Shown here: piece by piece, positions 1 to 64,000 of the stretch
How the letters are laid out: the number at the start of each line of letters is the position of its first letter
Position numbering within the stretch: position 1 is the stretch's first letter
IMG/VR virus record: IMGVR_UViG_3300032053_018320
Direction: 5' to 3' (one strand)
Origin: an uncultured virus (IMG/VR IMGVR_UViG_3300032053_018320)
Lineage: Duplodnaviria; Heunggongvirae; Uroviricota; Caudoviricetes
Length of the DNA stretch: 64,000 bases
Notes under the pieces: generated by a model
The model's database searches: none
What the model saw: only the letters and a program-made list of their open reading frames with translations
What the model was told of the DNA's origin: nothing
Program-made: the position numbers and the translations under genes

Positions 1-246
1 TGCTGCTGATAATCCCACAATAGCAAGGAACACAATGACCAAAATGAGCAGAAATGCACCGATATGTTCCATGACGTGACCCATATCACGAAGAACCCGT
101 CCGAACGATTTAGTGCCTCCTTTTTTCTTCTTTGGCTTCGATACTGTGCCCGACAATCCACTCGATTTAGCGCTCTTGGCGCCTTTTTTCGTTGCTGATT
201 CTTTCATTTTCGTTTCTTTTGCTGTCTTAGATGGTTTTTTACCCAT
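1..246 (-). CDS. Membrane protein with Lys-rich N-terminus (partial, runs off window)
   Basis: Read manually: MGKKPSKTAKETK...HIGAFLLILVIVFLAIVGLSAA; GGTGA SD at 252-256; not in ORF track. Confidence 0.75.
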   Translation of the reverse strand, partial: MGKKPSKTAKETKMKESATKKGAKSAKSSGLSGTVSKPKKKKGGTKSFGRVLRDMGHVMEHIGAFLLILVIVFLAIVGLSAA

Positions 247-264
247 ATAGTTCACCGTTCATTC

Positions 265-876
265 TCATTCGTTCTTGATATATAATTTACAATAACACGA
301 CTCGTGATCGTTGATGTCAGCAAGATGACCTTTGTTTGCTGAACACTTGACACCCTTACACGGACAACGATATGTTTCAATTAAGTCTTCGTTAAACATC
401 ACACACGGACAAAAGAATACTCCTCGTCGTTCAAATACTTTATTGAGAACTTGCAACTCACTTTCGTTAACAGTGCAATTGATCGTTTCAGCATATTGCC
501 TTGTCAGTGATTCAAAGGTAGCAAAATCAGTTGCTGAATGTAGCGCTTCAGCGAAATCGATGGGTGTTCGACAAGATTCCTTCTTGACGGCGAGTGATTC
601 GATGTAGGTTGCTTCGACATCATCACGAATTGCACTCCATTTGGCAATGAGTGTATCAAGATGTTTGATCATTTTGTTATATGATGTCGGCTTTTTATCG
701 AGAGTAACAAGTAATTCACGGGCATCCTTGATGAATTTCATCACTGCTCGTTCAGAGTTCGATCCGTTCTGGTCGATGATGTCGTTTTTGCCGAATTGTT
801 CGATAGTTAGTAAAATTGATCGAAGTTGGTCTTGTAAATTCGTTATCCGTGTATTCATTGATTTATTGACTGACAT
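265..876 (-). CDS. Ferredoxin:thioredoxin reductase catalytic-subunit-like protein with N-terminal helical extension
   Basis: C-terminal FCPC...RCPC...CYCKLY matches the FTR CPC/CPC/CxC signature. Confidence 0.8.
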   Translation of the reverse strand: MSVNKSMNTRITNLQDQLRSILLTIEQFGKNDIIDQNGSNSERAVMKFIKDARELLVTLDKKPTSYNKMIKHLDTLIAKWSAIRDDVEATYIESLAVKKESCRTPIDFAEALHSATDFATFESLTRQYAETINCTVNESELQVLNKVFERRGVFFCPCVMFNEDLIETYRCPCKGVKCSANKGHLADINDHESCYCKLYIKNE

Positions 877-882
877 ATCATT

Positions 883-1374
883 TCACTCTTTTCGATTCTT
901 ACAAATTGAAATCAGTTCGCTATCATCGTATACTTTCACTAACTCTCGTGGAATGACGATGTCTCCATCATTGACATAATTTCTGCCGAGTTCTGTTCCC
1001 ATGAATAACACAAATTTATAGAAACCCATTTCTGATGGTCGATCACACGTCATGATGCTGTGGAGAAAAGAAACTTCGTCACAAATGTTGTCTATCGAAA
1101 CATACACGGCATTGACACCCTTTGCTTTCATCATTCGTGGAACACCGTTATTGAATTCGACAGTGTAGACTTTCTTGTATGCTGGATTCGACAGATATTC
1201 GATGATAGGCATCAATTCCCACCGATCAGCGTCCCACAAGTCTTCTCGTGACCGTTTCTTTTTAAAGTTTTCCCAGCCATTCCAATCTGGTTCAGCGCGT
1301 AAGAAAACATTTTCACCTTTCAATACATCAACGAGTTCATTCCATCCATTTTCATTACACGAGTTTGTCATCAT
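883..1374 (-). CDS. Hypothetical protein
   Basis: 163-aa ORF tightly packed in the minus-strand run. Confidence 0.65.
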   Translation of the reverse strand: MMTNSCNENGWNELVDVLKGENVFLRAEPDWNGWENFKKKRSREDLWDADRWELMPIIEYLSNPAYKKVYTVEFNNGVPRMMKAKGVNAVYVSIDNICDEVSFLHSIMTCDRPSEMGFYKFVLFMGTELGRNYVNDGDIVIPRELVKVYDDSELISICKNRKE

Positions 1375-1377
1375 TAT

Positions 1378-1533
1378 TCACTTCATTTTCTTGATATATA
1401 TCCTTGGTTCTTGATCGCCAAGCAATTCATGGGCACATTCACGACAAACCAACACTGACTTTCCATCGATGAAGGCTGGAATGACTTCACGCATTTTTAG
1501 TCCTGTCGTTCCGCATTTGCCGCATTGAACCAT
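1378..1533 (-). CDS. Small Zn-finger protein (51 aa)
   Basis: Read manually: MVQCGKCG...VCRECAHE; two CxxC motifs; exactly fills the gap between neighbours. Confidence 0.7.
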   Translation of the reverse strand: MVQCGKCGTTGLKMREVIPAFIDGKSVLVCRECAHELLGDQEPRIYIKKMK

Positions 1534-1534
1534 T

Positions 1535-1915
1535 TCATTCACTGCATAAGTCAGTCAATAATTCATCGTAGATTTTCATCAGTCTCTTGTAATACGGCAT
1601 CCAATTGACCTTATATTTATCAATTTCTTCGTGCCAAGTATCATGAGCATCGAGAAGTATATCACAATCAACTGAACCCTTTTTACCCTTGCAAGCTATG
1701 TCATATAATCGTTTCATTTCTGCGTGAATTTCCAAGTATCGATTGTAATCCTTGATATTTTTTCGTAGTTTGGCTGCTTTTCTATCAGTGACAGGTAAAT
1801 CCTTTAATTCACGTTCAGCATCCTTCAACAATTTTGGTATGTTATGTTCTTTGACTTCTTTATCATACGCTACGAAGGCTTCTTTGAATTTCTCACAATC
1901 AACAGTTGTTTTCAT
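1535..1915 (-). CDS. Hypothetical helical protein
   Basis: 126-aa ORF; GGTGA SD upstream; internal VDC repeat. Confidence 0.7.
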   Translation of the reverse strand: MKTTVDCEKFKEAFVAYDKEVKEHNIPKLLKDAERELKDLPVTDRKAAKLRKNIKDYNRYLEIHAEMKRLYDIACKGKKGSVDCDILLDAHDTWHEEIDKYKVNWMPYYKRLMKIYDELLTDLCSE

Positions 1916-1934
1916 GATTTATCACCAATAGTTT

Positions 1935-2807
1935 TTAAATTTTAACAGATCGTCCCTTTCGTTTGGATTCATTTTCTTTCATTTGTTCCTTTCGTTTCTT
2001 CGGCGCTTTCACGGCAATTTCCTTCTTCTTTTTTGATGGTTTTCGCTGTCGCCGAATCAACAGGATGAAGATCAACGATAGAATGACTGTAGATACAACA
2101 CCAACAATGAACCACGGTGAAGTATAGACATCATACCATATAAAACTTGGATTCAACGATGAATCGAAACTTTGGACCATCACTGACTTATAATCACTGC
2201 TCGCATCGATCATCTTCAATGATAGAAATACATCGAACTGCGTATTGCTACCAAATAGTGGTAGATTCAATGATGCTGATATATATGTTTTATACATCAT
2301 TCCAGTCTTGTTGTCAAACTTCATGTACGCCTGTCGAGTTGTGACAACCGAAAGAATGTCACTGGAAAACACGGATGATAAATCAAGCAATTTTATTGGT
2401 ATTCCTCGCCAAAACACGCCAGCATCAGTCTCGACCGACGATGGAAAGGCAATTGACACATTATTGATCGTGAATGAATCGTTCATGAGCACTTCAGTCG
2501 GGATAACGATTGGTATTTTGGTGACATCGAAAATTTGTGTAGCATTGAGGGGTATATTTCCACTTTCCTCGGTTTTTGTGAAATTGACAGTATGACTTGA
2601 AATTGACGTTATCGTTAGTTTATATGTTTCATCGAATGAGAATTGAAATATGCCGAACGACGGTGAGACAACTAACGAGACATCATACTTAAACCACATT
2701 CCAGTTGCAAGACCTGGATATATGGTTGCTTTCACATTAATCGTCATTGAACTTACCATTGCTCCGAACATCGTCGCCAGCAAAAGAATACTCATGAATT
2801 TTTTCAT
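1935..2807 (-). CDS. Membrane-anchored surface protein (WF[RK]YD family)
   Basis: Signal peptide, GMWFKYD and FDNKTGMM motifs, C-terminal TM helix and basic tail. Confidence 0.8.
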   Translation of the reverse strand: MKKFMSILLLATMFGAMVSSMTINVKATIYPGLATGMWFKYDVSLVVSPSFGIFQFSFDETYKLTITSISSHTVNFTKTEESGNIPLNATQIFDVTKIPIVIPTEVLMNDSFTINNVSIAFPSSVETDAGVFWRGIPIKLLDLSSVFSSDILSVVTTRQAYMKFDNKTGMMYKTYISASLNLPLFGSNTQFDVFLSLKMIDASSDYKSVMVQSFDSSLNPSFIWYDVYTSPWFIVGVVSTVILSLIFILLIRRQRKPSKKKKEIAVKAPKKRKEQMKENESKRKGRSVKI

Positions 2808-3136
2808 ACGAACTTCACCTTCTTGAGCAATAATCTTGATATGATCAATATCCAGAACAAAATTAACGATGCAATCATCGGTTGAAACGCATTAAGCGAT
2901 AGATAAAATGATGGGTTTGATCCGACCGACGCAAATAACAAATAAACGACTACTTCACCCAAGAAATTTATCACCGATATTGCCATCCATATAAGTGTTA
3001 TCAATATTCCAATACCTAATATCCACGTCATGATTTTATATTGTGACTTACTTAAATCAAGTCCGACAAATTTGCCGAATGATACTGACTCGTTTTTCTT
3101 GGTTACCGGTGACTCTGGTCGTGATTTTTTAGCCAT
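2804..3136 (-). CDS. Small multi-TM membrane protein
   Basis: Likely start MAKKSR; basic N-terminus followed by hydrophobic helices. Confidence 0.7.
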   Translation of the reverse strand: MAKKSRPESPVTKKNESVSFGKFVGLDLSKSQYKIMTWILGIGILITLIWMAISVINFLGEVVVYLLFASVGSNPSFYLSLNAFQPMIASLILFWILIISRLLLKKVKFV

Positions 3137-3497
3137 TTTTACACACTGCTGTATAATGAGAATATTCACGGGGAAAAAAGTTTAATCCAATATAATCAAC
3201 GATGGAATTTAACCGCTGGATCGATGGATCGTTTCGTATTTCTATGTATCTATCGCTATATCGAGGTAATCCTATATCTTGACCAAGACGAAAACTAAGA
3301 ATTCGCCAAATATAATAAACAGAAGCCATCTCTGGATTTAAGTGATCTCGCCACGCATCCTTCGATGTTTTATATAATTCGCCACTTCTCGGTCCACGTT
3401 TTACCGTGATGACTTGATGAACCCAATGTGCAAACGAAATATCATCGTCCGACAGATTGAACTGTCGTGATTGAACGACAGATTCTTCAGTCATCAT
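3129..3497 (-). CDS. Hypothetical protein
   Basis: 122-aa ORF coupled to neighbours. Confidence 0.6.
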   Translation of the reverse strand: MMTEESVVQSRQFNLSDDDISFAHWVHQVITVKRGPRSGELYKTSKDAWRDHLNPEMASVYYIWRILSFRLGQDIGLPRYSDRYIEIRNDPSIQRLNSIVDYIGLNFFPREYSHYTAVCKNG

Positions 3498-3501
3498 TGC
3501 T

Positions 3502-4260
3502 TCAGTTTGCCCTTTTTCGTGATGCTTTCTTGGTATCTATTTTCTTGATTTGACTGTCGAGTCCACAGGCAACAGCGTCGCATTCTTGACTCAATTCTTG
3601 CGAATGCAATGCTTGAAATCGTTTTCGACGGCTCTTGAGACTATTGATGTCGAGCATATCGAATATTTGACGCTCGGAATGATGCCCATGTCCATAGTTT
3701 TGATGGGTTTCATAATCTATCCACGTTGGCGTGAACTTTATCTTGTAGTCGTCTGGTTTATCAAGAATTTTCGAACCTGACGCAGCGACCTTATCAGCCA
3801 TACTTGCTGCTTCAGCGATCAATCGTTCGCCTTCTTCAGTATGAATCTCGATAGGCAAAATTCTATCGATGATCGTTGAACAAATGTCAAGTCCTTGCTT
3901 TGTTAGTTTACCACTAACATCCTTATATGCTTTCCAAGCAGATTCTGCGTCGGGCGATTGATTCGCTATCTTGATGTATTTCTGATATTCAAACACGTCA
4001 ACACCCAATCCTTCATTATCTTGTTCGTGGGAATATGGACGACTCCAATATTTAAACTGTTTAGTGCAGTGTCCACATTCCTCACTCCACAATTCAATTA
4101 TTTGTGTGAGTCCTTGCTTCTCTGCAGCGTATGATAATTTTTCAAAGGTTATAACATATTTGACTAATTCAGGTGGTATTGGCATTTTTATCATCTTTAG
4201 TTTATCGTATCCTTCAATGAAAACATCCATTGGCGAATGATTTAAAATTTTGTCAAACAC
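3502..4260 (-). CDS. Thioredoxin-like protein with insertion
   Basis: IIELWSEECGHC (Trx-type CxxC after a beta strand); FTPTW resembles the cis-Pro loop; C-terminal CDAVAC. Confidence 0.65.
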   Translation of the reverse strand: MFDKILNHSPMDVFIEGYDKLKMIKMPIPPELVKYVITFEKLSYAAEKQGLTQIIELWSEECGHCTKQFKYWSRPYSHEQDNEGLGVDVFEYQKYIKIANQSPDAESAWKAYKDVSGKLTKQGLDICSTIIDRILPIEIHTEEGERLIAEAASMADKVAASGSKILDKPDDYKIKFTPTWIDYETHQNYGHGHHSERQIFDMLDINSLKSRRKRFQALHSQELSQECDAVACGLDSQIKKIDTKKASRKRAN

Positions 4261-4331
4261 AATTCAAAATTTTGGATGAATCGAATGAATCCGATACTAT
4301 ATGTATGTAAAATTAAAAGAAAAAAAGATAT

Positions 4332-5945
4332 TTAGGACATTGGTTGCGTTTTCTTGCCATTCGTCAACGACGTTGACTTCGCCTTTGAACCACCGATTGA
4401 TGGCGTCGGTATCTTACCAATTCTCATGAAGTAAAAGACGAGTATGGCAACAATAGCAATACCAGCAACTGCTACACCACCGATGATCCATAATGTAACT
4501 GGTGGACCAGCAGACGGTGATATACCAGTCGATTCAGTATCAACACCAATATTTGATGGCTCAGATTCGGTTATCACGTATTCATTGACGATTGGAGCGG
4601 TAGCATTCGTCGAATTACCGATGGCGAGATCAGCGACGATCGATAGACTCCATCGACCAGCCGGTGGCTGAATTTCAACCATCTGGACTGAACCATTAGT
4701 CGGCGAAACAGTCAAGAATGTCGATCCGTTCAGCAAGATACGGTAGTCATCAACATTAGCCGTTGAATTCCATTTAACGTTCCAGACATCACCAACGATA
4801 GTCACCGACGCATTCGTGACAGCAGCCAATTTAGCGGCATTATCGAATTTACTCAACACGGCAGTAATGGTGTTTGGTTTTGATATCTTTCCATTGACAC
4901 TAATGATGACCGTGACGTTCACTTTTGCTGGCTTCACGTTATCCAGTGGATACATATTCGTGGTTGTCGTGGCATTGACGATATCGTTGATCGCGGTCGT
5001 ATCATTTGACTTGATCGTGATTAACGCCTTGCTAAAGAAACCTTGATTTATGTTCAACGCATATTTATACGACTGACCAGTCACTGGAACGATGACGAAT
5101 GGCGTTGGAGATAAAACTGGAGGTTTATTGAAAAGATTGACGTCATTACTACAGTCACTTAAGTAAGTATAGGCAACGCCGTTTGAATATCCTGTAGATC
5201 CGCTCATTATTACTTCCGTCGTGAATGTGAAATAAAGTAAATTCGTGTCTGCGTCCCAAACAGCAGTGGTAGAAATATAGTGTGTATTGTTACTGTTCGG
5301 AACAACAAACGATGATGAAATAGACCTAAACGACGTCGGATCGAGCATTCCGCCGAGTTGTGCTATCCATGATTTTGCTTGACTAAAGAATGGTTCTGAC
5401 GCTGATTGAACAGTTGTATAACTCCATGGAGTGATGTCGGTGAAAATGAACATCCTCATGATTTCCACACTGCCAATGATCTTCTTTAGTTCAGAACCGT
5501 CGCGGATTGGTTTGAGCAAATACGTCCACGCATCGTTCGTCGTATTACCATTCAAGAGATTGTTCGCTTTTTGACCATTCTGCCAGTATGGAGTGACAGA
5601 CCAATTGAAAGCAGTGTTTGATGGATTTTCCTTCGAGTAGGCTGGGTCTTTCGTCCCGGCAGCGGTTGTTATACCCGTGCAATTCACGATGATATGCGGC
5701 ATTCCACCTGTCATATTCCATGAAGTTCGTATGCCACCATTCAAGTATGAATCGTATCGGAACCACATTCCTTGTTTGATGTCGTTCGATGATGTGATAT
5801 CACCGATCGCATCAGCGACAGTTTGTGATAACTGACCTTGAACGGTTCCGAAGAACCCAGCACCAACGAATAATATAAATCCAAGAATGATCGCGTATCG
5901 TTTCATTGACGGGAAATTCTTGTAGATGTCTTTCATCATATTCAT
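4332..5945 (-). CDS. Surface glycoprotein (WF[RK]YD family) with FN3-like domain
   Basis: N-terminal hydrophobic helix, GMWFRYD, many NxS/T sequons, VKWNS...YRILLNG, C-terminal TM. Confidence 0.8.
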   Translation of the reverse strand: MNMMKDIYKNFPSMKRYAIILGFILFVGAGFFGTVQGQLSQTVADAIGDITSSNDIKQGMWFRYDSYLNGGIRTSWNMTGGMPHIIVNCTGITTAAGTKDPAYSKENPSNTAFNWSVTPYWQNGQKANNLLNGNTTNDAWTYLLKPIRDGSELKKIIGSVEIMRMFIFTDITPWSYTTVQSASEPFFSQAKSWIAQLGGMLDPTSFRSISSSFVVPNSNNTHYISTTAVWDADTNLLYFTFTTEVIMSGSTGYSNGVAYTYLSDCSNDVNLFNKPPVLSPTPFVIVPVTGQSYKYALNINQGFFSKALITIKSNDTTAINDIVNATTTTNMYPLDNVKPAKVNVTVIISVNGKISKPNTITAVLSKFDNAAKLAAVTNASVTIVGDVWNVKWNSTANVDDYRILLNGSTFLTVSPTNGSVQMVEIQPPAGRWSLSIVADLAIGNSTNATAPIVNEYVITESEPSNIGVDTESTGISPSAGPPVTLWIIGGVAVAGIAIVAILVFYFMRIGKIPTPSIGGSKAKSTSLTNGKKTQPMS

Positions 5946-7648
5946 TTACCACCTTTTTTTACTGATCCTTTATTCGCTACGCCTTTTTGGGCGCTTGGTT
6001 TTTTCTTCGATAAACTCTTTGCCTTCTCACTCGTCCGTTGACCCGCGGATTTGAGACTCTTACCTGCTGTAGCAGTTGCATTCGCGACACCGATTTTTCC
6101 GCCAAATGCCTTGATGTCCAGAATATACAAAAGCACGTAAACAACTGTTCCAATGAGCAACGCCCATAACCACCACAAATTAAGTGTTTCAGCAATCGGC
6201 ATTGGCACGTCTGCATACGTTTCATTGAATGGTTTGGCAGTGGTAGCGAACGCGACTGTCACGGTTGTCGATAGATCACTTGAATTATACCCTGGAAGGT
6301 TTGTCTCAGTGATAACAGTGAACACATAACTGCCGTTTTCGGTTGGATGATATTGGGTTATATTCGTCGTGACCGTGTCGTAATAACTGCCGTTGACAAA
6401 TACTTCATATCCGCTCGCATCGACAACAGGTTTCCATTCAATCGTGATCGATTCATCACCTGCAGTGTAAACTGCGCCGATACTTGATGTAGCAGCAATT
6501 TTACTCGATCTGACAAGTTTGATCAACGAAAATACTTGAGTCGTTGAATCGGATCGTAATCCGTATCTCGTTGAACGGGTAGTGACCGTTATATTGATTG
6601 GTGTATTTCCATTCAAGGTGATTGGATATGTATTGGCAGATATGGTCACATTAGCGTTAGTTAACACGCTCTGATTCGTAGACTCAATTCCCAAATCAAC
6701 ACTATCAAACAGTGACGTGCCAAACGATATGTAGTAATCGATTGACTTGGATTGATCGATGGAGTCGATTCCCTGTTGAAGAGTCATCGAGATACTTGGC
6801 TTAACTGGCGGATTGACAACAGCAGCCGCTGGATTGTTGATGGAATATGCTGATAACATCCATTCACCTGCTGGTAATCCCTGTGAGTTGCTGAGTCCGA
6901 AGAGTAATCCAGTATCCGTGTCATACCAAATGCAATTCAAACCTCCACCACCTCCACCGATGGAATATTGATACGTCGTTCTACCTGCTATCATCGCACG
7001 ATAGGCATAAACACCGGTCGTCCATGCAGTAGTATTGAGGAACGATGTTTGACCATTGCTGGGCGGAGTATATTCCACGAACATCGGTCTAAGCACTGGA
7101 CTGAGAGCGCCCCAATAACCAACTGAAGTTGTAGCCAACACGTTATTGTAGGTATATGTTGAACGCTTTGCATACGCTTCAACCACGAATCGAATATAAT
7201 TATCCCAGTTGAAATATCCCGTGTTATTTTTACCATAAAGGGATTTTGCCTCGGTTCCGTCCATCCAGTATACCTTGATGCTCCAAACATACCATTTAGC
7301 GTCGCCAATCTTTTGAAATACAAGTGGATCACCATTGATCGGATTACCAGCAGTTGTGACATTAACTATTTGGGTCACAAAATACATCCGTTGACCAACT
7401 TCAAAATACTGATTTCCACCACTATCATAGCGGAACCACGACCCGTTGGTAAACTGATCTCTGGTGTTTATTGAGCCTATGGCTAATGACGAAAATTCCT
7501 TGGCTACTGCTGTGGAACCGAACGAAAATAACACGTATCCAGATATACCAGACGCAACCAAGAAAATGATCGTCACCGCCCACGCTCGTTGTTTTTCAGT
7601 CGCTATATCGGATTTACCCGATCCACGACCAGCTTTTTTAACGACCAT
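5942..7648 (-). CDS. Surface glycoprotein (WF[RK]YD family) with FN3-like domain
   Basis: Likely start MVVKK; N-terminal TM, GSWFRYD, WYDTDTGLL, IEWKPV..YEVFVNG, C-terminal TM and Lys-rich tail. Confidence 0.8.
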   Translation of the reverse strand: MVVKKAGRGSGKSDIATEKQRAWAVTIIFLVASGISGYVLFSFGSTAVAKEFSSLAIGSINTRDQFTNGSWFRYDSGGNQYFEVGQRMYFVTQIVNVTTAGNPINGDPLVFQKIGDAKWYVWSIKVYWMDGTEAKSLYGKNNTGYFNWDNYIRFVVEAYAKRSTYTYNNVLATTSVGYWGALSPVLRPMFVEYTPPSNGQTSFLNTTAWTTGVYAYRAMIAGRTTYQYSIGGGGGGLNCIWYDTDTGLLFGLSNSQGLPAGEWMLSAYSINNPAAAVVNPPVKPSISMTLQQGIDSIDQSKSIDYYISFGTSLFDSVDLGIESTNQSVLTNANVTISANTYPITLNGNTPINITVTTRSTRYGLRSDSTTQVFSLIKLVRSSKIAATSSIGAVYTAGDESITIEWKPVVDASGYEVFVNGSYYDTVTTNITQYHPTENGSYVFTVITETNLPGYNSSDLSTTVTVAFATTAKPFNETYADVPMPIAETLNLWWLWALLIGTVVYVLLYILDIKAFGGKIGVANATATAGKSLKSAGQRTSEKAKSLSKKKPSAQKGVANKGSVKKGGK

Positions 7649-7719
7649 TGTGACACCCTTTTTTAAACAAGGTTCATTCACATTATTCTCGTTGTTGTAT
7701 AAAAAGTTTGAGAACCAAT

Positions 7720-9639
7720 CTATACTAAAATGGCATCTGGACGAGGACAACCGAATTGAACCAACCGTGGGTCACGATAATTCACTATCTTGATATAGAA
7801 GTGATGCGCGCTCCATAATGGATTAAAATACGCTATGTAAAACGGTTTTTTCTCTTTCAGAGCGAGATTATACTCGGGAACGAGATCACCTTTTGATTCT
7901 CCTTCATCATATTGGTAATATGACTGTGTTTTCTGTTTCGCTATCTTGAACTTAACATCGAAGATTGCGCCCTTCTCGAACTCTATTCCCATGTACGTTC
8001 TAACTTTTGTCGTTATCAAATCTGGTAGATGATTGATCATCGATGTATTTGGCTCTTCATTCATGATCCGTGCCCACGCCCATTCTGCCCAATATCCCAA
8101 CCAGCGTTCTTGTAATTCACGGCGTTTCTCGGTGATCCATGCCTCTGAGTATCCTATCGTTCTATCGAGAGCCATTTCAGTCAATGGAACGCCAGCACCT
8201 GTTAGATACGCGACTCGTGCTATCTTTTTATTCATCTTCGCTGATAAAGCACATTGTTCAAAAAACTTGCCCATATCAAATCCATCCGAGACTATATCAC
8301 CTTCAAGTCGTTTATTCTTCTTGATCGTGACAGCGGTTTCAGCAGGTTCGATGATATTGATATCAGTTCGTATCTTCGGTGGTTCAACGATCTTACCTTT
8401 TTTAATTGGCTTAACAGGTTTAATTTGTTCTGGTGATGAAACTACTGGTTCTCCATCGTCGTTGTCTAGTTCATCGTTGTCTAGTTCATCAACCGATTCT
8501 TCGTGAATAGTAGTTTCCAATTCTGAAACAACCATCGTTGTTGCTTCTGGCACGACTGATTGCTGGACAGGCGCTGGCTTAACTGCAGCAGGTTTTATTC
8601 GACCTGTTGCCGATAAGACATTATTACCAAGGTCGTGATTAATATGCATTGCTTTATACTTGATCGTATCAACTAATTGACCAGCGTGATCGATGAATTC
8701 ACGAGCATCCTCTGCTCGTTCATCTCGAAGCCATCCACGAATGATGCTTTGATTACACCATTTATCGATCTTATCGAGTCCGAATTTATTACCAAGGGAC
8801 TCTATCGCTGCATCGGCTAACTCCCTCATTTTTTCTTCTAACTCGGCATCAGCATCCTTACCAAAATCTGCCGATCCTTCTGCACCCATACTTTGTGAAA
8901 TTTCTTGATTATACCATGGGCAATAATCGTTGAGGTCGAGATAAATATACCCATCCTTCATGAATTTTGGATGCGAACACTGGATCAGTGCCTCTGGTTT
9001 CTTTAATCTCGGTAAAATGTGGGCATTTTGCTTGACAAAATCATTGTCCTTGAATGCCTTGATCGTTTCTGGTGGTATTTGCTTGAACACTTTTATTTGC
9101 GAACTATCACGAAATGCCTTTGCTACACCCTTGAAAATTGAATTTACTAACACGACTACTCTAACATGACGAGCAATAGTGATGAATTTCTCGAATTCGA
9201 CCATCGCATCATTGAGGGCTCGTTTTGCATTAAGATTGAGAACTCCTTCATCCACCAAGACGATATAATTAGTCCTTATCTCTTTCACTTTCGTGATAGT
9301 TATTACTCGATTTGCCCATGAATCACCTTCGCCCTTCGGTAAATATAACTTTACCTGCTTTTTGATTGCTATTTCGAGCGATGGTGGCGTGCACCATAAT
9401 GCCAAAACTCGACTCTTATCACTCGTCATCAATATATTAGCAATCATCATGGCAAGCGATGTCTTTCCAGAACCACCAGTTCCAGTTGTCAAGACCAAGA
9501 ACGAAAACTCACCATCGCTCGCTCCCTTTTTTAGCCACGAAACAAATTCTTGGGTTATGTCTGGAAGTTTATTGCTCTGCACGTGTGGCTTAGTGGTCAA
9601 TTCTCGTATAGTGTCTTTCAACAATTTATTGAAAAACAT
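7720..9639 (-). CDS. Zot/FtsK-HerA-like P-loop ATPase fused to HTH-like and PD-(D/E)XK-like C-terminal region
   Basis: Walker A GTGGSGKT, Walker B IVLVDEG, IARH motif; acidic/Pro linker; GVPLTEMA..IGYSEAWI; HLPDL...IFDVKFK. Confidence 0.7.
   Translation of the reverse strand: MFFNKLLKDTIRELTTKPHVQSNKLPDITQEFVSWLKKGASDGEFSFLVLTTGTGGSGKTSLAMMIANILMTSDKSRVLALWCTPPSLEIAIKKQVKLYLPKGEGDSWANRVITITKVKEIRTNYIVLVDEGVLNLNAKRALNDAMVEFEKFITIARHVRVVVLVNSIFKGVAKAFRDSSQIKVFKQIPPETIKAFKDNDFVKQNAHILPRLKKPEALIQCSHPKFMKDGYIYLDLNDYCPWYNQEISQSMGAEGSADFGKDADAELEEKMRELADAAIESLGNKFGLDKIDKWCNQSIIRGWLRDERAEDAREFIDHAGQLVDTIKYKAMHINHDLGNNVLSATGRIKPAAVKPAPVQQSVVPEATTMVVSELETTIHEESVDELDNDELDNDDGEPVVSSPEQIKPVKPIKKGKIVEPPKIRTDINIIEPAETAVTIKKNKRLEGDIVSDGFDMGKFFEQCALSAKMNKKIARVAYLTGAGVPLTEMALDRTIGYSEAWITEKRRELQERWLGYWAEWAWARIMNEEPNTSMINHLPDLITTKVRTYMGIEFEKGAIFDVKFKIAKQKTQSYYQYDEGESKGDLVPEYNLALKEKKPFYIAYFNPLWSAHHFYIKIVNYRDPRLVQFGCPRPDAILV
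8459..8490. repeat. 15-bp perfect tandem duplication (DELDN x2) in ATPase linker
   Basis: TCGTTGTCTAGTTCA repeated twice. Confidence 0.85.
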
Positions 9640-9654
9640 ATTTTATCTATCCGT

Positions 9655-10191
9655 TTATGTCTTATCTAAGTCATTGCCTGTTTGCAATGCGGTTCTCACT
9701 CTATCGACGAGCCCTTGTTTAGCAGCATTTGCTGAACCACGTATGATCGGAATATCCTTGATGATTGCTACAGAGTTATTCTGTAATATTTCTTCCCACC
9801 GTGACATATGCAGTCCTATTGCATATCGCCAGGCTTGTCGAAATTCGTTGAACAATTGTTTCGTTCGTAACACTCGTGGTGCTGGTCTAAGTAATTGATT
9901 CGTTAGTAAATTACCTTTACGAATCAAATACATCATTGCCATTCTATCACCAGACGTGATCAAGATGGCAGTTTGCATCATCTTTTCATCCAACGTATTT
10001 GCTACTAACCAGAGAACTTCCTTTCGTTGATTGGATGTCAAGAAATCTGTTTGTAGATCGTTGATCATTTGAGATACTTTATCCATCTCTTTTTTCTGAT
10101 CATCAGCTCGTTTAAGCACTGTGCCAAGCATATTCGCGACACTCATATCACGAGCGTCAGCTAAATCTCCACCGCCACTACGCCATGCCAT
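9655..10191 (-). CDS. Hypothetical protein
   Basis: 178-aa ORF in the operon with the ATPase. Confidence 0.75.
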   Translation of the reverse strand: MAWRSGGGDLADARDMSVANMLGTVLKRADDQKKEMDKVSQMINDLQTDFLTSNQRKEVLWLVANTLDEKMMQTAILITSGDRMAMMYLIRKGNLLTNQLLRPAPRVLRTKQLFNEFRQAWRYAIGLHMSRWEEILQNNSVAIIKDIPIIRGSANAAKQGLVDRVRTALQTGNDLDKT

Positions 10192-10198
10192 GATCTAT

Positions 10199-11713
10199 TC
10201 AACCTCCAGCACGAAGCAATGAATTAACGTTCGCATACATTATACAAACCACGAGCGCTATGATGAATCCGACCGTTATGATGAACATATATGCCTTGGC
10301 AGAATTAGGAACGACACGGATGATTTTTTCCGTATACGTTAGTTCATCCTTTTCTGGTTCCCACGATCCTTCTTCGATTTGTTGTTTTAAGTCATCCCAC
10401 TTCATGAGATAGTGCTGAGCGAGACTTCGTTCTTCTTCAATATCAAGTTCAGCATTTTCATATTCAGTCTTATACCAATCAACAAGACGAGATAATGTTT
10501 GTTTCACTGTCTGATTTAGTTGTTTTTCATTGATGATGACATCCATCTTGGTGTCTGCATCAGCAGGCGAATATATCAACATAAATATCGGTATTTCTGA
10601 TGTAGCCCATCCAGCAGTAACCATTGCACACGGTGCTGCTTGAATCTTGACTGAATATCCTTCATGTTGACCAGACTGCTCTTGAAACATAAATTCCTCT
10701 GAATACGGACGACGCATGATCAGTATGAAACGATCAAACACAGCATTCGTGTCGAAATATGAAACCGGCTGATAATTCAAGACCATTTCCACGTGACAAT
10801 CAGCGGATAGAAGATTCTCGAACATCCGACGAACTTCAAACAGACGATACTGCATTGCAAGGACATAATCATCGTAACCCATTTGAGAAATATTCTCGTG
10901 ACATTCATCGATGGTTCGGATTCTAAAATCTACTTCATCGTCGGTCATATTTTTCAAGTTCTTTTGAGCGACAGTTATATTCGGTTTCGCAGTAGCATCC
11001 TTCGACGATTTACCAGTTGCTGGCGGAGTTACTGGCGTTCCACCAACTAAATCTTGAATGACACTCAATTGCTTCAGTGCATCATCGAGTAAAATTGATT
11101 TTTCTTCTATTTGCTTCTTCAAATCTTCATATCGTTGGTCAGTTTTAGCGCCTATTTCAGCAAGGGCTTTTATTTGCATTTCTCTAATGCGATTATGTGC
11201 TTCATCTCGATCAATGGTCGGCGTTTGATCATCGATCGTTCCCTTATTAACGTCAGCGAACACATTTTGTTTATCATCAGTTCTAGAACGTCTCGTTCGT
11301 TTTTCTTCCATGAGAAGCATTCGTTCGCTATCAACAGTTAAACTTAATCGAATCTCTTCATAATGTGGGTCCTTTTCAACAGCAGTAACATCGAATTCTG
11401 ATACTCGTAACGTTTCATGAAATTGAACCCCAAAAAGATAATCTTGATTTTCCTCTTTGTTACGATGCACGCGGGCATCCAAGAATGATTTTCCTTCAAC
11501 TGCTTTTCTGTGCTTCTCGGGTAATCTCATACTAATGTTAGCCAACGTGAAGATGTATATGACTATTCCGAATACCCATACTATTATGCTCCATATCGAA
11601 AAAAGACCACTCATCACGTAGATATAAAACGCCATAGGTATACCCATCATGGATATGAGTATAGTCAATTGGATTTTATTTTCTCCTTGAGTTAGTGTTG
11701 CCATATTAATCAT
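10199..11713 (-). CDS. Membrane protein with coiled coils (two N-terminal TMs, one C-terminal TM)
   Basis: Hydrophobic segments at both ends; heptad-like charged segments. Confidence 0.8.
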   Translation of the reverse strand: MINMATLTQGENKIQLTILISMMGIPMAFYIYVMSGLFSIWSIIVWVFGIVIYIFTLANISMRLPEKHRKAVEGKSFLDARVHRNKEENQDYLFGVQFHETLRVSEFDVTAVEKDPHYEEIRLSLTVDSERMLLMEEKRTRRSRTDDKQNVFADVNKGTIDDQTPTIDRDEAHNRIREMQIKALAEIGAKTDQRYEDLKKQIEEKSILLDDALKQLSVIQDLVGGTPVTPPATGKSSKDATAKPNITVAQKNLKNMTDDEVDFRIRTIDECHENISQMGYDDYVLAMQYRLFEVRRMFENLLSADCHVEMVLNYQPVSYFDTNAVFDRFILIMRRPYSEEFMFQEQSGQHEGYSVKIQAAPCAMVTAGWATSEIPIFMLIYSPADADTKMDVIINEKQLNQTVKQTLSRLVDWYKTEYENAELDIEEERSLAQHYLMKWDDLKQQIEEGSWEPEKDELTYTEKIIRVVPNSAKAYMFIITVGFIIALVVCIMYANVNSLLRAGG

Positions 11714-11733
11714 TTACAAGATAAGAAATGATG

Positions 11734-11751
11734 TATATAAAGGTATTCGTT
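11734..11751 (-). promoter_or_regulatory. Archaeal BRE-TATA promoter
   Basis: Minus strand AACGAATACCTTTATATA just upstream of 10199..11713. Confidence 0.6.
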
Positions 11752-11834
11752 TAAGCGTTAGTGAAATTAATTATCATACGCTTAATGTTAAAAGAAAAAC
11801 TCTCGGTTTGAAAAAGTTAGGAAAAAACGAGACA

Positions 11835-12122
11835 TCAAATGGGATCGGCTTTACGGAACCGAAACTTGCCGAATCCTTGTTTGCCGGTTGCTTCAGCAGT
11901 GGATAGAATTCTCTTTTTTCTTCTTGAATTGTATCGTTCAACGCTATAATACTGACCTTTGACAGGATTTTTCGGTAGTTGCTTGACCAATCTTGAAGTT
12001 ATGACTGATCCGTCCTTTAGAGTAACAACTACTGCATCACCACCTATTCTTCTTGGTGGTGTCTTTCCACTCGCTTTTTTCTTTGGAGTTTTTGCATACT
12101 TTTTTACTCGTTTGACTGACAT
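11835..12122 (-). CDS. Small highly basic protein (possible nucleoprotein)
   Basis: 95 aa, very K/R-rich. Confidence 0.7.
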   Translation of the reverse strand: MSVKRVKKYAKTPKKKASGKTPPRRIGGDAVVVTLKDGSVITSRLVKQLPKNPVKGQYYSVERYNSRRKKRILSTAEATGKQGFGKFRFRKADPI

Positions 12123-12124
12123 GT

Positions 12125-13372
12125 TTACACCTTACAAACTGTGTTTGACCATGGAGAGTTTGGGTCATTCATGAAATATATCAAGTAATCTATCAATGAC
12201 TTTGATTGCATGGCGTCAATATTCTCGATCATGATTGTTTTTATTTGTTCAGTGAGTTGTGACCGTCCAATGATGTCAACGATCGTTGATTTATTGATCA
12301 TGATTCGTTGTTTGACATCGTTCATACCATCAATGAACTGGGCATCATCGAGTATATCGGCTGTAGCAAGGAATTGCTTTTCTGCAGACTTCTTGAGAAG
12401 ATTTTTATGGGAGTCACGAGCCAGATCGACTAATCTACGAATATGCTTTATTTTTGGATCGGTCGTGACCTTCGTGATATATCGAAGCGATTCCTTCACT
12501 TGATATTGCTTTGGGTCATCATCGAGACCAAAGGCTAGTTCAAACATATACACTTGACCAGCACGACGAAGCGATGCATATTTGAAGTCTGGTATATCCA
12601 TATGTTGTTCATCGAAGGGCTTCATATCAAGTTCAACCCGTTCGATGTATACATTGTCATCCTTCTTGAAATTGCTATCATTATCAAGTATGTCTGAAAT
12701 ATTACTGAATACTAATGAATCGCTGTCTTGAGCAATTGAAACATCATACTTGACAAATCGTGAGAACGCATTTTTATTCATGACGAAATTGTCTGGAGTC
12801 ACGTGGGCTTCAATTATGGTTGAAACTCGTGATACCACTAATGGAACTGCACACGATCGTGCATCTGGATTACCGAGCGGACATTCACCATACACAAAGA
12901 ATCCTTGATTTCCATCGACTTGACTGAACAGTAGTCGTGCATCCGAGAACGTAACTACGACGTCTTTGCCGTGAAGATACGCCCATCGTGGCGGACGACC
13001 AGTAACGATCATTGATGATGTATCCTGTTTTTTATTTGCATCTGTTTCGACAACCTTTTTTGGAGCACCAGCCTTTGTCGTGGGTCGTTCTTTACACATT
13101 CGTTCTCTATTCTCGATATCGGTTTTCATCTTCTGTAAGACTTCAACAACATTAATAGGAAACCGATACGACCCAGATTTTTCATACGTCTGATCGTTAA
13201 CCTTATTCAATTCAAACACTAATTCATCGGAAGTTAATCGTGCATAATATGCAACGTTTGATGCACTCGCAAGTTCCTTGAGCATATACAACGGCATTTG
13301 ACTGGGTATTGTTTCTTCTGCCCAGTTCTTTTGTTTTCCTACCGATGTTCGTTGGCTTTCATTCGGAGTCAT
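12125..13372 (-). CDS. Protein with N-terminal Rho-N/SAP-like (HeH) nucleic-acid-binding motif
   Basis: QMPLYMLKELASASNVAYYARLTSDELVFEL fits the LKELA..YS.L.KDEL pattern. Confidence 0.6.
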   Translation of the reverse strand: MTPNESQRTSVGKQKNWAEETIPSQMPLYMLKELASASNVAYYARLTSDELVFELNKVNDQTYEKSGSYRFPINVVEVLQKMKTDIENRERMCKERPTTKAGAPKKVVETDANKKQDTSSMIVTGRPPRWAYLHGKDVVVTFSDARLLFSQVDGNQGFFVYGECPLGNPDARSCAVPLVVSRVSTIIEAHVTPDNFVMNKNAFSRFVKYDVSIAQDSDSLVFSNISDILDNDSNFKKDDNVYIERVELDMKPFDEQHMDIPDFKYASLRRAGQVYMFELAFGLDDDPKQYQVKESLRYITKVTTDPKIKHIRRLVDLARDSHKNLLKKSAEKQFLATADILDDAQFIDGMNDVKQRIMINKSTIVDIIGRSQLTEQIKTIMIENIDAMQSKSLIDYLIYFMNDPNSPWSNTVCKV

Positions 13373-14670
13373 AACGATACCTCGACATTCAATGTTAAAT
13401 AATCGATGTCCACGGTAGCAACGGAGTTACCAAGGAAATCTATCACTACTGCTATTCCCGACTGTATTAAAAAACTTTTGTATTGAACTATTTTGTATGT
13501 TCGTCCATTTACTCCATTGCTTGCTGAATCAGAAATGGCGACGATTGAATATCGCTCATTATCGTGGGTAATGAACAGTGATTTTTCAAGATCGAACGTT
13601 CCATGATCATCTGCATCAATGGTAACTGTCACATACTGCACAGATTCAATCGATGGATTGATCGGCAGCGAAAAAGTGAATGCTATGTTTAACGAATACA
13701 ATGGTAGCGGGTATCTATTATCACCAATCGTGTATGATGTGTCCCACTCAAATCCTATCGCGTCTATCATGACAAATGATGATGAAAATACTATACTCGT
13801 TAATGATGTTGACGATATATTAAATATCTTTGGTATAACAACATCGTCAATGTAAAAGGTTATAGATTTCGATGAAAAATCGATGATGATCCATGATCTA
13901 TACCATTGACCTATCGTGACGGCAGAAATATCGTTGTTGGCGGAAACTTGATTGAAAAATAACGACATCAATTTGCTCGAATCGTTATGTGCGATCAGCG
14001 AAAACACTGTCAATCCACCATTCATGATCGAAAAAAACGATGTATCTTGATGATTTGAATTAATCTTGAACCAAAATTCGATTGATGTCGACTTACCAGA
14101 AACAATACAATCGTGCTGGATTTTAGTTCCGTTCAAATCGATTACTTTTTTGTGACCACCATCAAGGTCTGTGATCGTCGGATCATTAAACCCGGGCACA
14201 GTCGTCCATCCATTTATAGCGTGCTTTCCAGTGGATTCGTTCGTGAATGAATATGAACCAGCATACGTTCCTGCTTCATTTATTTGATCAGAAGTTATCG
14301 TTAATGATTTATCATCATGATTTGAAATTGTGTCAACGATGTTCTGCGTTCCGACAACGTTGCCTGTTATTTTGTAGGATTCCAATCCGTATTGTCGTTG
14401 ATACGATACGAAATTGATGGTAGGTGATATTAACCACGCAAAAATTATGAATCCAGCGACTACACCAACAATTATGAGTGTAGAACGTTTCGTGAGAAAT
14501 TTTTTAGGCGTTCCCTTCGTCACTAATTGATTAGTCTTATTTCTTGATGATCGTGAATTAGTTGACGATGACTGCCGTGTAGTATGTCCTTTATTCGATG
14601 ATGATTTTTTTCCTTTTGCCTTATTTGAATTCGTCTTTTTTGTTGGCGTAGGACTTCGTTTCTTATCCAC
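13369..14670 (-). CDS. Type II membrane protein with LamG/concanavalin-like ectodomain
   Basis: Basic N-tail, one TM, SIEFWFK...WYRSWI...FYIDD, IDAIGFEWD..YTIGDN. Confidence 0.7.
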   Translation of the reverse strand: MDKKRSPTPTKKTNSNKAKGKKSSSNKGHTTRQSSSTNSRSSRNKTNQLVTKGTPKKFLTKRSTLIIVGVVAGFIIFAWLISPTINFVSYQRQYGLESYKITGNVVGTQNIVDTISNHDDKSLTITSDQINEAGTYAGSYSFTNESTGKHAINGWTTVPGFNDPTITDLDGGHKKVIDLNGTKIQHDCIVSGKSTSIEFWFKINSNHQDTSFFSIMNGGLTVFSLIAHNDSSKLMSLFFNQVSANNDISAVTIGQWYRSWIIIDFSSKSITFYIDDVVIPKIFNISSTSLTSIVFSSSFVMIDAIGFEWDTSYTIGDNRYPLPLYSLNIAFTFSLPINPSIESVQYVTVTIDADDHGTFDLEKSLFITHDNERYSIVAISDSASNGVNGRTYKIVQYKSFLIQSGIAVVIDFLGNSVATVDIDYLTLNVEVSL

Positions 14671-15214
14671 TGTTTCTCGCCTTCTCGACGTTCAATAACA
14701 TAATTGAAATACCAGCAGATAATACCCAAGCAATCCCCTTGATGATGATATATATCATGACGACTGCTGCCCACGTTACACCACCAAACAACGAAAATGT
14801 GATGGTGTTCAAGAGTCCTGTCTGGATAACTGTCACATAAATGGCTGCATTCAAAATCCAATAAATCGTCATTCGTAACACATTTCGACGAGAGCCGTAT
14901 AGCCACGCCTTGAAATATGTAACATCGTAAACTTTTTTTACAATTCCCGTGACAATGACAGACGAAAAATACGATGCCATAATGTCTGACACGAGATAAA
15001 TTCCCAACAATGCGAAAAATCTTGAAAAAACATCGATCGTTTTAGAATTAACGGTTGCTATCGAGAAAAAATAAAAGATGACAGTTGAAAACAACAATTG
15101 AATGATACCATATAAGAAAACGTCTGCTTTGAATGGTGTGCCGAGACTCATTGGTGGCTGAGGTTCGTTCTTGACTTTCTTGACATTTTTAATAGTCGAC
15201 GGCATAGTCACCAC
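14663..15214 (-). CDS. 4-TM membrane protein
   Basis: Four hydrophobic helices. Confidence 0.75.
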   Translation of the reverse strand: MVTMPSTIKNVKKVKNEPQPPMSLGTPFKADVFLYGIIQLLFSTVIFYFFSIATVNSKTIDVFSRFFALLGIYLVSDIMASYFSSVIVTGIVKKVYDVTYFKAWLYGSRRNVLRMTIYWILNAAIYVTVIQTGLLNTITFSLFGGVTWAAVVMIYIIIKGIAWVLSAGISIMLLNVEKARNSG

Positions 15215-15238
15215 AAGGGTAGAAAATAACTTGTAAAT

Positions 15239-16249
15239 TTAACTCAATGTTTGTATTCTTGTATTCAATTGCTGATTCAGCCGATCCATGGTCTGATCGA
15301 TTTTCCTAACTTCTGGATCGCTATAAATATCGACCATGGTCTTGACTTTATCGTTGAAGGTCGCTATTTTCTTCTTGATCGATGTAACTTCTGCCTTTGA
15401 ACTTGCTGATGCAAGATCATTCGTGAAATTCTTGGCAGTCGTCAATATATCATCCATCGACCATTTGCCTTCGACGTTCATGAGCGATTTTCGCTCAGTT
15501 TCTTTGCTACACGATGGTGGATTAGTCGACGGAGCAACGATCAAGCTGTTTTCTTGCATCCATTGTTCTAAATTAAGCAATGGAATATACAAATACGAAC
15601 CTTCCTTCTTGTGCTTGATGCCAATTATTCTGACGAATCGATAGAATTGATCGGCTTTCTTTGATGGTTTTACTTCGAATGTTTGATCTGGATCGTCACT
15701 TGACGTTAATGCACCCAACTTAACGGTCAAAGTTATCCTATCTCGCATTCCTTTCTGCAACGATTGACCAAACGCAACGAGTTCACGAAGCAATGGAATC
15801 CATTGACGACTATCCGGCAACTGAGGTTCAGTGCCACGGTGAATATCCAATGCATACGGATAATTTCGCTGTTTAGCAGTCGCTCGTTGAGGGTCCATTT
15901 GTCCGAATTTTTCATCGCCACTGTCAGCACAGTTATCTTCATCCTTCTGTGGTGTAACACGAGAATAATAAAATCCCTTACCCTCTGCCCACGTCATCAA
16001 GGTTTCGATAGCAGCACGTTCAATGTGACCCTTAAATTCATCTGGTGATGCCGACCACATTAGTTGCCTGAGCGAATCTTTGTCTTCGTTAGTTAAATGC
16101 GACAATCCTTTGCTCACGATCTGTTGAATTGCTCTTGAATCCCATGAATCAACATTCGTGAACTGATCATCACCAACGTTTTCAGGTCTAACGTATCGAC
16201 GCTCACCAGAGACCTTGTCCTTGTATGATAGTCTTGGCATTACGATCAC
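15239..16249 (-). CDS. Hypothetical protein with C-terminal coiled coil
   Basis: 336-aa ORF with its own upstream TATA box. Confidence 0.75.
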   Translation of the reverse strand: MIVMPRLSYKDKVSGERRYVRPENVGDDQFTNVDSWDSRAIQQIVSKGLSHLTNEDKDSLRQLMWSASPDEFKGHIERAAIETLMTWAEGKGFYYSRVTPQKDEDNCADSGDEKFGQMDPQRATAKQRNYPYALDIHRGTEPQLPDSRQWIPLLRELVAFGQSLQKGMRDRITLTVKLGALTSSDDPDQTFEVKPSKKADQFYRFVRIIGIKHKKEGSYLYIPLLNLEQWMQENSLIVAPSTNPPSCSKETERKSLMNVEGKWSMDDILTTAKNFTNDLASASSKAEVTSIKKKIATFNDKVKTMVDIYSDPEVRKIDQTMDRLNQQLNTRIQTLS

Positions 16250-16313
16250 TATTATTTTTCAATATCCAGATCGGGAATCAGATTCCAGACATTGATCTTG
16301 TATCTTGGTCAGT

Positions 16314-16332
16314 TATTTTAAAGGATTTCGTT
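16314..16332 (-). promoter_or_regulatory. Archaeal BRE-TATA promoter
   Basis: Minus strand AACGAAATCCTTTAAAATA; the same CGAAATCCTTTAA core recurs at 32939-32951. Confidence 0.6.
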
Positions 16333-16365
16333 GTTTAATCTTTTAGACTCACTTGACATTTTCAT

Positions 16366-17190
16366 TCATTTTTTCTGATGTTTCTTGGCCTTTTTCTTTC
16401 GTCCTTGTTGAAGTTCCTTTGATCGTGGATTATGCAAACGATTAGCGCCAGTATTAGTTGTTTTCTTACCACGAAGATGTTGTTTTTTCAACGGAGATGT
16501 TTGTCGAAGGTCTTCAAATCGTTTTTCCCGTTTTTTCTTCTCGATGGCGATCGATGGCGGGACAATTTCGATGAAGATGATCGTCAATAGGATGAAATAA
16601 ATCACGATGGTTATTATCCAAAATTCCGATGGATACGGATAGATATATATGACAAAATAGGCGATTATCTTGAGTGGCGATGCTAATGTCACGAGCAATG
16701 CTTCAGCGATATTCGTGCCAGGTGGATACAGAAACGTTGGATCGAGATCATACATAGATAGATAAGCAATCATTTCCATGATGAAAAACGTTAGCACCAA
16801 TGAAAATAACGCACTTTTAATCATTTGTATTCGCTGACTATTTTTATATCCAGATCGAACCTGCTCTTCGCCAAGGATCAAGAATGTGACGATCGATATT
16901 CCAAATCCACTGAATATACCCATCAACAACAATATTTGAATCCAATATATCGATTGTTCAACGGTATGAATATCCGGCAGGTTATCGTGAAACCAACTAC
17001 CCCACACGACTTGAATCATGTAAAACGATATGAATGCTGCGAAAAACGAAATACCTATTGTTTTAACAGTAACCGAAATTTGTACATATTTTTTCGTCTG
17101 AATAATCCGTCTAACAAATTTTGGCGAGACGTGACCTTCACGTTCTTGTACAAAATCCGCTGGATAAGGGCCTTTATTTGATGCAGACAT
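16366..17190 (-). CDS. Multi-TM membrane protein with basic C-tail
   Basis: Likely start MSASNK; 4-5 hydrophobic helices; K/R-rich tail. Confidence 0.75.
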   Translation of the reverse strand: MSASNKGPYPADFVQEREGHVSPKFVRRIIQTKKYVQISVTVKTIGISFFAAFISFYMIQVVWGSWFHDNLPDIHTVEQSIYWIQILLLMGIFSGFGISIVTFLILGEEQVRSGYKNSQRIQMIKSALFSLVLTFFIMEMIAYLSMYDLDPTFLYPPGTNIAEALLVTLASPLKIIAYFVIYIYPYPSEFWIITIVIYFILLTIIFIEIVPPSIAIEKKKREKRFEDLRQTSPLKKQHLRGKKTTNTGANRLHNPRSKELQQGRKKKAKKHQKK

Positions 17191-17194
17191 TTTT

Positions 17195-18037
17195 TCACGC
17201 CATTGAAGTATACACTTGTATACCGAAACTGATGTTAACCATGAGATGCGCAATGAGCACTAAATCAAAACGCTTGGTGAACGCGTAGAAGAATGATAAT
17301 TCGAGACCATTCACGAGAACAGCATATAAAACGCCGCCTTCATACTTTCCAGCGTGAGCGATACCAAATGAAAGACCAGTTATCGTTGCTACAACTGACT
17401 TGAGAATGATGAGTTTCCATTGTGTTATTTCACGAACATCATTCTTCTTTTCTATTTTTTGAATCAGTTTTGCGCCGATCATGATCGGTGCTGCAGTCAA
17501 AAATAATCGAAAAAACACTTCCTCTGCTGGTGCGGAGAAAACATAGAATAAGAACGCGTCAATGGCTGTCACATTTAACTTTACTGCCTTGAGCAAGACT
17601 TGGGTGATCATGAGCATAATGAATAGACCTATACCCAAACCAATGTCATACATATCTGTCGTATGATATTCGTTAAATCTGACCAATTTTAACGCGTGAG
17701 CAGCACCTCGCCACACATATGAACCGAATAAACAAAAGGCAATATTCATCAATGTATATTGAACGATAGGAGTTGTCGGATCGTTCCAATACCTTGCGGT
17801 CAGATATATCTGGATGATCACCGTTAGACCAACGATGAACTCAGAGAACATAGTTGGTTTATATTTTATACCACTCAAATATAAAATCTTTTCTTCTAAC
17901 ATCTGATATTCGTCGTCGGAACCATCAACACACTGGTTCTTTCGTCGTTTGCTAACGTTAATTATCCTAGTCACACGAGGATTTCGTGGCACTCTGCATT
18001 CTTTAACTACAAGATTTCTTGTCATGATGCGGTTCAA
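17195..18037 (-). CDS. CPBP family (CAAX/Abi) intramembrane glutamic protease
   Basis: AEEVFFR, FGIAH and AHLMVN motifs; multiple TMs. Confidence 0.85.
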   Translation of the reverse strand: MNRIMTRNLVVKECRVPRNPRVTRIINVSKRRKNQCVDGSDDEYQMLEEKILYLSGIKYKPTMFSEFIVGLTVIIQIYLTARYWNDPTTPIVQYTLMNIAFCLFGSYVWRGAAHALKLVRFNEYHTTDMYDIGLGIGLFIMLMITQVLLKAVKLNVTAIDAFLFYVFSAPAEEVFFRLFLTAAPIMIGAKLIQKIEKKNDVREITQWKLIILKSVVATITGLSFGIAHAGKYEGGVLYAVLVNGLELSFFYAFTKRFDLVLIAHLMVNISFGIQVYTSMA

Positions 18038-18462
18038 TCACCTGGTTTCCAGCCTTCTGGTTCCCAACCTGGAATATATCTATTATTGTATGAGTTATTT
18101 AATTCCGGTAATTTGCCATCAATCTCTGACTTTCGTTGTTTCAAGGCGACATCCATTTTGCCAAACTCAGATGTCAATTTTTCAACAACGTTTGACCAGA
18201 ATGCAACCATCTTGGGTTTCTGCTTTGTGTCCCAATTGTATTTATTGCAGTTTTTAGCCTGTATGAGTCGTTCCTTAGCCTTCGCTAACATACACTGAAC
18301 TGTGCTCATATCACAAACGAGTTGCGAAATCTTGATGTTGCAGTATTCGCTGAGTGGTTTTACCTTTATTGCTAATACTTCTTCATCAAACGACTCGTGT
18401 CCATCTATTACAGAGCCTTGCTCTTCGATGGATTCATTGTTCACGGAATTTGATTCTGTCAT
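18034..18462 (-). CDS. Hypothetical coiled-coil protein
   Basis: 142-aa ORF overlapping the next gene by 4 nt. Confidence 0.65.
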   Translation of the reverse strand: MTESNSVNNESIEEQGSVIDGHESFDEEVLAIKVKPLSEYCNIKISQLVCDMSTVQCMLAKAKERLIQAKNCNKYNWDTKQKPKMVAFWSNVVEKLTSEFGKMDVALKQRKSEIDGKLPELNNSYNNRYIPGWEPEGWKPGD

Positions 18463-18511
18463 ACGTCATTCCTTCGACTATCTATCATTTTCGTGATTTT
18501 TAAATGTTCCA

Positions 18512-21500
18512 TCACAATATGCCTCGGCGTTTTGGTGCGTCATTTCTCATTATACTAGCTTGATTCGATGCCTTACCGTGTCTAACACCGCCTACTTCAG
18601 TTGCTGGTCGAGTTCGTCGTCCAGATGGAGTAGCAGATGAAGATACAGGCGTCGACTTGCCTTTTTTGCCTGACTTACGAGGTTTATCATTGATTGCGCC
18701 AGTTATATCCTTACCACCAACTGACGTTTTACGTTCTCGCCAGACCAAGAATACAATGAGTGTGATGACACCGATGAACACGAATACTACGATGATATTA
18801 GCCCAGTCATTGCCGGTCGCCGTCACAGTTATTGGCGTTGGAACTCGTGCAAAACTCGTGCTGATATAATTGGAATTATTCGACACGAAGAAATTAGCAA
18901 AAGTTGCAGCCAACGACGAAGATTCGTTTTCTCTATGTCTGACAAACGTCCCGTTATCCGCATTACGCATCCTATATTGATACAAACCACCCGGAACGTA
19001 TGTTTTAACAAAGTTCTCTGTGTATATCGTAAAATTTTGAACTTTCGTTCCACGTTTCAATTCAAACAAGATCGGAAACGGATAACTATTTGTCAATGTC
19101 AATTCAATGATTCCAGTTATCTGCACATCCTCTGACCAATTTATGAGTGTCGAATAACTGGTTCGTTGGATCAGATTTTGAATTTCTGAATTCGACGATT
19201 TAACTTCATTGAATTGGAAATTCATCGAACCGTTGATACTAATGGTATTACTGATGATACTGTTGTTAACATTGAGCAATTGGCTGTTTATATATGCTGT
19301 TTCGTTATTTATCTGATATGTTATCGTTGTCGTCTGATTGTTAACGGTCGAAGTTATATATCCCGTGAGTTGTCCGGTCTGGTTATTCATCAAGTCAGTG
19401 AAAAATGTCTGCGTTAAGTTGACATCTATTGAATTGATCGTGTTATTGATATTTATCAAGTATTGCTCTAGATTGGCAGATTGTTGGAGAATAGTCGAAT
19501 TGATATTCGTGAACAACGTTGTCATATAAGTTGTCTGAGCATTGATCGTGGAATTCACGTTCGCGATTAACGATTGAATATACGTCGTTTGACTATTTAT
19601 GGTTGAGTTAAGATTTGCCATCAAACTTGTTATATAAAGCGTTTGTTGATTGATCGTTGAATTGACAGAGATCACACCAGCATTCATCGTTAGCAACTGC
19701 GTTCCGAGCGTTGTATTCATACTCGTGATGCTGATGTCGACATTCACGATGGAATTATTGATCTGTGAATTTTGGTTCGTGATATTCAATTCAACATTCG
19801 TTATCTGGTTTCCAATCGTTCTGTTGACATTCACGATGTTATTGATCGCGTTCTGGATCGTTAAATCGCTAGTGATCAATAGATAATCATCACCAAACAA
19901 ATTGAAATGATATGTAGTCATACTATTGAAATGATCACGAACAGCGATTGTATATGTTCCTGTCGTTAATTTTTCTTCTGCACCGGTCTTTGGATAAAGA
20001 TAACGACTCCAATAAAATCCGGGCGCAAACAACTTAGTTATCGTGTAATTCGCAAAATATTCATCTTGGTTGTAAATTTCCAATGAATGAACTACAACGA
20101 TGATGTTGAGATAGTTAGAAAAACTCAATACCTTATACGTTCCGTAGAATACAACTTCATTGAAAACGTTACGAGAAGTGATAGTGAGAGTCGATCCGAT
20201 CTCGGCTTGAAACACATTTGATGGTTGAAGAACGAACACATCACCAAGGAGGAGGTATGTCCGGATATTCGTGATCGGTTGTCCTCGTTGATCCGAATAC
20301 GCGATCGTTATATCTCGCAGGCTTGGCGGCAACACATTTATTGCATTACTACCACCGTCAATCGTTACTCGATCAAAATCTGCTGCGTCCATCGTTGGAA
20401 TTGTTTCTGCCAATAAATAATACGTTCCAGCAGTTATATTGAAACTAACTTGTTGATTCATACCAATATATCGTGAAAACACAGCGTTATCGTGCATATA
20501 CTTCTTAAAAGCATCGATATTTTGAGGATTTCTGCTGGTCAACCCAATCGAAAAATTCTGGATGGAGTATGTTCCATTTATCGACCATAATTTAACAGTG
20601 AATACAGATTTCGATATATCGATGGGCATAATGATACTCACTGAATATCGTTTGGTGAACACGAAAACAATATATTGGTTTGCATCTCCGAACACTTGTA
20701 ATGGGTAACTTCCAAATGTAACATTGATAACGAACGATATATTGTAATTTGCGCCTTGATATAATGAAATATCATTCCACATAGATAGTGGGAATTGATA
20801 TGTTAATGACGTTTGCGCTGTGAAATTTGATGTTTGATCGATGATGCTTGCCATTGCTGGTATATAATCATGCGGTCGAGTGACATCATACTCGAAACCG
20901 AGATTATCGAGATGTCCGAATGATGTATACCAGGTAGCGCCAATTTTTGACGTATTTGTCACATAAGCAATATATGGACCGCTGTTAAACAAGAACGCTG
21001 TTCTCGCCGACGACGTCTTGATGAGTTCCCTGTTTGCCAACTCAATGTTTGACGTGAAATATTCAAGAGCGTTCTTACTCTCTAGATACGTCCATAATAA
21101 TGTGCCTAACGATTTGAAACTCGAATATTCGTATACCACCGTGTTAGTATCAGAAATGGTTGCTGTCAGACCATGAAATATTAATTGTTGGTTGATCCAT
21201 AACGTATTGCCAGTTGAATTCCATTCAAACACGAAGTAATTCCACGTATCGTTTATCACTGAATAATTCGTTTGTCTGATATAGTTTATACCATTTTTCT
21301 TCGTGAAATATGCTACAATCGATGATGAATTTGAGTCGTCGAACGCACTACCGATGACGAACGCATTTATTTTATCATCTAACGAGTTTGTTTTCGTACC
21401 ACCATCATCATAGATGGCAAAAATATATTTCGATGCGCCGCCGGAACTATTCGCATAAAACCAGAACGACACCCGTCCACGAGATTCATATCCATATCCA

Positions 21501-24151
21501 TTTGGTAACAAATATTCGTTAAAAGCAACGATTGGAAAATCCTTTGAGAAGAGTGATGCCCATTGAGGAGTTCGCTGAAGGTCATACACATTTTCATGAA
21601 CTGTGTCAAATCGTGATATATTACCGATATTTTTTGAAACGATGCTTGAACGAGTATCCATGACGAATGCTGGATTGACTGTCGATATACTGCTACCAAC
21701 TGACGATGAATCGAACGTGAACTGACCGTTCGGATATGCTGCACAAATTAGTTTCAGATTGTCACCAACCGAATATAGTCTCGACAACGATGGATTACCA
21801 ATCCATGATGATCGCCAGAATCCGATGGCATCGATACATAATGAATCGTTGAAAAAGGCTGGACTATTTGATGTAAATGATGTAAATCCAGTGTCATACG
21901 GAAATATATTGAAACTAGCAACGATAGGATCATTTACATATATGGTAGTTAATCTATTTGCCAGTGATCCATTCTTTATGGTAGAATCGATTCTTACGTG
22001 ATTCCAAATTGCTGGATTTATCGTGATATTGACAACGCTATTTTCTATAATACCCTCGGTTATTTTCATCGTGTTGTCAGTTGCGTTGAAACGTAGATTT
22101 AAGTATTTATTATTTCCACTCGACGTTAACTGCACGTCATTGAATCCACGAGAACCAGCGGTGTATACCCAAAATTCAAATGTCTGGTTCTCATACGTTT
22201 GTAATGGCCCACCAAAGGCACTTATATCAGTGTATATTATTATCGATGAACCATTCGTTAGATTGATCGGATTTCCATGACCAAGGAAATCTGGAATGAA
22301 ATAACAAGTGCTGAATTCAACAGTTAGATAATTAAAACTAAACGGCGTTTCATTGATATACGGCACTTTAGCCGGGATATACATAAAATTCATGAAGTCG
22401 TCGAGCATAACCGCGTTAATTGGCACCGACAAGGCATTATAGAAATCTCCACGAGTTTTAACATTCAATTTGAACGCTGTGCTATTTGCATAGTTTATTA
22501 GTGACTGACCATTTGATATGACATCACCAACAAACTCTGGAGATTCTCCGCTTTGTTTGAACCACAGGTTCGCGAGATAAAATGTTGATTTTAGTGCTGT
22601 CGTCGCATTCAACTCATACGACGGCAAGGTCACGCCAGAAATGACAAATCCACCAACACCAATTTCACTCATCGTGGTGTAGTTCAATGCGTAAATCGTT
22701 ACGCCCGTCGAAGCAGATTCATACGAATCATTCAACGCTGCTACCATTTTTGCATCGACGAAAATAGTTGCGTTCATCGTTGCATTACCAAGAAATATCG
22801 CTATGTTATACCACGTGTTTCCCGCCATTGGCGACAATTTCGTGCAATTCACGAGCGAGAAATTATCTTGAAATAGTCTCGTCATATTCCAGATCGATCC
22901 ATTGAAGATGCCAATAACGAGTAACGCATCATTCGCTGGATTAGATGAATCATAACTCGAATAGAATGGCAACAGTATCATCGACGCATTATCGTTTGGT
23001 GGTGTTCGAATCCATAACGATAACAATTCCATTGGAAATACAACATTTGGTGACGACAAATAGAACCACGGATACTCATATCGTGATGCATTGAAGATCA
23101 TGGATGTCGGCATCGCAGTATCATTTGTATCGTAGATATTCGTTACCCACGATCGATCAACTGGTGAATCAGTCGGCAACGCGTTAAAGGTTCGTTTTCG
23201 ATCATTTCCATAGTAGAGCATCGATCCTTGATAGATATTACCAAATGCTCCACTCTCGATGAATCGTTGTTTCGAATCGCTAAAATTCGAGAGTGATGAC
23301 TGGTAAAACGCTGGATCGATGACGGATATGGGTGCTAATGATGCTAATATCGATGAATAATAATCATTTTCGATCCTTGCCGACGTAAAGTCTATGATCA
23401 CGCTCGCTGCCCAATGACACGATGGATCATGATACAGTAAGTTTAACGTTTTATCATAAATCTTGACGTCGAACGTTTTACTCATGACATATACATTGTT
23501 TGGATCGACTTGTGAACCATTGACCTTGACGATGATGTTATCCTTGTTAAATTGTTGCGAATTGATCAAGATATCTGTCTTCATATAGTAAGTGATTGGA
23601 TAGATGGTATCCGTTAATGAAACTGAATCCGTTGCATTATTGAACGCTGTCAATTGAATTGTTATTGGAACAGGATTTGCTATCGCCACTGATAATTCAA
23701 ATCTCAAGGTAAATGTTTGATTGAAAAACACGACGATTGGATTTTGATCTGGATATATCATGATGTCTGGCGCAGTTACACCATCAAATACTGTCGCAAA
23801 AAACGCGCTATTTATGTATTCACTGCCATTCGTGAGAAACTCATGATCACTCGATGTGAAGTTGAGATACTTGATATTCACGATTGATGTTTCTGAATTG
23901 GCATACGGTGGGTTCGTATCATAGAAATATCCTCGCACTTCATAGGTAAACAAGTTGCCAATCGACGGATCATACCGTATATTGACTGACGATATATTGA
24001 GACCATCAACAGATTTGAAATTCCTCGATGCTCCAATGGCGCTCAATTGTTTTTGTAGGGATTCATTGCAAATCGTGACATATGAAGGATTTGTCACGAT
24101 CGTCAATAACACGACCACCACGATCATTCGTTTAATGACTGTTTTCATCAC
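18512..24151 (-). CDS. Giant (1879 aa) membrane-anchored surface glycoprotein: LamG-like domains, Asn-rich helical stalk, C-terminal TM
   Basis: Signal peptide; three LamG-like segments (LSLWIR..WYNIAI; FEFWVY..WNHVRI; VSFWFY..WNYFVF); 18-aa repeats; TM plus basic tail. Confidence 0.85.
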   Translation of the reverse strand: MMKTVIKRMIVVVVLLTIVTNPSYVTICNESLQKQLSAIGASRNFKSVDGLNISSVNIRYDPSIGNLFTYEVRGYFYDTNPPYANSETSIVNIKYLNFTSSDHEFLTNGSEYINSAFFATVFDGVTAPDIMIYPDQNPIVVFFNQTFTLRFELSVAIANPVPITIQLTAFNNATDSVSLTDTIYPITYYMKTDILINSQQFNKDNIIVKVNGSQVDPNNVYVMSKTFDVKIYDKTLNLLYHDPSCHWAASVIIDFTSARIENDYYSSILASLAPISVIDPAFYQSSLSNFSDSKQRFIESGAFGNIYQGSMLYYGNDRKRTFNALPTDSPVDRSWVTNIYDTNDTAMPTSMIFNASRYEYPWFYLSSPNVVFPMELLSLWIRTPPNDNASMILLPFYSSYDSSNPANDALLVIGIFNGSIWNMTRLFQDNFSLVNCTKLSPMAGNTWYNIAIFLGNATMNATIFVDAKMVAALNDSYESASTGVTIYALNYTTMSEIGVGGFVISGVTLPSYELNATTALKSTFYLANLWFKQSGESPEFVGDVISNGQSLINYANSTAFKLNVKTRGDFYNALSVPINAVMLDDFMNFMYIPAKVPYINETPFSFNYLTVEFSTCYFIPDFLGHGNPINLTNGSSIIIYTDISAFGGPLQTYENQTFEFWVYTAGSRGFNDVQLTSSGNNKYLNLRFNATDNTMKITEGIIENSVVNITINPAIWNHVRIDSTIKNGSLANRLTTIYVNDPIVASFNIFPYDTGFTSFTSNSPAFFNDSLCIDAIGFWRSSWIGNPSLSRLYSVGDNLKLICAAYPNGQFTFDSSSVGSSISTVNPAFVMDTRSSIVSKNIGNISRFDTVHENVYDLQRTPQWASLFSKDFPIVAFNEYLLPNGYGYESRGRVSFWFYANSSGGASKYIFAIYDDGGTKTNSLDDKINAFVIGSAFDDSNSSSIVAYFTKKNGINYIRQTNYSVINDTWNYFVFEWNSTGNTLWINQQLIFHGLTATISDTNTVVYEYSSFKSLGTLLWTYLESKNALEYFTSNIELANRELIKTSSARTAFLFNSGPYIAYVTNTSKIGATWYTSFGHLDNLGFEYDVTRPHDYIPAMASIIDQTSNFTAQTSLTYQFPLSMWNDISLYQGANYNISFVINVTFGSYPLQVFGDANQYIVFVFTKRYSVSIIMPIDISKSVFTVKLWSINGTYSIQNFSIGLTSRNPQNIDAFKKYMHDNAVFSRYIGMNQQVSFNITAGTYYLLAETIPTMDAADFDRVTIDGGSNAINVLPPSLRDITIAYSDQRGQPITNIRTYLLLGDVFVLQPSNVFQAEIGSTLTITSRNVFNEVVFYGTYKVLSFSNYLNIIVVVHSLEIYNQDEYFANYTITKLFAPGFYWSRYLYPKTGAEEKLTTGTYTIAVRDHFNSMTTYHFNLFGDDYLLITSDLTIQNAINNIVNVNRTIGNQITNVELNITNQNSQINNSIVNVDISITSMNTTLGTQLLTMNAGVISVNSTINQQTLYITSLMANLNSTINSQTTYIQSLIANVNSTINAQTTYMTTLFTNINSTILQQSANLEQYLININNTINSIDVNLTQTFFTDLMNNQTGQLTGYITSTVNNQTTTITYQINNETAYINSQLLNVNNSIISNTISINGSMNFQFNEVKSSNSEIQNLIQRTSYSTLINWSEDVQITGIIELTLTNSYPFPILFELKRGTKVQNFTIYTENFVKTYVPGGLYQYRMRNADNGTFVRHRENESSSLAATFANFFVSNNSNYISTSFARVPTPITVTATGNDWANIIVVFVFIGVITLIVFLVWRERKTSVGGKDITGAINDKPRKSGKKGKSTPVSSSATPSGRRTRPATEVGGVRHGKASNQASIMRNDAPKRRGIL
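19430..19665 (-). repeat. 18-aa (54-bp) degenerate tandem repeat, 4+ units, each starting with an N-x-T sequon
   Basis: NSTINQQTLYITSLMANL / NSTINSQTTYIQSLIANV / NSTINAQTTYMTTLFTNI / NSTILQQSANLEQYLINI / NNTI. Confidence 0.85.
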
Positions 24152-24155
24152 TCAA

Positions 24156-24860
24156 TCACAAAATATGTTTCTTTTCTTTCACTTTTTCCGAAGCCTTTTT
24201 TCGCTTTGATCCAACACGAACTTCCTTTCGCTTGATGGTTCGTCGTTTGATTCGTGGATAAATGACAAATACATAGATGATAAATACTACTATTATCGAT
24301 CCAACGATTATGATTCCAACGATTATCATATCAGTTATTACCGTCGCTGTAACGCTCAACACATTCGTTTTATAACAAACTGCAAATACATATTCGTTGG
24401 TCGTGTTTCCATCGATGAGCAACAACATACCAGTTTGGGTATCATATACACGGAGTAAACCGTTGCTGTCATTTTGGACAAGCGAATTTGCTGTCCATCC
24501 AGAATGCCGGATGTCACTATATCCGGGCAACGACGAGATTTTCGATGATGATAATATCCCGTTCTGGGTTATAGATTCATTAACAAACAGTGGCAACTCA
24601 TGAGATGCGTTGATCAACTCAACCGATGGATTATCAACACTATTATTAACAACAATCATTCTCACTGTAAGTTTTATAACGGTTCCGTTAACATACGTGA
24701 CTTGAAAGTCGTTATACGAGCCCACAGATACTTGCTCTGTCGCAGCGCTAACTTTCATGATTTGCGCATTGACGCCTATGGGGGTATACATAAGGATCAT
24801 AGACATCACGAGTATAACGATGGGCAAACGACGTATGTTGGTCACGAGTATCATCATCAT
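24156..24860 (-). CDS. Small membrane-anchored surface protein (divergent WF[RK]YD-family member)
   Basis: Signal peptide, VYDTQTGMLL motif, C-terminal TM and basic tail. Confidence 0.75.
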   Translation of the reverse strand: MMMILVTNIRRLPIVILVMSMILMYTPIGVNAQIMKVSAATEQVSVGSYNDFQVTYVNGTVIKLTVRMIVVNNSVDNPSVELINASHELPLFVNESITQNGILSSSKISSLPGYSDIRHSGWTANSLVQNDSNGLLRVYDTQTGMLLLIDGNTTNEYVFAVCYKTNVLSVTATVITDMIIVGIIIVGSIIVVFIIYVFVIYPRIKRRTIKRKEVRVGSKRKKASEKVKEKKHIL

Positions 24861-25010
24861 TATTCATCGTGGTTATATTTATATTTTTTCGTCAACTCGG
24901 AAAAAATAAAATACATAAAACTAAAACTGAAAAGACTAATCATCAATAACGATCGATGGAATGAATCACGAAAAAAGAGGATAAAAAAATGGGATAAAAT
25001 ATTAAACAAA

Positions 25011-26960
25011 TCACGTTGGCGGTCTAGTTCCCGGCGGTCGATTACCAGGTGGTCGTGACCGTGTTAAAAATGACCGACGAGGTTTACCATCGGGTGGTTT
25101 ACTTGGCGTTCCGCCAGATGTCGGATTCGGCGCTGATGCAACTTGAAACGGTTGGGCGTTCGCAGGCATATTGAAGGTCAGTTCAGTCTTGATCTCTTCT
25201 TTGCCTCGACGACCTCCACCACCCCTGCCACCACCGAAGAATTTCTTGATCACCAGCACGACAACGATGATTATCACGAGAATGATGATGATCCCGATGA
25301 TTCCGCTCAACGGATTACTAAACAACCCACCGAAGAAATCCGCGATACCTTGCCAAATCGACGGTGCAGTTGGCGGTGTATATGCTACTGCAGTCGCATC
25401 ACCAGGTTTATCGATTTGATACTTGTTATACGTCGCATATCGTGGGTCTTGCATCTGATTACCGCTCGTCGATAATAGACTTTTCTTGTCAACCAAGGTC
25501 GAAACAACCACGGTTATCATGTACCGATTGATGACAAATGTATTCAATACTTCAACGCCAGTAGTCACTGTATTATGAGCAGTTTGACCTTCCGAATCAT
25601 CTGCTGGGTCCGGATACACCAGATTATTCAAAGGCCAATCTCGCCACGGATCGGTATACTTGACCCAACAACGTGCTGATGCGAGATCATATTGGGATAG
25701 TATCCAAAATGGCTGAACCTTTAGTGAAGGAGTTATCGTGATATTCTTCGGCGCGTTCTTGATCAAGTCAATATTTGACGAAACAGTTGGCACAGAAGTT
25801 GATGATCCAGTGATTGTCATTGGCAACGCAGCACCAACTTGGACACCGTCGTTCGCCATCGGTATGCTCGTTCCAGATGTCGCTGTCGCTGTTACTGACG
25901 CTTTATACCCACGAGACTTGGTTGTATCTACTTGATCGTTAAGAGTTGTCGGTGTCATATCGGTCGGTTTTGCTTCAGTACCTTGTGGTGGCACAACCTG
26001 CGATATATTACCCGAGAATTGCGCTGAATATGCCGCGAAATCGTTCTTGACAACACCAAACCTTAGTTTGATGGATTGCACAGATTGTATCGCTGAGTAT
26101 ATCTGGACATCGCTCTTGTTAACGCCAATCGTGTTTTTCAAGAACGGCTCAATGACGATATTGATCTTTGGCTTGATCGTGAGTTGCACATTACCACCAA
26201 CCGCGTTAAAAATGCTTTGCATATTGATCGTTTTGGTTTTATATGAAAGAGACCCTCTAAAATCAAGCCGATTATAGTTCATCAATCCGCTATCGCCGTC
26301 TGATTGATACGACCACGAATTTGCGAAATACTTAGCAAGTGTGCAGGGGCCTGGATACGCCCAGTGAGATGTCGTGTCCATCATATCTGGTGGAGCGACT
26401 TCTTCGAGCACGAGTAACATATTTGCCGCCTTACTTTTTGCTTTTTCTGGGTTATCATTACGAGAAAATCCTTTCGCATCATAATCCCACCCATTAACTG
26501 ATACATCATCCTTTTGTATTGCACTCGCAGCAGGCAACAGTATATTTGAATAAACTAGCAAATCAACAGCATAATGATATTGACGGTATTGAATATACGT
26601 TCCATTCACGATGGTATCTGAAACGATCGGAGAATTCGTATCGTTGATTTTATCTGGTGTCAATGGATTTCCCTTATGATCGATCAAGAATGGTAACGTT
26701 GTATACATCTTGAACGATCCAACACCAGGTTTCGTGAATTCTAGTTCATCCGCGGGCATATGACCTTGAATAGTAGTGCCTGTATACACATCCGTTCCAG
26801 TTATACCTGCTCGCACTTCATCGAACGAATACGATACCGTGAATGGTGGTGGCGTCGTTGTGTCACCGGATACTCGTTGTGTCGCAACTGAAAAAAAGGA
26901 GAATACTGTTACCAGCATCATCATCGCAGTTGCCAACATTGTTTTTCTCATTGTTTCCAC
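25011..26960 (-). CDS. Type I membrane protein, candidate spike/fusion protein
   Basis: Signal peptide, beta-rich ectodomain, amphipathic pre-TM helix SIWQGIADFFGGLFSNPL, TM, Gly/Pro/Arg-rich tail. Confidence 0.7.
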   Translation of the reverse strand: METMRKTMLATAMMMLVTVFSFFSVATQRVSGDTTTPPPFTVSYSFDEVRAGITGTDVYTGTTIQGHMPADELEFTKPGVGSFKMYTTLPFLIDHKGNPLTPDKINDTNSPIVSDTIVNGTYIQYRQYHYAVDLLVYSNILLPAASAIQKDDVSVNGWDYDAKGFSRNDNPEKAKSKAANMLLVLEEVAPPDMMDTTSHWAYPGPCTLAKYFANSWSYQSDGDSGLMNYNRLDFRGSLSYKTKTINMQSIFNAVGGNVQLTIKPKINIVIEPFLKNTIGVNKSDVQIYSAIQSVQSIKLRFGVVKNDFAAYSAQFSGNISQVVPPQGTEAKPTDMTPTTLNDQVDTTKSRGYKASVTATATSGTSIPMANDGVQVGAALPMTITGSSTSVPTVSSNIDLIKNAPKNITITPSLKVQPFWILSQYDLASARCWVKYTDPWRDWPLNNLVYPDPADDSEGQTAHNTVTTGVEVLNTFVINRYMITVVVSTLVDKKSLLSTSGNQMQDPRYATYNKYQIDKPGDATAVAYTPPTAPSIWQGIADFFGGLFSNPLSGIIGIIIILVIIIVVVLVIKKFFGGGRGGGGRRGKEEIKTELTFNMPANAQPFQVASAPNPTSGGTPSKPPDGKPRRSFLTRSRPPGNRPPGTRPPT

Positions 26961-26972
26961 GTCAGTTCACCA

Positions 26973-28046
26973 TCAAGGATTGTTCAGACCTATCGTCTTT
27001 ATAAACGATGGACCGTAGTTGAAACTAATCGACGTAATATTACCCAATGATGGAAGACCAGCCAGTTCATATTCATGCAATCCAGACGCCAGTTGCAACA
27101 TCAGTGAAAACGATCTATTCCCGTTGCTCAATGATGGCGGTAGCATAAGGATGTTCTGATAGCCAGTTCCAACAGAAGCATACGGATCGGAAATCACGAC
27201 ATTCACGTTGATTGGATGTTGATCAAATTCCGTGATATTGATGACGTTCGTGAACGTGAAATTCATGGTGAAGTAACTCATGGACACGTTATGCAACTGC
27301 GGATTCCACGTTGGCGCAAAACCACTATCTGGAAACCCAGACAACTGGAATCGTAAGCGAAAATTCGTGGAATTCGTGGAAATTCTAATTGCTGTTGCAC
27401 TCACGATCGTCGGGTCCTTATACACATTGATACGGAAAATTATATTTTCTCTAACGAATACCGAGAAATCTGAGAAATTACCGTATCCAGCGACAGTCGT
27501 CATGAATCGTATGACAAATCCGTTGATTGCCTTGCCGTTGAACTGATCACCAATTTTCAACCGAAGATCAGCAGCGGAACCATTGACACCAATCATCCAC
27601 GATTTATAGAATTGAAATGTCGAATTATCCAGCATTTTATTTGCATCGACGACATATGCCTGCGCTGAATAACTTTCCGTCATATTCGTGAAATCTCCGC
27701 CATTAACAAGGGTAGCACGAACCTCTGGATTCGGCGTTCCACCAATATTTCCTATGGATAATCCAGCAATATAGGTGCTAAAACCAATGATAGCGATGAT
27801 CGCGATGGCCATAACACCTATATACTCAAGATTTTTTTTCGTTGAAAAAACCCGCTTGGCTCGTTGAGCAACAGTCTCCTTGGTAACTGCTCCAGACTGC
27901 GTGGATTTCTTCGTTGCGGGTTTTTGCGCTTGTCCTTGTTTTTGATTCTTTGCTGCCTTCGGCTTCGGCTTTGGCTTCGCCTTCGGTTTTTCTGGAGAAG
28001 TCTTTGGCTTAGGGGCATTTTTCTTTGACATAGTTATAACCTTCAA
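26973..28046 (-). CDS. Type II membrane glycoprotein with Lys/Pro-rich N-tail
   Basis: KPKAKPKPK tail, one TM, sequon-rich ectodomain. Confidence 0.8.
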   Translation of the reverse strand: MKVITMSKKNAPKPKTSPEKPKAKPKPKPKAAKNQKQGQAQKPATKKSTQSGAVTKETVAQRAKRVFSTKKNLEYIGVMAIAIIAIIGFSTYIAGLSIGNIGGTPNPEVRATLVNGGDFTNMTESYSAQAYVVDANKMLDNSTFQFYKSWMIGVNGSAADLRLKIGDQFNGKAINGFVIRFMTTVAGYGNFSDFSVFVRENIIFRINVYKDPTIVSATAIRISTNSTNFRLRFQLSGFPDSGFAPTWNPQLHNVSMSYFTMNFTFTNVINITEFDQHPINVNVVISDPYASVGTGYQNILMLPPSLSNGNRSFSLMLQLASGLHEYELAGLPSLGNITSISFNYGPSFIKTIGLNNP

Positions 28047-28057
28047 TTACTATTGAC

Positions 28058-28362
28058 TTGAACTATTCCATCCTTGAAGGATGGAACTTTCATCGAGTCC
28101 ATCGCTGCTTCTATAACGAGCGAGGCTGTGTTTCGATGTAAATCGTCGTTCCAAACGATTCCCTGTCCACGAGGGATTCTTGCGATAGTTCAACATAACT
28201 ATTTACCACGATCGCTATCATATCAGCCACCAATCTATTGTTGGTAGTTCCATTCTTTTTACCGCGTATGCGGTCACAGATTGGGAAGCCTTGATATGTA
28301 TCAATCCGTTCTTCAAATATAAATGTATCCATCCTTTTAAGCCAATTCAACGAACGAAACAT
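28058..28362 (-). mobile_element. IS200/IS605-family (TnpB) remnant with right-end hairpin
   Basis: Minus strand GAAAG-TTCCATCCTT-C-AAGGATGGAA-TAGTTCAA resembles the IS605/IS1341 right end; upstream ORF TYQGFPICD..G.KNG..ADMIA resembles a decayed TnpB C-terminus. Confidence 0.55.
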
Positions 28363-28391
28363 TCAAATAATTTGGATAATGATATTAGGTC

Positions 28392-28880
28392 ATGAGTTTG
28401 AACATATTACGAGCACGAGCAACCAACTTTTGCATCGGTGTGCCGTGTCAATGTAAGGAACACTATTCATTTTTCACATTTCAGACCACTGAAAAGTTAT
28501 TTGCATTTCTCGATGAAGTGGTGCAATGCCAAGCAGAAGTCAGCGAGTTTGTTAAAACGATGAATTCATTTCCACCAATTGCACTGTTAACGTGGGGTGA
28601 CGACATCGATGAAATGAATGTTATTTGCATTCCGATGATTGACAGCACCAAGAAGCCGAGAAAATACACCATCACGACTGAAAGCGATTTATTTCCCGTG
28701 TATGACGATGTTGGCAGCGGTCAGTTCTCGGCTTTTTCGATCAAGAAACACTTCACGATATTGAAAACGGTTGATGCAGATTCGATCCTTCGCAAATGTC
28801 AAGATTTTGTCGTTCAACATATATCGAATGATGTATCGAACGGTGATACGACAAAAATTCTCGATAACAACGATCAGTAG
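28392..28880 (+). CDS. Hypothetical protein
   Basis: 162-aa ORF starting a plus-strand cluster; TATA-like TTCAAATA upstream. Confidence 0.65.
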   Translation: MSLNILRARATNFCIGVPCQCKEHYSFFTFQTTEKLFAFLDEVVQCQAEVSEFVKTMNSFPPIALLTWGDDIDEMNVICIPMIDSTKKPRKYTITTESDLFPVYDDVGSGQFSAFSIKKHFTILKTVDADSILRKCQDFVVQHISNDVSNGDTTKILDNNDQ

Positions 28881-28909
28881 TTAATCTTCGCTCACATCGA
28901 TACAATCGT

Positions 28910-29191
28910 TTGAATCAGTCAAAATACGGTGATAAAATGCTTTTCAAGACAACGATCACCTACGAAAAATTCGCTACAGTGGATGTCATCATCGATGCAA
29001 CCGACTCACGTGAAGCCTTAAGGGTGCTTTTATCAAAGTTTAATCGAAGTGACATATTTTCTGCCGTGATAAAGGTCGACAATCAAATGGTCGTTAGATA
29101 TACATCGTCTCGTGCAAACAACAAGAAGGGCGCAATTGCAGAATTTTTCTCCGCTGATACTGGAAATCTCGTTGAAACCATCCATCCATGA
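28910..29191 (+). CDS. Hypothetical protein
   Basis: GGTGA SD before internal ATG (MLFKTT). Confidence 0.6.
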   Translation: MNQSKYGDKMLFKTTITYEKFATVDVIIDATDSREALRVLLSKFNRSDIFSAVIKVDNQMVVRYTSSRANNKKGAIAEFFSADTGNLVETIHP

Positions 29192-29200
29192 AAACGATGA

Positions 29201-29575
29201 TTGTGTATGCCGCTACGAACCGATTGCTATCTTGCCGTGCTGAAACGATTCAAGGTGAAATATCCTACAGCCATTTTTGAACTCGTGCATCGAGCATCTG
29301 GAAGTGTGCTTGCCCCGAGTGTTGATTTGTTGATACGAACCGGAATATTCGCAAAGGCTGACGGAAGTAAAAACCCAAAAGATTTTGTCCTTTATCGTCG
29401 ATTGTATCGTGAACAAATATTGACAAATAAGATGGCTATGCAACGATTACGAGAATTAAAACAGATGGCTGAACGACAAGATATATTCTTGGTCTGTCTT
29501 GAAAAGGACCCAACGAATTGTCACCGAACACTCATCAAGGAAATGATAGAAGAATTACCTGATGAACAACGATGA
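29201..29575 (+). CDS. DUF488 family protein
   Basis: LAPS..LL, YREQI and LVCLEKDPTNCHR motifs. Confidence 0.8.
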   Translation: MCMPLRTDCYLAVLKRFKVKYPTAIFELVHRASGSVLAPSVDLLIRTGIFAKADGSKNPKDFVLYRRLYREQILTNKMAMQRLRELKQMAERQDIFLVCLEKDPTNCHRTLIKEMIEELPDEQR

Positions 29576-29736
29576 AGATGAGTTGCATGGTCCAATTTGT
29601 CACTCCGTGGTCACTGTCGTTTCATCCATATCATTTCCTTTGCCCTCGTTGTCATAGGGAATGGTTTTGGGATGATCATGACCTAATGTATTGTAATAGA
29701 AGTGAAAGAGATAATCCTATGACGACATTGATATAG
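29572..29736 (+). CDS. Small Cys/His-containing protein (54 aa)
   Basis: Read manually; ATGA overlap with the DUF488 stop; LCPRCHREW. Confidence 0.4.
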   Translation: MKMSCMVQFVTPWSLSFHPYHFLCPRCHREWFWDDHDLMYCNRSERDNPMTTLI

Positions 29737-29752
29737 TAAGAATTAACGAGAA

Positions 29753-30082
29753 TTGAAAGATGATATGATCATGTGGAATGAATTGAAAAAATGGATCGGT
29801 GCTGAGATTGGAATGATGAAGCGTGATTTATCCATGACGCAACGCCTTCAAAAACAGGTTGGCGAGTCAACGGACATCCCGCAATATTTCATCGACGTGA
29901 TGGATGATCGCAAGCGTATCTTGAAGAAGATGGGCGACCTGGAGAAAGATCGTGAAAAACTGGAACGCACGGAGCACTGCAAGATTTGTGGGCACGTCTT
30001 GACGGTGGACGATCCTGTCGTCGTGGATAAATATCTCGATTACTATCATGTCACCTGTTATCATAGCAAGTATATCGAATGA
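29753..30082 (+). CDS. Coiled-coil protein with C-terminal CxxC..HxxC zinc finger
   Basis: CKIC-x19-HVTC. Confidence 0.7.
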   Translation: MKDDMIMWNELKKWIGAEIGMMKRDLSMTQRLQKQVGESTDIPQYFIDVMDDRKRILKKMGDLEKDREKLERTEHCKICGHVLTVDDPVVVDKYLDYYHVTCYHSKYIE

Positions 30083-30327
30083 AAAAGATGAAAAAGAATG
30101 ATCAACACCATCAACACGACGTACATTCATATGTGGATCGAAATGCACGACTGCTTCAATCGTTTCAAGCTGAAATGCCCGTTGCATCTTGCTGGTCTTG
30201 CCGTCTTGAAGAAGATCGAGACTATGATGTGTTCGAGAAAATGTGGATGGAATTCAAGGAACGAACCAAGCATAACGAATGCTGCGTGCAAGAAATAGAG
30301 ATGCACGAGAATGATGATAGTTGGTAA
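30079..30327 (+). CDS. Hypothetical protein
   Basis: ATGA overlap; an alternative frame 30098..30298 also exists. Confidence 0.35.
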   Translation: MKKMKKNDQHHQHDVHSYVDRNARLLQSFQAEMPVASCWSCRLEEDRDYDVFEKMWMEFKERTKHNECCVQEIEMHENDDSW

Positions 30328-30349
30328 AATAAAAGTACAATATTGTCGA

Positions 30350-31159
30350 TCATCCAGATTCTAAATCATCTGAACATAACGTTACTGGTCGCCATTCAAC
30401 GTCGGCCGAACACGGAAACGCTGAATATAATAAATTGAGCGTTTCGATAAATCCCTTGGCATCATAAAACGAGATCAATCGATTACCAAAGTCTGTCGTG
30501 ATGCTGGCACCAGCCAACCGTCGCAAAATGCCTTTTTTGATATCATCGACGAATGATTCGAGTTGTTTCTTGGCTGACGCTTCGCTGTATAACACATTTC
30601 GTGATGATATCGTTAATTTCACGGAAAAACTACTATTTCTGAATATATGATCCATTTCGATCAACATCGGCATCAACCCATCAACACAACCAAGGATGAA
30701 AAGCGGTTCCTTTTCACCACAAAGATACTTTTGCGGTGTTTTAACCGTCGCAAATCGTCCAGTCGACGAGATGACGAACTCCACATCATTCACTATCGCT
30801 GTCGATGGCACATCAAGGTTGACATTGAATATTCGTTCGATTGGACGACCATATTCCTTCACGACTGCTTTTCTCGTGACATTCTGTTCTTGTTTAACGT
30901 CAGCATCTCGTTGAATTATCAAGGTTTTATCGTCGACAGTCATACCAATGAGGTCATCTATTAGTTTGATCTGAGTTTGTAACGATTTGATGATTGGTGA
31001 TGACTTTGGTAACGGCGGATTCATCTGTATCGTCAATTCATCGATAGCGCTTTTAACCACGCTTCTTGTATCACTATACGTTCGAACTACCTTATCAATG
31101 ACTGGTTCCATTCGTTCAACATGGATGCTGGTTGACGGCACAGTTTTTAAATTTGTCAT
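30350..31159 (-). CDS. Hypothetical protein
   Basis: 269-aa ORF. Confidence 0.7.
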   Translation of the reverse strand: MTNLKTVPSTSIHVERMEPVIDKVVRTYSDTRSVVKSAIDELTIQMNPPLPKSSPIIKSLQTQIKLIDDLIGMTVDDKTLIIQRDADVKQEQNVTRKAVVKEYGRPIERIFNVNLDVPSTAIVNDVEFVISSTGRFATVKTPQKYLCGEKEPLFILGCVDGLMPMLIEMDHIFRNSSFSVKLTISSRNVLYSEASAKKQLESFVDDIKKGILRRLAGASITTDFGNRLISFYDAKGFIETLNLLYSAFPCSADVEWRPVTLCSDDLESG

Positions 31160-31177
31160 ATATCAAAAAACCACGTT

Positions 31178-31495
31178 TTAATGCTGTAATTTATTGGTAT
31201 GTTTCTTGAGAATCTCGATCATTTTTTGTCTATTGCTTGGCGACAGTTTCTTGAACGAAAATGATATTGTCATATCTAATGTAGCTGAGTTTTTCGTCCA
31301 ACTTGATTCCATATCATCGAGTTCAAATATACTACGCATTTTTAAGAAGATATCGTATAACGCGTTTTGAACGAGAAATAGACCGCCAATATCTTTGAGT
31401 TCGTTTATCAAGTTCAATATTTCATCGTCTTGTTCGCATTCGTTCGACATAAGTATCAAACAGACATCGTCGTGACTGAATAAAAAGGTATTCAT
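31178..31495 (-). CDS. Hypothetical protein
   Basis: 105-aa ORF. Confidence 0.55.
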   Translation of the reverse strand: MNTFLFSHDDVCLILMSNECEQDDEILNLINELKDIGGLFLVQNALYDIFLKMRSIFELDDMESSWTKNSATLDMTISFSFKKLSPSNRQKMIEILKKHTNKLQH

Positions 31496-31512
31496 GAAAA
31501 AAAGATGTTGTA

Positions 31513-32871
31513 TTAATAGGCATCGGGTAACCGTTCACCCGATGGTCCAGTTTGCACGATGTCTTGATTACCAACAATTTCTCGACTGACACCAATTATA
31601 TCGACGACGTGATATCGATCTTCCAATTCATCCAGTTTCTCACGAAGGACATAGATGCCCTTGCGAATCATTTCTCGATGAGCCTGTCCAGCAGCATCGG
31701 TCTGGGTTCCAAGCATCTCGACAACAACTTCGATGATATACCCGGATTGAAGCAAGGTATCCATGACTTCCGTGAATGTTTGAGCGTCTGATTTACTGGC
31801 GCTCTGGATGTCATATTTCGTCAGTTTCAATTCCGTCATATCTTGACACTGCTTGATGACATAATCGAGCACGCGCTTCGTGGTCAATTCCGAGTTTCGC
31901 CATTCGATACGATTCTCGAAGATGAATCGATACTTGGAGATGATGGCACGAATTAACGAATATGCCTTTTCAACATACTCCTGTTCAACGATGATCTCTG
32001 GAGCGGCTCGTATTGTTGCTGGAGTCATATCCGATATTTTCAATACATCAGCAACTTTTATGATGTAATTGCTCAATTTATTATAAAGGGCTGCTAATGT
32101 TGGTGAAACATTTGCACTTTCGAGTTGTTGAATGAGTGTATTGAGATGATCAACATTATCGATTCGTAATGAAATCGACTCTTCATTGAGATAGAGTTCC
32201 GATAGAAAATGCTTGATACTCGTTTCTAAGGCATCGATTCTACCATTGTGGGTCGATTGACTAGGATAATACAAGGGCTTATAGGGCTTTCGATCACGAT
32301 CATCGGGAAAAACCATCAAGAACCGAGGTAAAAACCCAGACATAACGAAATCATTTCTCGCATATGTATCGAACCGATCATCGGTCGTTGCAAGAAACAT
32401 CGAAAAATACGGATTATCAACGATGATATCACCTTCACCGACCGTGTTTCTGGTATATGTATCATATTCTTCCCATAATTTACAAGCCACATCCATGAAA
32501 TTTGACATATACGAATTTTTACGAGACATTTTTGCCAATTCACTGCCGAATTCATCCTTCACATAAATTGCATGGGGTTTATCCTTCAGCGATTTGATCA
32601 ATGATTCCGGCGTTACTTCAAACGGTAACTCTGGAATATCCACTGCTCGTAAAATATTCATCATTCGCTTGATCGATGTCGATTTTCTCATTCGTGATGT
32701 TGGAGCGATGAAGAACACGAAAAAGTTGTGTTTTATCTCGACATTGAGCGGATTCTTGAAATTATTACCCATGCAACTGCCGATCATGAAGATTGCCTCC
32801 AATTTCGCAAACAGATCGGGTGCATCCGTGAAGTATGAATGATACTCAATAAAATCTTCAATTAAACCCAT
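31513..32871 (-). CDS. DUF3987/YfjI-like ATPase (putative replicative helicase-related) with C-terminal wHTH
   Basis: APTSRMRKSTS Walker A variant, EVTPESL, VKDEFG Walker B, GFLPRFL; GGTGA SD. Confidence 0.75.
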   Translation of the reverse strand: MGLIEDFIEYHSYFTDAPDLFAKLEAIFMIGSCMGNNFKNPLNVEIKHNFFVFFIAPTSRMRKSTSIKRMMNILRAVDIPELPFEVTPESLIKSLKDKPHAIYVKDEFGSELAKMSRKNSYMSNFMDVACKLWEEYDTYTRNTVGEGDIIVDNPYFSMFLATTDDRFDTYARNDFVMSGFLPRFLMVFPDDRDRKPYKPLYYPSQSTHNGRIDALETSIKHFLSELYLNEESISLRIDNVDHLNTLIQQLESANVSPTLAALYNKLSNYIIKVADVLKISDMTPATIRAAPEIIVEQEYVEKAYSLIRAIISKYRFIFENRIEWRNSELTTKRVLDYVIKQCQDMTELKLTKYDIQSASKSDAQTFTEVMDTLLQSGYIIEVVVEMLGTQTDAAGQAHREMIRKGIYVLREKLDELEDRYHVVDIIGVSREIVGNQDIVQTGPSGERLPDAY

Positions 32872-32970
32872 TAAATCACCGACAAGCCTTGATACTTGAA
32901 TTGATGGTTACTGGAATTGAATAATGGAATGGACGGTATTAAAGGATTTCGTGTTCGTTCAGTAACAACG

Positions 32971-33396
32971 TTACACTCCGTGAACCTTGATGCTTTTCAC
33001 CCTGTTACCATACCATTCATTGTCTTTACGAACGAATGTTGCATTGACAGTTACTGTATACCCTTTGAACTTGACCAAATTCAGCACAGGAATTGACATC
33101 CATACCTTGGTCTGCTTGTTAAATATCTTGACGATGCTATTTTTAGCGCCGTCGATACCCAATGCTGAGACAGGCACATAAATTTTAACACGACCAACAG
33201 CAGATGACCGAACGATCACGTGATAGTAATCGATTCGCATCTGACTATTCTTGATTTCAAAGACTTGCGGCTGGGTTACATCGACGATTGGACCATTAAC
33301 TTCAACGATGTTCATGATTGGATGAAAGGATCGTGACGATTTAATGCTTTCGTGCCTTGTTACTGTTAGGCAAATTATCGAATTCAAACTAGTCAT
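32971..33396 (-). CDS. Hypothetical beta-rich protein (possibly OB-like)
   Basis: Likely start MNIVEV; alternating beta patterns. Confidence 0.55.
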   Translation of the reverse strand: MTSLNSIICLTVTRHESIKSSRSFHPIMNIVEVNGPIVDVTQPQVFEIKNSQMRIDYYHVIVRSSAVGRVKIYVPVSALGIDGAKNSIVKIFNKQTKVWMSIPVLNLVKFKGYTVTVNATFVRKDNEWYGNRVKSIKVHGV

Positions 33397-33535
33397 TCAA
33401 CTTTTTATTCGACGATCATCTTCGTTATTATGTTCTTTTAACGTAGTTAAAAAACGTAGTGTAAAGGCGTAATACTTAGTCACCGTTTCACCCTATCACT
33501 CAACTCCGCTGTATATCGATGGGGCGTTGTTTGCT

Positions 33536-33879
33536 AACGAAAGCCACTTATTTTAAATTAGTTGTATCCTTCGTCAGCAATCGGCTTTCGTTGACAGTCG
33601 ATCCAAGCGAGCATATATGCTCATTAACTGTTAATATGTTGCCTATGTTTTGTCAATTAGTCCGGGAAAAACTGGTCGAATATGCTAACTGCCGTTGAAA
33701 AATGATGAAGGCCCATCGACGGCAAAAGAGGCGAAAATCGGAGGCATTTGAAAAGAAAAGAGTTGAAGTTTTTGGTTATCGGTGTTGGTGAACGAACGTC
33801 TGCGGAAGCCGTCGATGGGCAACACCCATCCGCCATCTGTCCGTTCAAGATGGATGTCCGCATCACGGGATTTAAATCC
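33536..33879. other. Palindrome/inverted-repeat-rich non-coding region (candidate ncRNA or origin)
   Basis: IRs 33536-45/33583-92 and 33711-23/33808-20; palindromes 33609-22, 33623-35 and 33868-79. Confidence 0.55.
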
Positions 33880-33934
33880 ATCGATCAACAGTCAGTTTGA
33901 TGGAATCGTGTTAATGTTGAACGATTTGAATATT

Positions 33935-34285
33935 TTATCCATTTTTACTTTTATTTTCAAGCACAATATATATTATTATAAACACCGCGCCAACTGTAGT
34001 TAGTGCTGGAGCAACATAAAAGAAGAATATCAATGTCAACATTCCTTGATTACCAGTCGTTGCTACGCCTGCAGCAATAACTGCATAAATATATGTTGAT
34101 GCCAAAATGATGCCGACTATCAATATCCACGTATATTTATCGGTTCGCTTGCACGATTTTCCTTGTTTCGTTACATTACGGCAGGCAGGTGACATATCAT
34201 TCAACATCCATAGATTGTTTCCATTCTCGCAACAACTTAACTGCTGATACGAGCGTTGCTTTATCACAATTGAGAACATCGACAT
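33935..34285 (-). CDS. Small 2-TM membrane protein
   Basis: Likely start MSPACR; two hydrophobic helices. Confidence 0.6.
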   Translation of the reverse strand: MSMFSIVIKQRSYQQLSCCENGNNLWMLNDMSPACRNVTKQGKSCKRTDKYTWILIVGIILASTYIYAVIAAGVATTGNQGMLTLIFFFYVAPALTTVGAVFIIIYIVLENKSKNG

Positions 34286-34463
34286 TTAGTTCATTTCGTA
34301 AAATATCTGCTACTCGTATACTTTCTTCGTTGACGGATATCGTTTCACCGATGAAGATCATCATCCGTTCGATGGTATTAACAACGAAAGTGACATCACT
34401 CGAAAATGTTTCGGCGACATCATCCGTTGCCGACTTATACAAGATTCCACTCCTGTCGATCAC
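34197..34463 (-). CDS. Hypothetical protein
   Basis: 88-aa ORF in operon. Confidence 0.55.
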   Translation of the reverse strand: MIDRSGILYKSATDDVAETFSSDVTFVVNTIERMMIFIGETISVNEESIRVADILRNELNVDVLNCDKATLVSAVKLLREWKQSMDVE

Positions 34464-34470
34464 GATAGTT

Positions 34471-34698
34471 TCAACTCTTGGACAGACTGGCTTCGATCAT
34501 CGCTGAGACCAAGGGAAAAATGGTCTCGAAGCGAGATTGTGTCTGTTCAGCATAAGTCACGGCGATACTACGAGACAAATTGACTTTGCTATTCTTCGGA
34601 TTGATGCCTTGTCGTTTTAACGATGCCATTTCTTTTGTAACGAGTTTCTTGAGCATCGCTGCGTTTTTATCCAGTTCATCCATCGTCATGATATTCAC
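34471..34698 (-). CDS. Hypothetical protein
   Basis: 75-aa ORF in operon. Confidence 0.6.
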   Translation of the reverse strand: MNIMTMDELDKNAAMLKKLVTKEMASLKRQGINPKNSKVNLSRSIAVTYAEQTQSRFETIFPLVSAMIEASLSKS

Positions 34699-35166
34699 TC
34701 AATATTTGATATTCTCATGAACGTCGAATGGTATCTTTTTTCCATCGATCGTGATATGAAACTGACCATTGAGTATAAACGTTTTTTTAACGTTAGTTTC
34801 TGTCGATCTCAAGACTTGTTGCATTCGTTCAATCACGATTGCTGATGATATATCTTCAACGGAATAAAAGACGCCACCAGAATTGTAAATGAATTCTATT
34901 TTATACGTTTCGTCAGTAACGATCAGTTTGATCGTGAAATAGCTGTTTGGGTATTTTTCTGTTGTTTTTTCGATGATGTCGTGGATTTCGCTTGGAGTCA
35001 CGGCAAAAGTTGCTGTATATCTACCATTACCGTCTGGATCGATGGGTCGAGCATCTTCTACATCGTATGGCACCCGTCGAAACGAAGCATCGACAGCGTT
35101 CCAAAAATCATCTGCTTTTTTCTCTAACCCAACAGGACAGACATCTTCTTCGCTCATGATGATCAC
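34699..35166 (-). CDS. Hypothetical protein, paralogue of 35173..35628
   Basis: Shared EDA/SxP..D.NG, YKIEFI, FYS.E and IT.DGKK motifs. Confidence 0.8.
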   Translation of the reverse strand: MIIMSEEDVCPVGLEKKADDFWNAVDASFRRVPYDVEDARPIDPDGNGRYTATFAVTPSEIHDIIEKTTEKYPNSYFTIKLIVTDETYKIEFIYNSGGVFYSVEDISSAIVIERMQQVLRSTETNVKKTFILNGQFHITIDGKKIPFDVHENIKY

Positions 35167-35172
35167 GCATAT

Positions 35173-35628
35173 TTATTTTTCAATTTTTAAGTCGATGTCA
35201 AACGTTTTCTTTTTACCATCGAGCGTTATCGAATATTCGCCCTTTAGCAAAAGCGTTTCTTGATAATCGATATTATTTGATCCCAAGACTTGATCGACTT
35301 TCTTGAGCACGACATCTGGTGATTGACTCTCGATGGAGTAAAAGATGGAGTCATTACCATCGATGAATTCGATCTTATACGATAAATCGCTAACGATCAT
35401 CGTTATCCTAAAATCGCTATCGATTGCTTCACCCTCGCCTTTCATCAAATCGTCAAGATCACCTGGTGCAAGACTAAAGTATGCCCTAAACATTCCATTG
35501 TTATCTTCACTAACTGGCTGAGAATCTTCAATGGCAAATTCTGCATTATCGATGATCGTTCCTTCTAGTTCTTCATAGAAGTCATTTGCTTTATCTTCAA
35601 CGCTTGTTGAACACGATTCATTTGCCAT
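35173..35628 (-). CDS. Acidic hypothetical protein, paralogue of 34699..35166
   Basis: Aligns full-length with its neighbour. Confidence 0.8.
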   Translation of the reverse strand: MANESCSTSVEDKANDFYEELEGTIIDNAEFAIEDSQPVSEDNNGMFRAYFSLAPGDLDDLMKGEGEAIDSDFRITMIVSDLSYKIEFIDGNDSIFYSIESQSPDVVLKKVDQVLGSNNIDYQETLLLKGEYSITLDGKKKTFDIDLKIEK

Positions 35629-35632
35629 TTTG

Positions 35633-36105
35633 TCTCAATCCTCGTCTTCATCGTTTTTATGTGCTCGGATATAGTGGAGTTCTTCGTCTGAGTCGCCTTC
35701 CTTCTCACACTCATCGTCTTCATCGATCTCTTCTTCATCGTTGTCAGATTCACAACTTTCGCTCACCTGATCGATGAAATCGGAGAGCCACTTCACATCG
35801 AGATTGATATTCTTGATTCGCCATATCGAGAGTTTGCCGACATCCGTATCGTCAATGGGAAATAGTAAGCAGGTGATAGTCGACATAGTTGGGTGATTGA
35901 ATTTCCACACAAATGAAAACTGAAAATCATCTGCTACTATCTTGTCGTTTTTGAGCATCTGGGTTATTCCATCGACCCACCGGTTGAGATCGCCACCACA
36001 GCCAGAGAAGACCATTGCATCGTGTTTTTTACCGAACGCTTCGATGTCGGCAAACGTTTTCTGTTCTATCGTGGGCATAGGTTCTCAATCCTCGTCTTCA
36101 TCGTT
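35633..36105. repeat. 23-bp perfect direct repeat bracketing gene 35635..36078
   Basis: TCTCAATCCTCGTCTTCATCGTT at 35633-35655 and 36083-36105. Confidence 0.85.
35635..36078 (-). CDS. Hypothetical protein with acidic tail
   Basis: GCGGDLNRWVDGI core; D/E-rich tail. Confidence 0.75.
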   Translation of the reverse strand: MPTIEQKTFADIEAFGKKHDAMVFSGCGGDLNRWVDGITQMLKNDKIVADDFQFSFVWKFNHPTMSTITCLLFPIDDTDVGKLSIWRIKNINLDVKWLSDFIDQVSESCESDNDEEEIDEDDECEKEGDSDEELHYIRAHKNDEDED

Positions 36106-36378
36106 GTCTTCTTCAACAGTTTTGCAACCCTCGCTTTCATCCATCTTGTCGATGTCATCGTAGACATCATCGAGGGTTTCTCCACCAAGGAAGCCATAGT
36201 CTTGGGCAGTTACTGCCTTGATATGATCCAAGATATACGCCCGATACGAACGAACATCCAGGTTGGCTTTATCCATTTCATCGAGCAAGTTTTCAAGGTC
36301 GTCTATACCTTCTTTCAATTCATCAACGACTTTATCCAGTCGCTTGATCAAGTGTTGTTTTAATGTTGGCATATTCAT
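36085..36378 (-). CDS. Small helical acidic protein, paralogue of 36375..36722
   Basis: Shared LLDE/DLDK..RS.R.Y.L.H.KA.T..DYGF. Confidence 0.8.
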   Translation of the reverse strand: MNMPTLKQHLIKRLDKVVDELKEGIDDLENLLDEMDKANLDVRSYRAYILDHIKAVTAQDYGFLGGETLDDVYDDIDKMDESEGCKTVEEDNDEDED

Positions 36379-36722
36379 TCATCGTCGTCTTCGTTGTCTT
36401 CATCAGTTTCGCAAGTCTCTTCATCGTCCAGTTCTTTATCGATCGCTTCATATATCTTATCGATAGTTTCATTCTCGATGAATCCATAATCGTCCGATGT
36501 ATATGCTTTCAAATGATTGAGCACGTATACCCTAAATGAACGGGTATCAATGTGCATCTTGTCCAAATCATCGAGCAATTGTTCAAGACTACCAATACCC
36601 GTCTTCAGTGTTTCGATGATATTATCGACCCGTCGAAGCAGTTGTTGTTTTTTACTCATCGTTATAGTCACCATTTCATTCGTCGTTGTTACACGATCCA
36701 TGAGCAGACATATCGTCGTCAT
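36375..36722 (-). CDS. Small helical acidic protein, paralogue of 36085..36378
   Basis: Likely start near MSKKQQ; aligns with its neighbour. Confidence 0.8.
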   Translation of the reverse strand: MTTICLLMDRVTTTNEMVTITMSKKQQLLRRVDNIIETLKTGIGSLEQLLDDLDKMHIDTRSFRVYVLNHLKAYTSDDYGFIENETIDKIYEAIDKELDDEETCETDEDNEDDDE

Positions 36723-36975
36723 ATTCTTGTTGTGCTTGTTTCATCAAATCATACTCAAGTTCAGCGAGAACTGTGAACCGCAGATATATTTTGTTGAGTA
36801 TCTGCTTGAATCCATGATCGAGTTCGTTGGACATTTCGTTACCAGTATAATCAACAGTTATAGTAACGGTGTCAATTATCTCTGGTATCTTCGTGCTTGA
36901 ATGTCCGCGTTCCACGATGACATATGAAAAAGTTTGTTGCATATATATCGAACATCTAATTGGGTAATAGATCAT
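36676..36975 (-). CDS. Hypothetical protein
   Basis: Likely start MQQTFS downstream of the TATA box at about 36976-36990. Confidence 0.5.
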   Translation of the reverse strand: MIYYPIRCSIYMQQTFSYVIVERGHSSTKIPEIIDTVTITVDYTGNEMSNELDHGFKQILNKIYLRFTVLAELEYDLMKQAQQEYDDDMSAHGSCNNDE

Positions 36976-37060
36976 TTAAAGATTTTTATCGTTGAAAATA
37001 CTGGTTCATTAGGCAAACTCACCCAAAAACTTTAAAAGGAGATGGTGATAATAAAGATGT

Positions 37061-37196
37061 ATATCAACAGCCAAAAACTCGATTCGCAAGATCGAGTTTC
37101 GGCGGTGACAGTGATGAAAGGAGTAATCAACGGACTCCAGATTTCAATCATCGAAGATTGATCTCTTACTCCTTTCACCCTTTATTTAAACCTTTT
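37061..37196 (+). ncRNA. Putative structured small RNA, copy 1
   Basis: TATA starts 30 nt upstream; stems 37075-83/37091-99 and 37115-26/37166-77; architecture shared with copy 2. Confidence 0.6.
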
Positions 37197-37286
37197 GGAC
37201 GATACGTTACAGCAGATAGTTTCGTTGAATGCGTGATTGCTAAATGCTATAGTTTCAAGAAAGTAGGTTGTTAAATTGGTAACTTT

Positions 37287-37814
37287 TTAGAAAGCGCAGT
37301 CGGAATGATCTTCTTTCGTCAGCATCGAACCATCCAACTCACCATAGCCCCATTTATTGATGGTGACATAGGCGGGTTTTCCGACCATCGTGGTTCGTTG
37401 AAATTCAAGGATCGTGTCACGAGCCTTCTCTGGCGGTTGTAAGTCATTGATGTCCTGGACTTCCGGACGTATCATGGATGGATACTGCGGATATTGTGAA
37501 TGTGGGTAGAAATTGACACATCTATCGTCAATATGAACGATGGTCGTCATCACGGCGACATTACACGCAATACACGCCAAGGATCGATGTCGACCTTCGT
37601 GACCAGTAACAACACCTTTCATATCGATCCACAACGATGGTATTGTTATCGGACGATCATTCTTGATCGCGGTGATGAGTGCATCGATCGTGCTTTTTGT
37701 CGGATCACGGAGATCAGTGGCAACACGAAGAAAGTCATACGGATCGACTAAACAGAGGATATCTTTATACCATCGACCAGAATATAATCCACTAAGATTC
37801 GGTATCATCTGCAA
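37287..37814 (-). CDS. ParB/Sulfiredoxin-like N-terminal domain protein
   Basis: L..AI...PI..P.L....VTGHEGRHR resembles the ParB/Srx GxxR motif; three GGTGA motifs upstream. Confidence 0.65.
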   Translation of the reverse strand: MQMIPNLSGLYSGRWYKDILCLVDPYDFLRVATDLRDPTKSTIDALITAIKNDRPITIPSLWIDMKGVVTGHEGRHRSLACIACNVAVMTTIVHIDDRCVNFYPHSQYPQYPSMIRPEVQDINDLQPPEKARDTILEFQRTTMVGKPAYVTINKWGYGELDGSMLTKEDHSDCAF

Positions 37815-37892
37815 GAAAATTCACCATTCTCACCAATTTCACCGGTTAAAATGAGCGAAACCCTTAAGAATGAAAGGAAAGTAATAGAATAC

Positions 37893-38027
37893 ATATCAAC
37901 AGTCTTGATAATCGGTCACAACACCGAAGATCAAGGCAGTGACAGTCGGAAAGAGAAGAGCACCGGCTTCGGGAATTGATAAGCAACTTATTGATTCCTT
38001 CTTCTCTTACTGCTTATTTAAACATTT
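37893..38027 (+). ncRNA. Putative structured small RNA, copy 2
   Basis: Same anchors (ATATCAACAG, GTGACAGT, TTATTTAAAC) and same end-to-end spacing; different but still pairing stems with G-U on the + strand. Confidence 0.6.
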
Positions 38028-38102
38028 CCATGACACATTACGCGAGTCTTGTTTAGCAAGTGCTGATCGAATCTCATTGAAAAGAAAAAAGTAGGTGGTA
38101 AA

Positions 38103-38360
38103 TTAAACGTCACATTCGCTCTTTCGTTGACTAATGGCTGTCAACAACGATTGTAAAGCGCACGTTGAAAGAATATCATAATCGAAGTTGTATCCACGAA
38201 TCATTTTCAACGAAAAATGAATATCGTTTTCTATTATTACTTCAGCACTACTTGCAGCGTCAAAACCAAATTGACTATCGATCTGATTTATAGTAAACTT
38301 GTGACCAAGTTTATCCATCAGTTTTCCGATGATTTCCGTTCGTTCGTAACTACTATTCAT
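38103..38360 (-). CDS. Hypothetical protein
   Basis: ATGA overlap with the ligase stop. Confidence 0.6.
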   Translation of the reverse strand: MNSSYERTEIIGKLMDKLGHKFTINQIDSQFGFDAASSAEVIIENDIHFSLKMIRGYNFDYDILSTCALQSLLTAISQRKSECDV

Positions 38361-40249
38361 TCTCCCACCATTTCAATGAATTTTTTCCACGAGATCATCT
38401 TGACACCCCATTCAGTAGCCTTGGCGATCTTGGCTGGTCCCGGTTTTTCACCAACTATCAAATAATCGAGGGACTTACCCGGTGACGACCAATTTCCACC
38501 GTGTTGCGTGACGAACTCTTCTACTTGGGACTTATCCATGTTCGCTACTGACCCGGTAACATAGATTTTCTTACCCGAGATTGGTGACCCCGTGGAACAC
38601 GCCGTTACCGCCTGTCTTCGCCGGATAAAGTGCATACGAACATATACGTTGCTTGGATCGCCGTTAGACTGAAACCACTCCACCATATTCCGAGCAGCGA
38701 CACTGTCAGGTCCCAACGCCCTTCGTATCACTTCTGGTGTTATCTGGCTAGGATCATCCACTTCACCCGCAACTGCCTTCGCGGCTTTAGGACCAATCGA
38801 AGGGATGTTGAGAGCCACCAAGAAGACATCGAATGGTATATCTTTGGCTGCTTGGATATTATCATAAATTTTCCCACCATTGATGCCGAATGTTCTCGTG
38901 AGATACAATTTGTCGAGTTCATACAGATCAGCAGCCGATTTTATTTTACCGTCGTCCCACAAGGCTTGAAGTGTCTTTGTACCCAATCCTTCCATACCAA
39001 CGGTTTGAACGAAATGGATGATACCTTGTAGTTGTGCCTCACCACAATTTTTATTTCGACACCACAACGTTACGCCGTCAAACTCTACTGGACCTCCGCA
39101 GACTGGACATACCTTGGGCAAGACAACGCTGTTTTTACCGTGACTGGCGACGCCCACGATCTTCGGGATGACATCACCCGACCGGACGATGAACACGGTA
39201 TCACCCACCGCGATTTTGTTGTCTAAAACGAATCGTGCATTGTGCATTGTCGCCCGTGAAATCGTCGCTCCAGACAGATCGATGGGGTTAACTTCAGCAA
39301 CTGGTGTAATTTTTCCAGATCGACCGATTTGCCACACGATATTCTTGATCATGGTCGAATCTTCTTTTGGCGGAAACTTCACGGCAATTATCCAACGAGG
39401 ATGATGTGATGTCTCACCCATTCTCGCTTGAACGTCCGGATCGTTCATCTTGAACACGAGTCCATCCATATCGAAGTCAAATGTATCACGACGGGATGTT
39501 ATATCGCTATACAATTCGATCATTTCCGATGGTTCGACGAGACCTTGATCTGCCGTGATAAATCCCATACGTTTCAAGTTCTCGATTTTCTTGACGTAGG
39601 TCATTGGTTTATCCTTGACAATTAAATCCCATGCCATCAATCGTAAGTTTCGTTGCTTGGTTAACGTTGCTTCTTTTAGATTCAAGGTGCCAGTTGCCAG
39701 ATTACGAGGTGATTTGAATTCTCCAAGAGTAACGAATGTGGATAGCGGAATGTATGCCTCTCCACGAACCTTGAACGGCGTCTTGATGTTAACCGTTCGT
39801 GGAACATCGCCCATGACCATTGCGTGCCTCGTGACATTTTCACCGATGAATCCGTCGCCACGAGTTGATGCACCGATTAGTCTGCCGTCAGCATAATCAA
39901 GGTTGACACTCGTTCCGTCAGCTTTATAACCCCACACGATCTCTTCATGATCTGCCCACGCAACCGCTTCATCGATATTCTTCACCTTATTTATCGACAA
40001 CATCGGTGGATCGTGAGTCACTCCGCCCTCGGTCTCGGCACCGACCATCGAAAGAACTTCGCTTTTTGGGCTAAGTTTTCTCAATTCTTCTTCGATTCTA
40101 TCATACTCTGCGTCTGACACTAACGGCGAACCAGCGTAATAAGCATCTTTATATTTCACGATGAGTGATTCTAACTCATCGATTCGCTTCTGCTTGGACG
40201 CATCGTTCTTGTCAAATTGCTCCAATTTTTTCTGCGACATATCATTCAT
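38357..40249 (-). CDS. ligA: NAD+-dependent DNA ligase
   Basis: YY..SDAEYD, KADG adenylation motif, TRGDG, VRGE, DGLVFK, RSGDVIP, C4 Zn finger, HhH and C-terminal BRCT. Confidence 0.95.
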   Translation of the reverse strand: MNDMSQKKLEQFDKNDASKQKRIDELESLIVKYKDAYYAGSPLVSDAEYDRIEEELRKLSPKSEVLSMVGAETEGGVTHDPPMLSINKVKNIDEAVAWADHEEIVWGYKADGTSVNLDYADGRLIGASTRGDGFIGENVTRHAMVMGDVPRTVNIKTPFKVRGEAYIPLSTFVTLGEFKSPRNLATGTLNLKEATLTKQRNLRLMAWDLIVKDKPMTYVKKIENLKRMGFITADQGLVEPSEMIELYSDITSRRDTFDFDMDGLVFKMNDPDVQARMGETSHHPRWIIAVKFPPKEDSTMIKNIVWQIGRSGKITPVAEVNPIDLSGATISRATMHNARFVLDNKIAVGDTVFIVRSGDVIPKIVGVASHGKNSVVLPKVCPVCGGPVEFDGVTLWCRNKNCGEAQLQGIIHFVQTVGMEGLGTKTLQALWDDGKIKSAADLYELDKLYLTRTFGINGGKIYDNIQAAKDIPFDVFLVALNIPSIGPKAAKAVAGEVDDPSQITPEVIRRALGPDSVAARNMVEWFQSNGDPSNVYVRMHFIRRRQAVTACSTGSPISGKKIYVTGSVANMDKSQVEEFVTQHGGNWSSPGKSLDYLIVGEKPGPAKIAKATEWGVKMISWKKFIEMVGE

Positions 40250-40293
40250 CTGTTAGTTGTGATCATATTTGCCGACAATCCTAAAAAACCTTT

Positions 40294-41028
40294 TTATCGA
40301 CCGTGATTTATGTATGTAAGCACTGTTTTTCGGTTATTATCAAACGCCAATTTCAATCGACGCAATAATTCGGATGGAACACGAATTCTCACTGGTTTTA
40401 TTGAGTATAGTTCCTTGACGGAAAAATCAACATATAATTCACCGTCATCACTCATCCAGATAGCCTCACTACAAGCAACGTTAACAAATGTAAACACTGA
40501 ATATCGACCAACGTCCAACGATAGCGAAATCCATTCAGCAAGCACGAACATCAATATCTCGTTGAAATTGTGAAATGTGTAACCCATCGAGATCAGATCA
40601 TTCATGCACGATTTGATGTCGTGACACATCTCGTGAACGTTGTATTGGTTAGCCTTGATGAAAGCATCCATCATCAAACGTTCAAATCGAATGAGCGTTG
40701 CTGTATCGAGTAATTCTGGATATCTATTCGTACCAGTGACAAACACTATTCCAAGATCGTTAATACGAATGACTCCGTTGCATCGTTCATCGTTAATATA
40801 TTCAAAATCTGTATCGTTGAAGGAATACATAGCAATGGTTTCCATCGATGAGTTCGTTCTCGCTGCGAGCAGAAAATATTTGAGTTGATCATGCACGAAT
40901 CCGTCATACACGAGCATAAACATCGTATCGTTTATTTTAGGAATTAATTCGTGTCGAAGATGTTCTTGTTCGACCAGTTCAGTTGCATCGATTTCATTCA
41001 ACTGCCAATGATTCGCTGAATAAAGCAT
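40294..41028 (-). CDS. Hypothetical protein sharing a domain with 41028..41795
   Basis: HDIKSCMNDL vs HDIHSLMNDL; SDDGELY vs DDDGTIY. Confidence 0.7.
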   Translation of the reverse strand: MLYSANHWQLNEIDATELVEQEHLRHELIPKINDTMFMLVYDGFVHDQLKYFLLAARTNSSMETIAMYSFNDTDFEYINDERCNGVIRINDLGIVFVTGTNRYPELLDTATLIRFERLMMDAFIKANQYNVHEMCHDIKSCMNDLISMGYTFHNFNEILMFVLAEWISLSLDVGRYSVFTFVNVACSEAIWMSDDGELYVDFSVKELYSIKPVRIRVPSELLRRLKLAFDNNRKTVLTYINHGR

Positions 41029-41795
41029 TACGTAACACCTAATTCGTTTCGTTTCTTTTGTATTTTTTCCTGTAAATGTGAATGGATAGCCACGAGAATG
41101 AATGTGCCGAGTTTATACGGATGATAGGTGATAGAGCCGTCGTCAGTTAGTTTAATGTATATCGTTCCATCATCATCGATTCGTGGGTGATTTAGTGGAA
41201 AATCGTCATCGTGAGCCAAATCTATCTCGTTTGAATCGATATCATGACATATTTTTAACCACGACGACGAAAAATCCTTGATGATCCACGAAATATCGTC
41301 GTATCCGACTAAATACACAGTTAGTAGGTCGTTCATCAATGAATGAATATCATGAACGATGTTCTGAACATCATGATAACATAACTGTCGTATTTCCATC
41401 GACAATCGTTTCTTGATCTCACGAATCGTCGGGATATCCAATTGGATGTTAACAAGTAAAATTTTTCGACGTTCCGGCGGTGGATATATGCGGGCACCGA
41501 TCATCTTTGCCGTGAATTCCATTGCTTCTGGTGTGAATATCGTCATATCTGCCTTGATCTCGACCGTGCAATATGGTAGTTTAATGGTATCGTTGATATA
41601 CACAATCGCATTGAACTCATTGACCAATGATTGGTGTTCTTTCAAGACATAGGTAATCACGAAATCATGAAGGGCAGACTTCAATAAAGTATTGATGTAA
41701 TCAACTGGGCATCCTTCTCGTTCAAGCGTTATGACGAGATCGTTAACTTCTTCAACGAGTGTTCGTATCTCGCTGGATACACCGGTTGTTTCCAT
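41028..41795 (-). CDS. Hypothetical protein sharing a domain with 40294..41028
   Basis: 255-aa ORF, translationally coupled. Confidence 0.7.
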   Translation of the reverse strand: METTGVSSEIRTLVEEVNDLVITLEREGCPVDYINTLLKSALHDFVITYVLKEHQSLVNEFNAIVYINDTIKLPYCTVEIKADMTIFTPEAMEFTAKMIGARIYPPPERRKILLVNIQLDIPTIREIKKRLSMEIRQLCYHDVQNIVHDIHSLMNDLLTVYLVGYDDISWIIKDFSSSWLKICHDIDSNEIDLAHDDDFPLNHPRIDDDGTIYIKLTDDGSITYHPYKLGTFILVAIHSHLQEKIQKKRNELGVT

Positions 41796-41939
41796 AATAC
41801 ATCATTCAAAATCTCAGTAATCGATGAACATCATAATAATGAAAACATATACTCACGGCATCATTAAATTCCTTTAAACATAACCTGTCGCTTGAGTGAT
41901 CTGATATACTCGATGAGTGGATGATTTAGTTTCATTTAC

Positions 41940-42149
41940 TTATCCGCCCCACGGTGTCGCTCGTATACATTTTATCTTCTCGATCAAGTCGATGAATCCT
42001 TCGTGTAATTCATTGAGTTTTTCTTGTGTTTTCATATCGTTTGTCATACCGTTTTGAATGGCAAAAAGAATGGATTGATCCGCCAGTTCGGCTTCTGCTT
42101 CAGAAATGACTGATATTCCTTCGTAGTTGTCAGATCGCCGTGAGTTCAT
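41940..42149 (-). CDS. Hypothetical protein
   Basis: GGTGA SD upstream. Confidence 0.55.
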   Translation of the reverse strand: MNSRRSDNYEGISVISEAEAELADQSILFAIQNGMTNDMKTQEKLNELHEGFIDLIEKIKCIRATPWGG

Positions 42150-42173
42150 CGTATTTCACCAACGACATTTCAT

Positions 42174-42419
42174 TCAATCCAAGCCAAGGCATAATCCAAT
42201 GATGTAAATCATGAGCACGACGATATCAAATGCGCCAATTGCTATAAGCATGATGATTTGACCATCAAGTGATCGATCGCTTGCCATCAACCCAGCAACT
42301 TTAACCATCTCGAAGGCTTCGCCTGGTCTGCCTTCATCGATGAGTTTATTCGCCAATTGGTGCATACCGTCGATTGGATCATCCTTCTTTTTTCGTTGTA
42401 ATCCGTGCATATTTAACAT
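42174..42419 (-). CDS. Small protein with C-terminal TM
   Basis: Hydrophobic C-terminus. Confidence 0.55.
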   Translation of the reverse strand: MLNMHGLQRKKKDDPIDGMHQLANKLIDEGRPGEAFEMVKVAGLMASDRSLDGQIIMLIAIGAFDIVVLMIYIIGLCLGLD

Positions 42420-42533
42420 CTTCTTTCAATCATTGTGTTATGGTTGATGAACGATTGACATCACCAAGGATATAAATATATCTATTGCCGACTGAGCGGA
42501 ATCGTGAACTTCACGAAACAAATGAACGCCCAT

Positions 42534-42821
42534 TTAGTTGCCTGTCCGATCATCATCAGTTTTACAATCGCTATAACGGTATGGATTATTACGAAAGAAC
42601 AGTTTTTGATCGAACACCATTTGCGCTATCTCGTCTGTGCTCAATTCTTTAATTTCAGATTTTAGTGCAATTCTCAACGATGTTTTTCCGACATCATCGA
42701 TGATCTTGAACCGACGAAGATCAAATAACAATCTATACGTCGCTGACATTGGTATAGTGAATGTTGTTGCCAAACTTTTGGCATCGATTGATTTATGTTC
42801 CTTCAAGAATGAAATGATCAT
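42534..42821 (-). CDS. Winged-HTH DNA-binding protein
   Basis: IISFLKEHKSIDAKSLATTFTIPMSATYRLLFDL pattern; coupled to PCNA. Confidence 0.7.
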   Translation of the reverse strand: MIISFLKEHKSIDAKSLATTFTIPMSATYRLLFDLRRFKIIDDVGKTSLRIALKSEIKELSTDEIAQMVFDQKLFFRNNPYRYSDCKTDDDRTGN

Positions 42822-43777
42822 TCTGAGTCGTTCAACATATAACTTCGTGATTCATCATCATCGTTAGTCGATTCATCATCTTCATTACATTCACTCACGA
42901 CAACCGTTGTTGGTTCGTCAGATTGATCATCGTCGAGTGCATCATCTACTTCGTTGTTACTCGCTCGTGGAGCAATATAATATGTTATCGAGAAATCATT
43001 CGTTTTTTTATCGTTAAATGATGAAGGGACGTATTTATTACCGATGACCATCACATATTTGATTGGTATGTAGTTACCCATGAAAAAACTGAAAAACTTC
43101 GATCGTTTCACGAATTCAACGATATTTCTTGTTTCGCTCATATCGTAACTACCCCATATTAGTGCATCAGTTGTATTAGGTTTAGTCTTGATAGTAACAA
43201 TATTACCATTGTATATTTTTGTCGATGGTGTAAACGTGATAAATGTTCTATCGTCAGACATAACGAGATCGAAAATTATCGTATCGTCATACGAATCCAT
43301 TTCGACAGCAAATACGTTTGCATCCATCTTGATGGCTGCTGTGTAGAGATGTTCAAAATTGGTCTTGAATTCTTCTATCTGTTGTATCTGGTATCGTGGA
43401 ATATCTTCATTGAGATTGATCGTGACAACTTTTTTGGCTGTATGGATGATGAGTTTAAATGTCGAATTGTTGTTATCAGTGATCGTCCATGAATTGCCGG
43501 GCGAGTCATACCCATCCTTGACAGTCGTGCCAAGCACCTTATTATTAGTCGTTATAACTATTGGTTTATCAATATTGAATGTAGAAAAATATTCACGAGC
43601 AAATGACGCACGAACACACGACACGTGAAGAGTCGATAGTGTTATGAATTCGATATGTTTTTCATCGATAAGAATGTATCCGAATTCCGTCATCGCCTTG
43701 AGAGCCTTGAATAACAAAGGAATGGAATTTAATGATGTGGACTCGATCAACATCGTTTTAACATCGCCGACAAGCAC
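42818..43777 (-). CDS. pcn: Divergent PCNA sliding clamp with acidic tail
   Basis: LFKALKAM..GYILI....I.F..L...HVS at the N-terminus; YYIAPR at the C-terminus. Confidence 0.75.
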   Translation of the reverse strand: MLVGDVKTMLIESTSLNSIPLLFKALKAMTEFGYILIDEKHIEFITLSTLHVSCVRASFAREYFSTFNIDKPIVITTNNKVLGTTVKDGYDSPGNSWTITDNNNSTFKLIIHTAKKVVTINLNEDIPRYQIQQIEEFKTNFEHLYTAAIKMDANVFAVEMDSYDDTIIFDLVMSDDRTFITFTPSTKIYNGNIVTIKTKPNTTDALIWGSYDMSETRNIVEFVKRSKFFSFFMGNYIPIKYVMVIGNKYVPSSFNDKKTNDFSITYYIAPRASNNEVDDALDDDQSDEPTTVVVSECNEDDESTNDDDESRSYMLNDSE

Positions 43778-43861
43778 TAACCGATGAATGAAAACAAGAA
43801 ATTGAAAAATTAAAAGATTTTGTTTTTCTTGTTGATAAAAAATAAAGAAAAATAGGCGTTA

Positions 43862-44977
43862 TCACGCGTTGGGAATGAAGAAGTTTTCCTCGATCACGGT
43901 GAAGGTGTTGATGTTAACTGTCGCACCACCAACCTGCTTGAACGTGCCTGTGACGTGAAATCCCCATGACTTTAGGAAAAACAACGAGTACACGCCAAAA
44001 TCAAGGATGTAGGAGAACTGCTGCGCTCCAGTGTATGCCATAATAATGTCGACCTTGTACTTGTTGTTCTGGCTCGTTGCAGTGAGATGAAAATCGGATA
44101 TGAATGCCACGCCGTTCTCATCGACAGCCCACGTGTACGCGACCTTTGGAACCTTGAAATATATCCACGCGTTATTGTAATACACATTCCAGAATCCGTT
44201 ACTGGCTTGATCGGGATTCGTTGCACTCATGATACCACCACCATTCATCATCAAGTTGCCTTGATAGAACTTTGCCCACGGAGCGTAGGCGAGCGTCATT
44301 GGAGACCCCCAGTTGTGATCGGAATAACCGAGGGCGTTGCAAATCGTGAACGTCTCTCCAGCAAGCGAGATCGTGCCAAATACGCGGGCCTTCGGCATGT
44401 ACGAACACCAGCCCATGAAATCCGTCGGATAATAACCGGTTGGAACGGCGTCAGAGTAAAGGCCGGGCACGTTATCTCGAATGAACCATAGATTCCACGA
44501 TCCACCGATCACCGTGTCCACTCCTTGTACATGCACGATGTTCGTGTCGATCCCTTTGATGATGTTGCCACCAATGTTCACGTCGAGTTTGCTGGTCGAA
44601 GCAGACCATTCGTCGTAGTTCGCAAGATAGGGATCGGCAACCATCATATCACCTATGAATCCCTCCATGCCGACGTTGGCTGCTGCGGGAATAACATCCT
44701 CACCAGTCACGCCTTCTGGATTATCGATCTCGTAGAAAAAGGTCATGTTCATCGTCGAGCCGTCGTTAACCTCGAAATACCACCACTCCGTGTATAACCC
44801 GGAGTCTTGGGTAGACGAGACAGACGGCCATTTATACGCGTTGTCAGCTTGTGATGTAACTGTTCGCATTGCTGGCGGTGATTGCGGTGCTGCGCTCGCT
44901 TGAGAAAGCGAGGAAAACAAGCACATTGCCGCGAGCATGATACCAGCGACAAGCATCAGTTTTTTTGTCGTTTTCAT
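43862..44977 (-). CDS. Secreted CrtC/AttH/tocopherol-cyclase-like (lipocalin-like) protein
   Basis: Signal peptide; YTEWWYF and GYSDHNWG motifs. Confidence 0.7.
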   Translation of the reverse strand: MKTTKKLMLVAGIMLAAMCLFSSLSQASAAPQSPPAMRTVTSQADNAYKWPSVSSTQDSGLYTEWWYFEVNDGSTMNMTFFYEIDNPEGVTGEDVIPAAANVGMEGFIGDMMVADPYLANYDEWSASTSKLDVNIGGNIIKGIDTNIVHVQGVDTVIGGSWNLWFIRDNVPGLYSDAVPTGYYPTDFMGWCSYMPKARVFGTISLAGETFTICNALGYSDHNWGSPMTLAYAPWAKFYQGNLMMNGGGIMSATNPDQASNGFWNVYYNNAWIYFKVPKVAYTWAVDENGVAFISDFHLTATSQNNKYKVDIIMAYTGAQQFSYILDFGVYSLFFLKSWGFHVTGTFKQVGGATVNINTFTVIEENFFIPNA

Positions 44978-45125
44978 ATTTTACCACGTATTACTTTAGC
45001 GGTCATGATGATCAGCACCGTATCATGATGTCGATGCTGTAATTGATGATCATCTGATCTATTCTGTTTATGCCAGATTATTTATTCATTTCCAAAAAGA
45101 ATATTGTTAAAAAAAAGAAAAAAGA

Positions 45126-48100
45126 TCATACGGCTGGACGAGTTACCTTGGTTGTCTTCGTTTTTGATGCTGAAGTAGTCGTGGATGGTGCTTTATTGAA
45201 TAGTTTATCCCGACGATTCCAGATCAAGATAACCGCGATGACAACGATGATACCGACAACGATAGGGATCGCGAGAGTTGTATAATCAAATGGCTGTGTG
45301 ACTGGAACAGATTCCAGGGCATATTCCAAATTGCTCAAGGTAGAATTCGTCACGGTTAATACAACGATATTAGACGGGTCACTTTCCAAATCATCACCCA
45401 CCGTGCTAACTGTTACTTTAATATTCCAATTGCCATTTGGTAGGTATCCATTGAAATCATGCGATGTTATATTCGCATCAAGACTTATCTGGCCACGAGT
45501 GGATGAATTATAGATATAAATCGTGTACTTAACAGCATTCGGAATGATATTCCACGACACTGCCAAGTCTCCAACTTTTGTCAATGTCAGCGATGATGCC
45601 TTTGTCACGACGAATGATGCGACGACAGAATCTGATGTTGATAGATCACTCGATCCGAACGCATTCGATGCCATGATAGCATAGTATACCGTGGTTTGAT
45701 ATAACGGAGGTAATATATCTGTATATGACAAATCACTCGTCGTTGTTATAAGTTCACCTCGGTAAACATTGGTAAAATCAGTGCCTTGACTACGATAGAG
45801 ACTATACGATGTAGCGTTCGTTACACTACTCCACGATATATATACATACGATTTCAACTCTTCATTAACTATGCCAACGGTCGGTGCTGACGGCGTAGGT
45901 GGCGGCGTTATTATAGCATTCGCCGTGATATTTATTCCCAAGAACGATGCCGGCAATGAACTATTACCTTTCGCATTTTCCGCCGTGACACCAAAACAGA
46001 AGATTCCAGTTCCCAATAAGTTATAGAATGTATAGGTCATTGGCATAGATGCTGACACGGTTGAAACCATACTACCATGGAAGTTATCGGTCGTATTCGC
46101 TCCACCGCTTGGTGGTTTATACGTCAGTGAATAACTGGTCGGACTCCCGATCTGATCGAATATCCAGATGTGATACCGATAATATGATGGATCACCATTT
46201 GCAGTTACCCACGAAGGAGCACTCCACTTGACCGAGACAGTTCCATTCGTCGAATTGATTGGCGAAATAGTTGTCGATGGTGCATTTGGAATGGTGGTTG
46301 GATGTGATGCTGCATAGTTTGCCGTATTCGGTATTGATACCGATCTGACGTTTGACAATGGACTTGAACCTATGTAATTGATGGCTGCTACTGCATAATA
46401 GGCAGTCGTTGCATACATCGGGGGTAACATATCTTGAGAACTCGTGAATGGATTACCAAACGAATACGCTTGAACACTTCCGATTCGTTCAGCGACAGAT
46501 GCACTCGTGAAGGTCGAATTATATCGTCGGTAGATATTATATCTCGATACATTGGTCGCGGCTGTCCATATTAATGTAACCCTGTAATGCGTTGTAAGAT
46601 TTGATAACCCGGGAACTGACAACGTCGTTGTCGTCGGAACGGCTTTCAACCCAGCATTGGCGAGATAGACTTGCGGCGCCGGGTATGGATACGGACTTGA
46701 ACCTATTCCATTAACAGCGACGACATAAAATAGGTAATTACCGATATATTTCGAACCATACGGCGCTACAAAGGTAAACTTCGTCATCGATGCTGACACA
46801 GTTCCAGCGAGGTAATATGACCAAGTAGATGCGTTGTAATAATTGCCCGGGGCATAATAATATGGATACATCGTTCCATATCCAGCCGTATTATATACCC
46901 AAATCTGATACGTCGATGGGAATCCGCCCGATGCAGTCCACGACAAGAATGCGGTGCCGTTGAACGTATCGTATCTCGTCACGACAACAGATGTTGGTGC
47001 AGATGGAGCAATCGTTACTATTGATGGTATCCCATTTGGTTTAGAACTGAATAGATATGTAACGATTGAATAGTTTGAAAATAATCCAAACTTCACTGCA
47101 CGAATATATACTGATAATGTCGTTGTTCCTACAGCCAATACATTCAAATTATACGTCTGCGTTGAAAATATGATTGGTGCTACACCAGACGTCGGTTTTG
47201 GCTCACTCTTGATGACGGATTGATTTGAACTCAAAAAATACATCTCATAATTAGCTGTCAAATCATGATTCGTTATTGTTATACCCCAATTTGTTGTTGA
47301 TGTAGAGTCTGATGGAGCGGTATTAACCAACGAAATCTGAGGATTTGATGGCGGTATCATCGTTGATGCCAACGGATTCTTGATCGAAAATCCATTCAAT
47401 GTGAACCAACGACCATACGCCCACATCCACAGAAGAATACCAGTGTCTATATCGTAGGCAACTGCCACGCTAAATGTTGTTGATGGTATGGAATATATGT
47501 ATGCGCTCTTGTTATAAACATACCAGAATATGCTTGCTGTGCTCTTGTCGAGACCAGTAAAATACGAGTCTCTTATGCTTGAACCAGACGATATATATGC
47601 ATTAGCATTGACAAACATTGGTCTCGTCATATTGAATTGATTGGTACAGACATAATTCGCTGGTGTAACCGAAAGACGATTCTTGTATCCGTTGATCAAG
47701 TATTGATAAAATGGGTTCCACGCATAGAGAGTTGACACTACTGACGACGAAACAAGGACATTAGTCGTTTTAGCATACACCGAGATGTTCCAGATATACC
47801 ATTTCGCGCTCGCTCCTAAAACTGACGCAGCCATTGGGTCACCATTTATCGGGTCTCCAGCGGTTGTTATGCCGGTGATGTTAGTTATCACGTAATGCGT
47901 TGCACCTTGGCCGCTAAAGGTAAAACCCGGAGCCACGTAATCATCATATCGAAACCACGTCCCGACTCCAAAACTGTTTTGCGTGGCTGCCGTTCCTATT
48001 GACAGTCCACTCGTGTTCGCTGCTCGAAGCGCACCGTAGAATCCGAAACCACCAGCGAATGCTATCAAGAAAACGATGACTAGCAGTTCCATGTTGGTTG

Positions 48101-48191
48101 CGGCTTTCGCTATCGGTTTGCCTTTTGTTTGTCCGCCCGGTTTACTGACGTTTCTCACGGGCGCTCGTGTTTTTACTTGTTTTTTTGCCAT
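45126..48191 (-). CDS. Surface glycoprotein (WF[RK]YD family) with about five FN3 repeats
   Basis: GTWFRYD, YDIDTGILL, repeated xW...Y.IY...Y.V.A.N..GSS, N- and C-terminal TM. Confidence 0.85.
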   Translation of the reverse strand: MAKKQVKTRAPVRNVSKPGGQTKGKPIAKAATNMELLVIVFLIAFAGGFGFYGALRAANTSGLSIGTAATQNSFGVGTWFRYDDYVAPGFTFSGQGATHYVITNITGITTAGDPINGDPMAASVLGASAKWYIWNISVYAKTTNVLVSSSVVSTLYAWNPFYQYLINGYKNRLSVTPANYVCTNQFNMTRPMFVNANAYISSGSSIRDSYFTGLDKSTASIFWYVYNKSAYIYSIPSTTFSVAVAYDIDTGILLWMWAYGRWFTLNGFSIKNPLASTMIPPSNPQISLVNTAPSDSTSTTNWGITITNHDLTANYEMYFLSSNQSVIKSEPKPTSGVAPIIFSTQTYNLNVLAVGTTTLSVYIRAVKFGLFSNYSIVTYLFSSKPNGIPSIVTIAPSAPTSVVVTRYDTFNGTAFLSWTASGGFPSTYQIWVYNTAGYGTMYPYYYAPGNYYNASTWSYYLAGTVSASMTKFTFVAPYGSKYIGNYLFYVVAVNGIGSSPYPYPAPQVYLANAGLKAVPTTTTLSVPGLSNLTTHYRVTLIWTAATNVSRYNIYRRYNSTFTSASVAERIGSVQAYSFGNPFTSSQDMLPPMYATTAYYAVAAINYIGSSPLSNVRSVSIPNTANYAASHPTTIPNAPSTTISPINSTNGTVSVKWSAPSWVTANGDPSYYRYHIWIFDQIGSPTSYSLTYKPPSGGANTTDNFHGSMVSTVSASMPMTYTFYNLLGTGIFCFGVTAENAKGNSSLPASFLGINITANAIITPPPTPSAPTVGIVNEELKSYVYISWSSVTNATSYSLYRSQGTDFTNVYRGELITTTSDLSYTDILPPLYQTTVYYAIMASNAFGSSDLSTSDSVVASFVVTKASSLTLTKVGDLAVSWNIIPNAVKYTIYIYNSSTRGQISLDANITSHDFNGYLPNGNWNIKVTVSTVGDDLESDPSNIVVLTVTNSTLSNLEYALESVPVTQPFDYTTLAIPIVVGIIVVIAVILIWNRRDKLFNKAPSTTTSASKTKTTKVTRPAV

Positions 48192-48280
48192 GATGGATTA
48201 CACATCAAGGATATATGGATCGATGGAATTTAAATATGTTTTGAAAAAGAAAAAAAGTCAAAATTTTTGGAGATCATTTA

Positions 48281-48736
48281 TCACAGTGGGTGACTTGATC
48301 GATAATACCATCGATCATCCAACGTCAATCCTTCGTATGAAATGAGCACTGATCTGGTCGAGTTCACGTCAGATTTGAACGAACTGATGACTCGTTTTGT
48401 ATCAGTGATCAATTCCTTCACGGTATTATGAGTATACGTTGATAATACCTCGCCAGAATGATGTCTCGCTAACGAAACGGAAAATGGTTTCGTTCCATAG
48501 GCAAGTTTGACATCAAATGCTGTTTCACGGGCATCTGGATCGTTCAAATCGATGATATAGAACGTCGATTCAGTTTTACCAATAGATGCTTCGGTATCCA
48601 TGAATGTTTCTTTTGACCAATTCTTTCGCAACTCGCCTTGTTCGAGTTCTTCAAAGAAGAGTTCCAGATCGTTTCGTATTCGTTCCAGTTCGTTTTCTTG
48701 GGTATACGTTGGTTGTTCACAGGACATCTTTATCAC
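48281..48736 (-). CDS. Hypothetical protein
   Basis: 151-aa ORF. Confidence 0.65.
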   Translation of the reverse strand: MIKMSCEQPTYTQENELERIRNDLELFFEELEQGELRKNWSKETFMDTEASIGKTESTFYIIDLNDPDARETAFDVKLAYGTKPFSVSLARHHSGEVLSTYTHNTVKELITDTKRVISSFKSDVNSTRSVLISYEGLTLDDRWYYRSSHPL

Positions 48737-48753
48737 TTTTTTAATCTATTTTC

Positions 48754-49122
48754 TTACATCGAGCGATATTTCAGTAAATTTGGCTTTTTACCGTTTTCCC
48801 AATACGCCTTCGCTTCTGGTCCAGTCGCTGGCATACCATACAATGAGCAATTGAAATTCATTGCTGATGTCGGTAGTTCGACCAGATTTTGTTGTATTTC
48901 GTCAAGATCATCAACGACGATGATGGACGGTTGTATCTGGGTATAATGAATGCAGGCAGACATCATACCGGTGTATCCCGTTCCGATACTGTTTACATAT
49001 CCTCGCTCCCAGTAATCGAGCGCCTTTTCCACAGTGTCAAACCCTTGCATCGATTGACCGTTCTTGTTTAACAAAATATAATATATGTCGTTGTTCTTGA
49101 ACATCGATAGGATGATCGACAT
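48754..49122 (-). CDS. Hypothetical protein
   Basis: 122-aa ORF. Confidence 0.65.
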   Translation of the reverse strand: MSIILSMFKNNDIYYILLNKNGQSMQGFDTVEKALDYWERGYVNSIGTGYTGMMSACIHYTQIQPSIIVVDDLDEIQQNLVELPTSAMNFNCSLYGMPATGPEAKAYWENGKKPNLLKYRSM

Positions 49123-49137
49123 TTTAATCGCTCTTTT

Positions 49138-49479
49138 TTAGCAATTATCGTTCTTCGTTAACTCTGCTGCAAAGTTACCAACAATGCTCCATACTTTATC
49201 CCACGTCGTTGGTTTGATCGACTCTTCGAACGGTCCGACTGCATAGATATTGTCATCCGCATCAATGGCAAATATGCCATCAACAGCAAACGCATTGACG
49301 ATTGACTCAACTGGAAAATCGACGACATTATCACGAAGTCGTCGTTTCAATTCCCTTAGTCGTTCGCTATTGACCATATCTATTTTGGCAAATGTTTCCC
49401 TCGTTTGAATGACTTTAACCGTCATTTCTTTTCGATTCGGTATGACCTTGACAGTTGTCAAATTTGACCGTGCTTTCAT
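49138..49479 (-). CDS. Hypothetical protein
   Basis: 113-aa ORF. Confidence 0.65.
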   Translation of the reverse strand: MKARSNLTTVKVIPNRKEMTVKVIQTRETFAKIDMVNSERLRELKRRLRDNVVDFPVESIVNAFAVDGIFAIDADDNIYAVGPFEESIKPTTWDKVWSIVGNFAAELTKNDNC

Positions 49480-49523
49480 GATTGGATGAATATCGGTTCG
49501 TTACCCCAAAAAGATTTTGGTTG

Positions 49524-49539
49524 AACGAATGTTTAAATA
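49524..49539 (+). promoter_or_regulatory. Archaeal BRE-TATA promoter
   Basis: AACGAATGTTTAAATA upstream of 49597. Confidence 0.6.
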
Positions 49540-49596
49540 TCGATTCACGATCTATAGAATCAATTCAATAAAAGAAATCGATGAAGTGTTAAACAA

Positions 49597-49974
49597 ATGC
49601 CGATGAAAACTCGTGGATGTTCGACTTCACCAATAACTCGTGGAAAACCACGAACATTCAAGATAACGAAAACGTATAGAACGAGCATCGCTGGATCGCG
49701 TGCAAACCAAAACGGTGATTGGGACGACTATGGATATGATGACGAAGAAGGAATCGAGTTTCCCTACACCAGTGAGGGTCTCAGTGATGCTGCCCGTCAT
49801 CTTGAATGTGAGGGTGTCGGTGAATTCAATAATTGGTTCTCGACTATCGATCCAGAACGTGATGATATAACTGGCGCTGAAACGTTTTATGATTTTCACG
49901 TTGTTGTTGTACCTGAAGAGCCATATAAGGAAATAATCTATAAGAAACTCAACAACTTGTTAAATATTCAATGA
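49597..49974 (+). CDS. Hypothetical acidic protein
   Basis: 125-aa ORF with its own promoter. Confidence 0.7.
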   Translation: MPMKTRGCSTSPITRGKPRTFKITKTYRTSIAGSRANQNGDWDDYGYDDEEGIEFPYTSEGLSDAARHLECEGVGEFNNWFSTIDPERDDITGAETFYDFHVVVVPEEPYKEIIYKKLNNLLNIQ

Positions 49975-50003
49975 TTTCAAAAAAAGATTTTTACTCTTTT
50001 TTA

Positions 50004-50387
50004 TTAAGTCGTTTCGTTCTTACCAATGGATATAGTCAAATCACCATCTGTCGATGATTTAACGACCGCAGCATCACTGCCCACATACGAAAATATTCGC
50101 CGTAATTTGCGATTCAACGACCTATCAAAATTAGATTCAGTCATCGAATTTGCGATGACATTATAGAGACTGAACGATCCACCGAGTTTGTCGTAAATTT
50201 CTTGGAGTTGTTCGATCAAATCAAGCAGAGAACCATTTGCTGGCGATGTCACGATCCACTCATCACTCATTTCATCAACCAGCGACGAACTGGCTTGACT
50301 ATCTTCATCGGATTCCATTAACTCTGCCGCAGCATCGGTTAATTCTTCGATTTCAGATTTTCTTTTGCATCCATCCATGATTATCAT
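50004..50387 (-). CDS. Hypothetical protein
   Basis: 127-aa ORF. Confidence 0.65.
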   Translation of the reverse strand: MIIMDGCKRKSEIEELTDAAAELMESDEDSQASSSLVDEMSDEWIVTSPANGSLLDLIEQLQEIYDKLGGSFSLYNVIANSMTESNFDRSLNRKLRRIFSYVGSDAAVVKSSTDGDLTISIGKNETT

Positions 50388-50422
50388 CCATTAATTCTTT
50401 ACTCATTAACGATCTATATTAA

Positions 50423-50878
50423 TCAATCGAACTCAATGATGAGTCGTAGATTTGACGGATCACCGTTATTCAACCGTTGCAACAAGATGATTCGTTCCTT
50501 GAAATGAATTTTATCGACAACTTCGTTTGGTATTTCCAGTAAATCTGCGAGCGTTATTGCTACAGCATAATAACTTGGTTCTTCGACGATATTGCTCAAT
50601 GTATACCTGCTGTAATCTATTCCTCGTTTTCGTAAGTCAGCAGCGATCATTTCTTCGTCCGTGATGAGTAATTTGTTCTTTGCTTCGAGACTCAGATCGT
50701 GCGGATATTTCTCGTTATCCTTTCGCTTGAACACATCAATCAAGTCCGTCGCATATAACGTGCCAAGATAATTAGCGAACGGTTTATTATCACCATATAA
50801 CCTGCCATTATCGATGAATGCCCACGGCAAATAAGGAGATACACGGATTTCTATGGCGTAACTAACTGATATGCCCAT
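50423..50878 (-). CDS. Hypothetical protein
   Basis: 151-aa ORF. Confidence 0.7.
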   Translation of the reverse strand: MGISVSYAIEIRVSPYLPWAFIDNGRLYGDNKPFANYLGTLYATDLIDVFKRKDNEKYPHDLSLEAKNKLLITDEEMIAADLRKRGIDYSRYTLSNIVEEPSYYAVAITLADLLEIPNEVVDKIHFKERIILLQRLNNGDPSNLRLIIEFD

Positions 50879-50881
50879 GAA

Positions 50882-51220
50882 TCATTCACGCTCCTGTTTA
50901 AATGACATATTGCATAACCACGGTTTTCGTCCGAGATGTATTTCGAGTCGTTCCATATCAGATCGCCATTTGGCTTGACACATTGAACATAATCCGGTAG
51001 CCAAATAGAATTGTCGTTCTTCTTCATCGATGAAGTCAGATGCCTTGATCGGTCGTTCACAATAAACACATTTATCATCAAGGATGTTAGCAAATTCCGA
51101 TGAAAATAAAATCATCATCGGACGAGTGGAAAAAAAGTATTTCCGCTCGCTTGACATCGGTATGTCTTCATCCAGTTCGATCATCATTGAAAAATCTCGT
51201 GTAATAGTTTTTTGATTCAT
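50882..51220 (-). CDS. Zn-finger protein
   Basis: CVYC...F.DE....Y..TGLCSMCQ. Confidence 0.7.
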   Translation of the reverse strand: MNQKTITRDFSMMIELDEDIPMSSERKYFFSTRPMMILFSSEFANILDDKCVYCERPIKASDFIDEEERQFYLATGLCSMCQAKWRSDMERLEIHLGRKPWLCNMSFKQERE

Positions 51221-51459
51221 CGTCGAGTGTTGTTGTCTCCTTGTTCTTCTTCAGCGATCGCTCGTTTTAATTCAGCAGCAATTTCACGCATATCATCAAT
51301 GAGACCGCCATTTATCTCGACGAGATCACCTACACTAGCCAATTGAATGTTTTCCTTGATGACTGTTAGGTTGTTTATTTCGTCTTCAGTTTCCTTCAAG
51401 GCTTGGTGTTTATCATTTGTTTCACGAATGAAACGAATCTGATCTTCATTCAATATCAT
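51217..51459 (-). CDS. Small coiled-coil protein
   Basis: 80-aa ORF, coupled. Confidence 0.6.
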   Translation of the reverse strand: MILNEDQIRFIRETNDKHQALKETEDEINNLTVIKENIQLASVGDLVEINGGLIDDMREIAAELKRAIAEEEQGDNNTRR

Positions 51460-51474
51460 GAATATATCACTTCT

Positions 51475-51969
51475 CTATGCTTCTGAGTCTGGATCGTTCA
51501 CGCTTTCATCTTCATACTCAATGTGAGTGCTTTCGTCGTTGTCAAAACCATGAATACCTTCTTCTGCTTCATACATTTCTGCAATCTCACCGATGGATGG
51601 TTCATGATTGCCTTCATCGTTATGTTCATCTCGTGAATCAAGGTCAATTGGTTGATCGTTGATGTCAACGATACTTGGCAGCACATCTGGTGTCCGGATC
51701 GACATACCAACGATATTGAATGTCTCTGCATCGTGAGAGTCACACCAGACATCGTTGATATTTATGCCGACTTTCATGATCGTGGCATCAAAACTTCGCC
51801 ATCCAGTATTCCCACAGTTACAATGGTAGTAAATCTTCTTTTCGATTGCATCGAATTTCATGACATTGGTTAAATCCAATTGACCGTGACATCGGTAGCA
51901 CGAGAATACTCCACCAGCGATGACCACATTGATAGTTTGGAAGATATTTGGCATCGATTTGCACTTCAT
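51475..51969 (-). CDS. Zn-ribbon protein with acidic tail ending VNDPDSEA
   Basis: CYRC...CNC.TGWRS; paralogue family. Confidence 0.8.
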   Translation of the reverse strand: MKCKSMPNIFQTINVVIAGGVFSCYRCHGQLDLTNVMKFDAIEKKIYYHCNCGNTGWRSFDATIMKVGININDVWCDSHDAETFNIVGMSIRTPDVLPSIVDINDQPIDLDSRDEHNDEGNHEPSIGEIAEMYEAEEGIHGFDNDESTHIEYEDESVNDPDSEA

Positions 51970-52108
51970 TCTGTCTTGATCGATATAGGATTCACGGAAA
52001 ATTTAAATGATTCGTTCGTTCACAAACGACGACATACACGATACGGGGAATCGTGCTGGCAGTGGGAACTTTTTTATGGTCATTTATGTTTGATTCCTAT
52101 CGATCATC

Positions 52109-52630
52109 ATGAAAAACTACAAAACTTTCACGAAGTTCCTTGAGTCGTCCAAAAACGACGATGAGTTTTCATTCGTTGGATTTTTCGACGATGCAGATGA
52201 TGCCTTGAAAACAGCATCGATACTATTGAATAACGATGAAAGTAGGCATCTATCGATGGTGATCGAGAAGATAGATGACATACTCGACTATATCAATGGG
52301 CATTCATCATTGTTGAGCGACGACGACCGAACACAATTGAAAACACGAACGATGGCTGTGCAAACCTTTTATGACCTACAGAACGAAATCATCTTCATCG
52401 ATGATTGGACTGGATGGATGCCCGACAAGAAGATCATTCGTCTCGAGCAGATACAAATAGTAGCACGGCACAAGCGAATCGTCATTCTGTTGATCGTCAA
52501 CCCACACGGTAACGAAAAACGATTATTTCCGATTAGTCACCTATGTGTATTCAATAGAAATGGCGAATCACTCATTTCATCGTATCATAAACACTTCTTC
52601 ACGAATGGAGATTGTGTGAAGGTGTGGTAG
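52109..52630 (+). CDS. Truncated paralogue of the 7720..9639 ATPase lacking Walker A
   Basis: DEFSF, ASILLNNDESR, IIFIDD, VARHKRIV and SLISSYHKHF align in order with the ATPase. Confidence 0.7.
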   Translation: MKNYKTFTKFLESSKNDDEFSFVGFFDDADDALKTASILLNNDESRHLSMVIEKIDDILDYINGHSSLLSDDDRTQLKTRTMAVQTFYDLQNEIIFIDDWTGWMPDKKIIRLEQIQIVARHKRIVILLIVNPHGNEKRLFPISHLCVFNRNGESLISSYHKHFFTNGDCVKVW

Positions 52631-52671
52631 TCATCGAAACCTTTATTTGAGTCTCGATGGAATGATCATTT

Positions 52672-53076
52672 ATGTCGTGTGAAATTTCATTGCCACAGGC
52701 AGTTGGCGAATATATAAAGACTCACGGGTGGGAATCCACTTATAACGAGAAAACCAAGATTTTCACCATCAAGGGATTATTTCTTACCCAGATACTAAAT
52801 AAATCACGAAGTAAAACATCGTTAGTGTCACTTGATGTTTATAGGGACGAAGATTATCTTGGTTACTTTGTAGATGTTCATATAAGTAATAAAGTAACGA
52901 AATCCGAAGATCATCATGAACAACAAGAGTTCACGACTAACGTAATAAATGATTTCGTTTCCCAGTATAACATTGGTGATCATACCACTTCTAACCAACT
53001 TGTCATCGATCATCTCGCTGATTTGCTTAAATTACTGAAGTTTTTCGATCGTGAAATACCCACATTGATCGATTAA
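52672..53076 (+). CDS. Hypothetical protein
   Basis: 134-aa ORF. Confidence 0.65.
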   Translation: MSCEISLPQAVGEYIKTHGWESTYNEKTKIFTIKGLFLTQILNKSRSKTSLVSLDVYRDEDYLGYFVDVHISNKVTKSEDHHEQQEFTTNVINDFVSQYNIGDHTTSNQLVIDHLADLLKLLKFFDREIPTLID

Positions 53077-53161
53077 TTAATCTACTTTTTTAAACCAGTG
53101 TGCTAACGAAAATCCCATTCACACGATAAAAAACAAAAAGAAGAGTTAAAAAATACCCAGA

Positions 53162-53710
53162 TTACGCTTCACTATTCGGGTCGTTCACATCGTCGCTCGA
53201 TGAATGATGGATAGGCGCTGGTTTCGGCGCTGGGCGAGCGGATTGAATCGGACGATGGGCTGGCGCCGGATGTTCCACGGGACGATCGTAATGAGGCCCT
53301 ATCGCATGATCATCATCCATCGCTGGCTGGACAACTGGCAGTTCAGGTTCATCGACCGCTTCTTGGGCATCCACGAGTGGCGACTCTTCATCGCTTGCCC
53401 ATGAAACTTCTTCGGGGCGCGGAGGCGCTGGAGCAACAACATCCGCCAACTCGGCTGGAGCACTGATCGATGGAATACTGATATCGAGACCCCTAAAGGT
53501 CCGGTATCCCGTATGATCATGATTATCACACGACTCATTTGGGCATTTATACACGAGACGGGCATTGAACAGGTCTATCTGGGTTATGTCTTTGCCCGAC
53601 AGTGGATAATGGCATCGATGGCAGGTGATTTTTCCCGCCACGATTTTTTCCTTCAATTGCATCGTTACCGATGCGAAGTCTTGTTCGCTGAACATTTTTC
53701 GACACACCAT
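53162..53710 (-). CDS. Zn-ribbon protein with Pro/acidic tail ending VNDPNSEA
   Basis: CHRC...CPNESC..TGYR; paralogue family. Confidence 0.85.
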   Translation of the reverse strand: MVCRKMFSEQDFASVTMQLKEKIVAGKITCHRCHYPLSGKDITQIDLFNARLVYKCPNESCDNHDHTGYRTFRGLDISIPSISAPAELADVVAPAPPRPEEVSWASDEESPLVDAQEAVDEPELPVVQPAMDDDHAIGPHYDRPVEHPAPAHRPIQSARPAPKPAPIHHSSSDDVNDPNSEA

Positions 53711-53881
53711 TTCGTTTTGACTTTGCGATTTGGTTTTTCGAACCGACCGACGACTGATTTCATCGGTCTAAAAGAATAATACTCAGCAGCATATATAATG
53801 CCTTCGGTGACTGACTAACAACTTGTTAATGGCTGACAAACAACACGATTCCGGCATAATATCACAGCAATTGAATCGTTA

Positions 53882-54442
53882 TTGATCGGTATGTTAAACG
53901 ATGGTATCGATGGTTCGATTCCTTTATCTGAAAGGGCGAGAATCATCATCCAGCACTCACTAACGGATGAATATCCGATGCCAAAAACGATCACGAAGGC
54001 AAAAAATATCAAGAAAACTGCTGCTTGTCATACGCCACCAATCGACATCTTTTCGTTAGGTCATTTTGCGTTTGGCTTAAACGTTGCTGGTGATTATCTC
54101 TTGATTTCATACTTCATGACGTTATCATTTCAATTTTCGTTAACGTTTTACGTTTGGTCATTGATTATAGGGTGGATTGTATCGCTTGCTGTCTTTACGT
54201 CATGGGAATTCATTGAACATTTATTTGTCAAGGATCACATCTATATAGCAAAACTAGGCAAGAAGGACTGGTGTGAAACGAGGATGAATTCTATCATGGA
54301 TGTTGTCGTCGCATTCATTGCGTTTAATGCCTATTATTTGCCACTATCCTTGTTCATGGATGAGTCAACGGTTGTTTGGACAGCATTCGTGCTATCAACG
54401 ATAATTACCATGATAGTAGCATTACACATAAGAAAAAAATAG
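53882..54442 (+). CDS. Multi-TM protein with H..WE..E..N..D putative metal-binding motif (DUF2585-like)
   Basis: LGHFAFG, SWEFIEH, ETRMNSIMD; likely start MPKT. Confidence 0.65.
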   Translation: MIGMLNDGIDGSIPLSERARIIIQHSLTDEYPMPKTITKAKNIKKTAACHTPPIDIFSLGHFAFGLNVAGDYLLISYFMTLSFQFSLTFYVWSLIIGWIVSLAVFTSWEFIEHLFVKDHIYIAKLGKKDWCETRMNSIMDVVVAFIAFNAYYLPLSLFMDESTVVWTAFVLSTIITMIVALHIRKK

Positions 54443-54448
54443 GAAATT

Positions 54449-54883
54449 TTAACCCTCGGAATGAGGATTATTGACATCGTCATCGTCGGTGTCTTCTTCG
54501 TCGGCGACTTCTTCTTCGTCTTCTTCAGCATCGGACTCGGTGGACAACTGATCGAAATCTGGTTCGTCATCACCTTGCCATTCGACTTCCTCTGGTCGTG
54601 GCGGTTCTGGTGCCTTGGTCTCGATGAGGTCGGCTGGCGGTAATATCGATGGAATGACGATCTCCACGGCCTTCAAGGACCGATATCCGGTTTTCCCGGT
54701 TTTCGAGTTGTTGCACATCTCGTTGGAACACTCATACAGAATACGACCATTGATAAGGTCGATCTGCTTGATATTCTTGCCACTCAGTGGAAAATGACAC
54801 TTATAACAGGTCACTTTGCCTTGAGCGATCTTATCCTTCAATTGAAGGACAACGGCGTTGAAATCTTCTTGGGTATAGGACAT
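54449..54883 (-). CDS. Zn-ribbon protein with acidic tail ending VNNPHSEG
   Basis: CYKC...CSNEMC..TGYRS; paralogue family. Confidence 0.85.
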   Translation of the reverse strand: MSYTQEDFNAVVLQLKDKIAQGKVTCYKCHFPLSGKNIKQIDLINGRILYECSNEMCNNSKTGKTGYRSLKAVEIVIPSILPPADLIETKAPEPPRPEEVEWQGDDEPDFDQLSTESDAEEDEEEVADEEDTDDDDVNNPHSEG

Positions 54884-55074
54884 TTTTTATGCACCATCGT
54901 TCCGTTCGTTTTAAACTTTGCGATTGGAATAATGCGACCATTTCGGTCTAAATAGATAATGATCATTCTGCCCTTTAAGTATTTTCATTCACGACAAACA
55001 CAAAGCACAGACTGATGTGCAACCAAATCATGAGTAACGATTCCTATCAGTAGCACGGCACTATTGGGTAAAAT

Positions 55075-55329
55075 TCATAGTTTTGTCATTCCCGTGTGGC
55101 GTTTCAAGAAATCGTCGATGAACCGTGATATATCCTTGAATTGCGGTTTATTATGTTGTTCGCACGATTTATTCGTGCATCTAACTTCGATCCGCCCTTC
55201 GTTAACATCGAGTCCCGTGAGTTGTGTTATTTTCATTCCGCATTCTTTACATTTGATCAGTCCGTTCCTTGCCGATCCGCCGATTTCCGTCAAGAATGCT
55301 ATTTGTAACACATCATCTTCATCAACCAT
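55075..55329 (-). CDS. Zn-ribbon protein (tail-less family member)
   Basis: GLIKCKEC...D...GRI...CTNKSC. Confidence 0.7.
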   Translation of the reverse strand: MVDEDDVLQIAFLTEIGGSARNGLIKCKECGMKITQLTGLDVNEGRIEVRCTNKSCEQHNKPQFKDISRFIDDFLKRHTGMTKL

Positions 55330-55410
55330 TCATACCAACTCCACGGGAATCATGATATAGACAATCGACCACGGTTTCATGATGCTTCACGACCAAAAAA
55401 AAATGAGTGA

Positions 55411-56703
55411 TTAACAAACATCATCGACATAATCCTTCGGAGCGAAGAACGGACATTTCATTGCTTCACTTTTATCCATTTCATATCCAAACGCATCGCA
55501 TTCGACTAATCCAGTCCGTATTCGCAAGAGCAACTCTTCTTCGTTTTCTATATCAGCGCAACTATCACAATCAAAGCAGGTTACATCCGATCTGTTTTTT
55601 CGCTTGATCTCGACCTCGTTGGTTATGAAGTCATCGATTAGTTTCTCGCTTGATGTATCAACAGTCGATGGAGTATTATTCCATTGCTTCATCCAAGACT
55701 CCTTATCCTGTTTCTCCTTTTCTCGTTGCTTACGACGGTTTTTCTTACTGCCGTGATATCGATGCTTCTTTTTGCCGGGCTGACTCGCTGGTTCATCGAC
55801 AAACAATGGGGTAGCAGTTACTGAAACGTTGGTTCCGGGCAACTGAGATTGAGTTGTACCTTTTCGCACCCACTTTCCACCTTGCGACTTCTCGAAGTCA
55901 CCAAGATCAACATCAGAATAATCGAACATTTCACGCTGAACGGTGAATGTCGGCAATGCTTTTGTCGCGAGCCATTCCACTTTCTTCTCCTTGGTCGAAA
56001 GGTCAAATCCAATGACGACTTCATTATTGACTTCTTCCCACCGTTTTACCTTGCTACCACGTTCGTTTACTGCATTAGGCTCTGCTTGCATTATATCGCT
56101 AGTCGATGCAAATATCAATGTTTCAGTTTCTGGTAGTTCTTCAAAAATCAACGGACTAGTATTCGACTTGCAAAAAACGACCTCGCTCGTATTCGCAGCA
56201 ACGATGACACTTGAATTATTCTTCGTGCATCGTTCAATGTCTTCAAAACTAGCCTTGATGGCTTGATATAAGGTTTGCTCTTGATTGGCAGCAAATGCTT
56301 GACTGATGGCTTCGACAAAGATAAATGTATCCGTATTTTCCGGCACTTTATCGTATTTTTTGCAGTTGACAACACCATTATGAACCAACATAAAACTCTT
56401 ATCGTTTGGCGCTAATGGATGATTATTGATGTTGTTCTTAGGATCACCACGAGTCGCATGACGACAATGACCGATAAGATAAGTTACACCATCAGCCTTT
56501 GCTTGTTCGATGAAACTAAGATACTTCTCTGCAGTCACGAATATCGATGATGGTAAGGGTGCTTTGAGCATTCGCATACTTGATGCAAAAACGCCAGTCG
56601 CATGAGAGCCTCGTTGTTGAGCGCGGACAAGCATCTCCGTGAACTTCTTGAAATGCCACTCTGTCAAACCAGAGTAACAAACCACGCCGATTATCCCACA
56701 CAT
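55411..56703 (-). CDS. Class II glutamine amidotransferase (Ntn hydrolase) with C-terminal Cys-rich domain
   Basis: True start MCGIIG at 56703 (TGATG overlap); RG.HATG, GHCRHAT, NNHP and HNG motifs. Confidence 0.9.
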   Translation of the reverse strand: MCGIIGVVCYSGLTEWHFKKFTEMLVRAQQRGSHATGVFASSMRMLKAPLPSSIFVTAEKYLSFIEQAKADGVTYLIGHCRHATRGDPKNNINNHPLAPNDKSFMLVHNGVVNCKKYDKVPENTDTFIFVEAISQAFAANQEQTLYQAIKASFEDIERCTKNNSSVIVAANTSEVVFCKSNTSPLIFEELPETETLIFASTSDIMQAEPNAVNERGSKVKRWEEVNNEVVIGFDLSTKEKKVEWLATKALPTFTVQREMFDYSDVDLGDFEKSQGGKWVRKGTTQSQLPGTNVSVTATPLFVDEPASQPGKKKHRYHGSKKNRRKQREKEKQDKESWMKQWNNTPSTVDTSSEKLIDDFITNEVEIKRKNRSDVTCFDCDSCADIENEEELLLRIRTGLVECDAFGYEMDKSEAMKCPFFAPKDYVDDVC

Positions 56704-58022
56704 CAATATCCCCTCACGAAGGTTTCCCAATTGATCTTGCGATACCGACCATTTGGCGGAATGACCACTTCATGACCGAAATAGAGATACGCATCTTGGT
56801 ATCGTTCCGCTTCATCGTCAACATACAGTCGACGATAGAGTTCATCGATATCCCAAATAAGATTAGCGGGCACCTTTTCAAGGTCGATGAAGTCCGAATA
56901 CATTTGCATCACCTTGCCGAATTTCAATGGTGACTCCATCTTCGTTTTCATGAATCGCCGGCACATCATTCTAAACAAATCGAGAGCCGTTGAGTAGATT
57001 TTATCGTCACCATCCTTGTCGCTGCCCTTCTTCTTCGCTCCACCACAAAGATATGGAATGCCCCGACCTTCGACAAACTCGATCTTCTTCATGAGAGCCA
57101 TCGCCTTGTAGATGTCATAGTTTCGAAGCAAGTCCCAAAATTCAGGTATTCGAACGTTCCAATCCTTGAGTTTGATCGACTCATTGCGAAGCATACAAGC
57201 ATTATTGAACACTCCGAACAGTTGAACCGCTGGAAGGGTCCAATATGGGTGATTTTCAACGAGACGATTTTCAATGGTCACGGCTCGTTTCGTATGCCTA
57301 TTCCAAGCCAAAGCCGAATACGGATGTCCCATGGTCAAGGTCGTATGATTTCCCTTGGTCGTTGTCGTCGTTCCAGTCGAAAATAATTCGATGATATTCG
57401 ACGGCTCAACACGAGCGACTACCGGAATTGCCCATTGAGTTAAGGCAGAGTTGCGAAATCGTTTTCCAAACGACCAAAATATAGCGGTTAATGGTTGCCA
57501 GGTCATCATGTCGTTGAACAGGATAGCCCATAAATTCGCATTACCGACCCGCTGATGGTCGAAACTATCACCGAGGTCGAGTTCTCCACGAACACTCCAG
57601 TGGATATGCGAACCACAGCCCCTTCGTTCATTGTTAAAATAGAACTCTTTTGCCCACACCCACTGGTCAGTTCCAACGACCTGATTGAAAATACGGAGTA
57701 TTTCAATTTCTTGGCTCGAGTGAGGAGTCTGCCACTCCCACGGCTTGCTTCCATCCCAATGACCGCCATAGATGGATGATCTCGCTTTAACGGCTTCGGG
57801 AACATAGATCGGTAGATTGGTAGGATTATCATTAACGATGATCGGCTTTATTGGACCATTACCCATCGCTGGCTGTTCAATTTCCATACCGACTGAGCAC
57901 GGCTTTCGTAAGAATTTATCTTCGCCATTGACCTTTTTTGAATGGTCTTGCTCGCTCAACGAAACGAATTGAGCATTAATTTTTATTTCTTTTCGGTTAG
58001 CAGTATTTAATCGAAACGACAT
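56703..58022 (-). CDS. Putative amidoligase (COOH-NH2 ligase, glutamine-synthetase-like fold)
   Basis: GMEIE, WEWQTP, GCGSHIH and TIENR motifs; coupled to the GATase. Confidence 0.8.
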   Translation of the reverse strand: MSFRLNTANRKEIKINAQFVSLSEQDHSKKVNGEDKFLRKPCSVGMEIEQPAMGNGPIKPIIVNDNPTNLPIYVPEAVKARSSIYGGHWDGSKPWEWQTPHSSQEIEILRIFNQVVGTDQWVWAKEFYFNNERRGCGSHIHWSVRGELDLGDSFDHQRVGNANLWAILFNDMMTWQPLTAIFWSFGKRFRNSALTQWAIPVVARVEPSNIIELFSTGTTTTTKGNHTTLTMGHPYSALAWNRHTKRAVTIENRLVENHPYWTLPAVQLFGVFNNACMLRNESIKLKDWNVRIPEFWDLLRNYDIYKAMALMKKIEFVEGRGIPYLCGGAKKKGSDKDGDDKIYSTALDLFRMMCRRFMKTKMESPLKFGKVMQMYSDFIDLEKVPANLIWDIDELYRRLYVDDEAERYQDAYLYFGHEVVIPPNGRYRKINWETFVRGY

Positions 58023-58112
58023 TTTTCATCATTCACCATCATTGTTTACAAGATAATGGACTCGACGAAAAATTTAAAACTTTCCAACGGAAACAAACCG
58101 CGTTGTTAGTGG

Positions 58113-58322
58113 TCATGAGTGTTTGCCCTTGATCAGATTCCACACATCTTTTCGTCCGATAAGCCATTCTACCAAAGCCGAACGAGTCGCCTCGGCAATC
58201 GATGACACGATTCCGTTGTCCTTGAGGTCTCGAAGGATGTTATAGTAAGCAATGGGCAACGTTACACTGATCGACTTGGCTTTCGTCTCGCTCGTGGACT
58301 TTTTGGTTTGTGACATCATCAT
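58113..58322 (-). CDS. Ribbon-helix-helix (CopG-like) regulator
   Basis: KSISVTLP....L..L...G...S.AEA.R.AL. Confidence 0.85.
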   Translation of the reverse strand: MMMSQTKKSTSETKAKSISVTLPIAYYNILRDLKDNGIVSSIAEATRSALVEWLIGRKDVWNLIKGKHS

Positions 58323-58341
58323 TCACTGATGATTACCGTTT

Positions 58342-59559
58342 TCACGATACTGCGGCTGGTTTATTGGCTTTCGTGACCATTGTTGCTAATTTTACACGAG
58401 TTTCGTCTTTATTCTTCTTGATTGCTGGCCCCAAGATGAAGAACCGCGACAATAATCTGTGCATCTGGATGTCTGGCGTTGCACCTTCGGCAATACATTT
58501 ATCAGTATCGCCTAATTCTGCCAATAAATATGCCTTTGAAACATTTGGCATACCGACATCAAACGAACCATCAGCACGCTTGATCGTCTCTGGATTCGAT
58601 GTTATTAAGTCCTTTAACGAATCTAGAATCATTCGCTCATCGACACCATAGGCATTGACCAGATCATCGTATGAACTGAATGCAGCATTGAGATCGTTAT
58701 CCTTGAATATCGCCTTGAGAATTTTCTTGAGATCGGACTCAATTTCTGCTTGTTCCGGCATTGTCAAGGTCTTTTCGATGATGTTTTGCTGGAGCAGATT
58801 GATCAGATCACGAGGCTTTCCTTTGGCTAATGGAATGATTGCTGCGAGTATTTCATCCGTGAAAACGATCTTTTCGCTTTGCAGAATGAATTCTCCATAG
58901 TTCGTCAATTCGTCGTTGCTCAACGGTTTTAGACGATAGTTCATGCACCGTGACTTAATGGCTGGAATGATCTTTCGATCATAATTGCAGCAAAGGATGA
59001 ACACCGCTTCACCAGTTCTTGTATAGTCTTCGAGCACTCGTCGGAATCCAAATTGCATCGCTGCACTCGCTGCATCAAATTCATCGAGGATGATCACTTT
59101 CTTACCAGAATAGATGGTGGATGCCTTACAAAAAGGAATTATTTCGTTCCTTAACACTTTTATACTGCCAAACGCTGATGCATTGATTGATTTGATATTT
59201 TGGACAACACCACCAGAAAATATTCTTGCCAAAATGAATGCAATGGTAGTTTTACCTATACCTTCCTTACCAGCAAGCAATATGTTTTGCACAGATTCAG
59301 ATCGTGCGAGAGCCTTCATCTTTTCGATGATGGTCTTATTTCCCCTCACTTCTTCGAGGTTCCTTGGTCGATACTTTTCCGTCCACGGCGCAGCGTTTTT
59401 CTTTTGTTTTGGCGCTTGTTGAGCCGCTGGTTTTTCCGCGGATGGCTTCTGACCAACAGGTTGTTCTTGAACTGGTTGTTTCGACATAGGTTTATCCGGC
59501 ACAAGTTTTTGTTGTGCTGGTGCTTTTTGTTTTCCACGAGATTTAGGTCGTTCGCTCAT
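58342..59559 (-). CDS. rfcS: Replication factor C small subunit
   Basis: PWTEKYRP, GKEGIGKTT, INAS, IILDEFD, IIPAIKSRC. Confidence 0.9.
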   Translation of the reverse strand: MSERPKSRGKQKAPAQQKLVPDKPMSKQPVQEQPVGQKPSAEKPAAQQAPKQKKNAAPWTEKYRPRNLEEVRGNKTIIEKMKALARSESVQNILLAGKEGIGKTTIAFILARIFSGGVVQNIKSINASAFGSIKVLRNEIIPFCKASTIYSGKKVIILDEFDAASAAMQFGFRRVLEDYTRTGEAVFILCCNYDRKIIPAIKSRCMNYRLKPLSNDELTNYGEFILQSEKIVFTDEILAAIIPLAKGKPRDLINLLQQNIIEKTLTMPEQAEIESDLKKILKAIFKDNDLNAAFSSYDDLVNAYGVDERMILDSLKDLITSNPETIKRADGSFDVGMPNVSKAYLLAELGDTDKCIAEGATPDIQMHRLLSRFFILGPAIKKNKDETRVKLATMVTKANKPAAVS

Positions 59560-60860
59560 TCGTCATCACTATCAGTTTCGGTTTCGGTTTTGTTGGTTTC
59601 CTTCTCTTCTTCGTCTTGTTTCAATTTAACACGAGGATATTGCGGTCGCAAGCCTTTTAACGGAGAAACAGGTATACCGAACGCTATTAATCCCCACACA
59701 TAATCAGTATCTGTCTTGAATTTAAGCGCTTCTGCCTTCGTTAAAATATCAAACGAGTCTCTTATTTGACTAACATTATCATAATACGTTAACAAATTAT
59801 TCGCTATATAGAACATCAACGTTGTCGGCGATAAGTATGTTTCGTCACACAACATTTCGTATAACTCATCTCGATCATCCATCGTGAAGACGAGATATGT
59901 GAACTCCATTGGCTTATGCACTTCAACAATATCGAATGATTCCCCACCAACGAGCATATGCTTCGCAGTTCTAACATCTCCACGGGAATCTACGATGAAT
60001 TGCTTGATTTGATCCGTCGTCGGGGCGAGAGCAACATCGAACTCCGGCTCTGGTGAATCGAAATACTTAAGTGAATACAGTTCCATTAGACTTTGTAATT
60101 CATACTTCTCTGGATGATCAAATTTGATCAATGTTACTCGATCATTTGAACGAATACGAATATCCACTCTGTCAATGAAGTTACAAATCATGACGATTGG
60201 AACACGAGATCGTTTTGATAACTTTCCGATGAATGTTTTTGCAGCATTCGTTAATGTTTTCTTTTCTTGGTCGATACCAATAATTGCTTGTTGACACTCC
60301 TTCAAACTAGGACCGATCAAGTCGATCAAATAATTCGTTCCCGTCTTTGATAAATTATCCATTTCGTCGAATACGAGCAACGGTGGATCGCCAGACAACG
60401 ACATCATTTTGCCAGCACCACTGATCGTTTTCAACATTTCAGTTAAAGTTCTCGTGTCAGATGCGTTGATTTGAGTCATCGCGAACCATCGTTTCATCCT
60501 CGTGATAAACGATGTTTTTCCGACTCCAGCATCGCCATAGAGAAGGATATGTTTCCGTGACTCAATTTTCTTATTTGCGATCATGACTTCGTCGATTCCA
60601 CTTTTTGTGAGCAAAATATCAAGTATCATCGTTTTCTGAGCATAATTACCGACGTGAACATCGTCTGCAAATTCCGGATCGGTCTCTATGACTATTTTAC
60701 GAATGATATGCTCTGCCAACTTTGGATATTTGAGTAACAACGCATTAATCATCGTATCCTCGATTATTTTGTTGTCACGGCAATAAAGATAAAAATCACC
60801 CTTATCAACTGCTGACAATGCGTCAGTTAACCTTGGATCATTTGGCTTAACTACAGACAT
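59556..60860 (-). CDS. rfcL: Replication factor C large-subunit-like AAA+ ATPase
   Basis: LLYGDAGVGKTS, INASDTR, DEMDNL, PIVMICN, RGDVR; coupled to rfcS. Confidence 0.8.
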   Translation of the reverse strand: MSVVKPNDPRLTDALSAVDKGDFYLYCRDNKIIEDTMINALLLKYPKLAEHIIRKIVIETDPEFADDVHVGNYAQKTMILDILLTKSGIDEVMIANKKIESRKHILLYGDAGVGKTSFITRMKRWFAMTQINASDTRTLTEMLKTISGAGKMMSLSGDPPLLVFDEMDNLSKTGTNYLIDLIGPSLKECQQAIIGIDQEKKTLTNAAKTFIGKLSKRSRVPIVMICNFIDRVDIRIRSNDRVTLIKFDHPEKYELQSLMELYSLKYFDSPEPEFDVALAPTTDQIKQFIVDSRGDVRTAKHMLVGGESFDIVEVHKPMEFTYLVFTMDDRDELYEMLCDETYLSPTTLMFYIANNLLTYYDNVSQIRDSFDILTKAEALKFKTDTDYVWGLIAFGIPVSPLKGLRPQYPRVKLKQDEEEKETNKTETETDSDDE

Positions 60861-61230
60861 TTAACCACCGACGATCATAAACATATCATGCACAATATAA
60901 AAGTTTTTCCCATATTGATTGCTCATGGACTATCCATGAATGGTTCATGAGCGAATTGTGCTGATACTACAAAACGCTGTCACGACTTACCCATCATTAT
61001 ACGTTAAAAAGACGAAAGACGATCCCTCACACGATTCACCGATCAGTCTCACTGAACGGTCGATGAATATAAAAAGAACGGAATTGCTAATCCGTTCATT
61101 GACGATAATTTAAGCGAAATTCAAACCTTCATGGAAAGTATTGACCACGAAACCAAGTATGAAAAAGAGGGGTTTGGGCTTGTCGGTGGTTTGGGTCATT
61201 TTAACTCTAAGGGAATGAACGAATCAATCA

Positions 61231-61247
61231 TTTTTAAAGGTTTCGTT
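61231..61247 (-). promoter_or_regulatory. Archaeal BRE-TATA promoter
   Basis: Minus strand AACGAAACCTTTAAAAA. Confidence 0.5.
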
Positions 61248-61391
61248 ATAGACGCTATTATACAGCAACACAACATTCTGACAAAAGGATTTGATTAACT
61301 CGTGAACCCGTGAATATTGGTATAATTCTGTGTAATGATTAAAATAGGTGATAGGACGTCGGACGAAATGAAAAAACAAATGATTGACGAA

Positions 61392-61694
61392 TCACGAACA
61401 CGTTGTTTCCTTAGCCACCATATCCTTTGCAGCGGAAACCATTTCAGTGAGCGTTTTTACGCTACACTCAGCCAATGCTACGCCGTCAAATTCTACATCT
61501 TCGGATTCAGTTGGTCCAATGATGCCATTTTCAACGAATACTCCTAATAAGATCAATCCACGAGCGACAAGAGCAGGTTCTTTATCACAGACCATATCAA
61601 ACAATCGTTGTTGTAGGTCTTGGTCCCTATCGTGGTTTTCTTGATATTCCTTGACGAGTTGTTCGATTTCGTCGATCAATGTTTGTTTTGACAT
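61392..61694 (-). CDS. Hypothetical protein
   Basis: 100-aa ORF. Confidence 0.65.
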   Translation of the reverse strand: MSKQTLIDEIEQLVKEYQENHDRDQDLQQRLFDMVCDKEPALVARGLILLGVFVENGIIGPTESEDVEFDGVALAECSVKTLTEMVSAAKDMVAKETTCS

Positions 61695-61814
61695 AAAAAC
61701 ACCATTTTCATACTAGATGACTATCATAACTATCGTCCATAGTTCATGATTAAAGAAGGATCACTCTTTGACCAATATAAAGATTTTTCACGAAAAAAAG
61801 AAAATGTAACCTGC

Positions 61815-62180
61815 TCATTCGCTGAGTGACTTACCCTTTTCATGAAGAAACTTCTCTAACTTCTTGATGTCAAACCGAAAATATTTACTGTCAAAGTCAC
61901 TCGTTATCCTAACAAATCCCTTCTTGAGACTGACCATTTGAATGTCTCCACTCATCTTGTAGAAGTAACACAAGATTTGCTTGAGTCCTTCATCCAGATC
62001 GTCCCACGATTTCATGGTCGTGGTGATAACTTCATCGACAGTTTTGCCATCTTTGTCATCATACTCGACGATGACTCGGAACTTCTTCTCGTGATGTAGT
62101 AAATCAAATACACCCATCGATTTGAGTTTCTTTATGTCTGCATCAGATATTTCGATAGTTTCTTCTTCGTTGATTTGCAT
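61815..62180 (-). CDS. Hypothetical protein
   Basis: GGTGA SD upstream. Confidence 0.7.
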   Translation of the reverse strand: MQINEEETIEISDADIKKLKSMGVFDLLHHEKKFRVIVEYDDKDGKTVDEVITTTMKSWDDLDEGLKQILCYFYKMSGDIQMVSLKKGFVRITSDFDSKYFRFDIKKLEKFLHEKGKSLSE

Positions 62181-62208
62181 CGTTTGTTCACCTTCAAAAA
62201 ATAAAAAA

Positions 62209-62682
62209 TTACTCGAGTAATGCCGGAAAACGCTTCACGATCTCCTTGTCTTGCTTGATGACATCGATCCATTCATCCGTCCACGACGAATCGATATGGG
62301 CTCGTTCGATGGTCATATCGGTAGGGACATATATCCACGCTTCACCATCAGTTCCATCGTCTTCAACCATCTGCACCTTGATGCGAGTATAGAGATCGTT
62401 GGGTTCATGATAATATCCTTCGTAACCATCCATACCCTTTAAGTCGTTTTTACTGACTTTAAATGCCAACGTCTTGACTTCTGCGTTCTCGTCCGGAATG
62501 ACGAATGGAAACCACGTAACGCCTTTTTTGAACACACGACGATATCCCTTGACAGTTACCGTCCGCACGTTTTGCTTACCACGAAACATCCATTTCGTGA
62601 TGAATGTTCCATATCCGATAACAACTTCCAATTGCTCGTTAGTTGCCGTTTCAGCAACTTCGCTTTCATCATCTTGAGTCAT
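62209..62682 (-). CDS. Gamma-glutamylcyclotransferase (GGCT/AIG2-like)
   Basis: GYGT, GYRRVF, MDGYEG, LY.R..V and AWIYV motifs. Confidence 0.85.
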   Translation of the reverse strand: MTQDDESEVAETATNEQLEVVIGYGTFITKWMFRGKQNVRTVTVKGYRRVFKKGVTWFPFVIPDENAEVKTLAFKVSKNDLKGMDGYEGYYHEPNDLYTRIKVQMVEDDGTDGEAWIYVPTDMTIERAHIDSSWTDEWIDVIKQDKEIVKRFPALLE

Positions 62683-62789
62683 GATTTATTCACTGATTGG
62701 ATGATGGATCACACGATTTTAAATTCATCGTGTTGTGACAAACAGCGATGCTCGATCACACGATTCCGTTAACAAAAAAGAGAAAAATT

Positions 62790-63092
62790 TTAACATTTAT
62801 GTTGTTTGCCGTTCGAATAAACCCGATATTGATCCTGTATGAATTGGTCAATTTTTCGGTTATCACCGTTTTCGTCGAGTATATTCTTGATGTCATCCCA
62901 AGAATTCGTGATCACTTCTCGTAAGTCTTCAAGAAACAACACACCCTTATAAAACACAGGTATGCTGTCTGGTTCATCGAGATCGATATAAAACACATTC
63001 CATCCGAGCAAGTTTGCTAATTCTTCCATTCTGGTGTAGTCTTCATCGCCCATTACATATCCGAACGTTTTGTAGTTTGCCATTTCATTCAT
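62790..63092 (-). CDS. Hypothetical protein
   Basis: 100-aa ORF. Confidence 0.65.
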   Translation of the reverse strand: MNEMANYKTFGYVMGDEDYTRMEELANLLGWNVFYIDLDEPDSIPVFYKGVLFLEDLREVITNSWDDIKNILDENGDNRKIDQFIQDQYRVYSNGKQHKC

Positions 63093-63107
63093 CCGTTGTT
63101 ATGTTTT

Positions 63108-63692
63108 TCAAGGTTGTTCATGGAGCCCGCGAGAGTCCTTTTCGAGAAAATTGGCAATAACGAATAAATCCACCGCGGCGTTCCTCACTGCTTGAAATTG
63201 CATTTCGTTGATATATCGTCTCCATTCTTCAGCATAACGGATGAATTCTGCTATTTCGTCGGCAAGCAGTTCATCCGTTCCACATTTATCGAGATTAACC
63301 TTCAGCGATTCACCCTTGCCAAATGCCTTGAACAACCATTCATAAGCATCATTCAACGCGTGAGTGGTCGACGGTTCGTCTTCACCGATCATACCATATC
63401 CTTCTATGGTAGTAAACGAGTCATCGAGTCTATCGAGCGCATCATCGATTTCTTTACTATGTGCATCTGCCCACACATCGCAAAATTCTTGTTCTGCTTC
63501 TTGCATCTTGATCTTGAACTTCAACTCTGCTCGTTCTCGTGCACGAGCAGCCGCTCGTTCTCGACGACGTTGCACCTTTGCTGCTTCAACGTCAATCTTC
63601 GCCTGTTCACGCTTCTTGATCTGACGTTCGTTGAATTCTTGATATTGACCGATGATGTCTTTGTCTGGTTGTGTAGGCATAGGAAATTTCAC
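63108..63692 (-). CDS. Hypothetical protein with charged coiled coil
   Basis: 194-aa ORF. Confidence 0.7.
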   Translation of the reverse strand: MKFPMPTQPDKDIIGQYQEFNERQIKKREQAKIDVEAAKVQRRRERAAARARERAELKFKIKMQEAEQEFCDVWADAHSKEIDDALDRLDDSFTTIEGYGMIGEDEPSTTHALNDAYEWLFKAFGKGESLKVNLDKCGTDELLADEIAEFIRYAEEWRRYINEMQFQAVRNAAVDLFVIANFLEKDSRGLHEQP

Positions 63693-63958
63693 TTAATGGC
63701 TTCACACGAGCCTTCTTCGAGTTCCTTCTTCAATTCCTCGAGTTTATGCTTATGTTCCATCTCTTGAACGGCGAGAATTTCTTTCAAGACGCTCGCGATG
63801 ATAGGATTTTCGATGTCTTCTGCCGCCTTGAGATACATATCGATTGCCTGGTCTTCATCATCAATGGCTTCATTCAAGAACGCCAATAATTCTTTTTTAT
63901 TCATGATTTGTTCACCCAACATACGCATGTTCAAGTGTTGACTCTGAAATATGGTCAC
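63689..63958 (-). CDS. Small ferritin-like (rubrerythrin half-domain) protein
   Basis: L.EAI.DE..AI.MY...E..EH di-iron pattern; likely start MNKKEL after a GGTGA SD. Confidence 0.75.
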   Translation of the reverse strand: MTIFQSQHLNMRMLGEQIMNKKELLAFLNEAIDDEDQAIDMYLKAAEDIENPIIASVLKEILAVQEMEHKHKLEELKKELEEGSCEAIK

Positions 63959-64000
63959 GATCGTCTGTTAACAGACAATCTATTTCACTACCAAGAAATT

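Follow-up and report, generated by a model that had tools for sequence, protein, structure and literature searches.

What are the two structured elements that flank a small ParB/Srx-fold gene in an uncultured sediment virus, and what might they do for it? The window, by which is meant the whole 64,000-nucleotide stretch analysed here, covers the opening 64 kb of a virus record of 147,232 bp, of provirus class and ~69% complete, across which promoters are of archaeal type. Inspection of its open reading frames (ORFs) presumably identifies replication and nucleotide genes, most of them named from the sequences themselves, the ligase among them via Pfam. The virus occurs in sediment metagenomes, where 3 of the 10 listed runs hold at least half of the sampled words and one of those three is possibly the source of the record; its protein relatives lie at 48-58% (P0004-P0006), besides P0007. 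Elsewhere in the full record, ORFs resembling folE, queE and queD of the deazaguanine pathway were named by eye at 94,980-96,823, and two tandem tRNA matches lie at 116,637-116,800, of which ARAGORN gave the second alone, as tRNA-Ile(GAT). A 530-nt stretch of the window at 60860-61392 lacks any 70-aa ORF, carries a strong minus-strand box at 61238 and includes a long palindromic hairpin near 60,910-60,965.

The first part of the answer is that this is a real, undescribed, duplicated structured element. Each copy is 131 nt long (copy 1, 37061-37191; copy 2, 37893-38023), their global alignment scores 96 against a maximum of 56 among 2994 random genomic pairs, and the copies are true paralogues. 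On the + strand they fold with z scores of -4.76 and -5.27, respectively, with 0 of 200 shuffles as good. The initial annotation had described a fixed geometry, with a TATA-like box 30 nt before the first anchor and the last anchor 121 nt after it, and had named five stems; the geometry holds in both copies and all five stems pair. Its view that the copies are alike only in short anchors was too narrow, as they also have in common the H1 apex (4 of 5 pairs identical, with CAA in the loop), the CAMCGG bulge and ATTGAT. RNA 1, predicted from pair probabilities and z scores of -4.3 to -4.8 at 37061-37186 on the + strand with a presumptive 3' end, would comprise a 5' tail, H1 (37070-37103), the linker anchor, the 12-bp stem P3 (37115-37126/37166-37177), a bulge, P4 (37144-37161) and a U-rich end. 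RNA 2, predicted at 37893-38018 (+; z -5.1 to -5.3), has the same architecture, with H1 at 37902-37937, P3 at 37951-37959/38000-38008 and P4 at 37971-37999.

Pairing is conserved between the copies, being kept in 3/3 pairs at the base of H1, in 5/5 at its top (one double change) and in 7/9 of P4 (two double changes). In P3 it is kept in 9/9, five of them changed on both sides and none broken, in agreement with the earlier statement that the stems diverge in sequence yet pair. Such counts lean towards structure, because the helix registers were set by hand from words common to both copies, and the basis for covariation is two paralogues and one contig of depth 2.7; the weight of the finding is limited accordingly by two copies and one variant. 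When the whole genome was scanned coarsely for folding, in 130-nt windows at steps of 40, copy 2 ranked ninth on the + strand and copy 1 was not among the top 15; stability alone is therefore not unique, and paired conservation is the stronger signal.

Relatives of the element were sought widely. That it resembles no known RNA family was borne out, with 0 Rfam matches in the window at the gathering threshold and a best row of E 0.41 and 21 bits against the 55.8 needed. No third copy was found in the genome, including by the covariance-model search that had been proposed, in which the model of the two copies had poor structure because its alignment was out of register. Anchor patterns gave 1, 16 and 96 loci in viral contigs, none with the architecture (all 16, and the best 14 of 76 distinct matches), and the single locus, which falls inside a tail gene, was rejected. 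In metagenomes (23 of 64 parts of the collection) there were 119 loci, none of them real among the best 30 of 107 distinct matches; species genomes gave 0 matches to a strict three-anchor pattern, and phage records only two 26-nt chance rows. A profile from the hand alignment, run over the genome and all 232 loci, had its best outside match at E 0.0095 in a coding-like stretch. By eye, against the known motifs, attC, dif, SECIS, K-turns, hammerhead, pistol and hatchet ribozymes, SAM-I and FMN riboswitches, Y RNA, SRP, RNase P and CRISPR repeats were all rejected. A separate gene-free gap at ~100,950-101,165 of the full record has facing promoter-like boxes (100953+, 101160-) and folds on the + strand at z -2.85 and not on the minus; it matches neither the two-copy profile nor, at the gathering threshold, Rfam.

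Promoters supply the second part of the answer. TTTAAATA is the genome's TATA box, with 14 of its 19 occurrences intergenic against 9.5% intergenic DNA, and the last anchor proves to be this box on the minus strand, with an initiator. Since the 3' anchor is a minus-strand TATA box, each copy forms a putative convergent promoter pair, pointing to cis-antisense control. The reverse TATA box is conserved at 10/10 positions between the copies, and the facing boxes lie exactly 159 nt apart in both, though the inner segments differ by 2 nt, which counts in favour of such control. A BRE+TATA matrix from 58 training sites in 121 upstream regions, with the two-copy locus excluded, ranked 294,426 positions, and a stricter matrix, retrained with an initiator term, ranked 294,344. 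The copy-1 + strand BRE and TATA-like box (37022-37038; box 37031-37038) ranked 17 and, with the initiator, 55, among the strongest in the genome, with no + strand ORF for 12.5 kb. On the minus strand, the TATA box and BRE of copy 1 (37183-37199; box 37190-37183) ranked 131 and 88, and those of copy 2 (38015-38031; box 38022-38015) 88 and 48; the + strand pair of copy 2 (37854-37870; box 37863-37870) was weaker, at 401 and 745. All four boxes match the genome's promoter pattern.

Counted from the start of the box in 41 promoters, the genome's initiator has T at position 28 (25/41), a pyrimidine at 29 (25/41) and a purine at 30 (34/41), and the copy-2 minus box is followed by TCA as initiator, at +28 to +30. 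This puts the predicted + starts at 37061 and 37893, where the first anchor of each copy has its first A, and the predicted minus starts at ~37159 and 37992, on TCA exactly in copy 2 and one base late in copy 1; the predicted transcripts overlap by 99 and 100 nt, respectively. Three common anchors coincide with promoter parts (+ initiator, minus initiator and minus TATA box), which also counts for antisense control. Several observations weigh on the other side: the copy-2 + box scores poorly (rank 401-745), and at position 28 copy 1 has G, which none of the 41 training promoters has. Nor does a high matrix rank say much by itself, as 26 strong boxes in the genome lack an ORF within 300 nt. The four spacers have purine contents of 0.75-0.9 against a training maximum of 0.7. 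Genome-wide, 25 facing box pairs 110-230 nt apart score above 6, most of them in coding DNA, and the copy-2 pair is below that cut.

The reading preferred here, with a probability of roughly 0.45, is that each copy is a duplicated cis-antisense RNA switch: because each sits between facing promoter-like sites, it is likely a small RNA that would bind and dampen the message from the opposite strand by base pairing. A host-type RNA polymerase would make a structured + RNA of ~125 nt, from the first anchor to the U-rich tail, and the minus transcript would begin ~100 nt beyond the + start. The initial ~100 nt of the minus transcript would then have their full complement in the + RNA, which would continue across the minus promoter. 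Dampening might act through the duplex, by cleavage or by early termination at T tracts just past the overlap, or alternatively through promoter interference. The target of copy 2 would be the ParB/Srx-fold gene's mRNA; that of copy 1, a short minus RNA or read-through into downstream small genes. On the sequence evidence, then, the element most likely belongs to an antisense module with convergent promoters and is its + strand small RNA; transcription of either strand, the RNA ends, and the direction and mode of control are what we infer.

The predicted folds have the single-stranded 5' tail, structure and U-rich end that characterise countertranscripts. Cognate duplexes are computed at -189 and -196 kcal/mol and cross duplexes at -69 and -65 kcal/mol, the cognate strength being true by construction, and with cognate pairing so far above cross pairing the two switches could act independently. 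On the side of copy 2, a 13-nt pyrimidine/U tract (38079-38091, minus) right after the upstream gene's stop is likely the terminator of the ligase operon. Archaeal transcription termination at oligo-U is established, and the tract suggests that the ParB-like gene needs the promoter at 38022, which is the sole minus box scoring >4 between the tract and the ParB-like ATG and so counts for the switch. From there a 184-nt leader of the ParB-like mRNA is predicted (37809-37992, minus), its first 100 nt complementary to RNA 2; 37815-37845 of the window holds, on the minus strand upstream of the ParB-like ATG, three GGTGA motifs at 9-nt spacing within a weak hairpin (z -2.2). Against the switch, the overlap stops ~80 nt short of the ParB-like ribosome-binding region. 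On the side of copy 1, the target is less certain because the gene downstream has its own box at 36980 (promoter-like region 36973-36989, minus; score 12.6, rank 68 with the initiator). The listed start of this 99-aa ORF, 36975, sits inside that TATA-like box, so its true start is probably 36942 or later. Directly downstream of copy 1, at 34699-36942 (minus), lie small genes with acidic tails, some of them paralogous pairs, for which no convincing family match was found.

Strain variation also bears on the switch. Contigs of run X4 show 44 differences over 439 nt of the gene, a single one over 151 nt of copy 2 and none over 151 nt of the 5' part of copy 1, a pattern counted in favour of the switch; another X4 contig, over 37109-37460, has 10 differences, reported without positions, and contigs of one run may stem from different strains. 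Over 37940-38070, 12 differences and 2 gaps separate the X3 contig (depth 2.7) from the record, and 8 of the 9 listed substitutions and both gaps fall in 37971-37991 with length unchanged. When paired by hand, its P4 is a 10-bp Watson-Crick hairpin with one bulge, in which two wobbles have become standard pairs and one A-U is flipped; the small CCG/CGG hairpin of copy 2 is absent. Runs X6 and X7 are identical to copy 2 where covered, and X8 has 3 differences within 37860-37903, the + promoter region. In run X2, a diverged patch at 36874-37020 (15 substitutions, 5 indels) ends just upstream of the copy-1 + promoter.

Which strand carries the fold is a question on which the initial annotation had been too categorical. 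It held that G-U pairs work only on the + strand; in the counted stems of copy 1, however, there is no G-U, and on the minus strand three A-C oppositions (37063:37109, 37074:37100 and 37895:37943) turn into G-U, one of them, in both copies, in the helix between the first two anchors. Conversely, four G-U pairs of copy 2 on the + strand are C-A mismatches on the minus strand and in DNA. Wobble pairs split between strands in this way are to be expected if both strands are RNAs, which counts for the switch. Minus-strand folding is better than + in copy 1 (-46.6 vs -41 kcal/mol; z -5.03) and worse in copy 2 (z -3.0), and a minus transcript truncated to begin at the minus box loses one P3 arm, its z scores being -3.4/-1.7, compared with -4.9/-5.8 for the full + strands. 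Since one of the two arms that P3 requires is located upstream of the minus start, only a + RNA or a read-through minus RNA can have the full fold. We read the + RNA as the probable main folded product, with the minus RNA probably also real. Of the proposal of an undescribed ncRNA class, then, the class itself is favoured by the lack of an Rfam match, the compensatory changes and the box and initiator at the first anchor, and an undescribed, structure-conserved non-coding element is most likely a + strand RNA; the guide role that went with it finds no such backing.

That copy 1 folds best on the minus strand is also what one would expect of promoter-plus-stem-loop cassettes acting in cis, as hairpins for processing or stabilising minus-strand read-through mRNA, or as DNA cruciform or recombination sites bounding a one-gene cassette, after the manner of PeSL cassettes or HF2 repeats. 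Both copies lie between co-directional minus genes with a genome-type promoter, and they are direct repeats around one gene. We nevertheless consider this unlikely: the four + strand G-U pairs of copy 2 are lost on the minus strand and in DNA and two of them turn Watson-Crick in X3 (by hand), and the upstream U tract speaks against copy 2 being reached by read-through. PeSL cassettes of T4-type phages are repeated intergenic units with promoters; as against the many copies and gene exchange of a PeSL-like cassette, only two copies were found here, and in 7 distinct runs the repeats showed neither joint nor deletion, a weak observation given the short contigs.

A message on the minus strand raises the possibility of a peptide. 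Minus transcript 1, predicted at 37025-37159 with a 99-nt overlap with RNA 1 (folding z -2.0), would reach T tracts at 37037 and 37029 and contains a 39-codon ORF (37032-37151, minus) with a hydrophobic C-terminus, which may be there by chance. In a type I toxin-antitoxin-like arrangement, the minus RNA would encode a small hydrophobic peptide and the + RNA would be the antitoxin; one minus frame indeed stays open through 49 codons of either copy and closes with a hydrophobic run at the same place, and in copy 1 an ATG 8 nt past the predicted start would give 39 aa. We hold this very improbable, as copy 2 lacks an in-frame ATG and hence a conserved ORF, the two copies read the linker anchor in different frames, a stop interrupts the copy-2 frame in the X3 variant (by hand), and the hydrophobic tail is explained by the U-rich complement of the + promoter spacer.

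The gene enclosed by the two copies (37287-37808, minus) encodes a stand-alone, 173-aa protein with a GHEGRHR motif, whose ParB/Srx fold is proposed from fold matches. Pfam, PHROG families and a PDB sequence search gave no match, and the protein is ParB_N-like in Atlas. A four-sequence model reached pLDDT 59.8 (single-sequence fold, 31), and its top PDB fold rows are ParB-N and Srx, with weak E-values (best 2.8e-3) for a mid-confidence model; a viral ParB/Srx fold matches at E 3e-4. Nearly all top fold matches being ParB/Srx, the original naming of the gene stands. Its G-x-x-R-type ParB/Srx motif is invariant in 4/4 sequences, and its relatives are two close variants and one at 45% (P0007), the only distant homologue. 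No HTH family was found in it and no ParA among the neighbours scanned. A parABS partition system was rejected, there being neither HTH nor adjacent parA and the elements being long imperfect folds, not short repeats; the protein is not a partition ParB. The RNAs had been suggested to act with this protein, and might serve it as guides or substrate adaptors; the enclosure of a gene whose fold is a nucleotide-binding ParB/Srx domain would suit such cofactors. Adjacency is, however, the sole link; neither RNA has a variable single-stranded segment of guide type with a target, no match elsewhere in the genome exceeding 14 nt, and by the geometry the gene is more naturally a target than a partner. 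A cofactor role seems very improbable. C/D and H/ACA guide RNAs were rejected on their box definitions, a C-box-like 7-mer being present in copy 1 only, with no D box and an internal ACA; Rfam snoRNA rows have E>4 and are located in the gene. Also rejected was an in-trans target before ORF 139823-140101, where the common 5' end pairs over 10-12 nt: no start region pairs better (-16 kcal/mol for copy 2), and the rough chance expectation is 0.04-0.2 over six segments. At 140,101-140,120 of the full record, over the stop codon before a small Cys-rich gene's ribosome-binding site, lies a 14-nt identity with the start of copy 2, probably by chance.

The antisense switch does not account for everything. 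Pure antisense RNAs need no conserved sequence, whereas the linker anchor, H1 apex and CAMCGG are common to the copies and are not promoter parts, so antisense alone is no full explanation. This conservation of single-stranded motifs beyond antisense needs makes the main rival a different one: that the + RNAs act in trans and on their own, as structured protein decoys or RNP scaffolds whose conserved single-stranded motifs bind a host or viral protein, like paired small RNAs of large DNA viruses, with the overlap of the minus promoter incidental. It would fit unpaired motifs (5' tail, ACAGU bulge, H1 loop, CAMCGG) conserved on a variable stem scaffold, as well as the strength of the copy-1 + box. 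It would also fit a helix between the linker anchor and 3' tail, which the two copies form in matching register and in which the one anchor base that varies is part of a G-C/A-U double change, but that helix costs 1.2-1.8 kcal/mol relative to a fold without it. The 10/10 conserved reverse TATA box with its well-placed initiator and the fixed 159-nt spacing are left unexplained, no candidate partner protein was identified, and we think such a role rather unlikely. The linker anchor has the 5' tail as an alternative pairing partner, and this choice between 5' and 3' tails keeps protein-binding and switch readings alive. Both could even be combined in a dual RNA, a protein- or ligand-binding structure and an antisense silencer across the facing promoter, in which binding of a factor would set expression of the ParB/Srx gene; the conserved 5' tail, ACAGU bulge and switchable linker helix may be cited for this, which we judge improbable.

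To our knowledge, few regulatory RNAs of archaeal viruses have been described. A literature search on Asgard viruses and RNA and on archaeal-virus antisense RNA found neither this element nor a regulatory RNA of Asgard-linked viruses. The antisense switch is a compact duplicated module, and its two facing promoter-like boxes and predicted starts make it directly testable in vitro and by reporter; if true, it would add a family of structure-conserved RNAs that Rfam lacks, and would open a route to studying the handling of RNA duplexes in archaea. Among plasmids, ColE1 RNA I is a countertranscript RNA of similar layout. Unlike plasmid countertranscripts, the virus elements have no identified adjacent rep gene or origin, archaeal promoters and no Rfam match, and the paralogues keep loop and linker motifs in common instead of diverging there. 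pMV158 RNAII (PMC4485353) is a countertranscript with a 5' tail, stem-loops and U-rich 3' end, and the predicted virus RNAs would be like it in full complementarity to a leader or 5' region from a facing promoter. Intergenic repeats of halovirus HF2 carry promoters, some active in both directions, and are sequence-conserved units of 29-58 bp; the virus elements differ in that two facing promoter-like boxes enclose a covarying fold of ~125 nt, the term 'stem-loop' being absent from the HF2 paper (PMC8707807). The SSV1 antisense RNAs, such as T3E, are small, proposed cis regulators and, like the RNAs predicted here, small antisense transcripts of an archaeal virus; T3E is antisense to a coding region, and the portion of the source covered (10.64898/2026.06.17.732947) describes no conserved paralogous structure. 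In halovirus phiH, Tant is described (PMC4284463) as a small RNA opposite the T1 transcript and a proposed trigger of cleavage; the RNAs of the present virus, here a prediction only, would differ from it in being heavily structured, duplicated and placed over a non-coding leader and an opposing promoter, and would resemble it as small RNAs of an archaeal virus made from the strand opposite a transcript.

Follow-up and report, generated by a model that had tools for sequence, protein, structure and literature searches.

What does the enzyme pair encoded in this locus act on, and does it recognize the neighboring Zn-ribbon proteins, three of which share a short C-terminal tip? Amidoligase-GATase(-GGCT) sets are common in phages and were reportedly predicted by comparative genomics in 2009; to our knowledge, no substrate has become known for them since. 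The locus, located in a 64,000-nucleotide stretch of an uncultured Caudoviricetes virus (IMG/VR IMGVR_UViG_3300032053_018320; "the window" hereafter denotes the whole stretch), is a variation on this already known cassette. A sequence-only reading had proposed a pupylation-like set of writer, processor, eraser, and tag, and the open reading frames (ORFs) of the region on which it drew were all found where it had placed them, on the minus strand. The features of the region are as follows:

51475..51969, minus strand: Zn-ribbon protein 1 (ZnR1), 164 aa, acidic tail ending SVNDPDSEA
51478..51501, minus strand: conserved C-terminal tip of ZnR1, last 8 codons
53162..53710, minus strand: Zn-ribbon protein 2 (ZnR2), 182 aa, Pro-rich/acidic tail ending DVNDPNSEA
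53165..53188, minus strand: conserved C-terminal tip of ZnR2, last 8 codons
54449..54883, minus strand: Zn-ribbon protein 3 (ZnR3), 144 aa, acidic tail ending DVNNPHSEG
54452..54475, minus strand: conserved C-terminal tip of ZnR3, last 8 codons
55075..55329, minus strand: Zn-ribbon protein 4 (ZnR4), 84 aa, CxxC...CxxxxC, without acidic tail
55411..56703, minus strand: Ntn class II glutamine amidotransferase (GATase), 430 aa, basic linker and C-terminal Cys cluster
56703..58022, minus strand: ligase, 439 aa, GCS2/YbdK-like carboxylate-amine ligase of a family without a Pfam model
58113..58322, minus strand: 69-aa protein directly upstream of the ligase
58342..60860, minus strand: RFC-type clamp-loader small and large-like subunits (Pfam, PHROGs, NCBIfam), between ligase and GGACT
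62209..62682, minus strand: gamma-glutamyl(amine) cyclotransferase, AIG2/GGACT family (GGACT), 157 aa (PF06094, PHROG 2520)

The ligase had been called a COOH-NH2 ligase, a name that its fold and invariant residues uphold but that finds no echo at the sequence level. It possesses the catalytic fold common to the GS/GCL/GCS2/PafA superfamily, and in an alignment of 62 sequences residues E96, H139, H141, R190, E251, and R253 are invariant while E47 and E49 are kept in at least 90%; the motifs ExE, HxH, and ExR presumably serve metal and ATP binding. No Pfam model matched it even at E ≤ 10, including Amidoligase_2 (PF12224), COOH-NH2_lig (PF14395), and GCS2 (PF04107), nor was there any match in PHROGs, NCBIfam, or PDB sequences, and the same three Pfam models gave zero matches among the 31 relatives scanned. 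Viral amidoligases are its neighbors in structure comparison only, with a phiCh1 protein being the best structural match in BFVD (E 2.1e-7). The family comprises 74 representatives among 1.84 billion proteins, and the close clade is present in only 7 clusters. For the closest relatives with solved structures the substrate is free glutamate, which counts against recognition of a protein tip, while the fusion of the ligase to a C-terminal Cys-rich domain in two family members, one of which ends NNPVDEED, counts for it. The 69-aa protein upstream matched no Pfam, PHROGs, or NCBIfam family; a similar 70-aa protein, the likeness being judged by eye, occupies the same place in the related locus L002.

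The Ntn identity assigned to the GATase was supported by its N-terminus (MCGIIG), which places the Cys nucleophile right after the initiator Met, and by HCRxAT, HNG, and TDT blocks that are invariant in 3/3 aligned relatives, as are Cys2, R81, N109-G110, and D125; we take the Arg, Asn-Gly, and Asp residues to form the glutamine site. The start reads MCGI[IV]G in the window, L002, and L003 and MCGI[LV]G in L001 and L004. The protein matches PHROG 4736 (2.4e-16), scores slightly below the 27-bit cutoff of Pfam GATase_6 (25.4 bits), and hits the NCBIfam GlmS N-terminal domain at 9.7e-15, far below the whole-protein cutoff. Residues 301 to 360 contain 15 K+R among 60, and Cys residues follow at positions 376, 379, 382, 402, 417, and 430. 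As had been read from the sequence, the GATase is translationally coupled to the ligase, whose stop shares one base with the GATase start (TGATG), and it directly follows the ligase in all five loci that reach past the ligase stop (the window and L001 to L004, from four lineages). Such strict 1:1 coupling would be less natural, we infer, for a writer paired with its own eraser than for a synthase-glutaminase complex. The amidotransferase reading is not secure, because EgtC and other class II GATase-fold proteins that stand alone are hydrolases.

The GGCT noted at 62209 also stands, with a PF06094 score of 49.5 bits (7.9e-13) against a curated cutoff of 22.8 and a PHROG 2520 match at 1.4e-13. 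It lies 4.2 kb from the ligase with two clamp-loader genes between, and the C-terminus of RFC-small was also observed upstream of the ligase in L002. By analogy with podoviruses, the GGACT is probably part of the same gamma-glutamyl/glutamine-centered cassette. Its proposed role as eraser was not supported: GGCT/GGACT chemistry requires the gamma-glutamyl unit to have its alpha-amino group free, and GGACT is chemically awkward as a tag eraser because a peptide-bonded Glu does not offer this.

Gamma-glutamyl amides are common to the enzymology of the ligase, the GATase fold, and GGACT. A tenable alternative, albeit short of probable, is that the cassette acts on small gamma-glutamyl/glutamine-type compounds or cell-wall-type peptides, with gamma-glutamyl amide bonds being made by the ligase and cut by GGACT and the GATase-fold enzyme; the tails would then be unrelated short linear motifs binding another viral or host factor, e.g., a replisome part, like SSB-type acidic tips. 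The region is embedded among clamp-loader genes, and the closest cultured-phage relatives of the GATase, retrieved by tblastn (64 records, about 25% identity), belong to PaP3-like, phiEco32-like, and Pseudoalteromonas podoviruses, with those of PaP3, ECBP2, and HP1 residing in amidoligase-GATase-GGCT cassettes beside replication genes. Such podovirus cassettes are read, in at least one account, as peptidoglycan modification or recycling (PMC5498523). Moreover, two haloarchaeal viruses, phiCh1 and ChaoS9, have the pair but lack a Zn protein with such a tail, which favors action on small molecules and counts against tip recognition. However, the alternative leaves the ligase-Cys-rich-domain fusions unexplained, and the second COOH-NH2 ligase and RimK-like ATP-grasp of the podoviruses were absent by Pfam from the 73 window proteins scanned, among which divergent versions could escape.

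The evidence for protein clients comes from the Zn-ribbon genes, which had been described as four paralogues following the pair. Three are paralogues (BLASTP E 3e-12 for ZnR1 versus ZnR3), but the paralogy of ZnR4 is marginal (E 3e-4 versus ZnR3) and three plus-strand ORFs interrupt the run. These ORFs and the gaps set the Zn-ribbon genes apart from the pair, with which they need not be co-transcribed, a point against tip recognition. The three tails do end VN[DN]PxSE[AG], as first noticed (VNDPDSEA, VNDPNSEA, and VNNPHSEG). Their acidity was borne out by D+E counts of 26/84, 21/102, and 28/64, whereas "disordered" had been deduced from composition only. ZnR2 is held in the sequence collection with Met6 as its start (177 aa). 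The ending.SE. occurs in 3 of the 675 stop-to-stop frames of at least 40 aa in the window, namely, ZnR1 to ZnR3 only, and across all DNA examined the tip motif was detected in 4 of 1,161 frames of at least 60 aa, all four being Zn-proteins near the pair, and in none of the other 1,157. The tip codons of ZnR1 to ZnR3 differ at synonymous sites, with TCA, AGT, and TCC encoding Ser; therefore, what is conserved is the peptide, and recent copying of the DNA does not account for it. Around the fixed 8-residue tip, the linkers differ freely in both length and sequence. Population variants agree in kind: the two in the ZnR1 tip are both synonymous, and the ZnR2 tip has none, while 9 of 12 in its upstream linker are nonsynonymous.

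Co-occurrence of the tip with this ligase clade in other contigs, a test set beforehand, was positive in L003, whose ligase is 39% identical to that of the window and whose Zn-protein directly after the GATase ends DDGDSEI. That Zn-protein has no detectable homology to the Zn-ribbons of the window (hhalign E 0.11, BLASTP E 1.1), and a 77%-identical homologue of it keeps the ending. In addition, the contig of a 52%-identical ligase (P0003) has the same size (207,961) as that of two Zn-ribbon homologues, and one of the latter (P0011) ends GDNPDSEE. The last tip residue thus reads A, A, G, E, or I. Counted on the other side are L002, which has the pair but no tail protein within 430 nt after the GATase, and the homologue P0010, in which the motif is degenerate and internal (DVDDPTTD, then 12 more residues). 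The tip-positive lineages are few, numbering three, all from a small set of metagenome relatives.

It appears improbable that nothing more than common descent or composition lies behind the shared tip and that its place near the ligase is a coincidence of genome order. The three window proteins are indeed paralogues, acidic tails make D/E-rich endings likelier, and just three lineages are informative; nevertheless, this explanation must contend with linkers that diverge around a fixed tip despite saturated synonymous sites, with the 0/1,157 background, and with the nonhomologous Zn-protein of L003. The last observation is also left unexplained by action on small molecules.

The pupylation-like proposal, in which the ligase activates the tail Glu, perhaps after trimming, and joins the whole Zn-ribbon protein to target lysines with the GATase as processor and GGACT as eraser, is in our view very doubtful. 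The acidic, low-complexity tails with a conserved Glu near the C-terminus, the variable last residue, which is compatible with trimming, and the co-occurrence with the ligase in other lineages all speak for it. Pup, however, ends GGQ or GGE with a terminal Glu, whereas here Glu is penultimate, GGQ/GGE is absent, and no trimming peptidase was identified. PafA is not the closest fold to the ligase, no window protein matched the Pup or Pup_ligase HMMs, and the window showed neither a target nor a receptor (e.g., a proteasome or Mpa-like ATPase). Moreover, the GATase keeps its free-glutamine-binding residues, GGACT could not cyclize a Glu with a peptide-bonded alpha-amine, and the supposed tags are Zn-proteins of 144 to 182 aa with diverged domains, unlike a uniform tag. 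The gene identities and conserved tails of the original reading and the co-occurrence it called for are upheld, whereas a Pup-like position of the Glu and the eraser chemistry are not supported. A virus tagging system joining the tip Glu to host or viral amines, with several paralogous tags bearing different Zn-ribbon heads, is improbable; if true, chemistry resembling pupylation would have arisen independently outside Actinobacteria, with an Ntn GATase as the processing or ammonia-donating partner.

We tentatively favor the explanation that the tips are recognized in some way by the ligase-GATase pair, because the tip is conserved despite synonymous scrambling and recurs on the L003 Zn-protein without detectable homology. 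At the conserved core would be an enzyme encoded by two genes, in which an Ntn class II GATase is translated together with a GCS2-like carboxylate-amine ligase that depends on ATP; in this clade the pair would have dedicated Zn-binding protein clients, each presenting on a long flexible acidic linker the tip [DN][PG]xSE plus one variable residue. The ligase would phosphorylate a tip carboxylate (that of the conserved Glu side chain or the alpha-carboxylate at the C-terminus), and the coupled GATase would free ammonia from glutamine to turn it into an amide, the reverse of the deamidation of Pup by Dop. Within tip recognition, covalent modification of the tip, by amidation or otherwise, is somewhat unlikely taken singly, amidation with glutamine as the ammonia source being what we infer to be the likeliest chemistry; rather unlikely is docking only, in which the unmodified tip would tether Zn-ribbon "adaptors" to the enzyme.

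In the Zn tip proteins, whose C-terminal peptide is short and strongly conserved, the locus supplies concrete substrate candidates, and these proteins may be the protein partner of a widespread viral enzyme pair. The tip recurs with the pair in three lineages, two carriers mutually lacking detectable homology, and a word search of the open-access literature found no paper that ascribes a Pup-like tag or a conserved C-terminal tip to these cassettes. Moreover, a ligase family without a Pfam model is defined and tied to phiCh1 and ChaoS9, two cultured viruses of haloarchaea that are open to genetic work.

Comparison with known systems places the locus among several partial likenesses. As in the podovirus cassettes (PaP3/LUZ24-like, phiEco32-like, and Pseudoalteromonas HP1/RIO-1), amidoligase and class II GATase genes are immediate neighbors, with a GGCT nearby, here at 4.2 kb, and replication genes around; in those cassettes, however, the small proteins next to the GATase have no common C-terminal motif, which counts against tip recognition, and neither PaP3 orf46 nor orf48 is significantly related in sequence to the window ligase (hhalign E 0.06). 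The proteins phiCh1 ORF41 and ORF42 and ChaoS9 gp45 are true members of the ligase family (62-sequence profile, hhalign E 2.9e-49 versus ORF41 and 5.4e-19 versus ORF42). In these haloarchaeal myoviruses (Vertoviridae), a class II GATase (ORF40 and gp44; probability 93.7%, E 2e-7) directly follows the ligase as in the window, although it is a bare 191-aa Ntn domain, has no adjacent Zn-ribbon tail protein, and has no GGCT annotated in the region. The pair is uncharacterized in both record annotations, as are gp45 and gp44 in the table of the ChaoS9 paper (PMC6471424).

Compared with YbdK/GCS2 ligases and gamma-glutamylcysteine ligases, which lack its partner GATase and viral context, the window ligase has an extra C-terminal helical region and no GCS2 HMM match. 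PafA/Dop belong to the same ligase superfamily, and their client Pup, like the proposed one, is of low complexity with Glu near the C-terminus, yet the window tails end SEA, SEA, and SEG (SE plus one variable residue), and the partner is an Ntn GATase rather than a Dop paralogue. The window pair, whose amidation activity is putative, combines GS-like and class II folds, unlike MurT, which has the fold of Mur ligases, and GatD, a class I GATase. Nevertheless, the MurT-GatD bi-enzyme complex, described as amidating peptidoglycan (PMC5871853), joins, as proposed for the window pair, an ATP-dependent carboxylate-activating subunit and a separate glutaminase subunit in one complex.

The 439-aa ligase and the Ntn class II GATase are translationally coupled, the stop codon of the former overlapping the start codon of the latter in the sequence TGATG, and they share the minus strand with four Zn-ribbon proteins (ZnR1 to ZnR4) and a GGACT. 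A promoter and terminator scan gave no clear operon limits, with 26 promoter-like sites observed versus 16.4 expected.

Features of the ligase-GATase region
51475-51969, minus strand: ZnR1, Zn-ribbon protein with a tail ending VNDPDSEA
52109-52630, plus strand: ORF between ZnR2 and ZnR1, no family match
52672-53076, plus strand: second ORF between ZnR2 and ZnR1, no family match
53162-53710, minus strand: ZnR2, Zn-ribbon protein with a tail ending VNDPNSEA
53882-54442, plus strand: 186-aa ORF between ZnR3 and ZnR2, hydrophobic by eye, no family match
54449-54883, minus strand: ZnR3, Zn-ribbon protein with a tail ending VNNPHSEG
55075-55329, minus strand: ZnR4, Zn-ribbon protein without a tail
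55411-56703, minus strand: Ntn GATase (PHROG 4736, 2.4e-16; NCBIfam GlmS N-terminal domain, 9.7e-15)
56703-58022, minus strand: ligase, 439 aa, assigned by predicted fold
62209-62682, minus strand: GGACT (Pfam, 49.5 bits against a cut-off of 22.8)
Remaining minus-strand genes of the region: a 69-aa protein, two RFC-type clamp-loader subunits and two unknown ORFs

The ligase matched no Pfam family even at an E value of ≤10, no PHROG or NCBIfam family, and no PDB sequence with either the single sequence or a 62-sequence profile, while an amidoligase-type Pfam domain was found in none of the 31 relatives scanned. The family is rare, with 7 clusters among 5.8 billion proteins and 74 representatives in 1.84 billion proteins at E ≤1e-3, 10 of them at ≤1e-30; no relatives were obtained from searches of viral contigs or genome contigs, nor from tblastn against GenBank phages. 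Its fold was assigned from a model built on 62 aligned sequences (pLDDT 90.6, pTM 0.90); the model from a 7-sequence alignment (pLDDT 50) was unusable. Foldseek returned 25 PDB matches at E ≤1e-3, and those listed were all PafA, Dop, gamma-GCS, GshF or glutamine synthetases, while ESM Atlas gave GCS2 clusters at 0.93 and, by structure, viral amidoligase clusters. Together with the residues invariant across the 62 sequences (E96, H139, H141, R190, T249, E251, and R253), these results bear out the fold proposed in the sequence-only reading, and the modeled enzyme is best described as GCS2-like and not specifically PafA-like. Two family members, P0051 (634 aa) and P0034 (588 aa), are fused to C-terminal Cys-rich, Zn-finger-like domains, and one of these fusions ends in NNPVDEED. 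Among the BFVD matches is, likewise, an amidoligase-like protein of an uncultured phage annotated as "LIM domain containing protein."

A GATase beginning MCGI[ILV]G lies directly 3' of the ligase in all five loci that extend past the ligase stop codon (the window and metagenomic loci L001 to L004, representing four lineages); L005 was left out of this count because its sequence stops within the ligase. The window GATase scored 25.4 bits in Pfam, just under the cut-off of 27, and its alignment shows that the glutamine-site residues are retained. Residues 301 to 430 comprise a Lys/Arg-rich linker (15/60 residues) followed by a C-terminal Cys cluster that is kept in L002 and L003, and the adjoining of this basic stretch and the highly acidic tails of the putative clients is suggestive. 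Upstream of the ligase, L002 also encodes a 146-aa Cys-rich protein (446-886) between an RFC small subunit and a 70-aa protein; it lacks the tip motif and has no equivalent at the same place in the window.

The three tailed Zn-ribbon proteins are paralogues whose linkers are unequal in length and sequence, being acidic or Pro-rich (D+E 26/84, 21/102, and 28/64 in ZnR1 to ZnR3), and the last eight residues, here called the tip, are conserved. The tip codons differ at nearly all synonymous sites, with Ser encoded by TCA, AGT, and TCC, indicating that the tip is kept by selection on the protein. In contigs of other sediment runs, where numbers were small, the two variants in the ZnR1 tip were both synonymous and the ZnR2 tip had none, while 9 of 12 changes upstream of the ZnR2 tip were non-synonymous. 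Across all DNA compared, the pattern [DN][PG].SE.$ occurred in 4 of 1161 frames of at least 60 aa, and all four were Zn-proteins near the ligase-GATase pair. The Zn-ribbon domain itself yielded no leads in ESM Atlas. Immediately C-terminal to it, the sequence APxPPRPEEVxW is common to ZnR2, ZnR3, and the metagenomic homologues P0010 and P0011 but absent from ZnR1, and may be a further short linear motif. In addition, a depth spike with many loose contig ends was seen in all four runs at 54482-54615, a GAn-rich segment that encodes the acidic tail of ZnR3 and is also picked up as a 15-base tandem repeat; the spike probably reflects unrelated acidic-tail genes mapping there.

The tip recurs beside the pair in some relatives, a co-occurrence that the sequence-only reading had proposed to test. 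In L003, whose ligase is 39% identical, the GATase is followed immediately by a gene for a multi-CxxC protein of 192 aa without detectable homology to the window Zn-ribbons; this protein ends in DDGDSEI, an ending kept in a 77%-identical homologue. Likewise, P0011 ends in GDNPDSEE, and the source contigs of P0010, P0011, and the ligase P0003 are all 207,961 bases. The association did not extend to P0010, in which the motif is degenerate and internal (DVDDPTTD, then 12 more residues), or to L002, where the pair is present and the remaining 430 nt hold no tail protein.

These observations suggest, tentatively, that the tip could be recognized by the ligase-GATase pair. The favored chemistry would be glutamine-dependent amidation of a tip carboxylate, since the strict 1:1 coupling is consistent with a synthase-glutaminase complex and the GATase retains its glutamine-site residues; this proposal is weakly grounded, as class II GATase-fold proteins that occur by themselves can be hydrolases. 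Alternatively, the Zn-ribbon proteins may act only by docking, as "adaptors," a reading that we still entertain. The sequence-only reading had instead envisaged a pupylation-like system, with the ligase as writer, the GATase as processor, the GGACT as eraser, and the Zn-ribbon tails as tags. We consider this improbable: the tip Glu is penultimate, the closest relative of the ligase is not PafA, and GGACT is not known to act on Glu whose alpha-amine is in a peptide bond.

The contig, of ∼309.5 kb, occurs in several sediment metagenome runs, and nearly all window ORFs lie on the minus strand. Only 10 of the 73 window proteins scanned had any Pfam match; two ORFs, 1879 and 1021 aa long, had no matches, no capsid or terminase gene was recognized in the window, and no tRNAs were found in positions 1-64000.

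Other annotated features of the window
17195-18037: Rce1-like protease
29201-29575, plus strand: DUF488 protein
31513-32871: DUF3987 primase/helicase
38357-40249: NAD-dependent DNA ligase
63689-63958: rubrerythrin-like protein

The RFC small subunit is nearer to archaeal RFC (1.3e-56) than to DnaX (3.5e-26), and the ligase family includes haloarchaeal virus members, but the DNA ligase is of the bacterial NAD-dependent type; thus, the earlier description of an archaeal mobile element is plausible at most.

Among those haloarchaeal viruses, an uncharacterized phiCh1 protein was the best BFVD structural match to the ligase (E 2.1e-7). In hhalign comparisons with the family profile, phiCh1 ORF41 and ORF42 gave E values of 2.9e-49 and 5.4e-19, and the two form one 355-aa protein in the corrected genome record. 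The following phiCh1 gene, annotated as "putative glutaminase," matches the window GATase alignment (probability 93.7%, E 2e-7), and ChaoS9 carries the same ligase-GATase pair as phiCh1 and the window, its ligase homologue being uncharacterized in the table of the ChaoS9 paper (PMC6471424). Both ligase homologues (phiCh1, L010:2216-3283; ChaoS9, L011:2216-3289) have short acidic tails ending in EEA (TADTAEEEA and PAEEAEEA), and the metagenomic member P0055 ends in AEAEA; an E-x C terminus was rejected as a general family trait, being found in only 7 of 79 members.

By tblastn, the window GATase matched 64 phage records, all at ∼25% identity, from PaP3/LUZ24-like, phiEco32-like, and Pseudoalteromonas podoviruses, while the GGACT had no match among GenBank phages. 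Small proteins encoded in the podovirus cassettes were compared for a common C-terminal motif, and this idea was rejected, none being present there. Section 16 of PMC5498523 interprets these cassettes as serving peptidoglycan modification or recycling. A possibility to which we give the same weight as to tip recognition by the pair is that the window cassette acts on small gamma-glutamyl compounds or on cell-wall peptides, with the tails binding something else. In PaP3, ECBP2, and HP1, the GATase adjoins an "amidoligase," the surrounding genes include those for a GGCT, another COOH-NH2 ligase, and a RimK-like enzyme, and the set lies alongside a primase/helicase. No ATP-grasp or second ligase was detectable among the 73 window proteins scanned, while a ligase, a GATase, and a GGACT are all present in the window.
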